A DNA stretch of 64,000 nt, taken from assembly GCA_035645855.1 (NCBI GenBank), contig DASQLU010000067.1:231-64230 (forward strand), written 5' to 3'. The translations under genes and the position numbers were made by a program. Below, one piece after another: positions 1 to 64,000 of this stretch (the stretch's first letter is position 1; each line of letters starts with the position of its first letter). The notes beneath the pieces are model-generated. The model was given only the letters and a program-made list of their open reading frames with translations, was not told the DNA's origin and ran no database searches. Source of the DNA: Pyrinomonadaceae bacterium. GTDB lineage: Bacteria; Acidobacteriota; Blastocatellia; Pyrinomonadales; Pyrinomonadaceae.

Positions 1-1
1 G

Positions 2-280
2 CGCGGGTGGAACGAAGGGTATGAAGTCCCGGCCTTCGGCATCCTGATCGACGAGCAATATCGTGGACACGGTTTGGAGATGGCGGCGCTGGACACGGCC
101 AAAGTGATTTGTCGTCTGCGGAACGTGTCGCGCCTGATGATCAAAATGCACCCGGACAATATCTCGGCCAAAGGCGTTGCGCGGAAGACGGGTTTTGTTC
201 AAACCGGCGTGGAGGCGGCGAGCGGCAACCTGATTTACCATTACGAGATTAAACCCCGCATAGGGCTATCCACGGAATAA
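2..280 (+). CDS. GNAT-family N-acetyltransferase, C-terminal part (5' end outside window)
   Basis: Frame 2 is open from the window edge. RGWNEGYEVPAFGILIDEQYRGHGLEMAALD...GNLIYHYEI aligns along its length with the C-terminal half of the complete GNAT at 2274-2753 (RGWNSGYEIPAYGVLVDEKYSGYGLTRLSL...GNLIYHFDF). Confidence 0.7.
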   Translation, partial: RGWNEGYEVPAFGILIDEQYRGHGLEMAALDTAKVICRLRNVSRLMIKMHPDNISAKGVARKTGFVQTGVEAASGNLIYHYEIKPRIGLSTE

Positions 281-282
281 AC

Positions 283-942
283 ATGGAGCAGAAACTTTTC
301 TCGATTATCACCCCTACTTACAACTGCGGGACGAAGGTCGTGCGGACGATCAACTCCGTCCTGTCGCAGGACAGCGACTTATACGAGTACATCGTCATTG
401 ACGGTGATTCCAACGACGGCACGCAAAGCGAAATCCGGCCGTTCGACGCGCGGATCAATTTCGTCTCCGAGCCTGACGCCGGCGTGTACGACGCCATGAA
501 CAAGGCCATCGAGATGGCGCGCGGCAAGTACCTCTATTTCCTCGGAGCGGGCGACACCTTACGCGCCAACGCCCTCAGAAACCTCGCGGGGTCGATGCCC
601 GGCGGCGAACTCGCGTTCATTTACGGAAACGTGTATTGGGTGGACGAGGCTTTCATCTATGGCGGCGAGTTCGACAAGTCGAGGCTTGAGACCTACAACA
701 TCTGCCATCAGGCGATCTTTTATGAGAGAGCGATCTTCGAAGAGGTCGGGCGGTATGAACTCGATTACCCGATTCTCGCCGATTATGTCTTCAACATTAA
801 ATGCTTCGGCAACGATAAGATTCAGAAGACTTATCTCGATTACGTCGTCGCCAACTTTGAAGGGGGCGGCCAGAGCGCGCGCCAAAAAGATACGGCACTC
901 ATCGAGGCCCTTCCTCGATTGATAGAAGAATACTTGCGTTGA
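283..942 (+). CDS. Glycosyltransferase family 2
   Basis: N-terminal GT-A signature FSIITPTYNCGTKVVRTINSVLSQ...YIVIDGDSNDGT, followed by a DxD-like region. Starts 3 nt after the upstream stop. Confidence 0.8.
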   Translation: MEQKLFSIITPTYNCGTKVVRTINSVLSQDSDLYEYIVIDGDSNDGTQSEIRPFDARINFVSEPDAGVYDAMNKAIEMARGKYLYFLGAGDTLRANALRNLAGSMPGGELAFIYGNVYWVDEAFIYGGEFDKSRLETYNICHQAIFYERAIFEEVGRYELDYPILADYVFNIKCFGNDKIQKTYLDYVVANFEGGGQSARQKDTALIEALPRLIEEYLR

Positions 943-1000
943 AGTTTCCATTATCTTCAATCGAACCCGCCGCGAATTTCTTAGTCCCTTGACGAACTAA

Positions 1001-2293
1001 TCAAGTCGAACTCGGTGGCGTTGCCAGCAGTTGACGGTAGGCGTCGTAGAAGTGAGCGGCCGCGTTGATTCTCCGCAGTCGCTCGGCTTGCGTTGCGCTG
1101 TTGGCGAGGTTCTCCTGCCGGAAGACGCTGTCCGTCAGCATCCGAAAAATAAGGCTCGCCAAAGATTCGCTGTCATCAGGATCAAAGACGAAGCGGCGGT
1201 CGCCAATCGTTTCCGGCAGTGAAGTGACGTGCGAACAGATCACCGGGCTGCCGAGCAGCATCGCCTCGTATAAAGGGAAACTGCCCGCTTCGTATTTCGT
1301 GGGAATCGTCACTAACGCCGCCTGCTCATAGAGCCAGCGCAGTTCGTCTTCCGGGACGATTCCTGAGAAGAGAACCGCCTCGCTCAAATTCATCTCGTCA
1401 ACCTGCGCCAAGACCTCCGCGTGATAGTGGTGCGCGGTGCCTCCCGTGCAAATCAGCTTCAAGTTGTGCCCGCCATCCTGTCGCAACTCTCGCAGGGCTT
1501 GTAACAACCGGAAATGATTTTTGTGCCGCCAGGTGTGCGCCGGGTAGAGCAGGAAAGGCGTCCAGACTTCGTATTTTCGGGCATAAGACTCGGCGGCGTC
1601 AGGCGTCGCCTGTGGTAGGGAAATGTCGCGGAAGGGAATCGGGCAGACGCGAATTTTGTCTTCCGGCAGCGCGAAGTATTTGATCAGGTCTTGTTTGACG
1701 TGCTCGAAAGAGACGACCACCACGCCCGCTTTTTCGAGCGCCTTCCAGTATTGCACGGCGCGGATCGCCCTCTGCGCGGGGGTGAAGTTTTCCGGGAAGT
1801 GCAACTCCTGCACGTCGTGCATGGTGATGATGTGAGGCACGGGCGGCACAAGGTGCGGTAGCTCCCGCACGCCGTACATCGTCAGACAATACGGCGTTTG
1901 CAGATCGGGGTGGAGCAAGGTCTGGGTCGGAAAATGAAGCAGGTCGAGTTCGAGGCGGGCGAGCCAATCTTGCAGATAACGCCAGGATGGTTGAGGTGTT
2001 TTATCCCGACGAAACCGCCCGCCGATTTTATCGAGTAGTCGCGGGTGCGCGTCCGCCGGAGGGTCGGGCAGTAACTCGATTTCCAACAGACCCGGATGAT
2101 CGCTTGCGAGTTGTTTGATGATACCGGGCAGAACGCCCGCGCACAGCAGGACGATGCGCCAGCCGGGTGCGGGATTACTCACAAGAGACGCGAGCACGCG
2201 TTGGGCGTAGGGCGCGATGCCTCCATGCTCTGCGGAAACATCGCCCAACCAAAATCCGATTCGCGCAATCCGGTTAGTGGTGTCTAAAGTCAA
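1001..2293 (-). CDS. Glycosyltransferase, GT-B fold (GT4-like)
   Basis: 430-aa ORF. The C-terminal half has a GT4-like pattern (LICTGG...LFSGIVPEDELRWLYEQAALVTIPTKYEAGSFPLYEAMLLGSPVICSHVTSLPE), including the E-x7-E-type segment. Confidence 0.75.
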   Translation of the reverse strand: MTLDTTNRIARIGFWLGDVSAEHGGIAPYAQRVLASLVSNPAPGWRIVLLCAGVLPGIIKQLASDHPGLLEIELLPDPPADAHPRLLDKIGGRFRRDKTPQPSWRYLQDWLARLELDLLHFPTQTLLHPDLQTPYCLTMYGVRELPHLVPPVPHIITMHDVQELHFPENFTPAQRAIRAVQYWKALEKAGVVVVSFEHVKQDLIKYFALPEDKIRVCPIPFRDISLPQATPDAAESYARKYEVWTPFLLYPAHTWRHKNHFRLLQALRELRQDGGHNLKLICTGGTAHHYHAEVLAQVDEMNLSEAVLFSGIVPEDELRWLYEQAALVTIPTKYEAGSFPLYEAMLLGSPVICSHVTSLPETIGDRRFVFDPDDSESLASLIFRMLTDSVFRQENLANSATQAERLRRINAAAHFYDAYRQLLATPPSST

Positions 2294-2753
2294 AGTGATA
2301 GATCAGGTTGCCCGTCTGAGCGTCAACGCCGGTTTGAGTGAAACCGGACTCTTCGAAAAGTCTTTTGGCGATTATATTATCGGCGTTGACTTTCAACATA
2401 ATTCGCGGCACACGGCGCAGCTTACAAATGCTTTTAGCCAATTTCAGGGACAGACGCGTTAATCCGTAGCCGCTATATTTTTCGTCGACAAGGACGCCGT
2501 AAGCGGGAATCTCATAGCCGCTGTTCCAACCCCGCAACATGAAAAACCCCATCAGGTGATCCTGCCGGTACATACCCATAAAGACATCCGCACCCTGCTC
2601 GGCCAGTAGCGTAGCGACGGAAGCGAGATCAAAGTTGAACGGGGTAAAGAACCGCACATAGGCCGGAGTTTGAGCCAGCAGCAACGCGGAGAGGTCGGAA
2701 GCATCTTCCGAATTAAGCGGGCGAACGGTCAAATTGTCTGTGAAACTCGCCAC
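2274..2753 (-). CDS. GNAT-family N-acetyltransferase
   Basis: 159 aa. Has a GNAT core (MLRGWNSGYEIPAYGVLVDEKYSGYGLTRLSLKLA...AKRLFEESGFTQTG). Paralogous to the partial ORF at 2-280 on the opposite strand. Confidence 0.75.
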   Translation of the reverse strand: MASFTDNLTVRPLNSEDASDLSALLLAQTPAYVRFFTPFNFDLASVATLLAEQGADVFMGMYRQDHLMGFFMLRGWNSGYEIPAYGVLVDEKYSGYGLTRLSLKLAKSICKLRRVPRIMLKVNADNIIAKRLFEESGFTQTGVDAQTGNLIYHFDFRHH

Positions 2754-3171
2754 TCTTGATAGTCTCCCTCAGGATGAGAACCGGAACAACAAGCAAGATT
2801 AAAAAATTGTTGTGCAAATTCGGCGACCAACATGATTTTATCAGTAGCTTATCCCATAACCTTGTCGCCCACATCTCTCGCCGTCCGTAGATTCCCCGAC
2901 AAGCCTGCGCCTTCCTGCGGACAGTAAAGCTGAGCCACGCCGCTTTATACTTCACCGTCCCCAATTTCAACTTGCGTCTTGTACCAACGGGAACCTTCCT
3001 CGCAGTACGCAAAGACTATCTATGTGAAATACGGAAGAAAGATATTACCGGCAAATTTACAGACCGTTAAGGGAACATAAGGGAATAAGTATTTCCGTTG
3101 CCAAGACGAAAAAGTTATGCGGTGTGCCTTAACTAGCCCGGCGCGCGCCGTCCAGGTTTGAAACGGGCAAT

Positions 3172-4821
3172 ATGACAGGGAGTGTAATCACTATGCGAAG
3201 ACTCTTGCGAGCGGCCTATGTCGGCCTGCTGGTAATTTCGATGCTTACCGCCGGAACGTTCAACACGGCCGTCCGTGCATCGAGCCACCGAGAAGCGCCA
3301 TCCACCTCGGTTGACCCGATGGCCGACGGCACGGACGTTTATGCGTTCGTTGACCCGAACAACCCGACCCGGGTCAACTTGATCATGAATTTCATCCCGT
3401 TCCAGTTGCCGCAGGGCGGCCCTAACTTCTACCGTTTCGACGATAACATCGAGTACGCGATGAGAGTCGACAACAACGGGGACGCCGTGACGGATATTCA
3501 GTACGTCTTCCGTTTCCGCACGGTGGTCAGCAATGTCAACACTTTTCTCTACAACACCGGGCCGGTCACTTCGCTCAACGATCCTGATTTGAACATTAAA
3601 CAGTTCTATTCGCTCAGCGTCGTTAGAGGGAACGCGCCCAACACCTCGACGACGACCCTCACGCCTTTGGCCGGTGCCGCCGCCGGATCGCCGGCGGGCT
3701 TCCCGTTCGTCGTTCCGCCGGTCAACGTCGGCGTGCGTTCGACACCGAACTACGAGGCGAACCTCGGGCAACCCGCTGTGACGCCCGTGGGCACCGCGTC
3801 CGGCGAAGCGTTGGTCTTCGCGGGTCAGCGCGAAGAAGGCTTTTTCGTTGACGTGGGTTCGGCCTTCGACCTCTTCGGGCTGCGACCCTTCAACTCGGCT
3901 CATTTGATTCCGCGGACGAACACGCCCGGCGTGGACGGGACGGCGGGCTTCAACGTGAGCACCATCGCCATCCAGGTGCCGATTGTCTCGGTCACGGCAA
4001 ACGGGAGCATTCCGACCAATGTCAGCGATCCGAACGCCGTCATCTCGGTTTACTCCGCGTCCAGCCGCACGGCGATGCTCGCCTTTGCTGAAGATCGCAG
4101 CGGCAGGGTCACATTTTCCGGAAATTTTGTTCAGGTCTCGCGCCTCGGCAACCCGCTGGTCAACGAGATTCTGATTCCGCTCGGCATGAAGGACAGATTC
4201 AATGCTTCGCTGCCGAGTATGGACGCGCAGTTCCTCAACTTCATCCTCGACCCGGAACCGGGCAGGCTGTTCGGATATGCTGGTTCACCGCCGGCCTTCG
4301 ATCTTTACCCGACCTTCAACGTTCCCGCGCCGCCGCGCAGCGACGTTGCGAATACCTTTTTGACGGGTATTCCGGGACTCAATGTCCAAACCAATATCTC
4401 CGGGAACCCGAGCGTCGCGGCCTATGCTAATCAACCGGCGAACACGGTTCCGCAGGAACGCCTGCGTTTGAATCTGGCTGTTCCGCCAACCGCCGGCACG
4501 GCGAGCGCGGCCGGCACGGCCAATCGTCTCGGCGTCCTCGGGGGTGATAACGCAGGTTTCCCGAACGGCCGTCGCGTGGGCGACGACGTAGTTGATATCG
4601 AGTTGCGTGTGTTGGCGGGCGCTTTGGTATCGGGCTTCAACGTAGCACCGAATAACCAACTCGGCGACGGCGTTAATCAAAACGACGTGCCGTTCATGAC
4701 GGTCTTCCCGTATCTGGCGACGCCGCGCTCCGGCTACGACTCGCCGACAAGCACCGCCGTGGGGACGACGGATACAAACGCGGCGGCTGTCGCGACGGCT
4801 TCGCCGACACCGAGACCGTAA
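3172..4821 (+). CDS. Secreted DUF4331-family protein
   Basis: Signal-like N-terminus. The mature start SSHREAPSTSVDPMADGTDVYAFVDPNNPTRVNLIMNFIP...PNFYRFDDNIEYAMRVDNNGD is the hallmark opening of DUF4331 proteins. Confidence 0.75.
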   Translation: MTGSVITMRRLLRAAYVGLLVISMLTAGTFNTAVRASSHREAPSTSVDPMADGTDVYAFVDPNNPTRVNLIMNFIPFQLPQGGPNFYRFDDNIEYAMRVDNNGDAVTDIQYVFRFRTVVSNVNTFLYNTGPVTSLNDPDLNIKQFYSLSVVRGNAPNTSTTTLTPLAGAAAGSPAGFPFVVPPVNVGVRSTPNYEANLGQPAVTPVGTASGEALVFAGQREEGFFVDVGSAFDLFGLRPFNSAHLIPRTNTPGVDGTAGFNVSTIAIQVPIVSVTANGSIPTNVSDPNAVISVYSASSRTAMLAFAEDRSGRVTFSGNFVQVSRLGNPLVNEILIPLGMKDRFNASLPSMDAQFLNFILDPEPGRLFGYAGSPPAFDLYPTFNVPAPPRSDVANTFLTGIPGLNVQTNISGNPSVAAYANQPANTVPQERLRLNLAVPPTAGTASAAGTANRLGVLGGDNAGFPNGRRVGDDVVDIELRVLAGALVSGFNVAPNNQLGDGVNQNDVPFMTVFPYLATPRSGYDSPTSTAVGTTDTNAAAVATASPTPRP

Positions 4822-4985
4822 GCGCACGAACACGCGGGCGGCACAAGCGCAGGTGTCGAGAGACACGTAGCCCGCATGTTTGCACGCATACAGTTAGTTA
4901 ATCGCTTGTCGTCATTAGCACGGGAGCCGGATCACTTAGTGATCCGGCTCCCGCCTTCCACATCTTTACTACAGCAGGATAGGTT

Positions 4986-6299
4986 ATGCCGAAGAAATTC
5001 GTGACAATCGCAGGAATCGTGATTGCCGTAATCGCAGTCGTAGTGGGCATCGGAGCCGTCACAAAGCAACCCGCTCCGCAAGGCGCGCCGCAACGGCAAG
5101 AGGAACGCGCTCTCGACCAGCGTGCGACGCCCGCCGACCGGCATGTCAGCATGGCGCAGGCCATTATTACCCGCGCGCCGAAATCTCCGGACGGATACAA
5201 TGCACTGGCCGCCGCCTACACGCAGAAGGCGCGCGAGACCGGCGATTTCGGCTACTACGCGCGGGTGGAGGCGACGCTCAAACGCTCGTTTGAGGTTGCG
5301 CCGGACAACCACGACGCGACCAGAATGCAAGCCTATCTCCTGCTCGCTTATCACCGCTTCAACGAAGCCTTGCAGGTGGCGCGCCGCGCCGTCGAGCAAA
5401 AGCCGAAGGACTACGAGGCATACGGCGCAGTCGTCGATGCGCTTGTCGAACTAGGTCGGTACGACGAAGCAAAACGGGCTGTGCAGGCCATGCTCGACGT
5501 GCGTCCCTACACGGCGTCATATGCCCGCGCTTCTTACCTGCGCTCGCTGTACGGAGACACGGAGGGTGCGATAGAAGCGATGCGTCTCGCGGTTCAGTCG
5601 GCCAATCCGGGCGATCCGGAATTGGTTGCCTGGTGTCGCGTCCACCTGGGCGACGAGCTGATGAACGCCGGCAAGCGCGCCGAGGCGGAACGCGAGTACG
5701 ACCACGCGCTTTTCCTGTTCCCCGATTATCACCTCGCGCTCGCCGCCAAAGCGCGCGCTCGTCTCGCAGCAAATGATACGGACGGCGCAGTCGAGTTTTA
5801 CAAACGCGCACAGGAACGCATCCCGTCTCCCGAAACCGCGATTGCGCTCGGCGACATTTATGCAAAGTCGGGTCGCGCCGAAGATGCGAAAAAGCAGTTT
5901 GAGCTGGTCGAATTCATCGAGCGCACCGGAGCGGAGGGCGGCACTTACTCGCGTCAACTCGCACTCTTCTGGGCTGACCACGACGTGAAACTCGACGAGG
6001 CTCTCGCCGTCGCGCGGCGGGAGCGCGAGGCGCGCTCGGACATTTACACGAGCGACGTGCTGGCGTGGTGTCTCTATAAAAAAGGGCAGTATGCCGAGGC
6101 CAAAACCGCCATTGAGGAAGCGCTGCGGCTCGGCACGCGTGATGCCGGCATCAACTATCACGCAGGCATGATCTATCGAGCGCTCGGCGACCGCCGCGCC
6201 GCCGCGAAACACTTGCAGCTCGCGCTGAAGATCAATCCTTCATTCGACGTGCTACAGGCAGACGTTGCGCGCCAGGCATTGCGCTCGCTCGCCGCCTGA
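4986..6299 (+). CDS. Membrane-anchored tetratricopeptide-repeat protein
   Basis: N-terminal TM helix (FVTIAGIVIAVIAVVVGIGAV), followed by repeated about 34-aa A/Y/L-rich TPR-like units (e.g. YNALAAAYTQKA, YEAYGAVVDALVELGRYDEAKRA, INYHAGMIYRALGDRRAAAKHLQLALKINP). Confidence 0.75.
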   Translation: MPKKFVTIAGIVIAVIAVVVGIGAVTKQPAPQGAPQRQEERALDQRATPADRHVSMAQAIITRAPKSPDGYNALAAAYTQKARETGDFGYYARVEATLKRSFEVAPDNHDATRMQAYLLLAYHRFNEALQVARRAVEQKPKDYEAYGAVVDALVELGRYDEAKRAVQAMLDVRPYTASYARASYLRSLYGDTEGAIEAMRLAVQSANPGDPELVAWCRVHLGDELMNAGKRAEAEREYDHALFLFPDYHLALAAKARARLAANDTDGAVEFYKRAQERIPSPETAIALGDIYAKSGRAEDAKKQFELVEFIERTGAEGGTYSRQLALFWADHDVKLDEALAVARREREARSDIYTSDVLAWCLYKKGQYAEAKTAIEEALRLGTRDAGINYHAGMIYRALGDRRAAAKHLQLALKINPSFDVLQADVARQALRSLAA

Positions 6300-6308
6300 C
6301 GGCTTTAG

Positions 6309-8714
6309 GTGACGTTGATGTTCCACCGCTCGCAATTGATTCGCGCCGCGCGTCGCGCCGCCAAAATAACCTGCTCCGCCATGCTCCTCGTGATGGTGTT
6401 AGCAGGATCGACCGCCGCTCATCCGCTCGGGCAATTCACGATCAATCACTTCTCCCGCATCGAAGTCGGCGCGAATCGCGTCAATATTCGTTACGTCGTT
6501 GACATGGCGGAGATTCCCACGTTTCAAGAGTTGCAGGCGATAGGCAGCGACGGGAATCAGGCATCCGGCGCGGAGTTGGAAACTTACGTCGAACAGGCCG
6601 CCGCGCGCTACGCCGACGGCCTGTTGCTCACGATTGACGGCCAGCGCGTGCCGCTGCAAGTGGTCGCGCGCAGGATTTCGCTGCCCGAGGGCGCGGGCGG
6701 CCTGCGCACGCTCCGCATCGAATGCGACTTCGCGAGCACGATGCCCGCCGCGAGCGACGCGGCAAATCAAACGCGCCGTCTTAAACTAGAGAACACGAAT
6801 TACCGCGAACGCGCGGGCTGGCGAGAGGCTGTGGTCGTCCCCGCCGCCGGGGTCTCCGTTTTTGATAGCACCGCGTTCGGCTCGGCGTTGACCGACGAGT
6901 TGAAAGTTTACCCGGAAGACTTGCTGGCCGCGCCGCTCGACGAGCGCGCCGTTGAACTCTCTTTCACGCAGGGCGCGATGCCGGCGAATGCCGCCGCCCT
7001 GCGCGCACGCGACGGTCGCCCGTTGGGGCAGGCGCGTGATCGCTTCGCGGAGTTGATCAGCGTGCGTGAGTTGACGCCGGCTATCGCCCTTTTCGGCCTG
7101 CTCGTCGCCGCCGCACTCGGCGCGCTCCACGCCTTTTCGCCCGGCCACGGCAAGACTGTCGTCGGCGCATATCTCGTCGGATCGCGCGGGACGGCGAAGC
7201 ATGCGGCCTTCCTCGGCCTGACCGTGACCGTCACGCACACGGCCGGCGTCTTCGCGCTCGGACTCGTGACGCTGTTCGCTTCGCAGTACATCGTCCCGGA
7301 ACGTTTATTCCCGATCCTCGGCGTGGTCTCGGGCGGGATCGTGCTGGTGATGGGACTGAGTTTATTCGCGAGCCGCCTGCTCGCCGCGCTCGGCCTGAGG
7401 TCGCACGATCACGGGCATACGCACGGAGACGAGCACGAGCATGAACATGCGCACGACGCGGCGCACAGCCATACACACGGGCACACGCACGGGCACACGC
7501 ACGACGGCGACCCGACCGTGCCACACTCGCACGGCGGCGGGCGGGCACACACTCATCTCCCGCCGGGAACCGACGGCAGCCGTGTGACGTGGCGCAGCCT
7601 GCTCGCGCTCGGCATTTCGGGTGGCTTGCTGCCCTGTCCTTCGGCTTTGGTCGTGCTGCTGTCGGCGATCTCGCTGCACCGCGTGGGCTACGGTATGCTG
7701 CTCGTCGTCGCCTTCAGCGTGGGGCTGGCCGGCACGTTGACGGCAATCGGGTTGGCGTTTGTTTACGCCGGACGCTTCATCCTGAATCGCGCGGGGGCAA
7801 GGATCAACGGTTTGGCGCGCGTGCTGCCGGTTGCGAGCGCGCTCGTCGTGGCATGCCTCGGCGCGGCGCTCTGCTACGAAGCTCTCGGACAGGCGGGCAT
7901 TCATCTGAGCGACTTGCTGAATTCCCGCGTCATCGGTGACGAGACGCAGACGGGCGGCGAGCAGACGCTGGCTTCGATGGGTGCCTGGGCGGTGCTCGGC
8001 CTCGGGCTGGTCTTCGGACTAAAGCACGCCACCGAAGTTGACCACATCGTCGCCGTGACCACTATCGTGAGTGAACAACGCAACTTGCTGCGCGCCGCGC
8101 TCGTCGGCGCGCTGTGGGGAGCGGGGCACACAATTTCACTCATCGCCGTCGGCATCGTCGTCCTCGCTTTGCGCGTGGCGATCCCCGAACTCGTCGCCGA
8201 CTGGCTGGAGTTCGGCGTGGCGTTGATGATCATCGGGCTGGGGTTGAGCGCATTTGTGCGTGTGCTCAGGCGTCGCCGTCCCGATGTTCATGTACACGAG
8301 CACGTCCACGACGAACGGCCGCACGCGCACATCCACTTTCACGAAGACGGAACGGAACATGACGGCTCCGGCACGCCGCACACGCACGCCGTCACGCGTC
8401 TGGGCTTCAAGCCGCTCGTCGTCGGTGCGATGCACGGGTTGGCGGGTTCGGCGGCGTTGACGCTGCTCGTGCTCACGCAGATCGCATCGCCGCTCGTCGG
8501 GCTGCTTTACCTGTCCGTCTTCGGTCTTGGCTCGATCCTGGGCATGCTGTTGATGTCTTGCCTGGTGGGTCTGCCATTCGTGCTCGGTGCGCGCAAACTC
8601 ACGCGGGCGAACTACGCCTTGCAGGCGACGGCGAGCGTCCTGAGCATCGCATTCGGATTGTGGTACGCCTACGAGATCGGCACCGCGAGCGGCTTGATAG
8701 GAAGAATAATTTGA
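6309..8714 (+). CDS. Fusion of two nickel/cobalt-transporter (NicO/RcnA-like and NiCoT/UreH-like) membrane modules with an N-terminal periplasmic domain
   Basis: - Module 1: HAFSPGHGKTVVGAYL...THTAG, then a His-rich loop HDHGHTHGDEHEHEHAHDAAHSHTHGHTHGHTHDGD, then GGLLPCPSALVVLL.
- Module 2: FGLKHATEVDHIVAVTTIV...GAGHTISL, then a His-rich loop HVHEHVHDERPHAHIHFHEDGTEHD, then AMHGLAGSAALT.
- GTG start. Confidence 0.7.
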   Translation: MTLMFHRSQLIRAARRAAKITCSAMLLVMVLAGSTAAHPLGQFTINHFSRIEVGANRVNIRYVVDMAEIPTFQELQAIGSDGNQASGAELETYVEQAAARYADGLLLTIDGQRVPLQVVARRISLPEGAGGLRTLRIECDFASTMPAASDAANQTRRLKLENTNYRERAGWREAVVVPAAGVSVFDSTAFGSALTDELKVYPEDLLAAPLDERAVELSFTQGAMPANAAALRARDGRPLGQARDRFAELISVRELTPAIALFGLLVAAALGALHAFSPGHGKTVVGAYLVGSRGTAKHAAFLGLTVTVTHTAGVFALGLVTLFASQYIVPERLFPILGVVSGGIVLVMGLSLFASRLLAALGLRSHDHGHTHGDEHEHEHAHDAAHSHTHGHTHGHTHDGDPTVPHSHGGGRAHTHLPPGTDGSRVTWRSLLALGISGGLLPCPSALVVLLSAISLHRVGYGMLLVVAFSVGLAGTLTAIGLAFVYAGRFILNRAGARINGLARVLPVASALVVACLGAALCYEALGQAGIHLSDLLNSRVIGDETQTGGEQTLASMGAWAVLGLGLVFGLKHATEVDHIVAVTTIVSEQRNLLRAALVGALWGAGHTISLIAVGIVVLALRVAIPELVADWLEFGVALMIIGLGLSAFVRVLRRRRPDVHVHEHVHDERPHAHIHFHEDGTEHDGSGTPHTHAVTRLGFKPLVVGAMHGLAGSAALTLLVLTQIASPLVGLLYLSVFGLGSILGMLLMSCLVGLPFVLGARKLTRANYALQATASVLSIAFGLWYAYEIGTASGLIGRII

Positions 8715-8739
8715 AATTGATCGACAAGGGTGCAAAGCG

Positions 8740-9687
8740 TTGTCAGCAGAAAGCAAGCTAATGGGGATCGGCGGTAACGAGAGCGTGCTGGCATCAGCCG
8801 TTCCGGCGCGCCGCGCGCCGGGAACGTGCGCCGGGCGCGCATCGCATCCCTCTTTAGCTTTACCGGAACATCCGCTGATCAAGGGCGGGGCCAGAACCGC
8901 CGCCTGGCCGTCGCTCAATGTTCGCGAGTTGTGGTCGTACCGCGAGTTGCTCTACTTCCTGACGTGGCGCGACATCAAGGTGCGCTACAAGCAGACGGCG
9001 ATGGGGGCGGCGTGGGCGGTGTTGCAGCCGTTCGTGACGATGCTGGTCTTCACGCTCTTTTTCAGCATCTTCATCGGCGTCCCGTCCGACCGTATCCCTT
9101 ACCCCGTGTTCGTCTACGCGGGATTGCTGCCGTGGACGTTTTTCGCCGGCGCGGTCAACAACAGTAGCGGCAGCCTGGTCGGTAGTTCCGCTCTCATCAC
9201 GAAGGTCTATTTCCCGCGTATGATCATCCCGGCGGCGGCCGTCGGCGCGGGCTTGGTTGATCTCGCGGTGGCCGCCGTGATCCTCGTGGGGCTGGTATTC
9301 GTCTACGGTCTGTCTCCGACGTGGAGTTTGTTGATGCTGCTGCCGCTCGTGCTGCTCACCACCGTGTTAGCCATGGGCGTGGGGCTTTTGATTTCGGCCT
9401 TGACGGTACGATATCGGGATGTCCGGCACGCGCTGCCGTTCGTCTTACAGATTTGGATGTTCGCGTCGCCGATCATCTACCCGCAGAGCGTCGTGCCGGA
9501 GAAGTGGCGTTGGGTGTTGACGCTCAACCCTCTGACCGGAGTGATTGAAGGTTTTCGTTCCGCGCTCGTCGGGCGCGAGTTCGACTGGCCTGCGCTCGGC
9601 CTCGCCGCGGGAATCTCGTTCGCGTTGCTCATCGCGGGCGCGCTGGTGTTCCGGCGGCTGGAACGCGTCTTCGCCGATTTGATTTGA
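8740..9687 (+). CDS. wzm: ABC-2 type polysaccharide export permease (Wzm-like); true start probably downstream of 8740
   Basis: LNVRELWSYRELLYFLTWRDIKVRYKQTAMGAAWAVLQPF is the classical Wzm/TagG N-terminal motif, followed by six hydrophobic segments. The first about 50 codons look non-conserved, so the start is uncertain. Confidence 0.8.
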   Translation: MSAESKLMGIGGNESVLASAVPARRAPGTCAGRASHPSLALPEHPLIKGGARTAAWPSLNVRELWSYRELLYFLTWRDIKVRYKQTAMGAAWAVLQPFVTMLVFTLFFSIFIGVPSDRIPYPVFVYAGLLPWTFFAGAVNNSSGSLVGSSALITKVYFPRMIIPAAAVGAGLVDLAVAAVILVGLVFVYGLSPTWSLLMLLPLVLLTTVLAMGVGLLISALTVRYRDVRHALPFVLQIWMFASPIIYPQSVVPEKWRWVLTLNPLTGVIEGFRSALVGREFDWPALGLAAGISFALLIAGALVFRRLERVFADLI

Positions 9688-9694
9688 GGCTGCC

Positions 9695-11026
9695 ATGAGA
9701 CCAATCATCAGAGTTGAAAATCTCGGCAAGCAGTACGGCTTCGGAGGATTGCACCCGGCTTACATGACGTTTCGCGAGGCGGCGGCGGCCGCCGTGGTCA
9801 GGCCGTTCAAACGTGTGCGGCGGCGGCGCGGCATGCAGCCCGCGACCGAAGAAAGACAATGGGCGCTTAAAGACGTTTCTTTCGAGATCGAGCCGGGCGA
9901 GGTGGTCGGTCTCATCGGCAACAACGGGGCGGGCAAATCCACGCTGCTCAAAATCCTTTCGCGCATCGTCGAACCCACTACGGGCACTTTTGAACTGTAC
10001 GGAAGAATCGGCAGCCTGCTCGAAGTCGGCACGGGTTTTCATCCAGACCTTTCCGGGCGCGAGAACATTTTTTTGAACGGCGCGCTCTTAGGGATCAAGC
10101 GCGCCGAACTCCAACGCAGATTCGATGAGATCGTCGCTTTCTCCGAGATCGAGCAGTTTATCGATCTGCCCGTCAAGTGGTATTCGAGCGGGATGTACCT
10201 GCGCCTCGCCTTCTCGGTCGCGGCGCACCTCAATACGGAGATATTGACGATGGACGAGGTGCTGGCCGTCGGCGACATCTCGTTCCAGCAGAAGTGCATC
10301 GACAAGGTGAACGAGATCAGGGAGCAGGGGCGCACCATCCTGTTCGTCTCGCACAGCATGTCGGCGGTGACTCGCCTGTGCGAGCGAGTCATCTTGCTGG
10401 ACAAGGGGCGCGTCGTGAAAGACGGCGCGGCGGCGGAAGTCGTGGGCGATTACATGGGCGAGAGCATGAATGTCACGACCGCCGTGCGGGAGTGGCCTGA
10501 CCCGCAGAGCGCGCCGGGCAATGAGGTGGTGCGCATCCGCCGTGTGCGTGTGCGGACGGGGGAAGGCGACACCGCGCCGCAAGTGGACATCCGCAATTCC
10601 GTCGGAATCGAAATGACCTACGAAGTGCTCCAACCAAATCAGATACTGACCCCCAGCTTCGATTTGTTCAACGAGCAGGGCGTGCATGTGTTCGCCGTCC
10701 ACGATGTCGGGCCGGAGTGGCGACGCGAGCCGAGACCCGTCGGGCGCTACGTCAGCACGATGTGGATACCCGGCAACACGCTCTCCGAAGGCCGTCTGCT
10801 GGTGCAAGCCTCTGTTTTGTCATATCACCCCGGCCTTCGTCTGCACATGCGAGAGCCGAACGTCGTCACGTTCCGCGTTGTCGAAAGTGAGGGAGGGGAT
10901 TCAGCGCGGGGGGATTACGTCGGCGCGGTTCCGGGTGTCGTGAGGCCGCTGCTGCCCTGGCAGACGGATTTCTATCAAACGACGGACATCGCTCCGAACA
11001 GGAGCAAGGGCTTGTCAGGTGTCTAA
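9695..11026 (+). CDS. wzt: Polysaccharide ABC transporter ATP-binding protein with C-terminal glycan-terminus-binding-type domain (Wzt-like)
   Basis: Walker [10 protein letters not shown], signature [11 protein letters not shown], Walker [13 protein letters not shown]. About 180 aa extend beyond the NBD ([15 protein letters not shown]...[10 protein letters not shown]...), as in Wzt proteins carrying a carbohydrate-binding module. Confidence 0.8.
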
Positions 11027-11055
11027 ATGATTATTGCCTGACGAAATGCGACTTA

Positions 11056-12573
11056 TTGATCGGTGTTAAGAAAATGGTGACAGTTAAAGATAAGCTCAGG
11101 GATGTTCAAGCAGGGGAGGCACAGCCCTCGGCGCTCCGTGATCAGCTTGATGAGACCGAAGCCCAATTCCAAATCATCGCGCGCCAGTGGCTCGACAAAG
11201 AGCGACAGCTACAAGAGTTGGCGCAACTAATCAAGAGTCGAGATCAACAGCACCAGGCGCTCAGCGAATCCTTAAACGCTTACCGGCAGAAAGCGGAGGA
11301 ACTGGAACAGCAGGCCGCCACACGGGAAGACCTGCTCGCGGCGAAAGACCGGCAACTGCAAGCACAGGAAATTCTCTTAGTTCAGCAAGACCAGCAACTT
11401 CACGAGGCGCGTCGTCAACTCGAAGAGTCAAATTACCAACTCGAAGAGTCAAATTACCAACTCGAAGCTAAGACACAGCACCTCTCGGCGGTTGAGAAAT
11501 ACGCGCGGGAATTGGTCGACTCGCGCGCCTTCAGGATCGGTTCGGTTATGACGTGGCCGGTGCGCAAGTTACGACATCGCCAATGGCGTCACAACTCCCA
11601 CCAGCTTCCCGAGCCGGAACTCAGTTCGACAAGTGTGGAATCTGTTGAGGCCGGGACGGCGAACGCAATCTCATTTCCGCCATTGATAGTTGAACCGGCC
11701 ATGCGAGCAATTGTGCGGGAGGTCAAGCCGGTGAGGAATGTCGGCAGGATGGCGATTGGGGTCGTCACCTACAATAATCCGCCCGCCCATCTCACACAAT
11801 TGCTGCGCTCAATCGAATTGTCCGCGAGCCGCCTCAACGAGCCGGACATCAGTGTCCGGCTATATTCGATTGATAACGGGTCAGAGGCTCTCTGGCCGGA
11901 GTCCGACATTCCTCTGACACGCCTCGCCTCACATGGCAACATCGGTTTTGGTCGCGCCATGAATCTCTTGATGTCGGCGGCCTTTGCCGAAAAAGAGACC
12001 GAATGGTTCCTGTGCGTCAACCCGGACGGCATCATCCACCACCGCGCGCTTGGCGAACTTTTGTCGAGCAGCAAGGCGCAACCCGACAGTTTGCTCGAAG
12101 CCCGCCAGTTCCCGGAAGAACACGCCAAGTCATATGACCCTGTGACGCTGGAAACGTCCTGGGCTTCGGGCGCGTGCCTGCTCATCCGCCGGGAGATATA
12201 CGAAACGGTCGGAGGATTTGATCCTAACTTCTTCATGTATCTGGAGGACGTTGATCTCTCCTGGCGCGCACGGGCTGCGGGGTTCTCCGTTAAGGTCGCG
12301 CCGCGCGCGTTATTCGGGCACGCCGTGCTTGGGCGCGAGTACGCTCCCGGCACCGACGCGACTTTTCTTCTGTCTGGAAGATACCTGGCGCGCAAGTGGA
12401 AAAATTCGCAGTTCCTTCGCTGGGTTGAACGAGAACTCATCAGCCGTGGTCATTTTCGGGCTAAGACTGATCTGCCGCCGTTGCCCGATCCGGACAACAT
12501 CAGCGACAGCGAAATCTTATTCGTCCAACCGGACTTCAATAATTATTTTAACTTTTCGTCGCCGAGGTGGTGA
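11056..12573 (+). CDS. Coiled-coil / GT2 glycosyltransferase fusion
   Basis: About 140 aa of Q/E/L-rich heptad sequence ([19 protein letters not shown]...[23 protein letters not shown]). A GT-A domain follows ([11 protein letters not shown]...YSIDNGS...NPDGI...[34 protein letters not shown]). Confidence 0.75.
11416..11467 (+). repeat. Perfect 21-bp tandem duplication (caactcgaagagtcaaattac x2 plus a 10-nt partial third copy) inside the coiled-coil coding region
   Basis: Read directly from sequence: 11416-11436 is identical to 11437-11457, and 11458-11467 repeats the first 10 nt. The duplication is in frame and duplicates the heptad QLEESNY. Confidence 0.95.
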
Positions 12574-12683
12574 GTTGCCTGTAAACCATCAGGCGAGAAG
12601 AGTCTTGAGCCAGGATTTGGAGCGGCACGGTTCTGACTTCGAAATGGTTTTCTCCGAGACATGCGAAGCAGAGTTTTAGTTGA

Positions 12684-13826
12684 GTGCAGAAGGGCAAGCA
12701 GATGAAATCCTTAAAAATAGTTCCGGCTCACAACAGTCCAGCGGTCTTCGATGCAGAGCCGAAGGATGCGCTCAGGAAACCCAAGCCACATCTCTTTGAT
12801 AACAGCACTCTCAGCGTCATCGTTCGCTTTCACCAGAGGGAGAGGCTTAATTTTCTGGAAGAAGCGATCTTTTCTTTGGCCCTCCAAAACTGGTCAGACC
12901 TCGAACCTATCATCGTGCTGCAAAACGGTAACGATGAACTGCATCGGTCGATCTCGGACATGCTGGATCATCAGCCGTGGCGTGTATCTCCCAGGTATAA
13001 AATCGTGTCTGTCCAGATACCTGAAGGAACCGACGGGCGGAGCATTCTACTGAACCGTGGCATCGAGGCCGCGACGGGCAGATACCTGTCTTTCCTCGAC
13101 GACGACGACTGCGTGTATCACGACGGGTACACGACATTGATCCGGCAACTCATCGGCGGTGAGCGCGCGGTAGCGGTTGGCGGTTGCCGCCGGGCGCAGA
13201 TCGGTTATGAAAGCGATCACTGGTTTACACACAAGAAAGATAACTTTTTCGCCTGGGGTCGAACGCTCGCCGATCTGTTCGCCGAAAATTTCGTGCCCAT
13301 CCACTCATACGTGATCGACCGTGCGCGGCTCGGCAACTCGGAGTTGAAGTTCGACGAGTCCTTCACTTTGCTGGAGGATTACGACTTCGTGTTGCGCCTG
13401 TTCGCGGCGCACGAGCCGGACTTCGCCTTACTGGATAAACCTGTCTGCGAATACAGGATACGTCTCGACGGCTCGAATAGCATCGCGCACACTCCTGCCG
13501 CTTCCCCGGAGGTTGTTGATTTACAGCAGCGCGCCTGGGTGATGATCAAAGAGAGCAAGAAAAACCTTTACTGTAAATACTTCTCCGACAAAAACATCAA
13601 TGACTTTTTAGAGTCTGCGACCAGCCACGCCTGTTTAGAGTCCGGCGAGCAGGCACGGAACGGTGTGGATCGAGAAAGGCGTGTGCTCCTGAAAATCGTT
13701 CTCAGGATGTATGACTTCTTCAGCCGCTATCCGCGCCCGGAACGGTGGCTTAGTAAGACACTACATCTCATGTGGTGCACGTACAAAAAATTTGATAACA
13801 GCGCGTCACTCGATAAACAAAGGTGA
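12684..13826 (+). CDS. Glycosyltransferase family 2
   Basis: LSVIVRFHQRERLNFLEEAIFSLALQ...YLSFLDDDDCVYHDGY...LEDYDFVLRL is a GT-A fold with a DDD metal-binding motif. Confidence 0.7.
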   Translation: MQKGKQMKSLKIVPAHNSPAVFDAEPKDALRKPKPHLFDNSTLSVIVRFHQRERLNFLEEAIFSLALQNWSDLEPIIVLQNGNDELHRSISDMLDHQPWRVSPRYKIVSVQIPEGTDGRSILLNRGIEAATGRYLSFLDDDDCVYHDGYTTLIRQLIGGERAVAVGGCRRAQIGYESDHWFTHKKDNFFAWGRTLADLFAENFVPIHSYVIDRARLGNSELKFDESFTLLEDYDFVLRLFAAHEPDFALLDKPVCEYRIRLDGSNSIAHTPAASPEVVDLQQRAWVMIKESKKNLYCKYFSDKNINDFLESATSHACLESGEQARNGVDRERRVLLKIVLRMYDFFSRYPRPERWLSKTLHLMWCTYKKFDNSASLDKQR

Positions 13827-13853
13827 CGAACGAAACCTGAAATTTGGTGTGTC

Positions 13854-14849
13854 ATGTTCAAGGCGAAAAAAATACTTGTGACCGGTGCCGGTGGGTTTAT
13901 CGGCCACCACCTGGTGAAGTCCCTGAAGTCCGATGGCTACTGGGTGAGAGGCGTGGATATAAAGTACCCGGAATATGAGACCAGCCACGCAGACGAGTTT
14001 GAGTTGCTGGATTTGAGGAGGAGTGAAAACTGTCTGCGCGCAACCTCTGGCGTCGAGCAAGTGTACAATCTTGCGGCGAATATGGGTGGGATCGGTTTTA
14101 TCGAAAGTCATAAAGCCGAGATCGTGCATGACAATGTTCTCATCAATATTCACATGCTGGAGGCCGCAAAAAAGAATCGTCTGGAAAAGTTCCTCTTCAC
14201 ATCTTCGGCCTGCGTCTACCCCGCTTATCGACAGAACATCGCGGATGCCATTCCCCTCAAAGAGGAAGACGCCTATCCGGCTGACGCCGAGGACGGGTAC
14301 GGTTGGGAGAAACTGTATGCGGAGAGAGCCTGCCGGCATTACCGCGAAGATTACGGACTCAAAACTTACATCGTTCGCTTCCACAACATCTACGGCCCTC
14401 TCGGCAGCTTTGACGGCGGGAGAGAAAAATCGCCGGCGGCGATTTGTCGTAAGATTGCGCTCGCCGACGACATGGACGAGATCGAAGTCTGGGGTGACGG
14501 AGAGCAGACGCGCTCTTACTGTTACATAGATGATTGTGTCGAGGGCATCACCAGATTAATGAGGTCGGACTTCCACGAACCGCTCAATCTCGGACAAGAC
14601 AGGATGATCACGATCAACGAACTGGTCGCACTCGTCGCGGAGATTGCCGGCAGGAAGATCAAGCAGCGGTATGACTTGTCGAAGCCTCAGGGCGTGCGTG
14701 GCAGAAATAGCGATAACACGAAGCTGCGCGAGGTGCTCGGCTGGGAACCACAAACTCCGTTGGAGAAAGGTCTGGAGATAACTTACAGATGGATTCAGGG
14801 AGAGTTGAGCGCTGCGGGACATTTAAAGGAACATGCGCTCTGCGTGTAG
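13854..14849 (+). CDS. GDP-mannose 3,5-epimerase-like extended SDR (NAD-dependent epimerase)
   Basis: Rossmann motif VTGAGGFIGHH, and SSACVYP...YGWEKL (the YxxxK catalytic pair). Long stretches typical of GME enzymes: NLAANMGGIGFI, RFHNIYGPLGSFDGGREKSPAAICRK, WGDGEQTRSYCYIDDCVEG, GVRGRNSDN. Confidence 0.75.
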   Translation: MFKAKKILVTGAGGFIGHHLVKSLKSDGYWVRGVDIKYPEYETSHADEFELLDLRRSENCLRATSGVEQVYNLAANMGGIGFIESHKAEIVHDNVLINIHMLEAAKKNRLEKFLFTSSACVYPAYRQNIADAIPLKEEDAYPADAEDGYGWEKLYAERACRHYREDYGLKTYIVRFHNIYGPLGSFDGGREKSPAAICRKIALADDMDEIEVWGDGEQTRSYCYIDDCVEGITRLMRSDFHEPLNLGQDRMITINELVALVAEIAGRKIKQRYDLSKPQGVRGRNSDNTKLREVLGWEPQTPLEKGLEITYRWIQGELSAAGHLKEHALCV

Positions 14850-14906
14850 CCGCCAATCTTACACGGCTGATATTTTACGGAAGCACCTTTTACGCAGTGA
14901 GCAGTT

Positions 14907-17360
14907 ATGAATAGATCGATATTGAGACTCGTGATGAGCTTGGCGCTGCTGATCATCCCTGATGTGCTGAGTGCGCAGTCATTGGTCAGAGAGGGGGACC
15001 TCTCCGTTTTGGATGTCTCTACGTTCGCACGGTCTCAACAACGCGACGATACCCGCATCGTCTCCGGCGTGATTCTCTCGACGCAAAACGAACTCGTCGC
15101 CGGGGTGAACGTCCTCGCACGCTCGGCCAACGGCGAGCAGCGGACGACGAGCGACGCCGAAGGCAACTTTCGCCTGTCTGTTCCCAATGGGGTGGTGACG
15201 CTCAATTTCTTCGGCCGGGGCATCGCGCTTGTCTCAAAAACAATCGCGGCGGGCGAGCCTGCGGAAGACCTGCAAATCAAGGTTTCGTTCATCGTGCCGC
15301 CCGTGCACGAATCGGTTGTCATCATGTCGTCCATCGTCGCTCCGGGCGTCGAGCGGCGCAACGATGCGATCTACCGCGACGGCCTTTTTCTGCGCGACGA
15401 TCAAATCTTCCACACGCTGGACGCGGGGATCAACGCCGGTCAGCACGAAGGCGGCGGCAAGTCTGTGGAGATACGCCGCTTCGGCTTCAACACCGACCAC
15501 GGCGGCGTGGGCGGCGGGCTGAAAGTGCTGGTGGACGACGTGCAGCAGAATTTCAGCACGCAGGGACACGGGCAAGGATATCTCGGCCAGCTCAAGAGTC
15601 TCACGCCCGAACTCGTCGCCGGGGTGGACATTCTGAACGGCCCCTTTAGCGCAGAGTACGGCGACTTCTCCGGCCTCGGTGTCGTCCACATCCGCACGAA
15701 AGAGTCGCTGCCGGACGAATTCGCTGTGCGTCTGCAAGGCGGCTCGTTCGACAGCTTCCGCGGCTTCTTCGCCTACAGTCCGAAATTGGATAAAGCGGTC
15801 GGGTTCCTCACCTATGAGGCGTCGCGCACCGACGGGCCTTTCAACAGTCCACTGCGCTACAAGCGCGACAACGTGACCGGCAATTACACGCGCACGCTCG
15901 ACGCTAAATCGGCGCTCGGCTTTAAGTTCAACTTCGGGCGCAACAGCTTTTTCTCATCGGGGCAGATTCCGCTCGACGAGGTGGCGGCCGGACGGCTCGA
16001 CCGTTTCGGCTTCATCGACCCCGATAACGGCGGGCGCGTGCGTTCAGGCACGGCCGGCATCTATTACCGCCGCGAACTCGGCGACGGGAGCCTCTTGAAG
16101 GTTGACGGCTACGTGACCCGCTCGCTCTTCGACCTGTGGTCAAACTTCACGTTCTTTCTTGCCGACCCGGAGTTCGGCGACGAGATTCAACAACACGACT
16201 CGCGCTTGCAGCAGGGAGCTAACGCGCAGTATCTACGCCCCTATGCGTTCTCCGGCGGGCGTGGACTGTTGACGCTGGGGGGCAACCTACAATCCTTCCA
16301 GACCAACGTCGGCCTCTATCCCTCGACGGGTCGCAACCCGAACCGCGCGGAACTCGCGCGAGCGAATTTGGCGGACTGCCCGTTCAACGGTAATCCCGGC
16401 CAGCCGGGGCTGCCCGACAAATTCAATAGCCCCTGCTTTCTTCTCACCAGTGCGGACGCGCGCGTGACCAACACGGCAGGGTACATACAGCAAACGCTCG
16501 ATCTGCTGGACGGCCACCTGCACCTTGAAGGCGGTCTGCGATACGATGATTTCCGTTTCAGCGTCGTTGACAAGATCAGGCCGATCTTCTCCGGCAGGCA
16601 GAGCGACGGGCGACTTCAGCCGAAAGCCAGCGTCGCTTACGTGCCGTCGCACTCCTTTCCGGCGACCTTCCACTTCAACTATGGGCGCGGCATCAGTAGC
16701 CAGGACGCGCGCGGGGTCGTGCAACGACCCGACAGCCCGAAGGTGGCGACCACTGACTTCTATCAAATCGGCACGTCGCACAACTACAAGCGCTTCTCCC
16801 TGACCACAAATCTGTTCCTCATCGACACCTCGAACCAGCAGGTCTACATACCGGACGACGGCTCAATCGAATTCGCTGGCGCAAGCCGCTCAACCGGCTT
16901 CGAGATCAAGAACTCGATAGCGATCACACGCTATCTATCCTTCAACGGCGGCATCACGCAGGTGATGAACGCTTTCTTCCGCGGCACGCGACCGCGCGAG
17001 TATGTGGACGGCGCGCCGCACACGGTGGCGAACGCCAGTTTCACGCTCTCGAACTATCGCGGCTTCGCCGGTTCGCTCCGTTACCGTCACACCGGCAACT
17101 ACCGCCTCGACCCGCTCGATGCGCGTATCCGCGCGGCCGGCCTAGACGTGGTTGACCTCTACGTCAGCAAACGTTTGCGCCGCTTCGTCGATGTCAATTT
17201 CGCGGTCGATAATATTTTCAACAAACGCTACTTCGAGACGCAGAATTTCTTCGAGTCGCGGTTGCGCTCCGGCGACGCTCCCGCGGAGCGTATCCATGCC
17301 ACGCCGGGCTATCCATCCGGCGTGACGCTCGGCCTGACCTTTAGATTCGGAGAAAAGTAG
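14907..17360 (+). CDS. TonB-dependent outer-membrane receptor with N-terminal carboxypeptidase-regulatory-like domain
   Basis: Signal peptide MNRSILRLVMSLALLIIPDVLSA. CarboxypepD_reg-like segment VSGVILSTQNELVAGVNVLARSANGEQRTTSDAEGNFRLSV. Plug-like region, then a long beta-barrel-type alternating sequence ending GVTLGLTFRFGEK. Confidence 0.8.
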   Translation: MNRSILRLVMSLALLIIPDVLSAQSLVREGDLSVLDVSTFARSQQRDDTRIVSGVILSTQNELVAGVNVLARSANGEQRTTSDAEGNFRLSVPNGVVTLNFFGRGIALVSKTIAAGEPAEDLQIKVSFIVPPVHESVVIMSSIVAPGVERRNDAIYRDGLFLRDDQIFHTLDAGINAGQHEGGGKSVEIRRFGFNTDHGGVGGGLKVLVDDVQQNFSTQGHGQGYLGQLKSLTPELVAGVDILNGPFSAEYGDFSGLGVVHIRTKESLPDEFAVRLQGGSFDSFRGFFAYSPKLDKAVGFLTYEASRTDGPFNSPLRYKRDNVTGNYTRTLDAKSALGFKFNFGRNSFFSSGQIPLDEVAAGRLDRFGFIDPDNGGRVRSGTAGIYYRRELGDGSLLKVDGYVTRSLFDLWSNFTFFLADPEFGDEIQQHDSRLQQGANAQYLRPYAFSGGRGLLTLGGNLQSFQTNVGLYPSTGRNPNRAELARANLADCPFNGNPGQPGLPDKFNSPCFLLTSADARVTNTAGYIQQTLDLLDGHLHLEGGLRYDDFRFSVVDKIRPIFSGRQSDGRLQPKASVAYVPSHSFPATFHFNYGRGISSQDARGVVQRPDSPKVATTDFYQIGTSHNYKRFSLTTNLFLIDTSNQQVYIPDDGSIEFAGASRSTGFEIKNSIAITRYLSFNGGITQVMNAFFRGTRPREYVDGAPHTVANASFTLSNYRGFAGSLRYRHTGNYRLDPLDARIRAAGLDVVDLYVSKRLRRFVDVNFAVDNIFNKRYFETQNFFESRLRSGDAPAERIHATPGYPSGVTLGLTFRFGEK

Positions 17361-17547
17361 CGGCAGTTATCGTCTGTCAGGGCGCGCTCGCAAACAAACG
17401 CGACTGAAACCGATTTCTTCGATTAGCTCCTCATAATGGCATGAGCAGGGACTGGTTTGTTAAGGCACATAAGGAAGCGGTTATGTGTCACAACCAGGGC
17501 TGGCCTTCTGAAGTATCAGGCTGATGAAGGCGGGTATATAAATCTAC

Positions 17548-17579
17548 GAACGGGACAATTGATTTCTATTGTCCCGTTC
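17548..17579. repeat. Perfect 12-bp inverted repeat (gaacgggacaat N8 attgtcccgttc)
   Basis: Read directly from sequence. It lies in the AT-richer intergenic region about 190 nt downstream of the TonB receptor stop. It could be a terminator or an operator. Confidence 0.8.
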
Positions 17580-17931
17580 ATTATATATGCCCACGAGATG
17601 ACTCTCATACCTTCATTGCAATGTGAACGGGTAAGCATTGTCGTGCAACAGCCCTCACTGGAATCAATCGAAATGTGGACAGCAATCGCGCCCGCCGTTA
17701 TGCTTCTATCCCCTGGTTAAGGATTTCGCAGGCATCTAAAAGTGTGGCGCATGACCTCGGCGTGCCCACGCTCAACGATCACGTCCCCGATTTGCTTGAG
17801 GAGTTAGCTTATGAGTTGGAGGATAGCTTCGCTGATTCCATGATTCGGGGACTTAAAAAAGAATCCTGTTAGCCACGGTTTGTCGCTATTCCTCACGAAC
17901 CAAGATAGAGTATGAACATTGACGAAACTCG

Positions 17932-18420
17932 ATGGCTGAGAGACGTGACAATGAGGTGGCAAAGGCGCACCCGATGAGTAGAGCTTCACCGGAAATGCAG
18001 GACCTGGCACGGCGCTTACTTGCGTTCGAGGCGGCGCGCGGCAACTCGTCCGCTGCACGCGCGGATGCCGCGGCACAGGTCATCGAGGGATTGCGTCTGC
18101 ACCTCATCAAGCTCGCGGGAGTGGCAGGCTTTCGCTCTCTTTTATCCCGTGCTCTGACACTGGCAGGGGCGGAAGCTCCTTCGCTAAAGATAGTGCGGGT
18201 ACGCACGGACGGCTCTCTGGAGGGATTCGATGGAATTGAGGGGAGCCGGGAGGGGGAAGCGGGGGCGGAAGCTGTGCAGGCCGGAATGGTTCTCGTGGCT
18301 AATTTGCTGGAACTGCTGGTGACCTTTATCGGCGAACCTTTAACTCTGCGCCTGGTGAAGGTCACATGGCCGGATGCGTCCATGGACAAAGGGAATCTGA
18401 TAACTGAGGAAAACCCATGA
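17932..18420 (+). CDS. Hypothetical protein, translationally coupled to the KaiC-like gene
   Basis: 162-aa ORF whose stop overlaps the KaiC-like start (ATGA at 18417-18420). No recognisable motif. Confidence 0.5.
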   Translation: MAERRDNEVAKAHPMSRASPEMQDLARRLLAFEAARGNSSAARADAAAQVIEGLRLHLIKLAGVAGFRSLLSRALTLAGAEAPSLKIVRVRTDGSLEGFDGIEGSREGEAGAEAVQAGMVLVANLLELLVTFIGEPLTLRLVKVTWPDASMDKGNLITEENP

Positions 18421-19934
18421 GTGTGGAAGACAAGGTGGAGATACGGAAACTGCCGACCGGCGTGCCGGGTCTGGATGAGATATTGGGCGGCGGCTTGCCC
18501 GAGTTCTCTTTCAACATCATCGCGGGCGCGCCCGGCGGCGGGAAGACCACGCTGGCGCATCAAATCATGTTTGCCAATGTCACCCCGGAACGTCCGGCGC
18601 TGTATTTCACCGTGCTCGGCGAACCGGCCATCAAGATGCTGCGGTATCAGCAGCAGTTTCAATTCTTCGACCAGAGCAAGTTGAACACCTGCATCCGCTT
18701 CGTCAATCTCAGCCATGTGGTGCTCGAACGCGATCTGGACGCGGTGCTGGAGGAGATCGTCAAAGAGGTCGAGGCGGTCAATCCCGGCATCGTCGTGGTG
18801 GACTCTTTTCGCACCGTGGTGCGGAGAGCACAGTCCGGCGGAAGTGATATTGAACTTCAGAGTTTCATCCAGCAGTTAGCCCTTAATCTGACGAGTTGGC
18901 AGGCGACCACGTTTCTCATCGGTGAGTACGAAGCGGACGAGTTGCGTGATAACCCCGTGTTCACCGTCGCCGACGGACTCTTCTGGCTCTCGCAGCAGGT
19001 GGAGCGAAATTCCATCGTGCGGAAGTTGCAGATCATAAAGTCGCGCGGGCAAGCATCGGTGCCGGGGCTGCACACCTTCCGCATCACGGGGGCGGGGCTG
19101 CAAGCCTTCCCGCGCACCCTCGGCCTCACCGGCAGAGAAGAGAGAGTCAGGGGACGGCGACGCCTGTCGCTCGGCGTCCCCGAACTGGACGAGATGATGG
19201 GCGGGGGCGTTCCCGAAGGGGACAGCCTGCTGGTGGCCGGTTCGTCGGGTACTGGAAAGTCGCTGCTGGGAACCAAGTTCATCGTCGAGGGCATTCGTCA
19301 GGATGAGCCGGGAATCATAGTGATGTTTGAGGAACGACCCGAAGAGTACGCGGAGCGTGCCGCCGGCTTTGGCCTCGATCTGGTCGCGCCGCAGCAGGAG
19401 GGCAAACTCAAACTGCTCTACATCCGCCCCCTCGACCTGTCCGTGGATGAGACGGTGCGTGAAATCATCGACGCGGTGCAGGAGATGGGCGCAAAGCGGC
19501 TGGTGATAGATTCGCTGGCCGGGTTCGAGCTGGCGCTCGCTCCCGGTTTCCGCACCGACTTCCGGGAATCGCTCTACCGGATGATCGGCGCGCTCACGCG
19601 GACGGGCGTGACCATCCTGAGCACCGTCGAAGTGCAGGAGACTTTTACCGGGTTCTCGCTCAGTTCCTACGCGATCTCGTTTCTCAGCGACGATATCCTT
19701 CGCCTGCGGTTCGTATCGATCAACGGCCAACTCCGAAAGATGGTGGTCGTCATCAAGATGCGGCGCAGCGCGCACAGCATCGACATGCGCGAATACGAAA
19801 TCACTTCCGAAGGCTTTGTCATCGGCGAGCGATTGAGGGGCTATCGCGGCCTGACCACCGGAGCTCCAGGGCCATGGAATAGCGGGCATCGGGAAAGCCA
19901 GGAATCAATGGATGGAGTGGAAGGTAATGACTAG
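18417..19934 (+). CDS. KaiC-like double RecA-domain ATPase
   Basis: Two tandem modules. Each has GxxGLDxxLGGG (VPGLDEILGGGLP; VPELDEMMGGGVP) followed by a Walker A motif (GAPGGGKTT; GSSGTGKSL). Confidence 0.85.
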   Translation: MSVEDKVEIRKLPTGVPGLDEILGGGLPEFSFNIIAGAPGGGKTTLAHQIMFANVTPERPALYFTVLGEPAIKMLRYQQQFQFFDQSKLNTCIRFVNLSHVVLERDLDAVLEEIVKEVEAVNPGIVVVDSFRTVVRRAQSGGSDIELQSFIQQLALNLTSWQATTFLIGEYEADELRDNPVFTVADGLFWLSQQVERNSIVRKLQIIKSRGQASVPGLHTFRITGAGLQAFPRTLGLTGREERVRGRRRLSLGVPELDEMMGGGVPEGDSLLVAGSSGTGKSLLGTKFIVEGIRQDEPGIIVMFEERPEEYAERAAGFGLDLVAPQQEGKLKLLYIRPLDLSVDETVREIIDAVQEMGAKRLVIDSLAGFELALAPGFRTDFRESLYRMIGALTRTGVTILSTVEVQETFTGFSLSSYAISFLSDDILRLRFVSINGQLRKMVVVIKMRRSAHSIDMREYEITSEGFVIGERLRGYRGLTTGAPGPWNSGHRESQESMDGVEGND

Positions 19935-19943
19935 GGGTGCGTT

Positions 19944-28164: not shown

Positions 28165-31100
28165 ATGGAAAAACCCTCATTCAAGAAAACCTCAGCGGCG
28201 AAGCTGGACGAGCGACTGGAAGAATTCTTCATACGACAACTCGGTTACTCCGCCCCTATCAAAAATGATCCGGACGAGAAGCCGGGCGATCCCCACTACT
28301 GGCGCATGGTCTTTCCCCTGCCTAACTCACGACCGCTCGCCGTGGCTTACCAGGCCAACCTGTCAACGATGAAGCGGCAGGACGTCGCGCGCCTCTACAT
28401 CAATAAGGTGGTGCCGCACCGCGACAGTACGCCGGCCCAGCCAGCCCCGATTCTTTATGTGTTTACGGACGGAGCGCGGTTCGTCTTCTTCAGCGCGGAT
28501 ACGGCGCGTAACCGCGACGACCGCTTCGACCTCTCCGATGAGACCTGGCAGTTCGAGGGCGTACGCGGGAAGGTCGAAGCCTTACGCGTTAGCGGCGAAG
28601 AGACGCCGCTCGCGAGCAGCCGCGACAAGGTGCGGTTCGGCAATCTGATCTTTCAGAAGCGGTTGGGGAAACTGACGCCGCAGGTCGAGTTCCTCTTCGA
28701 TTCTTCGCACCTCTCGGCGGACAACCGCTTCAAGAATTACGTGCGCGACGTGCGCCGCCACTTGATGCAGGAGGTCGTGGCGGACGAGGCGGCGCTCGCG
28801 GCAGTCATCTACCACCTGCTGGAGACGCCGGAGGCGCGCGAGGGCAAAACCGACACCCTCTATGCCGACAAAAGCGTGAACAAGAAGGGGGACGGTTACA
28901 CGCTGAAAAAATCGCTGGACGAGTTGCATCTGGAATTGAAGACGCGGCTCGGCGACGCGGTGGCGGCGGCGGTGGACACGCTCTTGCTGCGCTATGTGAT
29001 GGTGCGCTTCCTCGAAGCATATCACCCGGAGGCGATGGAGGGGCTGCTCGGCTCGAAAGAGATGCTGACGAAGGGCAACCGCAGGCGCAAGAGCGCGATG
29101 TTCGACGGCAAGACCGGGAAGAAGCTCGACGCGACGCTCTACGATGCGGAGGGCGTCCGCACGTCGAAGTTCAGTCAAGAGGAGTTGGAGCTGGCGCAGT
29201 TGTTTTCGCGCTCGCTGACCGTCGACGCTTCCAGGGCGCAGAAATCCAGAACGCGCAAAGCCGAAGCCGCGCAGGGCGACCTGTTCATCATCGAGAACAC
29301 AGCCGTCGTGCTCGAAGAGGAGGAGAAGCGGGAGCGCACGCTGGGGGGCGATTTCTACCTGGCGGATTTGGGCAAGGCGGCGCGGGCAATTGAGGAGACA
29401 CTGCTGAGGCAGAAGGACACGCGCGGCTCGATGCTGTTGCAGGATTTCTTAGGGCGGACGGGCGAGACGGTAGAAGAGACGGGCGCGTCACGCTGGCAGT
29501 TCCGCTACGAGGATTTGAAGCCGAAGACCTTGCAGGACTACTACGAGGATTCGCTCTCGACCGCCGTGCAACTCACCTACAACGCCGACGCCGGCGAGTT
29601 CAGGGTTGAGGTCGGCACGTCGAACCGCCAGCGCAAGGAACTCGGGGCTTACTACACCAATGAGCACCTGTGCCGCTTCATGGTCGAGCGCACGGTGAAG
29701 CCTCTGTTCGACGAGCGGCTTGAGCGGCTGCGTGTGAGCGTGGAGCGAGGCACGGCGCATGAGGCGCGCTCCGCGTTCGATGCGGTGATGAGCTTTTCGG
29801 TGTGCGACCCGACGATGGGGAGCGCGCCCTTTTTGCGTTCGGCGTTCGATTATCTGGTCGAGTCAACGCAATACTTCCAGTTGCACCGCCACGTCGCCGC
29901 GCTGAAGGGGCGGCACGCGGCGCTGTACGAGGAGATCGTCGGGGAGTACGAATTTCTGGGCGCGAAGGGTGGGCGGCTCGATGCGAACGGCATCGGCGGT
30001 TGGGAGTGGCACGTCCTGCGGCGCGCGCTCTACGGCGTGGATATAGACCTCAAGGCGGTGTGCATCGCGTGCCAGACGTTCGCGCTCTCTTCGATGCGTC
30101 ACCTCAAACAGGGCGAGCGGTTTCCCTCTTACTTCAACATCAACCTCAAGCTCGGCAACGCGCTGATTTCGCCCACGCGCCCGGCAGACCGCGCACGGCT
30201 CGCCGCCGAACACGGGGCGGAGATTGCGGAGCTGATACGCCTGCGGCGGCGCGCGCAGAGCTTGCCGAACACGGAAGAGGCGTATGTGGAGCTGGTGGAA
30301 CTGTTCAGAGAGGCTGACCGCGTGCGCCTGCCGATTTTGCGCGGGCTGGTGGAGGAGCACGTCTATCCGGTATTGGAGAATTTCACGGACGAGCTACGCC
30401 CGTTCAGTTGGGAGCTTGAATTTCCCGAAATATTTTTCAACGCGGACGGGACGTTGAAGGCGGCGGCGGCAGGCTTCGACGTAGTCATCGGCAACCCGCC
30501 GTGGGAAGCGATCAAGTTTAACGACAACGAATTTTTGCGCTCGATTAACGCGGGCGACGGCGCGAGCGTCGAAAATTTGAGCAAAGAGAATGAGGCGGTG
30601 GCGGACGCCTACGAGCATTATCGCGCGTTGATTGAGCGTTGGAAGTCCTGGGTCAGCGACGGCGGGCAGTATGAGCGGCAGCAGGGCGGGCGCGACCGCA
30701 ACAAGTGGCGGCTCGCAACGGAAGTCTCTTGGAAGCTGACGCAGCCGCAGGGCGCGTTGAGCCTCGTCGTTCCCGGCGGCATCATCGCAGACGAAGGCGG
30801 CTACGCGCTCAAGCGCTGGATTTTCCCCGAAGGCGAGGCGCACACGTTCATCTCTTTCGAGGAGACTAATAATGTGTTCTCAGGCACGCAAGGTTTCACC
30901 TTGATGGGTTTCCGTAAAGGGCGAGCGACGAAAGAGGTACGACATCTAGAAGGTCTAACTAAAGCTGAACAACTGATGGAGATGGGCTTCGTCCCCGCCG
31001 CGCTATCATTGGCGATCATCGAAAAGATGAGCCCGCTTGCCCTGGCCGTGCCGTCAGTGCGCGATAGCCTTGATAGTTCAATCATCGAAAAAATATATCA

Positions 31101-31836
31101 GCACCCCTTAGTTGTAGATAACACGGCTTCATGGCACGCGCGCGCAGTTTCTTACGACTATCATATGGGTAACGACCGTGAACACTTCGAGCGGGGTGGG
31201 AAAATCCGGTTGCTGGAAGGTAAGAGCGTTAAGGCGTATGAAATCGTCCCTGATAGCCAGATAGAAAAAAGGGTTGCTGCGCGTCGTCAGCATGAAGAGG
31301 ATGGACAATACCGGGTAGGCTGCGGCGCGATTGCGGGTATGTCGCTAGCCCGTCGCATGTTCTGTTCCATCTTACCTCACGGCTACGCGACAGGTGATAG
31401 TATCAACATCTTCCTGATTAATGGAGACAACGCCACACGACTTTTACTTGTTGCTGTGCTTAACAGTTTAGTGGTGGAGTGGCGTGTGAGACAGATTGCT
31501 CGTAATAACAACATCAATAAATTTATGATGGCGCAGCTTCCCGTGCCGCGACCGCCGAGGGCGGATGTTGAGAGAATCGCCGCGCTCGTCGCCGCGCTCG
31601 TCACGGCGGACGCGCGCCTCAAGGATTTGCAGCCGCTCCTGAACGGCACAAAGCCTGCCAGCACCGAAGCCGCGCGCCACGACCTCAAATGTCGCATTGA
31701 TGCGGAAGTGGCATACCTCTTCGGCTTGACCGAGGAGGAACTCGACCGCGTCCTCGACTCCTTCGACAAAGTGCCCGCCGCCACCAAAGACCTCGTGCGC
31801 TCGCACTTCAAAACTTTAGCCGCAGGTAAGGCATGA
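28165..31836 (+). CDS. Large gamma-class N6-adenine DNA methyltransferase (Eco57I / PglX / DrmMI-like)
   Basis: Strong RBS (ggagaaggaag before the ATG). LGAYYTNEHLCRFMVERTV, motif I VCDPTMGSAPFL (29801-29833), motif IV VVIGNPPWEAIKF (30490-30507), and a TaqI-like C-terminal target-recognition region (LLEGKSVKAYEI). The about 480-aa N-terminal region has no recognisable nuclease motif. Confidence 0.85.
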   Translation: MEKPSFKKTSAAKLDERLEEFFIRQLGYSAPIKNDPDEKPGDPHYWRMVFPLPNSRPLAVAYQANLSTMKRQDVARLYINKVVPHRDSTPAQPAPILYVFTDGARFVFFSADTARNRDDRFDLSDETWQFEGVRGKVEALRVSGEETPLASSRDKVRFGNLIFQKRLGKLTPQVEFLFDSSHLSADNRFKNYVRDVRRHLMQEVVADEAALAAVIYHLLETPEAREGKTDTLYADKSVNKKGDGYTLKKSLDELHLELKTRLGDAVAAAVDTLLLRYVMVRFLEAYHPEAMEGLLGSKEMLTKGNRRRKSAMFDGKTGKKLDATLYDAEGVRTSKFSQEELELAQLFSRSLTVDASRAQKSRTRKAEAAQGDLFIIENTAVVLEEEEKRERTLGGDFYLADLGKAARAIEETLLRQKDTRGSMLLQDFLGRTGETVEETGASRWQFRYEDLKPKTLQDYYEDSLSTAVQLTYNADAGEFRVEVGTSNRQRKELGAYYTNEHLCRFMVERTVKPLFDERLERLRVSVERGTAHEARSAFDAVMSFSVCDPTMGSAPFLRSAFDYLVESTQYFQLHRHVAALKGRHAALYEEIVGEYEFLGAKGGRLDANGIGGWEWHVLRRALYGVDIDLKAVCIACQTFALSSMRHLKQGERFPSYFNINLKLGNALISPTRPADRARLAAEHGAEIAELIRLRRRAQSLPNTEEAYVELVELFREADRVRLPILRGLVEEHVYPVLENFTDELRPFSWELEFPEIFFNADGTLKAAAAGFDVVIGNPPWEAIKFNDNEFLRSINAGDGASVENLSKENEAVADAYEHYRALIERWKSWVSDGGQYERQQGGRDRNKWRLATEVSWKLTQPQGALSLVVPGGIIADEGGYALKRWIFPEGEAHTFISFEETNNVFSGTQGFTLMGFRKGRATKEVRHLEGLTKAEQLMEMGFVPAALSLAIIEKMSPLALAVPSVRDSLDSSIIEKIYQHPLVVDNTASWHARAVSYDYHMGNDREHFERGGKIRLLEGKSVKAYEIVPDSQIEKRVAARRQHEEDGQYRVGCGAIAGMSLARRMFCSILPHGYATGDSINIFLINGDNATRLLLVAVLNSLVVEWRVRQIARNNNINKFMMAQLPVPRPPRADVERIAALVAALVTADARLKDLQPLLNGTKPASTEAARHDLKCRIDAEVAYLFGLTEEELDRVLDSFDKVPAATKDLVRSHFKTLAAGKA

Positions 31837-32411
31837 CCGCGCGCACACTCCACGTCCATCTCAGCCGCGAAGCTGCCGCCCGCCTCGACGGCGACAGCAA
31901 TGCCGCCGGGCAGACGCTCCGCGATTGGCTGCTCGATGCCTTCGAGCGACGGATAGAGCCGTGCCTCGCCCACGCCTCGCTCTTCAGCACCTCAATCGAA
32001 GTCGCGCCGGACGTGCCCCTGCTCATTGAAGCCTACACGCGCATCGCCGCCTGCACGCCCGAAGAACTCATCGAAGCGTGGCTCATGGAGCCGCCCGCCG
32101 CCGACGGCGCAGTCAAACGCGCACGCGTCGCAGCCACGCCCGCCGCCGCTCCAACTCTGTCCGGCGAGACGCTAGGCAAAGTCGCGCAAGTCCTCGACAT
32201 GGGTGAGACGCTCCTTGAAGCCTTCGCCGCCGACGCGCGCCGCAAGCTCGGCGGCACGTACCCCGAAGGCGACAAAGCGGCGCAGACCATGTCCGAAATC
32301 TTTCGCGCCCTGCGCGTCACCATCGGCTTGCAACAGCCCGCGTCTCAACCCGCCGCACGAGGCGATGTGGGTGTAACCCCAATTCATATCGAGCCGACTC
32401 CACATGAGTGA
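31833..32411 (+). CDS. Small protein with N-terminal ribbon-helix-helix-like segment
   Basis: The ATG overlaps the methyltransferase stop (ATGA at 31833-31836). TLHVHLSREAAARLDGDSNAAGQTLRDWLLDAFERR fits a strand-helix-helix pattern. The rest is Ala/Pro-rich. Confidence 0.5.
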   Translation: MTARTLHVHLSREAAARLDGDSNAAGQTLRDWLLDAFERRIEPCLAHASLFSTSIEVAPDVPLLIEAYTRIAACTPEELIEAWLMEPPAADGAVKRARVAATPAAAPTLSGETLGKVAQVLDMGETLLEAFAADARRKLGGTYPEGDKAAQTMSEIFRALRVTIGLQQPASQPAARGDVGVTPIHIEPTPHE

Positions 32412-35400
32412 CCGCATCATCCAATTCATCAACGAGGCGCTGCGCCCCGCGCCCGAAGGGATGCAGTTCGAAGTGCTCGAACGTGCGGTCGCGGATAAGC
32501 TCGGTCACCCGGTCGCGCGCGGCTCGCTGCGCAGCCTCCTCGTCCGCAACTCGAACCTATTCGTCGAGGACGCCGGGGGGCGCTGGAGGCTAAGGGTTCA
32601 CGCGGAAACAGTGGAGCCCGAGGACGGCGAGCCCGCCGCCGGTCAGGTCTTACGCAAGCCCCTCACGCGCGGTCGCTTCGTCGTCTTCGACCTGGAGACG
32701 CTCGGGCGGGAGGCAGCCGGCGACGACATAGAGATTATCGAAATCGCCTGCGCCAGGTACGAAGGCGGTCGCCGTGTAGACACCTGGCAAACGTTCGTGC
32801 GTCCGAGCACGAGCATCCCCAAGCTCATCACCGAGCTCACCACTATCACCGACGACGACGTGAGCGACGCGCCCGGTCAGCGCGAAGCCCTCGAAGAATT
32901 CTTCCGCCGCACCGCCAGCTACCCGCTCATCGCGCACAACGGCTTCGCCTTCGACGGCGTCGTGCTCCGTAACGTCGCCACGCGTGTCGGTCTGGAAGTC
33001 CCGGCAGACCTGGTTCTGCTCGACACACTCCCGCTCGCGCGCCTGTTCCTGCAAGGCGCGGGGCAGCGGCATAACAACGAGGCGTTGGCCGAGCACTACG
33101 GAAGTTTTCGCACGGGTGCGCACCGCGCCGACGCCGACGTGGAGATGCTCTGCGGCACGGTCGAAGGTCTCATCGGAGAGACCAACAGGCACCCGGCAGG
33201 GGCTTTAATTTATGAGCTGCTGCGACGCTCCGGCGAGCCTTGGGCTGACCTCCTCGATCCGCCGCAACACTCCTTCGACCTCGAAGCAATCCTCTCCCTC
33301 TTCGGCGGCGCGCAGAAGCCGCTCCTGCCGACGCCTGTTGAGAGGCGCGGGGCGTTGGGCGCCTCCGCTCCCATTCAGGGCGCGGAAGAGGGCAACGTCA
33401 ACGAACTGTTCGAAGAGATGGCTCGCGCCGGGCGCGAGCGGCGCGAGCCGCAGATACGGTTCGCGCAACTCGGCGCCGAAGCCCTGCGCTCGGGACGTTT
33501 CGCCGTGGTGGAGGCGGGCACCGGAACGGGTAAGAGCCTCGGCTACCTCGTGCCCGCCGCGCTGCACGCGCGAGCCGCCGGCATGCCGGTCGTCATCTCG
33601 ACCTATTCGAAAGTGCTTCAGACACAACTCGTCGAGAAGGATGTCACTTACCTCAGCAGTCTCCTGCCGGATTTAACCGCCGCCGTTCTCAAGGGGCGTG
33701 GCAATTATCTCAGCATCCGGCGGCTCCGCGAAGAGATTATAGACGCCGTCGATGAAGACAGGATTTCAAGGGCGCGTGCGTGGACGCTCGGCACGCTAAC
33801 GTCGTTCTCGCTAAGTTCTGAAACAGGCGAGCTGGAATCGGTTTCTTTCGCCGTCGATAATCTTGACGAATACCTGGACTCGCGGGGCGAGGCGTTGCGC
33901 GTGCGCGACAGCGTCAGGGCAAGTGCGGGTGGCGGCGGCGGTCAGCCGGAACGCCCGGCGGGCGGGCGGCTCGACTTCTACGAGGCGGCGCGGGAGAACG
34001 CCAGCCGCGCCGACTTGATAATTTTAAACCACAGCCTGCTGCTCACGCAGGCGGTTATGGCTGGAGACCGACTACCCGAGCTGCTGTCGCCCTTCGTCGT
34101 CTGTGACGAGGCGCACAACCTGGAAGACGCCGCGACCTCCGTGCTCAAAAACGAAGTCACCGAGGTCAGCTTCCGCCGCCTGCTCCGTGCCGTCCACGAC
34201 AAGAGCCGCCGCGCCGGATTGCTGGCGACGGTGCGCAAGGCTGGCGTTGCTGCAAGCGATGAGGCGATGACCTCCGCGCTCGGCGCGCTCGCGGACGTCG
34301 AAACTCATTTCACCAACCTTTCTACACGGCTAAGGTCTTTCGTCGTCGCCAACACCATCCAGTCAAAGGAAGACCTCGCACGCTTCGGGGCGCAGGTCGA
34401 AATCCGTCCCGCCAGCCTGCAAGGGTCTGGGGGAGGAGCCCTGCGCGAATCCGCGCTCGCCCTGCGCGAAGCCCTCTTCCGCCTGCGCCCCGCGCTCGAC
34501 GCGGTTGCGAGACGCACACTCGGCGCGGACGCCGACGCACCGGCGGGCGGCGCGGAAGTCTCACGGCGTCGCTCCGAGCGCGCGATTCGCCTGGCCCGCT
34601 TCATCATCCACGAGCTGACCGAAGTCGAAAAGACGCTCAACTGGTTCTGGACGTTCGCGGAGGCGACCGCCTACGTGCGGGTGATCGGATTGCAACCCGA
34701 GCGCTACGGGGGCACAGCCACGTGGACGCTCGAAGGTTCGCCGATTGACGTGAGCGCGCTTCTCTACGAAAGGCTGTGGTCGCGGCTCGGAGCCGGAGTC
34801 TTCTGCTCGGCGACACTGGCGACATACGGAGATGGGTTCGGCTTCTTCCTGCGTCGAACCGGCGTCGGTCGCCTCGGCGGAGCCCGCCTCATCACCGAAA
34901 TCCTGCCGCACGTATTCGACTACAAGTCCAACGCCCTGCTCGCGCTGCCCGCTCACCTGCCGACGCCCCGCGACGAGGCGCTCAAGGAGTTGTTCCCACA
35001 AGCGATTGCGAACGAGATGCTGCGGTTCATTCCGCACTTTCACGGGCGCACGCTAGGTCTCTTCACCGCGAGGTCTCGCATGCACGCCGTGCACGAGCAG
35101 GTCGAAGCGCCTTTGAGGGAGCAGGGTTATCCCGTGCTCCGCCAGGGCGACGGCGCGCTCGACCGGCTGCGCCAGGAGTTCGAGGGGCACGAAGCGACGA
35201 GCCTCTTCGGCGTGCGCTCGCTGTGGGAGGGTATCGACGTGCCGGGGGCGTCGCTCTCCTTCGTCTTCATGAGCAAGATGCCTTTCCCGTCACTCGGCGA
35301 CCCGCTTGAGGCGGCGCGCAACGCGGCGGTCGAGCGCGCCGGCGGGAACAGCTTTTACGACTACTTCCTGCCGCGCACCATCTTTACCTTCAAGCAGGGG

Positions 35401-37878
35401 TTCGGACGCCTCCTGCGCTCGGAGACGGATCGCGGCGCGGTCATCCTCTTCGACAAGAGGCTGCGCGGGGCGACCTACCGCCCGGATGTACTTCAATCGC
35501 TGCCTGCACCCACCATCTCCTACGACTCTGACGTCGAGATGTACAGGCGCATCTCCGAATGGATGGGGGAGCCTTTCGACGAATCGCTCCTGGCGCCGCT
35601 GCCGCTGCGCGAGATCGATCAACTGCTCGCGGAACACACGCTGGCGAAAGCGATCTATACGGAAGAGGAGTTCGAGGAGGTGGTGCTGCCACACCTCAGG
35701 GCTGTGCTCAAAGGCGTGTGGGGCTTCGACGACTTCCGCCCCGACCAGCTCAACGTCATCCGCCACGTCCTGACCGGGCACGACCTGCTCGCGCTCTACC
35801 CGACCGGCGCCGGCAAGAGTCTGACCTTTCAGCTCCCGGCGCTCATACGTCCCGGTCTCACCCTCGTAATCTCGCCCCTCATCGCCCTCATCCGCGACCA
35901 GGTGCAGAAGCTCAGGCACGAGAACGAGGTCGGCTTCGTTAACTGTCTGGTCAGCGGCATGACGGCGATGGAGCAGGAGGAGGTCTTAAGCGACGCCCGC
36001 TCGAACCGCTTGCGTATCCTGTACGCGTCGCCGGAACGCCTACGCGACCCGAGGTTTCGCGCCTTCCTCGCCGACCTCCCCATCGTTCAGTTGGTCATCG
36101 ATGAGGCGCATTGCATCTCGACGTGGGGGCACGACTTCCGCCCCGATTTTCTGGAGATCACATCGCTCCTCCCGGCAGCCGAGCAGATTCCCATTCAAGC
36201 ACTGACCGCCACCGCGACGACGCCCGTGCGGGCTGAAATTAAGAATGCGTTACGGCTCGGGGACAGGGGGCTTCCGCTCGCAACCCTCGTTGGGGATTTC
36301 CGGCGCGACAACTTAGTTTTCCGCGTCTTCCGACCGCAGTCCGGGGCAGAGCGCGACGCCCTCGCCGTGAGCCTCGCGGCGCAAATCGTCGGCGACGCCG
36401 AGCGGGGAGGCGCCGGAATCATCTACGTCGCCACGAGGCGGGAGGCGGAGCGCATTGCCGGGCTTCTACGGGCGAGGAACATCGCCGCGCAGCCCTATCA
36501 CGCCGGGCTTCCCACGCCCACCCGGCACCACATTCAAGAGCTCTTCATGCAGGGCGAGATACAGGTAGTCGTCGCCACCAACGCCTTCGGCATGGGGGTG
36601 GACAAGCAGGAGATCAGGTTCGTTTTGCACTACGACCACCCGAGTTCGGTCGAGGCATACGTCCAGGAGTCAGGGCGCGCCGGTCGTGACGGGCGCGAGG
36701 CTTACGCCATCCTGCTCTACTCTAAGCGCACGCAAGGCACCCATCGCTTCCTCGCGCGGCAGGGCGTCCCGAGTCCCGATGAAATCGTCGAGGTGGCGCG
36801 GCAAATTCTTAACCCCGCATTCGACGGGGCGCTCAGGCTGACTGATGGCACCGTGCACACATCGATGGAGAGTCTCGTGGAGGAGTTGGGCTTCGAGGAC
36901 ACCAAACTCAGGGTCATCATTCATGCCCTGGAGGGGAGTGAAATCCTCAAGCGGGGTGAGGATTTCGCGCTGGAGGCGACCGTGCTACTCAACCGCCCCT
37001 CTCCGGAAATTGTTCGAGAGCTTTCCGGGGAAGACAAGGCGCTCTTCGAAATTCTCTCGGAGGCGTTTGGGTTCGCCGTCGACACGCGCAGCCACTACAA
37101 CTCCTTGCAATTCGTGCGCGCGACCTCACAATCACCCTCGTCGGTAGACCGCCTGCTTCACCGTCTGGCGCTCAAAGGCGATCTCATTTACCGGAGCTTC
37201 GCACGCGGGAGCAGTTTCGCGCCCGGCGAGCGGGCTTTAGACAGCCGGGCAGTGAGGGACGCCGCCGGCAGGTTTCAAGATCGTCTTGCTCAGTTCACAA
37301 GACGCCTCAAAGACATCATCCGCTACGCCGAACTGGGCTCAGACCGGGGGCACTGTCGCGCCAAATTCCTCGTCGAATACCTGACGGGCGCGGGCGCCTC
37401 TTCGGAGTCTGCCGGTGCGCCAGGAAAGTGCGGGAAGTGCGACCTGTGTGCGCCCGGCTACCCGCTGCCGTGGTCGCAGGCGGCCGTGATCGCGCCCGAG
37501 CCGCTGCAAGTCGAACCGACCATGGCGATACTTGAAATGGTGCGCGACCATGAGACGAGTAGTTCGATTAACACGCTCATCAAGATGTTGCTGGGGGAAG
37601 CCTTCGGCAACGCCGGCGGCGAGCGGTATTCACTCTCCGCCTACGCACGGAACTCCGAGCACTTCGGGGTGCTGCGCGGCAGATCGAGTCACGTAAAACT
37701 TAAAAGCTACTTCGACGCGCTAACGGACGGCGGATACATTGCCGTGGTCGAACGCCAAAGTGCGGGCGGCGGAACTTACAGATCGGTGCGACTGACGGAT
37801 CGCGGGCGGGACGTCTTAGCCGGCGCCGTCCCCGCCCCGGGTAGCGGAGAGCCGATCACGGTGGAGGACGCCACTTGA
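32404..37878 (+). CDS. 1824-aa fusion: HARE-HTH-like N-terminus / DEDDh 3'-5' exonuclease / DinG(XPD)-family helicase / RecQ-family helicase with Zn-finger and C-terminal wHTH-like tail
   Basis: Overlaps the upstream gene by 8 nt.
- Exonuclease: FVVFDLETLG (ExoI), IAHNGFAFDGVVL (ExoII), HRADADVEML (ExoIII).
- DinG: VEAGTGTGKSLGYLVPA, VVCDEAHNLEDA, SLWEGIDVPG, FKQGFGRLLRSETDRGAVILFD.
- RecQ: FRPDQLNVIRHVL, YPTGAGKSLTFQLPA, VIDEAHCISTWGHDFRPDF, ALTATAT, VVATNAFGMGVDKQEIRFVLHYDHPSSVEAYVQESGRAGRDG, GKCGKCDLC. Confidence 0.9.
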   Translation: MSDRIIQFINEALRPAPEGMQFEVLERAVADKLGHPVARGSLRSLLVRNSNLFVEDAGGRWRLRVHAETVEPEDGEPAAGQVLRKPLTRGRFVVFDLETLGREAAGDDIEIIEIACARYEGGRRVDTWQTFVRPSTSIPKLITELTTITDDDVSDAPGQREALEEFFRRTASYPLIAHNGFAFDGVVLRNVATRVGLEVPADLVLLDTLPLARLFLQGAGQRHNNEALAEHYGSFRTGAHRADADVEMLCGTVEGLIGETNRHPAGALIYELLRRSGEPWADLLDPPQHSFDLEAILSLFGGAQKPLLPTPVERRGALGASAPIQGAEEGNVNELFEEMARAGRERREPQIRFAQLGAEALRSGRFAVVEAGTGTGKSLGYLVPAALHARAAGMPVVISTYSKVLQTQLVEKDVTYLSSLLPDLTAAVLKGRGNYLSIRRLREEIIDAVDEDRISRARAWTLGTLTSFSLSSETGELESVSFAVDNLDEYLDSRGEALRVRDSVRASAGGGGGQPERPAGGRLDFYEAARENASRADLIILNHSLLLTQAVMAGDRLPELLSPFVVCDEAHNLEDAATSVLKNEVTEVSFRRLLRAVHDKSRRAGLLATVRKAGVAASDEAMTSALGALADVETHFTNLSTRLRSFVVANTIQSKEDLARFGAQVEIRPASLQGSGGGALRESALALREALFRLRPALDAVARRTLGADADAPAGGAEVSRRRSERAIRLARFIIHELTEVEKTLNWFWTFAEATAYVRVIGLQPERYGGTATWTLEGSPIDVSALLYERLWSRLGAGVFCSATLATYGDGFGFFLRRTGVGRLGGARLITEILPHVFDYKSNALLALPAHLPTPRDEALKELFPQAIANEMLRFIPHFHGRTLGLFTARSRMHAVHEQVEAPLREQGYPVLRQGDGALDRLRQEFEGHEATSLFGVRSLWEGIDVPGASLSFVFMSKMPFPSLGDPLEAARNAAVERAGGNSFYDYFLPRTIFTFKQGFGRLLRSETDRGAVILFDKRLRGATYRPDVLQSLPAPTISYDSDVEMYRRISEWMGEPFDESLLAPLPLREIDQLLAEHTLAKAIYTEEEFEEVVLPHLRAVLKGVWGFDDFRPDQLNVIRHVLTGHDLLALYPTGAGKSLTFQLPALIRPGLTLVISPLIALIRDQVQKLRHENEVGFVNCLVSGMTAMEQEEVLSDARSNRLRILYASPERLRDPRFRAFLADLPIVQLVIDEAHCISTWGHDFRPDFLEITSLLPAAEQIPIQALTATATTPVRAEIKNALRLGDRGLPLATLVGDFRRDNLVFRVFRPQSGAERDALAVSLAAQIVGDAERGGAGIIYVATRREAERIAGLLRARNIAAQPYHAGLPTPTRHHIQELFMQGEIQVVVATNAFGMGVDKQEIRFVLHYDHPSSVEAYVQESGRAGRDGREAYAILLYSKRTQGTHRFLARQGVPSPDEIVEVARQILNPAFDGALRLTDGTVHTSMESLVEELGFEDTKLRVIIHALEGSEILKRGEDFALEATVLLNRPSPEIVRELSGEDKALFEILSEAFGFAVDTRSHYNSLQFVRATSQSPSSVDRLLHRLALKGDLIYRSFARGSSFAPGERALDSRAVRDAAGRFQDRLAQFTRRLKDIIRYAELGSDRGHCRAKFLVEYLTGAGASSESAGAPGKCGKCDLCAPGYPLPWSQAAVIAPEPLQVEPTMAILEMVRDHETSSSINTLIKMLLGEAFGNAGGERYSLSAYARNSEHFGVLRGRSSHVKLKSYFDALTDGGYIAVVERQSAGGGTYRSVRLTDRGRDVLAGAVPAPGSGEPITVEDAT
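32665..33200 (+). other. DnaQ-like DEDDh exonuclease domain of the 1824-aa protein
   Basis: DLET at about 32689, HNGFAFD at about 32935, H-x4-D (HRADAD) at 33121-33144. Confidence 0.8.
33400..35500 (+). other. DinG/XPD-family superfamily-2 helicase domain lacking the Fe-S cluster cysteines
   Basis: Walker A at 33508-33540, DEAH at 34099-34119, motif VI-like at 35390-35420. There is no Cys between Walker A and DEAH other than the one in VVCDEAH. Confidence 0.75.
35700..37460 (+). other. RecQ-family helicase domain with distal Zn-binding cysteines
   Basis: Motif 0/I at 35725-35824, DEAH at 36095-36118, motif VI at 36664-36693, CGKCDLC at 37429-37452. Confidence 0.8.
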
Positions 37879-39368
37879 GATACGCCCGCCCGGTAAATTA
37901 CCGACTCAACCCTCGCCATGAGATTTCCCTCCTCGACCGGGTGGCGGGCGAGTTCTCAACTTCCCGCTACACCTTCACGGAAGAGGAGGCTTTAGCCGAC
38001 GTGTGGACTTCGGGAGAGGACGTGCGCCTGCGCGAAGACTCACGCTTTTGGGAGATTGAAGGAACCGGGCATTTTCAACTGGCACAGCACTCTCTCGCAA
38101 ACGAAACGCTCGTCGACCGCCTTTGGCAGGGCGTGTGGGACGGTTCCGACGTCGAGTCTGAGTTGCGGCGTCTCGACGAGGCAGCAGGTGGCAGCTATCA
38201 CGTGTTCTGTCCGGCAGACCCGCGCTTCGTAGGGCAGGAAGGAAGGCTGATTTTAGCAGCCTGCCCCACCGTCGCATTTACGGAAGAGGTGCGCGCGGCG
38301 TTTGACGCCTTGGCTGGAGAACTCCTCCGGTACCACCGCCAGAGCGGGACGCCGCTCAACACACGGGAGTTCATCGAACTCGTGCTTCGGATTAAGGACG
38401 ACCTGCCAGTCGAAATCGATGACGTCGAGCAGGCGGAGAGTTGGCTGTGCGGGAGGGGAGAGTGGGCGGAAATAGCTCGCTCCCTGTGGCTCCCCGCAGA
38501 CATGGTTCCGGTTTTGGAGACACCGAAGCCTCTTAGGGTCTGGCGCATCCACGGCGGACACGGTCGAGAGGTCGGGGCGGAAGAGTGTCAGGTTGTCGAA
38601 CCGGCTGAGAGTGAGGGCGATGCACCGGAGGGCTGCGTCCTTCGCTTACCTGACCCTCCGGTCGAGCGACACCCCGACTCCGCCGTCTCCTGGACACACA
38701 CACTGCGCGCCGTACACATCCTCGGCAACTACCTGCCGGTGCCGATTGGTGCGCGCTTTCGCTATCCGCGTTTCGTCGGTCGAAACGGGTCGGTAGCCAT
38801 CCACGCGCTTGCACACAGCACGGGGCGCGAAGGCTACCTTTGGCTTGACCGTGAGCACCACCGATTCTCCGGGGATTTGCTCAGGGATATTATCGAGTGG
38901 GAGGAAGCAGGTCGCAAACTCGTAATCAACTGGCGACCAGAAGGCGTCGTCATCCTCCTTGGTGAGGTAGACCACGAAGTGCTGCGAGAGGAGCGGCGCC
39001 ACGTCGATCCCAAGGCGCTTCACGAATTGAGAATGGGGCGCGGCGAATCTTACCGGCGAGCGCTCGGCACCATCCTTAAACAGCATGACGCCGGTGTAAG
39101 CTTCCGGACTCTTTACGATGAATTGGTGAAAGTTCAAGGACACTATCCTGGCCGTCAGTCGATCCGGGCGGTGCTTACTCAGTCACCCGAATTTTCCTAT
39201 GAAAATTCGGGCTGGCGCTGGCTCCCCGTCCCGGGGGCGGCTGAAACATTCAGGAGGCGCGTCGTACTCGGCGACCTCACGGCTGCCGCGCCCGGGCGAG
39301 GTAATGACCTCGGCGCTCTCGCCGACGCGGTCGGCTCGGCAATAAGGGAGTTACTCTCCCGAGGCTAG
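37875..39368 (+). CDS. Hypothetical protein with C-terminal HARE-HTH-like domain
   Basis: A TTG start overlaps the upstream stop (cacTTGAga, 37875-37878). The C-terminus YRRALGTILKQHDAGVSFRTLYDELVKVQGHYPGRQSIRAVLTQSPEFSYENSGWRWLP fits the HARE-HTH pattern ending in G-W-x-L. No Cys cluster, so it is not DUF1998-like. Confidence 0.6.
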   Translation: MRYARPVNYRLNPRHEISLLDRVAGEFSTSRYTFTEEEALADVWTSGEDVRLREDSRFWEIEGTGHFQLAQHSLANETLVDRLWQGVWDGSDVESELRRLDEAAGGSYHVFCPADPRFVGQEGRLILAACPTVAFTEEVRAAFDALAGELLRYHRQSGTPLNTREFIELVLRIKDDLPVEIDDVEQAESWLCGRGEWAEIARSLWLPADMVPVLETPKPLRVWRIHGGHGREVGAEECQVVEPAESEGDAPEGCVLRLPDPPVERHPDSAVSWTHTLRAVHILGNYLPVPIGARFRYPRFVGRNGSVAIHALAHSTGREGYLWLDREHHRFSGDLLRDIIEWEEAGRKLVINWRPEGVVILLGEVDHEVLREERRHVDPKALHELRMGRGESYRRALGTILKQHDAGVSFRTLYDELVKVQGHYPGRQSIRAVLTQSPEFSYENSGWRWLPVPGAAETFRRRVVLGDLTAAAPGRGNDLGALADAVGSAIRELLSRG

Positions 39369-39414
39369 CGTGCCAGCTATGCCTGTAAGGAGCCAGCCGA
39401 ACCGGTGCCGGTGA

Positions 39415-39570
39415 TGCCAAAAACCCACACTTTTCGAACACGAATACACGTCGGGATTCAACTTCAAGAATGTAAAGATAGGACGCTTCGCGCTCGAAAA
39501 TCCGGTCGCCCGTTTTTATCAAGGCACACGCGGAGATCATGCCAGTGCCACATATGACGGTTTAATGTGA
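39415..39570 (+). pseudogene. Barnase-family ribonuclease, C-terminal remnant only (N-terminally truncated)
   Basis: The frame is open only from 39415: TLFEHEYTSGFNFKNVKIGRFALENPVARFYQGTRGDHASATYDGLM, then a stop. Compare the barnase C-terminus READINYTSGFRNSDRILYSSDWLIYKTTDHYQTF: the E-x-x-YTSGF segment, the Arg and the DH positions are retained. There is no start codon, and its TGA overlaps the GTG of the barstar-like gene. Confidence 0.55.
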
Positions 39571-40055
39571 TGCACCTACCAGAGCAATTCTATCTATCGG
39601 CCAACGAGCCGCCTGTAATCTTCATGCCTGAAGATGAGGCTGATAACTTTGTTTATGAGTTGCAATGCGACCCTGACGGCGGGGCAGTGAGAGTTATCCG
39701 TGGCCGGAAATGCCCCACCTCCGCCGCCCTGCATAACGAAGTCGCAGCCGCGCTCCAATTCCCCGGTTATTACGGCGAGAATTGGGACGCGATGGACGAA
39801 TGTATTACCGACCTGGCCTGGATGCCTGCGCGGTGGTACTTGATTCATGTGAACGACATAGAGCTAATCCTGCCGGACGACGAGAAGGGCTTTAATATCT
39901 TCCTTAGAATCCTGCGTGACGCGGGAAGGGCCTGGGCGCACCCGGAATCGCGTGGTCTGGCTAATGACGAGGAGAGAAGTTGCAGGCCGTTTAATGCAAT
40001 CATCTCCGGCTCGGGAGAGGGGCTTCTACGCGCGGGGAAGGCGCTCGGCCGGTAA
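39567..40055 (+). CDS. Barstar-family ribonuclease inhibitor (immunity protein)
   Basis: LHNEVAAALQFPGYYGENWDAMDECITDL closely matches the barstar core [28 protein letters not shown]. Confidence 0.8.
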   Translation: MMHLPEQFYLSANEPPVIFMPEDEADNFVYELQCDPDGGAVRVIRGRKCPTSAALHNEVAAALQFPGYYGENWDAMDECITDLAWMPARWYLIHVNDIELILPDDEKGFNIFLRILRDAGRAWAHPESRGLANDEERSCRPFNAIISGSGEGLLRAGKALGR

Positions 40056-40476
40056 TGCGCGGGCGCGATCCAGCAACGACACGCGCCCGACCCGAAGCGT
40101 TCCTCCCTTACGCGCAGACCACCGCCACCTTCGCATATCCCACGCCTGACGAAGCCGGATTAAGCAGCGTGCCAATAACCGTACCAACACGCCCGGCGTG
40201 CCACAGGTCAAATATGAGCGATCTGGAAGGCTCTGCTAATGGGCGGGTTCACATAAGGCGATTTATCAGAATTGACAATGAAAATGGCGGACGGGAAAGT
40301 GCGCTTTTGCTGGATCGGGCGGGGCGTGAAACTTGCCCGAATCCTGCAGACCATCTTCCGCGCCGCGAAACAATCTTTGCAACACTACCGAAGTCGCCAT
40401 AGCAGCGAGTGCTGTAACGACCTCTCCCGCTTCTCTCCAAGCAGAGACCAAAACTTATTCCCGCACGTCAATTGCC

Positions 40477-43400
40477 TTACTGCTGACCGAAACGGAGTTT
40501 GTACTCGGTCGAGTTCATGAAACCGCTAACCATCGTGCGAATGTCGCCCGACTGCAGCACCCGCAGCCACGCATCGTAGCCGGCCGATTCAGGCTTCCGC
40601 CGCAAGTACCCGTAGTACTGCATCCCTACGAAAGCATTGTTGTACTCCAAAGCGCCCACCGCGTCCGAGTCCGCGATGGCGCGCAACACCTGCCCGCGCG
40701 TCAGTGTGTTGGCGTTGAGCCTGCCGGTCAGGTCTGCGCCCGTCAGCGTTACCTTCGCGGTGCCGTCCGGCTGCGACGGGTCTGGCATCGTCACCTGCGA
40801 CAGTTGATAGCGCCCCATCAATGCTGCCACGTATTGCGCGTGCGTCATCCCGCCGTAGGCGTTCCGGAACTCCGCCCTCTCCGTGAACAGCGTCGCCAGT
40901 TGCGCTTTGCGTGCGTAGACCTCTTGCGGGGTCGCCCCGGCCACATAACTCATGTCCGAGACGATCTCCGTGTACTCGGGCAGGCGGTTGAAGGCCAACC
41001 GGTAGAAGCGGAAGACGTAGAAGCCTTTTAACTGAAACTCCGGCGAGCGGAAGAAACTCTGCGAGACGGCGATGCGGTCACACAACGGATCGTTGTCGAC
41101 GTTCGGGCAGCGGTGCAAAACATTCGACCACGGCTCGCCCGCCTCGGGCTCTCTGGAGAGGAAGTCGAGGTAGTGTTGGCGCACGAAGAAGGGCGTCGCG
41201 AAGATGGGGTTCGCGGCATTCACCGCATCGTTATCCTGAATGGTGATGGTGGCGACAGCGGTCGCCCCGAGGGACGCGCCTGATGGGTTACTGATGCGCA
41301 GTTGGAAAGTCTCTGCCGCTTCGGCGTGCCCGTCGTCGATGATCGGCACGGTGAGAGTCTTTGAGACTTCGCCCGGGGCGAAGGAGAGCGTGCCGACCGT
41401 GATCGCAAAGTCGCAGCGCGCGTAGGCGCCGCCCTGATTGTTCACGCGGTCGGCGCACCCGACCGTGAAGGTGTCCGCATCCGCCGTGCTGTAGTCCACC
41501 ACGGCCGCGCCTGATGTATCCCCTGTCCGCACCACCGAGACGGTGGCGCGTTCCGCGCCTTCGCTGAAGCTGTAGCTCGCCGCCTCGAATTGAACCGTGC
41601 CCACGGCCGTACGGCAGGCGGCCGAGAGGATAAGCGTGACGTTGCCGGAGCCCTGGTTGGCGACGGCGATGTCAGGCCGGGAGTCGCCGTTAAAATCGGC
41701 GAGCGCGAGCATGCGCGGGCTGGCTCCGACGCCGAGCTGGCCGGCTGCACTGAAGCCGCCTGCGCCGTCGCCGAACAGGGTGGAGATGGTGTTCGACACG
41801 TTATTGAGCACGAGCAGGTCGAGTCTGCCGTCGCCGTTCAGGTCGCCCGCGGCGACCTTGTTCGGGAAAATCCCGACCGCGTACTCACCGGCCGCGCTGA
41901 AGCCGCCCGCGCCGTTGCCGTGTAGAACGCCGAGCTTGCTCGGGTCCTGGTACGTCACCGCGAGGTCGGCTTTGCCGTCGCCGTTGAAATCGTTTATGGC
42001 GACGAAGTTCGGGCGCGGGGCGGTCGGGAGGTTGGTGTTACTCGCGACGCCGCCCGCGCCGTTGCCGAGCAGGATCGTCAGGTTGTTCGTGTCGTAGTTG
42101 GGGACGACCAGATCGGGGCTGCCATCGCCGTTCAAGTCTCCGACGATGGCGGCCATCGGGGCGATGCCGACGGCGAAGTTGACCGGACTAGCTAAGCCGC
42201 CCGCCCCGTTGCCGAGCATGACCGAGACGCTGTGCGGGCTGCGGTTGACGAGAATTAAATCCAGCTTGCCGTCCCTGTTGAAGTCGGTCGTCGTAACGAA
42301 GACGGCATGGCTGGGGCCGACGTGGCCGCCGGTGAAGCCGCCCGCCCCGTTGCCGAGCAGGATCGAGACGCCGCCCCCGATGAAGGCCAGATCGAGGTCG
42401 CCGTCGTTGTTGAAGTCGCCGGCCGCGACCGAGTCCGGGGATAAGCCCGGCACGTTGAAATACGAGGGCGCGGCGAACTGCCCCGCGCCGGTGTTCAACA
42501 TCAAGGCGGCACGGCTGCGCGTGGAGTCGGGCGCGACCAGATCGGGGCGGCCATCGCGGTTGAAGTCGCCCGCGACCACCCAGCTGGTGGAGGTGGTGCT
42601 CCCCACCCTGAGGGTGGACGCGGTGGTGAATGCACCGTTCCCCTCGCCGAGCACGACGGACACGTCGTCGGAGCCGAAATTGGCGACCGCGAGATCGACG
42701 ATCTGATCGCTGTTAAGATCGGCGGCGACGACCGCGTGAGGCTTGCCGCCGGTGGGGAAAGACAGCTGCCGGGAGAAGCCGCCCGCGCCGTCGCCGAAGA
42801 GCACGCCCGCCACGTTCGTCGGCTGGTAGACGCCGGCCACGTCGGCTTTGCCGTCCTGGTTGAAGTCGCCCGCGACGAGCGCCGTGACTTCCGTCGTGAA
42901 CTCGACCGGTTGCCCGAACCCGCCAGCCCCGTTGTTCAAGAGGATCGACACCCTGCGGTGGTTCGGGCTGGTGACGGCAAGGTCGGGCCGGCCGTCACCG
43001 TTGAAGTCGCTCGCCACCACATGGAAGGGGGCGGTGGCGGCGAAGAAGGAGGAGGCGGGGCCGAAGTTGCCCGTGCCGTCGCCGAGCAGGAGCGCTGCGT
43101 TGTTGATGGCGCTGCTCACCACCACCACGTCCAACTGGCCGTCGCCATTAAAATCGGCCACGGCAAGCTCGCGCGGGACGGAGACAGCGGGGTGATTCAT
43201 CGTCGGCGCGAAGCCGCCCGTGCCGTTGCCGATCAGGATAGAGATGTTTCCGACGCCGGTGTCGTGGCTGGAGTTGGACACGGCCAGATCAGGGCTGCCG
43301 TCTTTATTGAAGTCCGCCACGACGGCGAAGACCGGGTTAGTACCGGTGCTGAAAGTGCCCCCGGCAACGAATCGTCCGTCGCCTGAGCCGAGCAGTAGCG

Positions 43401-43791
43401 TGACGCCGCCGCTGTACTGCACGACGGCCAAGTCCTGCTTAGCATCTTTGTTGAAGTCCGCGACCCTGACGTAGGTGGGGACATCCCCGCCGTCGATGCG
43501 TTGAGCCTCCCCGAACTTACCGCCGCCCACCCCGAGCAGGATCGCAAGGTCTGCCGGGAAGCCCGCATAGACGACCGCCAAATCCTGATGGCCGTCGTTG
43601 TTAAAGTCGCCCGCGGCGACCGAACGCGGGTTATTACCGACCGAGTAGTTGTGCGCAGCCCTGAAGCTGATCGCCGTACACCCCGCGGAGGCGAAAGCCT
43701 TTAGAGCACCCACTGAGTGTGCACAAGCCAGCACAAGGAGAAAACCCAGAAACAGCGCGGCCTGATTTGTCGAAGTGATTTGACGAGGCAT
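40477..43791 (-). CDS. Secreted FG-GAP/VCBS-repeat protein with Calx-beta and C-terminal DUF4214 repeats
   Basis: Signal peptide, then about 14 repeats of the type (A)DFNGDGKxDLAV...G.G...F. Calx-beta-like segments follow (VQFEAASYSFSEGAERATVSVVRTGDTSGAAVVDYSTAD; TLSFAPGEVSKTLTVPIIDDGHAEAAETFQLRISNP), then DUF4214-like FVRQHYLDFLSREPEAGEPW and YYGYLRRKPESAGYDAW. Confidence 0.85.
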   Translation of the reverse strand: MPRQITSTNQAALFLGFLLVLACAHSVGALKAFASAGCTAISFRAAHNYSVGNNPRSVAAGDFNNDGHQDLAVVYAGFPADLAILLGVGGGKFGEAQRIDGGDVPTYVRVADFNKDAKQDLAVVQYSGGVTLLLGSGDGRFVAGGTFSTGTNPVFAVVADFNKDGSPDLAVSNSSHDTGVGNISILIGNGTGGFAPTMNHPAVSVPRELAVADFNGDGQLDVVVVSSAINNAALLLGDGTGNFGPASSFFAATAPFHVVASDFNGDGRPDLAVTSPNHRRVSILLNNGAGGFGQPVEFTTEVTALVAGDFNQDGKADVAGVYQPTNVAGVLFGDGAGGFSRQLSFPTGGKPHAVVAADLNSDQIVDLAVANFGSDDVSVVLGEGNGAFTTASTLRVGSTTSTSWVVAGDFNRDGRPDLVAPDSTRSRAALMLNTGAGQFAAPSYFNVPGLSPDSVAAGDFNNDGDLDLAFIGGGVSILLGNGAGGFTGGHVGPSHAVFVTTTDFNRDGKLDLILVNRSPHSVSVMLGNGAGGLASPVNFAVGIAPMAAIVGDLNGDGSPDLVVPNYDTNNLTILLGNGAGGVASNTNLPTAPRPNFVAINDFNGDGKADLAVTYQDPSKLGVLHGNGAGGFSAAGEYAVGIFPNKVAAGDLNGDGRLDLLVLNNVSNTISTLFGDGAGGFSAAGQLGVGASPRMLALADFNGDSRPDIAVANQGSGNVTLILSAACRTAVGTVQFEAASYSFSEGAERATVSVVRTGDTSGAAVVDYSTADADTFTVGCADRVNNQGGAYARCDFAITVGTLSFAPGEVSKTLTVPIIDDGHAEAAETFQLRISNPSGASLGATAVATITIQDNDAVNAANPIFATPFFVRQHYLDFLSREPEAGEPWSNVLHRCPNVDNDPLCDRIAVSQSFFRSPEFQLKGFYVFRFYRLAFNRLPEYTEIVSDMSYVAGATPQEVYARKAQLATLFTERAEFRNAYGGMTHAQYVAALMGRYQLSQVTMPDPSQPDGTAKVTLTGADLTGRLNANTLTRGQVLRAIADSDAVGALEYNNAFVGMQYYGYLRRKPESAGYDAWLRVLQSGDIRTMVSGFMNSTEYKLRFGQQ

Positions 43792-44094
43792 GAACGAGAC
43801 TTCCTATCAAAGCGTGGTGCCGGCCTTGCACATTGAGCGCGGTCACCTCAGCCCGGGCGCTTGCCGCAGTGAGCCGGGAACTAAGAACCGGCCTGTAGAT
43901 TACTTCTGAGGAGGTCTTGGCAGCAAGCGCTATCGGCGTCCGTCGTGGCCGCAGCCCGGAGATGAACGGCATTGGAAGAGACGCTCGACCGGCGGGAGGT
44001 GCACGGCCTCCTGCGTGGAGTCGGGGGGGAGGTGGTCGAAGTCCGAGGCGACGGGGGGTTCGACTTCCGGGACTGCTACGCGGCCATCCACGAG

Positions 44095-44283
44095 CGCGCG
44101 GGCGCGTGCAGTCAGCCCGCCGAAGGAGCGGGTGCTGCAAATCGTTCCATACTGCTGAACGAACTCTGGAAGGTTATCGAAGCGGTGAATATGATGAGGA
44201 AGGGTCAGGTCAAAAGATTAAGTGGTAATGATGTAAGAGGCCAGGCAAAGTTCATCTCGAATCTCTTTCAGATCGCCGCATAA
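44095..44283 (+). mobile_element. IS6-family (IS26-like) transposase C-terminal remnant, frameshifted
   Basis: One frame reads RRRSGCCKSFHTAERTLEGY. A shifted frame continues IEAVNMMRKGQVKRLSGNDVRGQAKFISNLFQIAA and then a stop. Together these resemble the IS26-type C-terminus (..KRxxxxxLGFKSxxTAxxTIxGIEVMxxLRKGQ...F). No DDE core is present upstream. Confidence 0.55.
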
Positions 44284-44339
44284 TAGAAACAACGCGCAAT
44301 CTTTTGCGCCTCAAAATAACCTTTGCAACACTGCCGAAC

Positions 44340-44696
44340 TTATTCCCCGGCATTGAGACTAATGATCAGCGCCTTACGCCCTCCAAGCTTTCGGATAGTA
44401 GCTCTGTCCCCGGACTTTTTAGCAACAACCTCGCCGAGAGGAACGTCCGGGTCTTTCTCCCAACGCTGCGGCGCGCGATGGTGAATTAATGACTCAAGAT
44501 CGTCGGCCAGAGTCTCATCGGGCGTCGGGCCCTGGTAACTTAGTTGTTGATTTTGAAAGTGCCTGTTTGAGCGATTACGCAACGCCTTACGTAACGGAAT
44601 AGACTTCCTCGCGGCGTGTGGAGCTTCGCCATAGCAATTCCGGCGATCCCGCTCATAGCTCAGCTTCTTCTTCTCTTGAGGCGTTCTTTTCTTCAT
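44340..44696 (-). CDS. Hypothetical basic protein
   Basis: 118-aa ORF in the lower-GC patch with no overlapping alternative ORF of similar length. No recognisable motif. Confidence 0.4.
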   Translation of the reverse strand: MKKRTPQEKKKLSYERDRRNCYGEAPHAARKSIPLRKALRNRSNRHFQNQQLSYQGPTPDETLADDLESLIHHRAPQRWEKDPDVPLGEVVAKKSGDRATIRKLGGRKALIISLNAGE

Positions 44697-44718
44697 AACA
44701 ATTATTATACGTGCAGCC

Positions 44719-44806
44719 CCACGCTCGGCATCATCCGCAGCCCCAAACCTTTACTGGAATTTTGCCAACCTCCGTGTCGGCGGTCGGGTGCATGCCGTTG
44801 TTGATG
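44719..44806. repeat. Imperfect palindromic element, copy A (arms acgctcggcatcatccgcagc / gtcgggtgcatgccgttgtt)
   Basis: The right arm at 44783-44803 is the near reverse complement of the left arm at 44721-44742, allowing 1 indel and 2-3 mismatches. It sits between two minus-strand genes. Related to copy B at 46557-46655. Confidence 0.4.
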
Positions 44807-44834
44807 ACCAGGCGTCGCGTCGGCAGTCGCCGCA

Positions 44835-45248
44835 TCAGCGTCTTGCAAAGATCGGAGCAGCGACAGCGCTACCGATAGTGGCGAAGACGACGTTGAGTAA
44901 GCCGAGGAAGGCAGTCAACGCCGCGACCAGTAACACCCCATCCAGCGGGAGATTCGCCTCCATGGCGCGCTGCTGCAAAGCGTCTTTCGCGATCACCCAA
45001 TGAACCGGGGTGCCGATAATCAGGACGAACAAGCCGCCGATAAATCCCGCCCGAGCCCCGACTTTAAGCGCCCCGCCGAAGCCGAGGGGCATGTGCCGGC
45101 TCGCGAGATAGACAGCCAGCGCGCCGCCCAGCAGCGGCCACAGGAGCGGCCAGGCGCGGCTGTAGTTAATGAGGGCGTTGCCTAAGAACAGCGCCCCGAG
45201 CAGGACGCCACTGATGAACACCGGCTTTCTAATGCGATCCATAATCAT
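44835..45248 (-). CDS. Small integral membrane protein (4 predicted TM segments)
   Basis: 137 aa containing four hydrophobic stretches (VFISGVLLGALFLGNALI, LLWPLLGGALAVYLA, GFIGGLFVLIIGTPV, VLLVAALTAFLGLLNVVFATIG). Confidence 0.6.
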   Translation of the reverse strand: MIMDRIRKPVFISGVLLGALFLGNALINYSRAWPLLWPLLGGALAVYLASRHMPLGFGGALKVGARAGFIGGLFVLIIGTPVHWVIAKDALQQRAMEANLPLDGVLLVAALTAFLGLLNVVFATIGSAVAAPIFARR

Positions 45249-45847
45249 CTCCCATGATTGAGATTCCGGCGTGGGAATTATACTGCCTCAATGCACCTGC
45301 GTCACTATTAGTTTTGGCGCCTGACGCCCGGCATCACTCGCCGCACTCGCAACCGGGCAGGCGTCCAAGTCTGGCGGCATAACACGCCTGGCTGAGAGTT
45401 TAAAGCCGCTCTCGCGGCACACACCTTACCAGATCATCTCCCCGCCAGCACCTAAATATTCGCTCATACTTGCCCTGTAAGCCCCCGGGGAATAATGCCC
45501 ATTCGCCCCGTCTCTTCCCTCTCGGCTCATCTTACGAAGCGCAGCGCAACGTGGAGAGGTCTGTAGGGCAATCTGCTAAATTCGGAGGCGAGCAACAGCG
45601 CACACCTGATCCAGTAATGTAGGTTGTTTATTCATGGCTGTGAGGGGCGATGAATCTGCTAAGCTAAGCGAATAGTGAGAGCGGTATTATATACAAATTG
45701 GGGCATGCAAGAGCGGAAAGTTTCGGCTTTTGCCGCTCTATACCTTAGTTAGGACGACACTATCGGCTTTTCACGCTCCACGGCGAAGTTAGGCCGAATA
45801 ATTCGGCACAATATGCGTTAGCTGGCTTCCATAATCGCAGGTGAGAT

Positions 45848-46351
45848 ATGAATGTCTTAGCGGATTTGCAGAAATGGTATGCGTCTAATTGTGACGAGGA
45901 GTGGGAGCATACCTTTGGGATCGAAATCGGCACCCTGGACAATCCCGGCTGGGCAGTGAATATCGACCTTGAGGAAACCAACCTTGAAGGGAAAGAGTTC
46001 CCGAGGATCGAAGATAATTCATCAGCAGAGTCATGGATTATCTGCTGGGTTGAAGGTAAAAAGTTTCATGGTGCAGGCGACCCCGACAAGCTCGAAAGGA
46101 TTCTTAAAACCTTCATGGATTGGGCGAAATCCCACAACGGTAATTGGCTAAAGCCGCCCGCCCCGATGACGGATGAGGAGAGGCAGATGTATGAAGATGA
46201 GAAGCTATTTGCCTCGCTGGATGGTGAGCTTGAAGGAGAAGGGTGTCAGCATGAGGGCTGTGATCGGAGCCGCATCCGGTATAGCGTGATGTGCCGTGAG
46301 CATCATTTTGCGATGGTCACAGGGCGTACTGTGCCGAAGCGCGTCAGCTAA
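45848..46351 (+). CDS. Imm53-family immunity protein (polymorphic-toxin system immunity), orphan
   Basis: LQKWYASNCDEEWEHTFGIEIGTLDNPGWAVNIDLEETNLEG is the hallmark of Imm53 (W..CDG.WEH..G..I.TLDNPGW.V.IDL..T.L). No toxin gene lies upstream. Confidence 0.75.
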   Translation: MNVLADLQKWYASNCDEEWEHTFGIEIGTLDNPGWAVNIDLEETNLEGKEFPRIEDNSSAESWIICWVEGKKFHGAGDPDKLERILKTFMDWAKSHNGNWLKPPAPMTDEERQMYEDEKLFASLDGELEGEGCQHEGCDRSRIRYSVMCREHHFAMVTGRTVPKRVS

Positions 46352-46556
46352 CAACGGCATGCAGCGGACGCGCAATGAGCCCACCATCATCTCATTACCA
46401 GCCGCTTCTCTTGCGTTTATTTGTCTTGAAGGTTTTCATTGCTATCACCACACGCTCTCCCCGGCCTCACGCAGCCCGCAGGTGCGCCGTAATCCTTTCT
46501 AAATCTTATCGTAATCAATTCGGCCTTTCACAACCCGTCCTATTACCTCACGAGCG

Positions 46557-46655
46557 CCAACGCCCGACATCACCCGCCCGCACACAACTGTGGAGGCATT
46601 CAACTTGGCGAACGGCATCCATGCTGATTCAGGTCGGGTGCATGACGTTGTCAGG
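46557..46655. repeat. Imperfect palindromic element, copy B (arms ccaacgcccgacatcacccgcc / ggtcgggtgcatgacgttgtcagg)
   Basis: Read directly from sequence. The arms are related to copy A, to half-sites at 45320-45344 (cctgacgcccggcatcactcgccgc) and to 46349-46369 (taacaacggcatgcagcggac, which begins at the Imm53 stop codon). Confidence 0.4.
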
Positions 46656-46814
46656 CCGCGCGATTAGTTATTACGCCTTGGCGGGGATGTCGTCGGTGGC
46701 GACGCCCGCCGGAAAGACTTCTGACAGAGTGACGGGCGGGCTTGCGTGCCTGCTCGATTACTGGCGGTCGGCGCCGGCAGAGGAATCGTCCGGCAGGGAA
46801 GTAACTTCTCTCAG

Positions 46815-48566
46815 CTAACGGGACGACACCAGACTCTCGATCTCGCGCTTGAGCACGCTCAGCCGCTCGCGGATTTCGTCGAGAGTGGAGGCGCGCTCCC
46901 TCACTTTGGCGTGCTCAGCCTGCACGAAGCGCGTGTAGGGTTCGAGCGCGCCGCGCACGTTATCGACCGCCCGCTCGATTTCCTCGGCCGATTTAGTCTC
47001 GAAGGCGCGCCGCATCTCGGTGCGCAGCGTCTCCGTCTTGACCCGGAACTCCTCCTTCGCGCGCTTGCGCTTGTAAGGCAGGATCAGGAAGCTGGCGGTG
47101 AACAGCATGGTCGCCGCGGCGATGCCCGTCACGTCCAACGCCACGGTCGTGAAGACGGTCGCGAGCACGTACCCCAGCCCGACCGCGCCCGCCCCCAAAC
47201 CGAATGATTGCTGGAGCGCGGTCATCGAACTGTGAATGATCCTGCGGCACTCGTCGCGGTGGTCTAAAGACTGCACGCGCGCCTCGGCCTCGCGGCGGAT
47301 GCGCGCGTGCACCTCCTCGCGCTCGTAAACGAACTGCCCGCCCACCCGCCCGATGATCTGCGAGTCGTACTGCTCCTTGCGCACCTGCGTGTTGAAGTAT
47401 TCCAGCGTGTCGTTCCACAGCCGCATGTTGTTGCGCACCAGCCAATCGACCGATTCGTTGACGCTCTCGTCCAACTTGTCGCGCCACTGGGCGAGCACGG
47501 CGCGCTCGAACTCCTCGCGGAACCGCGCCTCGTTCCTCAACAAATTCAAGTTGCGCACGCGCATGTTGCCATCCAGAAAGTCGAGGCCGCGGTCGCGCAG
47601 TTCCACGATCAGGGCGTCCACGCGGAGGACGAATTTTTGAAAGTTCGATTGCATCTCGTCGTGCGCGCTCCCGAGCTGTTCCTCGATGCGCTTGATCTTC
47701 GCGGTGTCTTCGGAAAGCAATTCGAGCTTACCGGAGTATTCGGCCTGCAACTTCTCTGCGACCGTGCCGGCCGAGTCGAGCGGGCTGAGCAGTTTCAGTC
47801 GCAGCCGTTCGCGCTCGCCGAGCTTGTGGAAAATGTAATCCTCCAGCGACTCGAAGCGGCTGCGCGTCCAGTCGCGCGGGTGGCCGCCCAGTTTCGCGCC
47901 GAGCGCCAGTTTCGCGGCGACGGGGAAGATGAGGGGTTTGAACCCGAGTAACTCCTGACACTTGCTATCGACGAATGCGACGACCTCCGCCAGTTCGGCC
48001 TCGTCCTTGGTGTCGATTTTGTTGAGGACGATGACGATCTTTTTCCCCCAGCGCTGGATGTAAGAGAGGAACTGGCGTTCGCTCTCAGTCATCGGCCGGT
48101 CGATTGAGGTGATGAAGAGAACGAGGTCGGCGCGGGGGATAAAATCCTCTGTGATCTCCTGATGTTGCCGGATGACGGAATTAGTGCCGGGCGTGTCGAC
48201 GAGCGCGATGTTGCGCAGGAACTCGACGGGCAGCCGTTGCTCCGTGACGAAGGAACTGAGCGAGCGCTCTTCCGGTTGCTCGCCGTAGTGCATGATGGTG
48301 ATGCGGTCGTCCACCGGAACCGGCCCCTCGACGCGCGCCTTCTGCCCGAACAGGGCGTTGATGAATGAAGACTTGCCGGAGTTGAATTCGCCGACGACGA
48401 CCAGCAGGAACAACTCGTCTATGCCGGCCAGGATGTCGCTCAGGCGGCGCGCGTCCTCGGAGTGCTCGCCCACGAGGGCTAACTCGTGAAGCTCGGTTAA
48501 CAGTTGCTTTTCCGACTCGATCAGCGGGCGTAGACGTTCGTCAACAATGAGTTCGGGAGTTTTCAT
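46815..48566 (-). CDS. Bacterial dynamin-like GTPase
   Basis: G1 VVVGEFNSGKSSFINALFG, G3 LVDTPGTNS, G4 VLNKIDT, followed by a long helical stalk and two adjacent hydrophobic helices (paddle-like) near the C-terminus. Confidence 0.8.
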   Translation of the reverse strand: MKTPELIVDERLRPLIESEKQLLTELHELALVGEHSEDARRLSDILAGIDELFLLVVVGEFNSGKSSFINALFGQKARVEGPVPVDDRITIMHYGEQPEERSLSSFVTEQRLPVEFLRNIALVDTPGTNSVIRQHQEITEDFIPRADLVLFITSIDRPMTESERQFLSYIQRWGKKIVIVLNKIDTKDEAELAEVVAFVDSKCQELLGFKPLIFPVAAKLALGAKLGGHPRDWTRSRFESLEDYIFHKLGERERLRLKLLSPLDSAGTVAEKLQAEYSGKLELLSEDTAKIKRIEEQLGSAHDEMQSNFQKFVLRVDALIVELRDRGLDFLDGNMRVRNLNLLRNEARFREEFERAVLAQWRDKLDESVNESVDWLVRNNMRLWNDTLEYFNTQVRKEQYDSQIIGRVGGQFVYEREEVHARIRREAEARVQSLDHRDECRRIIHSSMTALQQSFGLGAGAVGLGYVLATVFTTVALDVTGIAAATMLFTASFLILPYKRKRAKEEFRVKTETLRTEMRRAFETKSAEEIERAVDNVRGALEPYTRFVQAEHAKVRERASTLDEIRERLSVLKREIESLVSSR

Positions 48567-48725
48567 GTCCTGATTTTACGAGACTTTAAGCGTGCGGCAA
48601 GGAAATTCGTCGGGCACTTCAATTTGTAAACCTCGTTCGATGTGAGGTGTCGGCCGGGCGGAGCGTACAGGCGTTCCCGAAGACAATCTTGATTTCCTTC
48701 ACCCGGATGTGATGCGCGAGAGCGG

Positions 48726-48800
48726 GCGACCTTCGTCGCTTCACTGTCAGGCGACGTTCGTCGCTTCGCCGTCAGGCGACGTTCGTCGCTTCGCTGTTCG
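48726..48800. repeat. Three tandem 25-bp units, each containing the 14-bp palindrome GCGACGTTCGTCGC
   Basis: Units at 48726-48750, 48751-48775 and 48776-48800 (gcgacSttcgtcgcttcRcYgtYMg). They lie between the MurJ-like stop (48875) and the dynamin-like start (48566). Confidence 0.9.
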
Positions 48801-48874
48801 GAGTCGCCGCTCGGCGGAAGGCGCTCGACAGACTTACTCGCTCGAAAATAATCTTTGCAACGCAAACTCAGGTC

Positions 48875-50197
48875 TTACCCATCGGCCGTCCGTGGGATTC
48901 TGCGGGACACCTCGCCCTCCAGCATAACGAATTGCATGAAGGAGCTGACGACGAAGTAAGCGCTCATCGTCACCGCGAGACCCATCAGGCCGTAACTGAG
49001 GAAGACTACGATCTTCAGTGGAAGGTAGAAGGTGTAAATTAAGACGGACACCTTGGTCGGGGTCTTCGTGTCTCCCATTGCGTAGAAGGCTCCCGACACC
49101 ACCTGTCCCGAAAGTCCGCCGAAGAACGCCCCGACGAGGGCGATGATGACCAGCCAGAGCGTGTGGACGTTCTCGGCCGTGACGCCCGCGTGGCCGATGG
49201 TGAGCCGGAGCGCGTGAGTCCCGAAGGCCAGCAACAGCAGCATGCCAAGCGAAGAGATGATCCCGATCAGCAGGAGCCGCTTGCGATACACGCGGCGGTA
49301 GCGCCGCCACTCTCCCGCGCCAACCGCGACCGCCAGGCTCGGAACCAGCGGCGCGACCACGGCCTTACTGGTAACCAGGATGGCGTTGGCATAAATTTGC
49401 TGCGCGACGTAGAGCAGCGAGAGGCTTCCCGCCTCCTTCGTCGAAGTGAGGAAGCGGTCGAGGAGCGGCTCCGCGCGCAGGTACGCCTGCCCCGGCAGGA
49501 GCGGCGTGAACAGCCGCCAGGCCTCCCTCGCCGTGGGCGAAGGCCACGCGGGACGCCGCCAGTGCCCGAGCACGGGCAGCAGGAAGGCCAGCTTCAGGCC
49601 GTTGTAGAAGACCGTGTTCCACGCCGCCGCGTGGATGCCGAAGCGCGGCAGCGCCCAGACGAGAAACAGCAGCCCGGAGAGGTTCGCCACCACGCCCGAG
49701 AACTCGACCCACACGAACCGTCTGCGCGCGTGATGCGCCGCCCAGAGCGTGACGATGCTGGCGTTGAGCACCATGCTCACGATCTGAATTTTGGTCAGGC
49801 CGATGGTCAGGCTTTTGCCCTCGGCCGAGAAGCCGGGGACGAACAGCGGCACCCAGAGGTGGCACGAGGCGTAGAGGGCGCCGCCGACCAGCGCGAAGAG
49901 CGCCGTGATCAGCAGGAAGAAGAGCCACACGTCCTCGCGCTGGCTCTCCGCGTTCCTGGTCGCCAGCAGCGGCACCAGCACGGGGGGCAGCATTGCGCTG
50001 AGCACCAGGAAGACGAGCTGGGGCAGTGCGCCGGAGGCGAAAAAGGCGTCGGTCTCGACATTGAGCCCCACGCGCGTGACGATGTACCACGCCGACAGGA
50101 GTGCCAACGCCGCGTTGCAAGTCGCCAGTGCACCTAAGTTGACACCCTGCTTGAACAAAAGAGAGTTCACGCGCGCGCGCCGCGATTCCCGCAGCAC
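48875..50197 (-). CDS. MurJ/MviN-family lipid-linked oligosaccharide flippase (start uncertain)
   Basis: Multi-TM protein with MurJ-like motifs (ETDAFFASGALPQLV; SLSLLYVAQQIYANAI; GAFYAMGDTKTPTKVSVL). The ORF track begins at 50422 but overlaps the upstream GT gene. GTG codons at 50197 or 50170 are more plausible starts. Confidence 0.7.
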   Translation of the reverse strand: MLRESRRARVNSLLFKQGVNLGALATCNAALALLSAWYIVTRVGLNVETDAFFASGALPQLVFLVLSAMLPPVLVPLLATRNAESQREDVWLFFLLITALFALVGGALYASCHLWVPLFVPGFSAEGKSLTIGLTKIQIVSMVLNASIVTLWAAHHARRRFVWVEFSGVVANLSGLLFLVWALPRFGIHAAAWNTVFYNGLKLAFLLPVLGHWRRPAWPSPTAREAWRLFTPLLPGQAYLRAEPLLDRFLTSTKEAGSLSLLYVAQQIYANAILVTSKAVVAPLVPSLAVAVGAGEWRRYRRVYRKRLLLIGIISSLGMLLLLAFGTHALRLTIGHAGVTAENVHTLWLVIIALVGAFFGGLSGQVVSGAFYAMGDTKTPTKVSVLIYTFYLPLKIVVFLSYGLMGLAVTMSAYFVVSSFMQFVMLEGEVSRRIPRTADG

Positions 50198-50298
50198 GAC
50201 ACGTCCAAGCCTCCGATACGACGCGAATTTAACATCAACTTCCAGACGCGCACGCGACCGCGCCGCCCCGCGATACTTAAGGCCGCGAGCGCCATGCG

Positions 50299-51414
50299 TT
50301 ATGCCGCCTCGCTGTCTGAAACACGTGTGCCCCGGTGCGAATCGCACGCTTCGCCGAGCAGGCTCAGGTAGAGTTGTTCGTAGCACCTCGCCGTCGTCTC
50401 GACGGGACGCCCCGCCGCACACTCGCGCGCCGCGCGCGCACGCGCCGCGTCGCCGTGGGCGAGGATGGCTTTAATGTCCGCGGCCGCCTTTATCGTGTCG
50501 TCCGGGTCTGCGAAGCGTGCGCTGTGTTCGTCGAGCATCTCCCTGTGAGCCGGGATGTCTGAGACGACCAGCGGGCAGCCGCAGGCCATCGCCTCCAGCA
50601 CGACGTTGGGGCAGCCCTCGACCCTGCTGAGGGAGACGAGCACGTCGGCGCGCTTCATTATGTCCCAGAGGTTATCGACGTAGCCCTTGAAGACGACGCG
50701 GTGGGCGAGGCCGAGCGAGCGCGCCATCCGTTCCAAGTGCGGCCGGTGCGGGCCGTCCCCGCACATGACGGCCACGAAAGGCACCTCGGCCGCGACGCGT
50801 GCCAGCGCGGCGATCAGGCTCTCGACGTTCTTCCCCTCGTCCATGCGCCCGGCGTAGAGCACGACCTTCGCGGCCGGATCGAACCCGCCCGCCCGTGCGG
50901 AATCAGCCTGCGCTATCTCGTCGAAAGGTATCGCGTTCGGGATCACACGCAGCGCCTGCGCGCCCGGCGCGGAGCGCCAGTAGGCATCACCCCCGGCGGA
51001 GTTCGACACGACGGCATCCGCCCTCCGGCCGAGCGAAAGGCGCAGCCTGTTCCTCCAGCCCGCCGCGTACAGGGGCGCGGAACTGGATTCCCTCAACACC
51101 CAGCGCGTGCGGGTCAGGAGAGCCGCCGCGCCCCCCAGGATGTCCATCGGCGTGAGGATCGTCTGAACTATGTCCGGCCTCAACCTCCGCATCAGCCGGA
51201 GCAGCCTGTAGAAGATCACCGGGTCACGGTTGCCGGAACCGCCGAGGGGGTGCCACTTCACGCCGGCTGACTCCATCCTCGCGAGGTTCGGGCCGCCGCG
51301 CGACGAGGCGACGTGGACTTCGTGCCCGCCAGCGGCCAGCGCGGCGGCGAGGTACGACAACTGTCGCTCGGCACCACCGTGTTTGAGGTTGGGGATGCAG
51401 TAGAGAATCTTCAT
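50299..51414 (-). CDS. Glycosyltransferase family 4 (GT-B)
   Basis: MKILYCIPNLKHGGAERQL...VLYAGRMDEGKNVESLI...SRVEGCPNVVLEAMACGCPLVVSDIPAHREM is a typical GT4 E-x7-E region. Confidence 0.8.
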   Translation of the reverse strand: MKILYCIPNLKHGGAERQLSYLAAALAAGGHEVHVASSRGGPNLARMESAGVKWHPLGGSGNRDPVIFYRLLRLMRRLRPDIVQTILTPMDILGGAAALLTRTRWVLRESSSAPLYAAGWRNRLRLSLGRRADAVVSNSAGGDAYWRSAPGAQALRVIPNAIPFDEIAQADSARAGGFDPAAKVVLYAGRMDEGKNVESLIAALARVAAEVPFVAVMCGDGPHRPHLERMARSLGLAHRVVFKGYVDNLWDIMKRADVLVSLSRVEGCPNVVLEAMACGCPLVVSDIPAHREMLDEHSARFADPDDTIKAAADIKAILAHGDAARARAARECAAGRPVETTARCYEQLYLSLLGEACDSHRGTRVSDSEAA

Positions 51415-51451
51415 GGCGCGTGAGTCGTGGCGTGAGACCGTACCGGGCGGT

Positions 51452-52978
51452 TCACGCGACGAAAGGCTCGTCCCCCCTCCGCAAAAGGGTCAACATGGAA
51501 GCCCTCACGCGCGAGGCGAGTGACACGGCCACCGCCGCGGCCAACGCCCCGGTTGTGCACAGAAATAGTAGGGTCTCGACGCGCGACGGGCGCGGCGGCA
51601 TCAGCCAGCGCGCCGCCGCGCCGGCGCAAAATGCCCCCGCGAGCGGCAGAAAGACGTCCTCGAAGAGCCACCGGCCCTGCTCACCCCTGAGAAAACGGCG
51701 GTGCGCCAAGGGGAACGTCAGAAGGTAGCAGACGTTCAGGAAAACCCACACCAGCGCCGCCCCGGGGCCGCCGTATGCCCGCGCCATCAGGATGTTCAGG
51801 GGGACGACCGCGATGAGCAGGAGGAGGTTCGTGCTCAGGATGAGTCGCCACCAGCCGTGTGCGATTTGCAGAAAGTAGGGCGCCTGCACCACCCCGTGCA
51901 GGAGCATCCCCGCGACCAGGAGGGAGAGGACAAGGCTCGCGTTCTCGACGGCCGCCGCGTCACCCGTCCACGCGAAGAGTACCTCGCGCGGGAAGAGCGC
52001 GGCCACGACGGCGATGGGCGCGAGCAGCACCGCCATCAACTGGCTCCCACGGTGGTAGACTTCGGCGAGTTCCCGTTCGTCGCCTCGCGCGACCAGCCCG
52101 GACAACTGCGGAAAGACCGCGCCGTCCACCGCGATGATGACGGCATACATGCCGCTCGCCACCCCCTGCGCCAGCGCGTAATAGCCGAACATCTCAAGCG
52201 GCAGTAGTGTGCTCAGGATAATCTTGTCCCCCTGGAATAGTGCCATGTTCGCGACCGCGTTCGCCGCGTAGGCGGCGCCGAAGCGCCACACTCGTCGTAT
52301 CAACTCGGGTCGGAAGCCGCTGTGGACTCCGCCGGACGCGGGCAGGCAGCGCCAGAGCAGGAGCGCGGCGGCTCCAGTGCCCGCCGCGCCCGCCGCGATC
52401 TGCACGGCGAAGAACGTCTGCGGGGCGGGCGCGACGAAGTGGAGTGCCAGCAGTGTGCCCGCCGCGCGCAGGGTCGCCGTGGCGGCGGCCAGCGTGTTGA
52501 AGAGCGTCTGCCTTTGGAGTCCGAGCAGCCCGCCCTGGTAGAAGGCGAAAGGAAACTGTAGCGCCATCGCCGCGCCCATCAACCTGACGCAGGTCGTCAC
52601 CTCCTCGGCCGAGAGCGACTGCGGCTTCACCCAGTGTCGAGCGACCGCCGGGGCGAGCGCGAAGACCGTGACCCCGACGAGCAGCGCCATGACCCAGTAG
52701 ACGGCCTGCAGCGTGTAGGCGAGGTCGCGCTGCGTCCGCGCGTCGCTGCCCTGTGCGTCGAGGCGTGCGAGTTCGCGGCTGAACGTCGCGCCGACGCCCA
52801 GGTCGAGGACGACGAAGACGCTTTGCAGCATGACGAAAAGCCCGACCAGCCCGAACGCCTCCGCGCCCATCAGCCCGACGTAGAGAGGGACGCACAGGAC
52901 TCCTACGGCGGCCGTCCACGCGGCGCCGAACAGGTTCGCGAAGGTGTTCCTTTCGAGTCTTCCCAAAGCTCTTTGCAC
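51452..52978 (-). CDS. Wzx-like polysaccharide flippase (MOP superfamily)
   Basis: 508 aa with about 12-14 hydrophobic segments. N-terminus NTFANLFGAAWTAAVGVLCVPLYVGLMGAEAFGLVGLF is typical of oligosaccharide flippases. Confidence 0.7.
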   Translation of the reverse strand: MQRALGRLERNTFANLFGAAWTAAVGVLCVPLYVGLMGAEAFGLVGLFVMLQSVFVVLDLGVGATFSRELARLDAQGSDARTQRDLAYTLQAVYWVMALLVGVTVFALAPAVARHWVKPQSLSAEEVTTCVRLMGAAMALQFPFAFYQGGLLGLQRQTLFNTLAAATATLRAAGTLLALHFVAPAPQTFFAVQIAAGAAGTGAAALLLWRCLPASGGVHSGFRPELIRRVWRFGAAYAANAVANMALFQGDKIILSTLLPLEMFGYYALAQGVASGMYAVIIAVDGAVFPQLSGLVARGDERELAEVYHRGSQLMAVLLAPIAVVAALFPREVLFAWTGDAAAVENASLVLSLLVAGMLLHGVVQAPYFLQIAHGWWRLILSTNLLLLIAVVPLNILMARAYGGPGAALVWVFLNVCYLLTFPLAHRRFLRGEQGRWLFEDVFLPLAGAFCAGAAARWLMPPRPSRVETLLFLCTTGALAAAVAVSLASRVRASMLTLLRRGDEPFVA

Positions 52979-52990
52979 GCGCCCGCGCCG

Positions 52991-53467
52991 CTACTCGACC
53001 TCGGCGACCACGACCCGCTCCCCGATCATGTCGAGCAGCAGCGTGATCCTTGACACATCGCGGAGGCTGAGACCTTTCCACTCGGCGAAATGGTCGTCCA
53101 CGGCCTCGACCCTGATGTCCCAGGAGGCGGCCTTCTCTTCAGGGCTGAATCCTATGGCGACGCTCGCCCCGTCAGCCAGTTCGCCCCCCCCGAGTAGGTT
53201 CTCCTCCCACCCGGCCGACCCGCTCGGCGAGATGTAAACTGCGCGAAGCGTGGCGCCGGTGAAGTTGGCGAGTGAGAAGCCAAAAGCTCCGGCGCGTGCG
53301 CCGCCGCTGGCGACGGCCGTCGCCGCTGGTTCGCCGCGCGTCGGCGAAGCCGTCCCCGCCCCGTCGCCCCGGCGGGCGCGCTGCGACGAGCAGGCGCAGG
53401 CAACGGCGAGTAGTAACGCCGACGCGACGCAAGCCGCTGCCCTTCCGGTCAACCCCCTCTCACCCAC
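52991..53467 (-). CDS. Putative lipoprotein, unknown function
   Basis: Signal with a lipobox-like LLLAVACACSS. 8-nt overlap with the upstream gene's stop. Confidence 0.5.
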   Translation of the reverse strand: MGERGLTGRAAACVASALLLAVACACSSQRARRGDGAGTASPTRGEPAATAVASGGARAGAFGFSLANFTGATLRAVYISPSGSAGWEENLLGGGELADGASVAIGFSPEEKAASWDIRVEAVDDHFAEWKGLSLRDVSRITLLLDMIGERVVVAEVE

Positions 53468-55850
53468 TCGACCCCGCCTCTCTCCACCGCCCGGCCGACG
53501 TGAGGGCTCCTTCGATGCCCTTCGCGGCGAGGATAATCAGCAGCACCCAGAACGTGTAGCGGAACCTGTAAAGCGCGCCGACGTTAGGAACGACAAGCCC
53601 GAGCGCGGTCACACCGAACACGGTGACCGACAACAGCAGCCACGCGGCGAGCCGCCGTCGCCGCCGCAGGACGGCCACGAGTGCCAGCAGCCCGAACACG
53701 TACATGATGAGCGTCTCCGCACCGGACAACGACTTTCCGGCGCTCCCCACGCGCCTGCCTGCGGCTACCCACATGTTGGGGAAGGGCGCGCAGCAACCGA
53801 TGACGAAGGCGCGCGGGAGATAAAGAAGCAGCGGCGCGAGGCCGTCGAACCTGACGTTGCGGTCGACGCCCGAGCCGGCCTCCGAATAGACGGCGCCGAA
53901 CCTGTAGCGGACGCTGCCGACCCTGTGAGCAGCCCTGTCGGCCGCCGCCCGGAGCCGCGCGGCGTAACCCGGTGCCGCCCCCTCCTCGGCCTTCGGGCGC
54001 GGGAGGTACGTGACGACCGTGGGCACACGCTCCCCCGCGCTCGCGGCCAACTTGGGCAGGCCGCCCCCGTCCGAAGGGTAGCGTTTGAACTTCTGAACCA
54101 CCGGTGCCCCGAGGGAATAGAGCAGGAGCAACAGCGCGCCCGCAGCCAATATCAGGAGGGGGCTGATCATGTTCCAGTAGAGCACCCGCCCCTCGGCCAC
54201 CTGGCGGACAACGAGCATGGCGAACCCGAGGAGCACGAGCACCAGTATGACCGCGGCGAATTGAAAACGGATGAGCAGGAGCAGCAGGATGCTGGCGCCC
54301 ATGAGCGCGCCCGCACCCGCGGCGCTCGCCCGCCCGTAGTCCCTCGTCAGCCACGTCGTCACGCATAGCACGAGCGCGAGCGCCCCCGCGATGAAGAGCG
54401 GGTCTTTGAGGAGTTGCAGCGTGTGCAGCAGGAAGGTCGGCCACAGTGCGACCGCCCCGGCGGCCAACAACCCGGCGCGCCGGCCGCCGATCTCGCGGCC
54501 GAGCAGGAGGGTGAGTCCCACTACGGCGAGGTAGCAGAGAAGGTTAAACGGCTCCGCGCTCAACGTGCCGTAGCCTAAGAGCGGCCCGACGAGAGCGAAC
54601 TGAAGCGAGATCAGTCTGACGTGTATGGGCCCCCGCTCTGCTGCCCACGCAGAGACCCCGTCCTGCCTCAAGACCTCCGCCAGCCGCACAGCCCCGCGCT
54701 GGTACTCGTAACTGTCGAAGGCGAAGGAGGCCATTATCCCGTCGTGGTCGACGAAGCTCGGCACGAGTTGCGCATGCCCCGCCCAGTGCAGCCCTAACGC
54801 CAGCGCGACGTGCAGCACTGCGGCTGCCACGAGCAGTAGCCGCCCGCCGGAGAGAGGCGCGGACAGGCGTCGTCCGAAAACGCGCGGAGTGCTGGCTAAG
54901 GCGCTGTTGATCTTGTCTCCTATCTTTCCGTTTTTGATCGGCTCCGTCGCCATACGCATGCCGCGCCCGGCGGAGCGAATTGATGCCCGCTCCTGCACAA
55001 AAGCTATGAATTCTTCCGTCAGCGCGTTGCCCGACGACGCATCAGCGGGCGCGTGAATCGTACCCACCACGGAGCCCCCGTCCGCGTGCGCCTCTGTGAA
55101 TATCACACGCGCCCCGCAGCGCGCGGCCACGTGCATCAGTGCCGGGGCGACGATGACGCGCCCGTTCACGGTGACGAACTCGACCGTCCTTGCCCCGTGG
55201 TGTTCCGCCCTGTCGGGCATCGCGCAGACAAGCTCGCCGCGGCGTAATCTGCCGCGCGTCTTAACGAGGAAAGTCGGCGACGGCTGCACTGTCCGCACCG
55301 TCAAAGTGGTGCCGGCGACACGCATCCCCGGGTCGGGGGTGATGACCACGGGGTCGAGGCCGCGGTCGTAAAAGAGGCGAATCATGAGCAGGGTGAGCGC
55401 CGCGTGAGGCCCGATGACAAGCACGCCCGTGCCGGCCGCGCACGCGCGTTCGAGTTCCGCGAACCCTCTCACCTCAACTACGGGGTCGAAACGCGCCCCG
55501 TTCCTCGTCAGGGCATTAAGCACAAAGTGGAGCGCGATTTCGCGCGCGCCGTCGAACCCGATCAACTCCTGCTTCCTGTAAGCATCCGTCAGCCGCAGTA
55601 AAGGCGTGGCCGCGCGCGCGACGAACACTGCCGCGCCGAAGCGGTAACGCCGCGGCGCCAGTCGCATCGCCGCGGCAAACAAGAACTCCGCCGCCCGTAT
55701 CAGCCGCCGCGAGGCCGGCGCGACTTCCGCCTCCGGCTGCGCGACTTCCGCCCGCGCATACCATCCCGACCTAATCTTCGTGCCGCCCAATCTGTCCCTC
55801 ACGGTAGAAAAATTCAGAGCGCATACCGGCGCCGGCAGCCGCCCGCGCAT
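53460..55850 (-). CDS. Large membrane protein with N-terminal LpxL/LPLAT-like acyltransferase-like region (start uncertain)
   Basis: The frame is continuous from 56096. Residues about 190-370 resemble lipid A-type acyltransferases (VRGFAELERACAAGTGVLVIGPHAALTLL...RGRLRRGELVCAMPDRAEHHGARTVEFVTVNGRVIVAPALMHVAARCGARVIF). From MRMATEPIKNG (54959) onward the protein has about 12 TM segments. Candidate ATG starts are 55850, 55667 and 54959. Confidence 0.5.
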   Translation of the reverse strand: MRGRLPAPVCALNFSTVRDRLGGTKIRSGWYARAEVAQPEAEVAPASRRLIRAAEFLFAAAMRLAPRRYRFGAAVFVARAATPLLRLTDAYRKQELIGFDGAREIALHFVLNALTRNGARFDPVVEVRGFAELERACAAGTGVLVIGPHAALTLLMIRLFYDRGLDPVVITPDPGMRVAGTTLTVRTVQPSPTFLVKTRGRLRRGELVCAMPDRAEHHGARTVEFVTVNGRVIVAPALMHVAARCGARVIFTEAHADGGSVVGTIHAPADASSGNALTEEFIAFVQERASIRSAGRGMRMATEPIKNGKIGDKINSALASTPRVFGRRLSAPLSGGRLLLVAAAVLHVALALGLHWAGHAQLVPSFVDHDGIMASFAFDSYEYQRGAVRLAEVLRQDGVSAWAAERGPIHVRLISLQFALVGPLLGYGTLSAEPFNLLCYLAVVGLTLLLGREIGGRRAGLLAAGAVALWPTFLLHTLQLLKDPLFIAGALALVLCVTTWLTRDYGRASAAGAGALMGASILLLLLIRFQFAAVILVLVLLGFAMLVVRQVAEGRVLYWNMISPLLILAAGALLLLLYSLGAPVVQKFKRYPSDGGGLPKLAASAGERVPTVVTYLPRPKAEEGAAPGYAARLRAAADRAAHRVGSVRYRFGAVYSEAGSGVDRNVRFDGLAPLLLYLPRAFVIGCCAPFPNMWVAAGRRVGSAGKSLSGAETLIMYVFGLLALVAVLRRRRRLAAWLLLSVTVFGVTALGLVVPNVGALYRFRYTFWVLLIILAAKGIEGALTSAGRWREAGSSG

Positions 55851-56100
55851 TTCCCGGCGCCCGGCGCGCGAAGCCCCTGCAGCACACGAAAAGCCTGACG
55901 CCTGTGGGTTTCGTCGCGCCGGTGCCTCAGTAATTGCTTTACGTTTGTGAAGAAGCAGCCGCCTGAGGTGGCTGCGGTTTTGACAACTGTGCTGTAAAAC
56001 ATTTGTCGGACGGCTATGGCCGCGGAGCGTGGCGTCGTTGCCGCTGTCTGAAATTGATTGCCGGTGTGGGCGGCCCGAATAAGCTGAGTGCCCCAATCCA

Positions 56101-56511
56101 TTATTTTATCTTTTTGTATATCAGGGTGGCGCAGTATAACACTGTCAGACGACTCAGCACATAACGGCCGCGTTCGACGTGCTGAGGCGTAGCGGCCGGG
56201 AATAAGTTCTCGACGAGCTTCGCCTGCCCCGCCGCGCTCCCTCGGTCTATGTTTTTCAACAGCCGCCGGGCAGCCTGCCTAACGCTCAACACCTTCAGGC
56301 GTGGGTGGCGCGCTCTCTCTTCGCGCACCGCTTCGACCGCCCGCAGGCCGTGGCCGCTCAGGCCGAGAGTCTGTCCGTGTGTCTCAGCCGTGGCTTCGCC
56401 AATCAGTCCGCGAAAGTTATGAATGCGCTGAAGGTGGCGGAGGCGCGCGGTCAGGCCATAGCTGCGTATCAGCAGCCCTGACGGGTTCTCGTTTCCGCAA
56501 ACTCGCGTCAA
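56101..56511 (-). CDS. Hypothetical protein
   Basis: 136-aa ORF filling the gap between two minus-strand genes. No motif recognised. Confidence 0.3.
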   Translation of the reverse strand: MTRVCGNENPSGLLIRSYGLTARLRHLQRIHNFRGLIGEATAETHGQTLGLSGHGLRAVEAVREERARHPRLKVLSVRQAARRLLKNIDRGSAAGQAKLVENLFPAATPQHVERGRYVLSRLTVLYCATLIYKKIK

Positions 56512-56533
56512 CCATCCGTAATTCGAGTGCCGA

Positions 56534-58753
56534 TCAGGGCAGAACTCCTAAAGCGTGAGCCAGCCTGTAAGTCGCTATCAGGAGATGTGCGTCCCGCGCG
56601 AGATCGAGATTGGCCGTCATCTCGTCCAGACGAATAAAGTGAAAGGCCGGGTTGAGGTTTCCACTCGCTTCGACCTCGACGGCGAAAGGGTAGACGACCT
56701 CAGGCGTCACGCCTGAAGTCGTAAAATACGTTCCGCCCAGTTCCCATGCCTGGCGGGCGCGAAGGCTGAAATCGCGCTCCAACGCTTCCCGGAGGAAAGG
56801 CTGAATTTCGGATTGGTGTGTGATGCTCGACGGCAAACGCCATGCAGGGGCGCACGCGATTCCGGAGTTTCCGCTGAACGATTGCACGGCGGGCAGGTCG
56901 CGCTGTTCGATGCCGACGAAGACCCCCCGTGTCGTCCTGATCACGGGTAAAACGACCAGTGTGTTATTGCTCAGGCGCCGGGGCTGCACGTATTCAAAAC
57001 GGGCTTCGGCTAGTATGCGTCCCCGGCTGTCGCGCTCCGCGAAACTGCCCTCGTATAAGGAAAGGAACTGCGGCTCGGACAGGGGCGCGGGGCGACCGAA
57101 CGCGGCGTGACGTAGAGGTGCTATGGCCTGCACGGTTTCGGACGGCGCGAGCATTTGCGGCTGAACGGATAACTCAATCGACGCGCCGATCCACGCGCCG
57201 CGATTCCTGCCGAGCAGTTGAAGCAGGCGGTATATATTTATCTCAAGCCGCGCATCGAACATGCCTCCGACCTGGCACGCGCGCAGGACTTGCGTCGCGT
57301 CGAGTTCACGCATCGTCCCGGCGTCCGTGAAAGGGGTGTAGTTCGGGAATGAGAAATCTATCCGGCCGGGGCGCACTTCGACCAGGCGCGAGATGACGAG
57401 TTCGTTAACGCCTCCGGGCGAAGTGTAATAAGAAAAAGGCTCGCCTACCGCGACGACGTCTTCCGCCGCGAACCCGGCGCGCTCTCGCAGCAGGCGGCGG
57501 ATCGCTTCTCCGTCGCCCGCCGCATCGAGGATGGCGCTGATCGGCTCGGTGATGTAGCCGGAGTTGGTCGCCGAGTTGAGGCGCGGTTGGTCTGCGCAGG
57601 CGTTGACGATGGGGCGCGGGAAATCCTTCCTGGCGAACACGAAGATTTGCCCCGCGCTTTCGCACCAGGGAACCACGTCGAGAGTTTGATGAGGCCGTTC
57701 GACAAGCTCCATCACCCGCCCCGACGCTTCGTGCATGTAACCGCTGAGCCTCAGAAAAGTCGGCGCGGAGATCGCCCGTCGCTCGCGCTCGAAGAGTTCG
57801 ACGCCCGCGCCGGCGCGCACCTTCTCGCCGACGATCAGGTAGTTTGTCGGCGGAAACGGCAGCGGGTCTCCGGCCGTGTGTGAGAGATGGAATTTACCCT
57901 CGAAGCGATTCCGCACGATCCACGGATTCCAGAGCGGGCGGGAGGTGACGATGCGCAGCCCGCGCGCGCGGAACGCCTCCTCGAAGCCTGCCTGTGTGAG
58001 ATACGTGTACTCCTCCAGAATCTCCGTCGCCCAGTCCGCGCGATAATCTTTGCGCAGCACGAATTCCGCCGCGGCGCGCAAGGCCAGTTCGTAACGGACG
58101 AAGCCCCGATGCGGCGATTCCATTCTGGTGTACGGGACGGGCGCGTCGCGGTTAACGCTGCTGCGCCAGTCGCGTGCGAACAGTTCAAACAGCGCGGCGG
58201 TGGAGAGGTCGCCGACAGCCCCGGTTTTCGCACCGTCCGTTCCCGGCAGGTCGAGGTGTACCTGCTCCGCGCCGTCGGGGATGACGAAATCCCTGATGAC
58301 GATGACGCCGCCGGTTTTAAGCTGCGCCACCTGGTTGTCTAATGCGGCGAACACGCGGTTGACGTCGAAATCGTTGAAGCTGGTGACGTGATGCAGCACC
58401 GAGGAGTCGAGTATGCCGTCGAGCGATTCCGGGGGAAAGACCATCTCGGAGATGTCGCCCGCCACGTAAGAAAGGTTCGGGCGTCGGAACTGCCCGGCGG
58501 CGCGCTCCACCGAGACCGGGTTGATGTCCACGCCGATTAATTCCAGCCCGCCGTAGAGGCCGGCCAGATCGTATGTGCCGCGCCCCGAACCTGACCCCAT
58601 GTCGGCGATGCGGCCACGGACGGGGAAGTGTGCCGTGGTGAGCGCCACCTTCTGCTGCATGGAGGCGTCCATCCCGGCGAAATATGCCTCGTAGGCCGCC
58701 TGCGTGCCGCGATGCTGTTTCTCGTAGCGCTCGCTTTGATTCGTGGAACTCAT
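56534..58753 (-). CDS. Class I SAM methyltransferase fused to two Nudix-fold-like repeats lacking an obvious Nudix box
   Basis: N-terminus: RIADMGSGSGRGTYDL (motif I), VGVDINP, YVAGDISEM, LDSSVLHHV. The C-terminal about 400 aa form two similar blocks (VVPWCESAGQIFVFARKDFPRP...GYITEPISAILD...LLRERAGF...YYTSPGGVNELV, and LVVLPVIRTTRGVFVGIEQRDLPAV...FLREALERDFSL...YFTTSGVTPEVVYPFAVEV). Confidence 0.6.
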   Translation of the reverse strand: MSSTNQSERYEKQHRGTQAAYEAYFAGMDASMQQKVALTTAHFPVRGRIADMGSGSGRGTYDLAGLYGGLELIGVDINPVSVERAAGQFRRPNLSYVAGDISEMVFPPESLDGILDSSVLHHVTSFNDFDVNRVFAALDNQVAQLKTGGVIVIRDFVIPDGAEQVHLDLPGTDGAKTGAVGDLSTAALFELFARDWRSSVNRDAPVPYTRMESPHRGFVRYELALRAAAEFVLRKDYRADWATEILEEYTYLTQAGFEEAFRARGLRIVTSRPLWNPWIVRNRFEGKFHLSHTAGDPLPFPPTNYLIVGEKVRAGAGVELFERERRAISAPTFLRLSGYMHEASGRVMELVERPHQTLDVVPWCESAGQIFVFARKDFPRPIVNACADQPRLNSATNSGYITEPISAILDAAGDGEAIRRLLRERAGFAAEDVVAVGEPFSYYTSPGGVNELVISRLVEVRPGRIDFSFPNYTPFTDAGTMRELDATQVLRACQVGGMFDARLEINIYRLLQLLGRNRGAWIGASIELSVQPQMLAPSETVQAIAPLRHAAFGRPAPLSEPQFLSLYEGSFAERDSRGRILAEARFEYVQPRRLSNNTLVVLPVIRTTRGVFVGIEQRDLPAVQSFSGNSGIACAPAWRLPSSITHQSEIQPFLREALERDFSLRARQAWELGGTYFTTSGVTPEVVYPFAVEVEASGNLNPAFHFIRLDEMTANLDLARDAHLLIATYRLAHALGVLP

Positions 58754-58774
58754 CTGTCGAAGGTAACGCGCGTC

Positions 58775-60547
58775 TCAGGGCGCGTGCTGTCGTCTCATCT
58801 TAAACTTATATAACTTGTTGCCGCGCGCGATGAGAGCTTGTAGCCCGGTGTGGAACAGCCTCGCGTCGGCATTGACGGACGAATCTTGAAGGGTCTTGAT
58901 GTCAGGCAAGCCCGTGCGCCGCGAGAAAATTTCCAGCGTGCCTTCGTCCGTCAGGTGCAACACCACTCCGCTATCGAGGACGGTGAAGTTAATATCGGTC
59001 GAAGAAACGTCGCGCATCACGCGCGCGTCATAACCGGCGAAATTATCCGCGAAGCGGAAGATGAGCTTATCGTACCGTCCGCCTTTAGCCCCGACCACGA
59101 GCAGCACGTTGCGGTAGAGCCGTGCGTCCGTAATTTGGTAGCCGTCCAGTTCGGGCAGACGAACCTGGTGACACACGCCGGGCGCGGGCAGAATGGACGC
59201 GTAGTGCGCTCCGAGCAGGTTCTGCATCGCCAGCCCCGCAAACATCCGCGTGGACTCAATCATAACATTCGCCACGGGCTTGAGACCCGGCAAAATGTCG
59301 CCCCGGAGTTCGATAAACTCGACCGCGAAAATGCGCTCCCGCTGCTTCACGTAAAACTGCCCGCCCGACAGCATGATCTCTTCGGCCTCGATGCCGAGAG
59401 CGAGGTCGCGCGCGGCGGTCAGGTCGCGGAAGCACGGCGTCGCCCCGTTCATGTAAGCGGCCACCAGGTGGCCGAGTCGCGGCGTCGCAGCCACCTCCAC
59501 GTCGGCCTGCGGCTTCGGAAAGTTCTCCCCGCGGAAATAGATGCTCTTCCGGGTAATGGTCAGGAGGCCGTCGTGCCGGATAATCTCGGCGTCGAATTCT
59601 CCGATCTCGACGATCTCGAAATGGAGACTGCCGGCGGCGGCGCGGGGCGCGGCCGGTGCGGCGAGTGCCAGGGCGGGCTGGGCGTCGTCGGGCGGGGGCA
59701 GCCGCTTGCCCTCTTCAAAGACCGCCCTGTACCAATCGAGATAAGCGGGCGGGATGACGGAGAAGGGGAGACAGGAAGCCGGGACGGAAACTTCCGGCCG
59801 CAGCACGGACACGTTGGCGCGCATGCGTGCGTCGAGCTTGCTCTCTTTGTCGGGCAGTGCTTGAAGCGGCGGGTAATTGCCCTTGTAGGGATGGATGCCG
59901 ACGAACATCTGAAAGGAGACGACGGCGAACGAGAACCAGTCCGAGCCGGTGTTGAATTGCCGTGCGTGCCTGTCGCGCACGCTCTCCATCAAGACCGTCG
60001 CCGGATACGAAGGCGTCTGATAGCTGTCTACGTCTATGAAGAACAGTTGCGCGAAATCCTCCGCGACTAAAAAGTTCATCTCGTTTAAGTCCACGATCAA
60101 CATGCCCCTTGCATGGACGTGGCTCACGCCCTCCTGTAGTTTCCGCACGAGGGCGAACATCGACGCGGGCGTCAGGTTGTTGCGCTGGCGAAAAACTTTC
60201 GGGAAAAGCTGGCAGAGCGCGTAAGACCTGCCGACGAAGCGCATGGAATAGCCGACGGGAGTGTTCTTCGCGTCGAGCAGCAATTCGAGCGGGCGGATGA
60301 TATTCGGCAGGGTCAGCGCGGAGAGTTCGAGGATTTTCGCGGGCGCGATGGCGCGCTGCGGGTCGGCATAAATTTTATAGGCGTTCGACCCTTTAACGTA
60401 GATCGAACCCTCGCCGCCCTGCGCTTTGAAGTCGGATGTGCCCAGACGTATCTCGCCTTTGCCGCTGACGAAATATCGCCCCGTCGCGGCATCTCCTTTG
60501 AGGAAGGTGCTCAAGCCCGGAAAGACGGCTTTGAAAGACATGCTCAA
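58775..60547 (-). CDS. Atypical Ser/Thr protein kinase-like protein (TerY-P triad kinase) with about 300-aa C-terminal extension
   Basis: G-loop-like QGGEGSIYV, AYKIY (VAIK-like Lys), catalytic-loop-like MLIVDLNEMNFLV, DFG-equivalent FFIDVDS. 4-nt overlap with the PP2C gene. Confidence 0.7.
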   Translation of the reverse strand: MSMSFKAVFPGLSTFLKGDAATGRYFVSGKGEIRLGTSDFKAQGGEGSIYVKGSNAYKIYADPQRAIAPAKILELSALTLPNIIRPLELLLDAKNTPVGYSMRFVGRSYALCQLFPKVFRQRNNLTPASMFALVRKLQEGVSHVHARGMLIVDLNEMNFLVAEDFAQLFFIDVDSYQTPSYPATVLMESVRDRHARQFNTGSDWFSFAVVSFQMFVGIHPYKGNYPPLQALPDKESKLDARMRANVSVLRPEVSVPASCLPFSVIPPAYLDWYRAVFEEGKRLPPPDDAQPALALAAPAAPRAAAGSLHFEIVEIGEFDAEIIRHDGLLTITRKSIYFRGENFPKPQADVEVAATPRLGHLVAAYMNGATPCFRDLTAARDLALGIEAEEIMLSGGQFYVKQRERIFAVEFIELRGDILPGLKPVANVMIESTRMFAGLAMQNLLGAHYASILPAPGVCHQVRLPELDGYQITDARLYRNVLLVVGAKGGRYDKLIFRFADNFAGYDARVMRDVSSTDINFTVLDSGVVLHLTDEGTLEIFSRRTGLPDIKTLQDSSVNADARLFHTGLQALIARGNKLYKFKMRRQHAP

Positions 60548-61428
60548 CCTCCCAGGTGCAGCGCGCCTATCGACAGATCATCGGCGTGCCGCCACCCTCT
60601 ATGCAGACAATCTCTGAGGAACATTTTCATGCGCCGCTCGACGAATGCGCCCCGCGTGCTTTTGAAGGAGATGAGACCCCGGAGCACTTGCTCCAGAGGG
60701 ACGGCCACGCCCCTGCCACCGGCCTCCGTCTGCCCCGTGTCGAAGAAGGAATGAACGCCGTCGGAGAAGATCGCGGCGTATTTGTAATCCGCGGCTTTGA
60801 CGGTAAAGACCTCGGTCGGCGAATCGCGGACAAACGCGCCGCACGGCCGCAGGCGTTCTTCGAGTGAAGCGGAGCGGAAGTGTCGCACCTCTTTGCCGGT
60901 GCGGCCTCCTTCCGCGCCCGCGAGCGCGAGCAGCCGCGCGGGTTGATGTGCATAGGCCGGGTAGAGCGGGTAATTGGAAGCGTAAGAGATGCTGTAAACG
61001 TCGAGCGCGCCCGCCCGCGTCAGCAGGCAGACGACGCCGTCGCCGGAACAGCCGACGACGAGGTCTTCGCCGTCGAGATGAACGGTGAGCAGCGTGGCGT
61101 CCACGGCTTGCGGGCGCAGGCCGAGCAGTTTTGCCCACCGCAAAGCGCGGCGCGCGGCCTCCAGGTGTATCCGCGCAGGGTCGCATGGCTGCGAGCCGCC
61201 GAGTTCTCCGAGCATCCGTTCGGCGGCTTTAACCAGCAGCCGCGCCCCGATGTCCGTGTCGGCGGAAGAGGAGCAACCGTCGGAGAGGATGACGTAAGGG
61301 CGACGCTCCCGCTGCGTCGCATCGAGGCCTTCCGCCCGCGCGGACGACAGGCCTGCCTCTCCCGCGAGCGAGTAATCCTGGCAGACGGCGTGCGACGCCC
61401 CGATGTGAAACGTGCTGTCGGCATTCAT
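60544..61428 (-). CDS. PP2C-family protein phosphatase (TerY-P triad phosphatase)
   Basis: FHIGASHAVCQDYS...YVILSDGCSSSADTDIGARLL...AAIFSDGVHSF shows PP2C_2-type metal-binding Asp motifs. Confidence 0.7.
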   Translation of the reverse strand: MNADSTFHIGASHAVCQDYSLAGEAGLSSARAEGLDATQRERRPYVILSDGCSSSADTDIGARLLVKAAERMLGELGGSQPCDPARIHLEAARRALRWAKLLGLRPQAVDATLLTVHLDGEDLVVGCSGDGVVCLLTRAGALDVYSISYASNYPLYPAYAHQPARLLALAGAEGGRTGKEVRHFRSASLEERLRPCGAFVRDSPTEVFTVKAADYKYAAIFSDGVHSFFDTGQTEAGGRGVAVPLEQVLRGLISFKSTRGAFVERRMKMFLRDCLHRGWRHADDLSIGALHLGG

Positions 61429-61527
61429 TGGCAGGAACCTCCAACAAGTCGGAGCCGGGCGATAAGAGCATCAACCGGACACGGGCGGCCGGCACGGGCT
61501 AATGCTCTCATCGCCACGGTGTGCTGT

Positions 61528-62271
61528 TTAGAAGACGAGCGACTGCGATTGCCCGCCCGTGCCGAGCGCCTGCGATTGCGCGCTGATGCTGCGGGAGACG
61601 AACTGCGCCAGCCGCGCGAGCGTCCGGGCGTCGGCTTTGTCGAGTTCGACGTACTGTGTGAAACCAGCCTCGACCTGAAACTGCCGCAGGTAACGGCCGG
61701 CCTCCGGGTCTTGCACGTTGACGCCGATGAGGACGGAGACCATCGATTCCAGAGCCTCGCTGGTGACGGCTTTCGCCAGCGCCTCTTTCACTTTCCCTGC
61801 GGGCAGTCGGGAGGCGTTGTCCATTCCGTCCGTGATGACGAAGAGAATGGCATTGGCGGAGAAATCCCCCGCGAGGAGTTGCCGCCCGTAATTGATGGTC
61901 GAGGAGACGGCGTTTTCCGCCGCGTCGTAGAGGGCGGTGGAGCCGCCCGCGCGAAGTATACGGACGTAATCGGCGAGGTTGCAGTTCTCCAACAATTTGA
62001 AGCCGTGCAGTTCGCCGACCGTGTCGTCGAAGGCGACGAGACGGAGCAACAAATTGTCCGCACGCGGGCTGGACTTGCACGCCTGCACGATGCGGGCGAT
62101 GGCGGATTCCATGTCGGAGATGAAATCGTAGGTGCTGCCGCTCACGTCGCAGGCGATGGTCACAACGGTGTATTCGGTTGCGCCGAGTTCGTCGAGGCGC
62201 GTGGCCGAGTAGCCGTAATGGCTGTTGGGAAGGGTGATTTGTTCGAGGCTCGTGTCGTTGAGTATAGGCAT
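61528..62271 (-). CDS. von Willebrand factor A domain protein (TerY-like)
   Basis: MIDAS motif VVTIACDVSGST (DxSxS), then GGSTALYDA and ILFVITDGMDNAS. Confidence 0.8.
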   Translation of the reverse strand: MPILNDTSLEQITLPNSHYGYSATRLDELGATEYTVVTIACDVSGSTYDFISDMESAIARIVQACKSSPRADNLLLRLVAFDDTVGELHGFKLLENCNLADYVRILRAGGSTALYDAAENAVSSTINYGRQLLAGDFSANAILFVITDGMDNASRLPAGKVKEALAKAVTSEALESMVSVLIGVNVQDPEAGRYLRQFQVEAGFTQYVELDKADARTLARLAQFVSRSISAQSQALGTGGQSQSLVF

Positions 62272-62314
62272 CGTTTCGGCTCCTTATGTTGATGACGGCG
62301 TGTGTCGTCTCGGC

Positions 62315-63118
62315 TTATGCCAGAAATTCCGACGTGGTGGAGAGCTGCATACCTCGACGCACCATCTCGCTCATGAAGTCGCGGGCGTGGGATTCAAAGC
62401 CCGGGATGTCGCTCGAAGCGTCCGTGAGCAGCACGAGCTTTGAGACGAACGAGTCGTCGCCGAAATTGTTGGCGATGTCGCGCACGGTGTTGGCGAGACA
62501 GTGCGTGCGCGCTTCGCCCGCGATGACGATGATGTCGGCGTTTTCGAGCGTCTGGATGAGGCGCGTGTTGATCTGCGTCGAAGCGTCGGCCGCATCGGGC
62601 ACGTCGGCCTGCACGGCGGAGTAGTGTTCGGTCAGGATGTTGCTGCCCTTGGTGACGTAGTCCACGAAGGCGAAGCGCGACTCCCATTCCGTGAGCGCGG
62701 AGAAGAGACCGGGAAAGACTGCGTGGCCGGGACTGCCGATGAGGCAGTGCGGCGGCCAGACGGTCAACTCGTAACGCCCGTTCTGTTCGAGCCTGCGGAC
62801 GTATTCGAGCGCGCGCTTGTACATGCCGGGCACGGTCGGCGTCCAGATGCCTTCCTCAACCTCTCTGCGGCCGATGCGGGTGAAGGCGGGCGGGTGCGCC
62901 CCGCGCGAATCTTTCCAGAAGATCGGGTGCGCGATGTGTATGAAGTGGTGCGAATCGAGCGTGACGTGGATGTCGTCGAGCTTGTTTCGAAGACGCCGGA
63001 TCATGGCGGCCAGTCGCGCCATGTCCTGCTCGGCTCCCGGCACGTAGAGCGCGCCGCGCTGCGAATCGCAGAAATCCACCTGCGGGTCGATGATCAGTAG
63101 TTCGATTCTCTTGCTCAT
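62315..63118 (-). CDS. Isochorismatase-superfamily cysteine hydrolase, nicotinamidase (PncA)-like
   Basis: LLIIDPQVDFC (catalytic Asp), GALYVPGAEQ, TLDSHH...H (metal-site-like), WPPHCLIGSPGHAV, VTKGSN (Lys), IVIAGEARTHCLANTVRDI (nucleophile Cys). Confidence 0.65.
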   Translation of the reverse strand: MSKRIELLIIDPQVDFCDSQRGALYVPGAEQDMARLAAMIRRLRNKLDDIHVTLDSHHFIHIAHPIFWKDSRGAHPPAFTRIGRREVEEGIWTPTVPGMYKRALEYVRRLEQNGRYELTVWPPHCLIGSPGHAVFPGLFSALTEWESRFAFVDYVTKGSNILTEHYSAVQADVPDAADASTQINTRLIQTLENADIIVIAGEARTHCLANTVRDIANNFGDDSFVSKLVLLTDASSDIPGFESHARDFMSEMVRRGMQLSTTSEFLA

Positions 63119-63142
63119 TGAATTGGCCTCCTTGACTGCATG

Positions 63143-63165
63143 CTTAGCGTAAAATTGACGCTAAG
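63143..63165. promoter_or_regulatory. Perfect 8-bp inverted repeat CTTAGCGT-N7-ACGCTAAG, 25-47 nt upstream of the PncA-like start; candidate NrtR operator
   Basis: The palindrome is read directly from sequence. It lies in the 116-nt spacer between the NrtR-like gene and the PncA-like gene. Operator function is inferred. Confidence 0.45.
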
Positions 63166-63234
63166 ATTTGAGGGTAAAAAAATTGGCTCGTCGCCCGCGT
63201 AACTCCTGCCGGCGGCGGCCTGCTCACGATTCGA

Positions 63235-63939
63235 CTAAAGCCCGAAACTCAGGCCGCGCTTGATCAATTGGCGGTACTTGCGCTCGTCGAATTTGTAGAG
63301 GCGCGCGGCGCGGTGCGGCACGCCCCGCTGCATCTCGTCCTGTTCCTGTAGCACGTCCATGGCGAAAATCTTCTTCCTGAAATTGCGGTTGTCGAGCTTC
63401 GTGTCGAGCACGATTTCGTAGAGCTTCTGTAACTGTTTGATCGTGAACTTGCGCGGCAGCAACTCGAAGCCGATGGGCGCATAGGTCAGTTTCCCGCGCA
63501 CTCTCGCAAGCGCCGTCCTGAGTATACGGGCGTGGTCGAAGGCGAGCTGTGGCAGGGAGTTGACGGGGAACCAGCGGGCTTGCCGCGCGTCGCTGGCGGC
63601 GTGAATGGCATGTTTGTCCGGGGACACGAGAGCGTAGTAGGCCACGGAGACGATCCAGCCGCGAGGGTCTCTTTCCGGGTCGCCGAAGGTGTAGAGTTGT
63701 TCGAGAAAAACGTCCGCGATGCTCGTCTCTTCCCGTAGTTCGCGCGCGGCCGCCGCTTCGAGCGTTTCGCCGCGGCGCACGAAGCCGCCGGGGATCGCCC
63801 ACATCCCGGCGAAAGGCTCCAGGTCTCTTTCAATAAGCATCACCTTCAGCGATTCTTCTTCAAGATCGAGTCCGAAGATAACGCAGTCGACCGTGAAACC
63901 CGGTCTCTCATGTTCGTAGCTAAAAGTCGTCGACTTCAT
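63235..63939 (-). CDS. nrtR: NrtR-like Nudix-related transcriptional regulator (Nudix domain plus C-terminal winged HTH)
   Basis: Nudix box [29 protein letters not shown]. The C-terminal [33 protein letters not shown] is the characteristic NrtR wHTH segment. Confidence 0.75.
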
Positions 63940-63967
63940 TTGATAGTTCCGAATTTGATAGTTCCGA
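63938..63967. repeat. Perfect 15-bp tandem direct repeat (atttgatagttccga x2) overlapping the NrtR-like start codon
   Basis: 63938-63952 is identical to 63953-63967. On the coding strand it reads TCGGAACTATCAAAT TCGGAACTATCAAATG. Confidence 0.9.
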
Positions 63968-64000
63968 CGCGCGGCGGGTACTTCTCGCCGCGTCGGAGAC

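Follow-up and report, generated by a model that had tools for sequence, protein, structure and literature searches.

Already in 2005 a "three-domain fusion protein (DnaQ, DinG, RecQ)" was pointed out on plasmid pTT27 of Thermus thermophilus HB27, its gene being absent from strain HB8 (Omelchenko et al. 2005; PMC1274311). This protein (WP_011174436.1, TT_RS10770, 1649 aa) has the domain order RNase_T; DEAD_2, Helicase_C_2; DEAD, Helicase_C, RecQ_Zn_bind. Its gene is listed as recQ among the recombination genes by Thermus workers (PMC11143384; PMC13140390) and belongs to the dispensable, accessory part of the Thermus gene set, being a shell gene that tolerates transposon insertions very well (PMC13140390). 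No functional study of a DnaQ-DinG-RecQ fusion was found in the literature, and RecQ goes unmentioned in a 2025 review on DinG-like proteins.

Parts of this architecture are known from several other proteins. The ExoDinG proteins, represented by DinG of Staphylococcus aureus and Bacillus subtilis (PMC11981726; PMC12345164; structure 8zef), combine an N-terminal DEDDh exonuclease with a DinG helicase without a full Fe-S site, but they comprise only about 900 aa, possess no RecQ module and have roles in repair or RNA quality control. S. aureus DinG unwinds 5'-3' and degrades 3'-5' as an exonuclease, and its activities are regulated by ATP and inhibited at high ATP (PMC12345164). An Fe-S-less DinG with 5'-3' polarity serves immunity in type IV-A CRISPR-Cas (CasDinG; PMC10450177); this protein has neither an exonuclease nor a RecQ module.

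Bacterial RecQ shares with the fusion a RecQ core, a zinc site and an RQC-like winged helix. Motors of this type move 3'-5'. Human WRN, a eukaryotic protein acting in repair, unites a 3'-5' exonuclease and a RecQ helicase in one chain, whereas the fusion has a whole second helicase between the two. RecBCD, AddAB and AdnAB combine two motors of opposite polarity with a nuclease on DNA ends, to which the fusion may be likened, and RecBCD degrades restricted foreign DNA. However, these are SF1 motors in separate subunits with RecB-type endonuclease domains, whereas the fusion combines SF2 motors with a DEDDh exonuclease in a single chain, and a sequence relationship of the fusion to the three complexes was not detected. 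Finally, DISARM class I and ARMADA possess an SNF2/BrxHII-like helicase, a PglX-like methyltransferase and a YprA-family helicase (PMC12458937).

A single chain with three enzyme modules

The window, i.e. the whole stretch of 64,000 nucleotides of a Pyrinomonadaceae contig (Acidobacteriota) that was analysed, contains an open reading frame of 1824 codons at 32404..37878 (forward strand, as all features below) with an ATG start and no internal stop codon according to the ORF list and the translation. The product is 100 % identical to a protein of a Pyrinomonadaceae MAG (P0001) named RecQ family helicase at NCBI, where proteins of this family are labelled 'RecQ family ATP-dependent DNA helicase'. 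It consists of a small winged-helix-like module, a DEDDh 3'-5' exonuclease, an Fe-S-less DinG helicase, a linker of about 60 aa and a RecQ helicase. Across 105 full-length homologues (33–87 % identity), which form the basis of all conservation data given here, the catalytic residues of the three enzyme modules are invariant or nearly so, and the Pfam matches RNase_T, DEAD_2, Helicase_C_2, DEAD and Helicase_C all exceed the curated cut-offs.

The N-terminal module (residues ~1–70; 32404..32613) is winged-helix-like: residues 19–61 resemble the winged helix at 407–449 of the partner protein described below (pairwise E 8e-6), and a Pfam scan of the module gave no match. The Thermus fusion lacks it, its exonuclease beginning at residue 9. 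In the exonuclease domain (residues 93–250; 32680..33153; RNase_T 7.7e-20) D96, E98, D184, H240 and D245 are invariant. As these five residues are kept throughout the subfamily that carries the ~500-aa partner, the exonuclease activity is selected rather than vestigial.

The DinG/XPD-type SF2 helicase (residues ~339–1040; 33418..35523) is recognised by its motifs and by Pfam (DEAD_2 at 526–587; Helicase_C_2 at 874–1034, 3.7e-36). The NCBIfam model PRK08074 for Bacillus-type exonuclease-DinG aligns end to end (profile 3–929 of 931, residues 90–1054), with a score of 451 bits that stays below the 789-bit equivalog cut-off. The PADLOC model typeIV_DinG matches residues 339–1037, and S. aureus DinG (8zef) is the closest solved structure. 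Motifs I, II and VI, with K377, D568/E569/H571 and Q998/R1002/R1005, are invariant. Between motifs I and II the window protein has a single cysteine, and one or two are present in 72 and 21 of the 105 homologues, respectively; thus the Fe-S cluster, whose lack was noted in the initial annotation, is absent family-wide. The partly conserved linker (residues ~1041–1098; 35524..35697) forms one continuous match with the helicase halves on either side of it in more than 100 representative proteins.

The RecQ core with its two RecA-like domains (residues 1099–1445; 35698..36738) matches DEAD (1112–1274, 6.8e-34), Helicase_C (1327–1430, 4.6e-23) and the NCBIfam model recQ_fam, TIGR00614 (344 bits, cut-off 219.8). 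Among PDB sequences it is similar to RecQ 4tmu and 1oyw (E 1e-77), and its AlphaFold2 model (pLDDT 85) agrees with 1oyw in Foldseek (E 7.5e-33). K1138, the DEAH box at 1233–1236 and R1425/R1428 are invariant or nearly so. In contrast to bacterial RecQ and WRN, an HRDC domain is absent and the zinc site is preceded by an insertion of about 180 aa (residues ~1455–1630; 36766..37293). The AlphaFold2 model of this insertion (mean pLDDT about 90) contains two helix-helix-strand-strand units plus one long helix; judged by secondary-structure order rather than a fold search, the units may be read as winged-helix-like. The zinc-binding region (residues 1633–1682; 37300..37449) matches RecQ_Zn_bind below threshold (E 0.002), and 104 of the 105 homologues have all four cysteines C1651, C1676, C1679 and C1682. 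The RQC-like winged helix (residues 1708–1808; 37525..37827) is likewise a sub-threshold match (E 0.0014), with some homologues passing the threshold of PF09382. Judged by the alignment, strong purifying selection acts on the ATPase sites of both helicases. All motifs quoted in the initial annotation are present, invariant or nearly so.

That an error in sequencing or assembly has fused two or three separate genes is a practically negligible possibility. Split versions exist in two related loci (1058, 421 and 301 aa in L017; 391 and 1433 aa in L018), and these look like frameshifts. However, more than 110 full-length clusters from independent assemblies (NCBI, JGI, ENA, Logan) have equal length at 98–100 % coverage, the DinG-RecQ linker is conserved, and the fusion occurs in complete genomes of the cultured strains Tengunoibacter tsumagoiensis and T. 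thermophilus HB27, as does an exonuclease-less DinG-RecQ in that of Desulfofundulus salinus. The catalytic residues kept in all three modules across the homologues also argue against a misassembly. The artefact, which the initial annotation had named as a possible refutation of its claim, was therefore rejected, and the fusion is a genuine single-chain protein with three intact enzyme modules, as claimed there.

The architecture was not recognised as a described protein family in the initial annotation, which has to be corrected in view of the 2005 report. In an exhaustive search of representatives at 50 % identity more than 100 clusters match the DinG-RecQ junction in one stretch; in phage records the junction was not found. 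DinG-RecQ tandem helicases, among them the window fusion, form a large family occurring in defence islands. Its Thermus member has the same domain order and ~32 % identity over residues 771–1805, and is likewise encoded by an accessory gene in a defence-rich region. What appears to be new is the genomic context, the architecture itself having been noted before.

The operon and its conserved partner gene

The fusion is encoded by the fifth gene of a six-gene operon. The first gene (23434..26784) encodes a SNF2/RapA-like helicase of 1116 aa (Pfam SNF2-rel_dom, Helicase_C), whose matches to DpdE, DrmD, BrxHII and RapA models are weak and all far below cut-offs. It is followed by a 437-aa protein (26815..28128) without family match in profile searches including PADLOC, Pfam and NCBIfam. 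An R368-x4-H373 motif, invariant in three homologues, and a weak tblastn match (E 2e-4) to a protein annotated as HEPN-domain-containing give a hint of a HEPN-type RNase. The third gene (28165..31836) encodes an Eco57I/PglX/DrmMI-type N6-adenine DNA methyltransferase of 1223 aa (Pfam Eco57I 2.3e-14) with PADLOC matches to type IIG enzyme-methyltransferase and DrmMI models and an NCBIfam match to met_A_Alw26 (2e-34) below that model's cut-off. The fourth gene (192 aa; 31833..32411) overlaps both neighbours; it has no family match, is 41–57 % identical to its counterparts in L017 and L018, and is weakly similar to a 67-aa gene at the equivalent position in Tengunoibacter (E 1e-4).

The partner gene (497 aa; 37875..39368) overlaps the stop codon of the fusion by 4 nt. 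In the window fusion's subfamily each locus has a partner of about 500 aa as the gene immediately after the fusion, the partner proteins of the window and of Tengunoibacter sharing 29 % identity (E 1e-47); no homologue of the 497-aa partner accompanies the Thermus fusion. The window partner matches nothing in Pfam, NCBIfam or PADLOC. From its AlphaFold2 model (pLDDT 84) a B3-like DNA-binding barrel and winged helices are predicted. Foldseek retrieved the N-terminal domain of LlaJI.R1 (6c5d, probability 1.0, TMt 0.58) and the DNA-bound B3 domain of VAL1 (5yzy, probability 0.94), E-values for this domain being weak (0.04) despite probabilities of 0.94–1.0. Some partner variants bear a LexA-like S24 domain. 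Neither the partner nor the operon is mentioned in the initial annotation.

The gene order resembles DISARM class I and ARMADA: a SNF2/RapA-like helicase and a large PglX/Eco57I-type adenine methyltransferase precede a very large helicase(-nuclease) with a partner. However, the window lacks the YprA/DrmA helicase, the DUF1998/MZB protein and the PLD nuclease, with DinG-RecQ instead, and its matches to DrmD and DrmMI models are all far below cut-offs. CRISPR-Cas genes were not seen in or beside the operon among the part of the window's ORFs that was scanned.

Neighbourhoods of relatives

Methylation-based self-marking systems adjoin most family loci with sufficient flanking sequence, and three different systems of this kind are associated with the family in three phyla. 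In Acidobacteriota the fusion lies downstream of the SNF2 helicase and the PglX/Eco57I-type methyltransferase, as in the window; upstream genes of the window operon are found again on the P0010 contig and in L017 and L018, with the complete six-gene order in L018 and frameshift-type breaks in L017 and L018. In Chloroflexota the order is HsdR-HsdM-HsdS, a small ORF, the fusion and the partner (L001, L003, L004, L011, L016, L019). Two of these loci (L004, L019) have unrelated defence genes between hsdS and the fusion, which is compatible both with functional coupling and with a shared location in a hot spot.

Exonuclease-less relatives are found inside true DISARM operons and retain both helicases there. 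In D. salinus such a DinG-RecQ lies between DrmA/DrmB/DrmC and DrmMII (DrmA E 4e-282), and on a metagenome contig (L021) one adjoins DrmA-like, DrmB-sized and PLD genes. Another DinG-RecQ adjoins cas1-cas2 (L022), and the Thermus fusion is located between cas3 and cmr genes. Family members are sited on plasmids and in defence islands. Three distant members (L002, Thermus pTT27 and a Deinococcus plasmid) have no methyltransferase within about 10 kb, and around the pTT27 gene none is annotated within 12 kb.

A proposed helicase-exonuclease effector in methylation-based immunity

Because the fusion is encoded in operons that use methylation to distinguish self from foreign DNA, it probably helps to destroy invading DNA; this role, guessed in the initial annotation, fits the restriction-modification, DISARM-like and CRISPR neighbourhoods. 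We consider it somewhat probable that the fusion is a helicase-exonuclease effector attached to methylation-based immunity. Host DNA would be marked by the methyltransferase, and the partner, whose barrel may be likened to the DNA-recognition domains of EcoRII, BfiI and LlaJI, would bring or license the fusion on unmarked or broken DNA. Once the fusion is loaded at a nick, a fork or an end, its RecQ motor would follow one strand 3'-5' and its DinG motor the opposite strand 5'-3', both in the same direction along the duplex. The exonuclease could then digest the freed 3'-ended strand, leaving no 3' tail for recombination, and the invader would be destroyed or disabled. Such dual-motor action is a plausible hypothesis, and its polarity premise agrees with the activities of the related S. 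aureus enzyme (PMC12345164). Against an effector speak the exonuclease's need for a free 3' end, with no evident producer of one in the window operon, the three distant members with no methyltransferase within about 10 kb, and the exonuclease-DinG proteins studied so far, whose roles, judged by abstracts, lie in RNA quality control and the repair of crosslinks and not in defence.

Other nucleases are present in most contexts, namely HsdR in type I loci, DrmC, a PLD enzyme, in DISARM and the possible HEPN protein in the window operon. Tandem helicase and partner might thus detect unmethylated DNA, single-stranded DNA or damage and switch on one of these killers, the exonuclease merely trimming the substrate and the scanning resembling that by DrmAB of DISARM or HamB of Hachiman. 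In Hachiman the sensor is the helicase, according to an abstract (PMC12278908), and the DISARM relatives manage without the exonuclease. Nevertheless, the DEDDh residues are invariant in the subfamily with the partner and neither a signalling nor a protein-activation domain was detected in the fusion, which makes a mere gatekeeper unlikely. Distinctly less probable is a housekeeping or stress function in DNA repair, such as crosslink repair, R-loop removal or RecQ-type fork processing, with restriction-modification neighbours due to chance or shared horizontal transfer. Exonuclease-DinG proteins do act in crosslink repair and replication stress (PMC12345164; PMC12525004), the pTT27 gene was grouped with recombination genes, and the S24 domain links some partners to a DNA-damage signal. 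But the distribution is patchy and accessory, with the transposon-tolerant Thermus gene (PMC13140390) missing in HB8 (PMC1274311), start and stop codons overlap those of neighbouring operon genes, and the loci are tied to three methylation-based systems in three phyla, plasmids and defence islands.

It is also possible, if rather doubtful, that only one motor of the fusion translocates and the second module serves as an ATP-gated clamp, as a wedge for strand separation or as an exonuclease regulator, so that the enzyme would be a helicase-exonuclease of one polarity instead of a bipolar machine. Models are the inactive motor of AddB and the ATP-regulated nuclease of S. aureus DinG; since the latter is regulated by ATP and inhibited at high ATP (PMC12345164), one motor of the fusion could be a regulator and not a translocase. 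S. aureus DinG was first reported as a nuclease without helicase activity (PMC3270479), and conserved ATPase motifs imply ATP binding or hydrolysis, not translocation. However, both modules have motifs I, II and VI that do not vary among homologues of 33–87 % identity, the RecQ zinc site is retained too, and 5'-3' unwinding by S. aureus DinG was found in the 2025 study (PMC12345164).

Domain structure and active sites of the fusion protein

The fusion is encoded by an open reading frame (ORF) at 32404–37878 on the plus strand which begins with ATG and comprises 1824 amino acids (aa) without any internal stop, as taken from the ORF list and the translation. Five Pfam domains were found, all of them scoring over the curated cut-offs: RNase_T (residues 93–250), DEAD_2 (526–587) and Helicase_C_2 (874–1034), the latter two of the DinG/XPD type, as well as DEAD (1112–1274) and Helicase_C (1327–1430), both of the RecQ type. 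The whole NCBIfam profile of the Bacillus-type exonuclease-DinG proteins (PRK08074, positions 3–929 of 931) aligned to residues 90–1054, but the score of 451 bits does not reach the equivalog cut-off of 789. The protein has the ExoDinG architecture without the DinG equivalog score. The shared feature is the direct fusion of an N-terminal DEDDh exonuclease with a DinG helicase, whereas the described ExoDinG proteins lack the RecQ module which is present here. With 344.2 bits on the RecQ subfamily model TIGR00614 (curated cut-off 219.8, residues 1101–1442) the fusion is a RecQ-family protein; for the equivalog TIGR01389 of RecQ its score is too low (392 versus 640).

Each catalytic position was checked in an alignment of 105 full-length homologues with 33–87 % identity. 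Invariant or nearly so are the exonuclease residues D96, E98, D184, H240 and D245 (DEDDh itself being invariant), K377, D568/E569/H571 and Q998/R1002/R1005 of the DinG part and K1138, the DEAH box at 1233–1236 and R1425/R1428 of the RecQ part; neither helicase module lacks the catalytic residues which the initial annotation had assumed to be present. A zinc site following the RecQ core (C1651, C1676, C1679, C1682) is conserved in 104 of the 105 sequences. Between DinG motifs I and II just one cysteine exists in the window protein and in 72 of the 105 homologues, and two in another 21. Therefore an Fe-S cluster is absent, and the four-cysteine arrangement of Fe-S DinG/XPD helicases was not found in the fusion. 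From the domain searches (Pfam, NCBIfam) and the residue conservation in the 105 homologues it follows that the initial description, one uninterrupted ORF with three motif sets and no cysteine cluster in DinG, is correct in every point.

The C-terminal RecQ domains are only recognised below threshold, RecQ_Zn_bind with E = 0.002 and RQC with E = 0.0014 (18.9 versus 23 bits), and HRDC has no Pfam match in the fusion up to E = 5. Several true RecQ helicases do without HRDC. An AlphaFold2 model of residues 1040–1824 (44-sequence alignment, pLDDT 85) matches RecQ catalytic cores (Foldseek, 1oyw, E = 7.5e-33) and contains an insertion of about 180 residues that separates the second RecA-like domain from the zinc site. 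Judged from the order of helices and strands in this model, the insertion looks like two winged-helix-like units and a long helix. At the other end, residues 1–70 form a small module resembling a winged helix of the 497-aa protein encoded directly downstream, here called the partner; the similar pair is residues 19–61 of the fusion (window 32458–32586) and 407–449 at the partner C-terminus (window 39093–39221), with a pairwise E of 8e-6. No Pfam, NCBIfam or PADLOC family matched the N-terminus of the fusion, even up to E = 5. An identity of these modules with HARE-HTH, based on the sequence pattern, is not claimed since Pfam did not detect it.

Distribution and earlier mention of the family

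A word-indexed search returned more than 110 clusters of 1750–1930 aa with 98–100 % query coverage from NCBI, JGI, ENA and Logan assemblies; the protein encoded in the window is itself entered as a RecQ family helicase of a Pyrinomonadaceae (Acidobacteriota) metagenome-assembled genome (MAG). In addition, the junction alone was searched exhaustively with HMMER, using residues 860–1300, which comprise the C-terminal half of DinG, the linker and the N-terminal half of RecQ. Of the best 150 representatives (50 % identity), over 100 match it in one stretch, in proteins of about 1500–2050 aa. Members exist in Tengunoibacter tsumagoiensis and Thermosporothrix (Chloroflexota), in Desulfofundulus salinus (Bacillota), in a Verrucomicrobiae MAG and on plasmids of Thermus, Meiothermus and Deinococcus. 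In some members, P0067 (2291 aa) and P0105 (1902 aa), an intein domain of the LAGLIDADG type (PF14528) interrupts the fusion protein.

Whether the ORF is really several genes joined by a faulty assembly can be answered from these data. Two homologous loci (L017 and L018) with otherwise identical operons contain split copies of the fusion, which look like frameshifts. However, full-length clusters from the assemblies of separate databases, together with the junction being matched in one stretch, make an artefact so improbable that it can be neglected. L017 (2004–15301), from a long-read assembly, contains the methyltransferase twice (872 and 1209 aa) and the fusion in three ORFs, reflecting either real operon decay or uncorrected frameshift errors. 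A phage origin was rejected, since none of the phage records covers the DinG-RecQ junction.

The initial annotation did not recognise the architecture as a described family, which turned out to be wrong. The exonuclease-DinG-RecQ fusion on megaplasmid pTT27 of Thermus thermophilus HB27 was already noticed in 2005 (Omelchenko et al. 2005, PMC1274311). This protein (WP_011174436.1, TT_RS10770) has 1649 aa and possesses RNase_T, the DinG and RecQ domains and RecQ_Zn_bind. Later papers on Thermus name the gene just recQ (PMC13140390, PMC11143384), and it is a shell gene highly permissive to transposon insertion (PMC13140390). A 2025 review classifying DinG-like proteins including ExoDinG never mentions RecQ (PMC11981726), and a literature search for ExoDinG with RecQ, or for DinG-RecQ and its variants, returned no paper. 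Because of this the fusion is to be regarded as a known curiosity, widely mis-summarised as "RecQ", for which no functional study was found in the literature searched.

The operon, the partner and the genomic context

In the window the fusion is the fifth gene of a six-gene operon on the plus strand (23434–39368) with short gaps or overlaps of 4–8 nt. A SNF2/RapA-like helicase (23434–26784, 1116 aa) is followed by a 437-aa protein (26815–28128), an adenine methyltransferase of the Eco57I/PglX/DrmMI type (28165–31836, 1223 aa), a 192-aa protein (31833–32411), the fusion and the partner (37875–39368). The 437-, 192- and 497-aa proteins match no family; searches of these three and of the methyltransferase N-terminus with Pfam, NCBIfam and PADLOC gave nothing useful, even up to E = 5. 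About 190 nt upstream of the first gene a strong G+C-rich hairpin of 15 bp with a T-rich tail (23206–23243, plus strand) probably terminates the preceding methyltransferase-like gene (22028–22894) and marks the operon boundary. Terminator-like sites above chance strength were not found within the operon.

The 437-aa protein contains an R368-x4-H373 motif (RSRFVH) which is invariant in three homologues, and its sole plasmid match by tblastn, a weak one (E = 2e-4), is a Priestia plasmid protein annotated as HEPN-domain-containing. No Pfam model detects it. From its sequence it may be a HEPN-type RNase. A metagenome scan with its alignment returned one locus of 1.3 kb.

The operon is flanked by ordinary chromosomal genes and by genes of the immunity type (barstar, Imm53). 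Just downstream, these toxin-immunity genes comprise a barstar-family RNase inhibitor gene (39567–40055, plus strand), directly followed by an unassigned 115-aa ORF (40055–40402, plus strand), and farther on an Imm53 gene (45848–46351, plus strand). The protein encoded between them on the minus strand (40477–43791) has 1104 aa and contains 13 FG-GAP repeats, a Calx-beta domain and, at its C-terminus, DUF4214. At 18417–21587 (plus strand) the gene of a double-domain KaiC-like ATPase precedes that of a PAS/histidine-kinase/receiver hybrid sensor.

Wherever a locus of the subfamily extends far enough, the gene directly after the fusion is the partner or a counterpart with 29–40 % identity. In the AlphaFold2 model of the partner (pLDDT 84), a beta-rich domain occupies the centre and three helix-helix-strand-strand units are present besides. 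The central domain resembles B3-like DNA-binding pseudobarrels (Foldseek, with weak E-values of 0.04). In LlaJI.R1, a subunit of a restriction enzyme, the matching part is the N-terminal domain (6c5d, probability 1.0, TMt 0.58, rmsd 3.4 Å over about 105 columns); the other match is the DNA-bound B3 domain of plant VAL1 (5yzy, probability 0.94). EcoRII and BfiI likewise recognise DNA through a domain of the B3 fold. A genome scan with the partner alignment, whose peptide patterns are narrow, returned only 12 loci; tblastn of the partner against plasmids gave no match. With E = 0.41, the 514-aa Thermus gene annotated "BglG" was ruled out as a homologue of the partner. Some loci are uninformative for context: L014 has a fragmented partner and no fusion upstream, the contigs of L009 and L012 are short, and P0329 falls at a contig edge.

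In Acidobacteriota (the window, L017, L018 and the contig of P0010) a common set of SNF2 helicase, protein of about 430 aa, methyltransferase and small ORF precedes the fusion. The Chloroflexota loci (L001, L003, L004, L011, L016, L019) have the order HsdR-HsdM-HsdS, an ORF of 67–107 aa, fusion and partner, with extra sequence separating hsdS and fusion in L004, L016 and L019. A methyltransferase-based system is located directly upstream in all ten loci of the partner-bearing subfamily with enough upstream sequence. L004 and L019 are defence hot spots: L004 (7764–9911, 17165–24681) contains AAA_15 and DUF4276 between hsdS and fusion and a pPIWI_RE module just downstream, and in L019 (3965–9225) the corresponding interval holds a DUF7380/EMARD_N gene, a PIN gene and one for a protein of 739 aa. 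At L005 an IS element with a DDE_Tnp_ISAZ013 transposase (657–2305) lies upstream of small ORF, fusion and partner, the position of hsdMS elsewhere in Chloroflexota.

Other relatives adjoin further defence genes. The Desulfofundulus salinus locus (L020, 4273–19483) is a class 2 DISARM with DrmA (E = 4e-282), DrmB, DrmC and DrmMII, and between DrmC and DrmMII it encodes three additional proteins, a DinG-RecQ of 1611 aa without exonuclease, a DUF7226-like protein of 758 aa and a HhH-GPD glycosylase. The similarity of the 758-aa protein to the partner is weak and limited to the winged-helix module (E = 0.001), and it was rejected as a recognisable DrmE because no PADLOC model matched it. In L021 an exonuclease-less DinG-RecQ and a 665-aa gene are followed by genes for a DrmA-like helicase, a protein of 609 aa and a PLD protein. 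L022 adjoins cas1-cas2, and the Thermus gene is located between cas3 and cmr genes. At three distant members (L002, Thermus and the Deinococcus plasmid) a nearby methyltransferase was not found; a UvrD-family helicase adjoins the relatives in L002 and on the Deinococcus plasmid. The UvrD-family SF1 helicases beside the partner-less distant relatives in L002 (15291–17051) and L025 (7068–9554) recall the GajB-like ArmD of ARMADA type II. Two points are new, namely a conserved partner of the B3/winged-helix type and the finding that DinG-RecQ tandems are repeatedly attached to type I restriction-modification (R-M), to DISARM and to the pair of SNF2 helicase and PglX-like methyltransferase.

Relation to known systems and proposed function

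None of the six operon proteins matches DrmA (YprA-type), DrmB (DUF1998/MZB) or DrmC (PLD), and only weak partial matches to the DrmD and DrmMI models exist; true DrmABC occur beside exonuclease-less relatives of the fusion but not in the window's operon. ARMADA is defined by a YprA-like helicase, a BrxHII-like helicase and a PglX-like methyltransferase (PMC12458937). The window shares with it the SNF2/RapA-like helicase and the Eco57I/PglX-type methyltransferase, and according to Pfam a YprA/MZB domain is absent from every operon protein. HsdR, HsdM and HsdS are missing in the operon, in contrast to the Chloroflexota relatives with their upstream hsd genes. The DpdF equivalog is not reached by the fusion (181.7 versus 550 bits), PADLOC matches to DpdF span the generic RecQ-like core only, and the operon has no 7-deazaguanine genes (dpdA/B/C). 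Since YprA/DUF1998, PLD, Dpd and Hsd components were searched in the operon and not found, the system belongs to none of DISARM, ARMADA, Dpd and type I R-M.

The layout of a SNF2/RapA-like helicase, a PglX-like methyltransferase and a very large helicase with a partner, which defines DISARM class I and ARMADA (PMC12458937), is matched in the window, the place of the YprA-family helicase being taken by exonuclease-DinG-RecQ. Therefore we consider it somewhat probable that fusion and partner form a helicase-exonuclease effector module attached to a methylation-based self/non-self discrimination. For the role against invading DNA proposed in the initial annotation, the genomic context, which it had not seen, gives real support; its interpretation as a whole is partly supported.

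The polarity of RecQ is 3'-5'. That of Staphylococcus aureus DinG is 5'-3' (PMC12345164), and by analogy with these enzymes an action of the fusion as motors of opposite polarity is reasonable. We infer the following order of events, including a simultaneous action of both motors: DNA would be recognised by the partner, the two motors would run on opposite strands and the 3'-ended strand would be removed by the exonuclease. Any likeness to RecBCD/AddAB would be one of function only.

Other roles have to be weighed against an effector module. Overlapping with it is a protein in which a single motor is active and the other helicase module regulatory; this is given about one chance in four. A sensor role, as for DrmAB or HamB, appears slightly less probable still. 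A repair enzyme co-located with defence genes by chance is improbable; the fusion would then be an ordinary, though large, domain fusion.

A wider proposal, put forward tentatively and doubtful as yet, is that DinG-RecQ tandems with or without exonuclease are an unrecognised interchangeable immunity effector. Such single-chain bipolar SF2 helicase-nucleases would be combined with no fewer than three kinds of methylation-based system (type I R-M, DISARM, SNF2 with PglX-like methyltransferase), replacing YprA-family helicases or RecBCD, and the window's six-gene operon would be a new class of defence system. If true, a family of over 100 divergent clusters, which now bear just the label "RecQ family helicase", would have to be reassigned to immunity, including one member in the model organism T. 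thermophilus HB27. For the first time, two SF2 helicases of opposite polarity would be found working in a single chain, as a compact counterpart of RecBCD/AddAB for studies of motor coupling. Furthermore, methylation-based systems (type I R-M, DISARM, ARMADA-like) would swap large helicase-nuclease components, which bears on how DISARM-like systems stop phage DNA. The fusion is accessible to experiments, as both the Thermus and the Tengunoibacter gene belong to strains in culture and HB27 has already been genetically manipulated (PMC11143384, PMC13140390).

Of the 53 partner clusters found, 13, or about a quarter (e.g. P0138, P0141, P0146 and P0154), possess an extra C-terminal Peptidase_S24 domain of the LexA/UmuD type, and the Ser/Lys dyad (GRSM...VKRY) is kept in the two S24-bearing sequences inspected. 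This domain hints at a control by a RecA-ssDNA signal, and RecA-stimulated self-cleavage could regulate the module.
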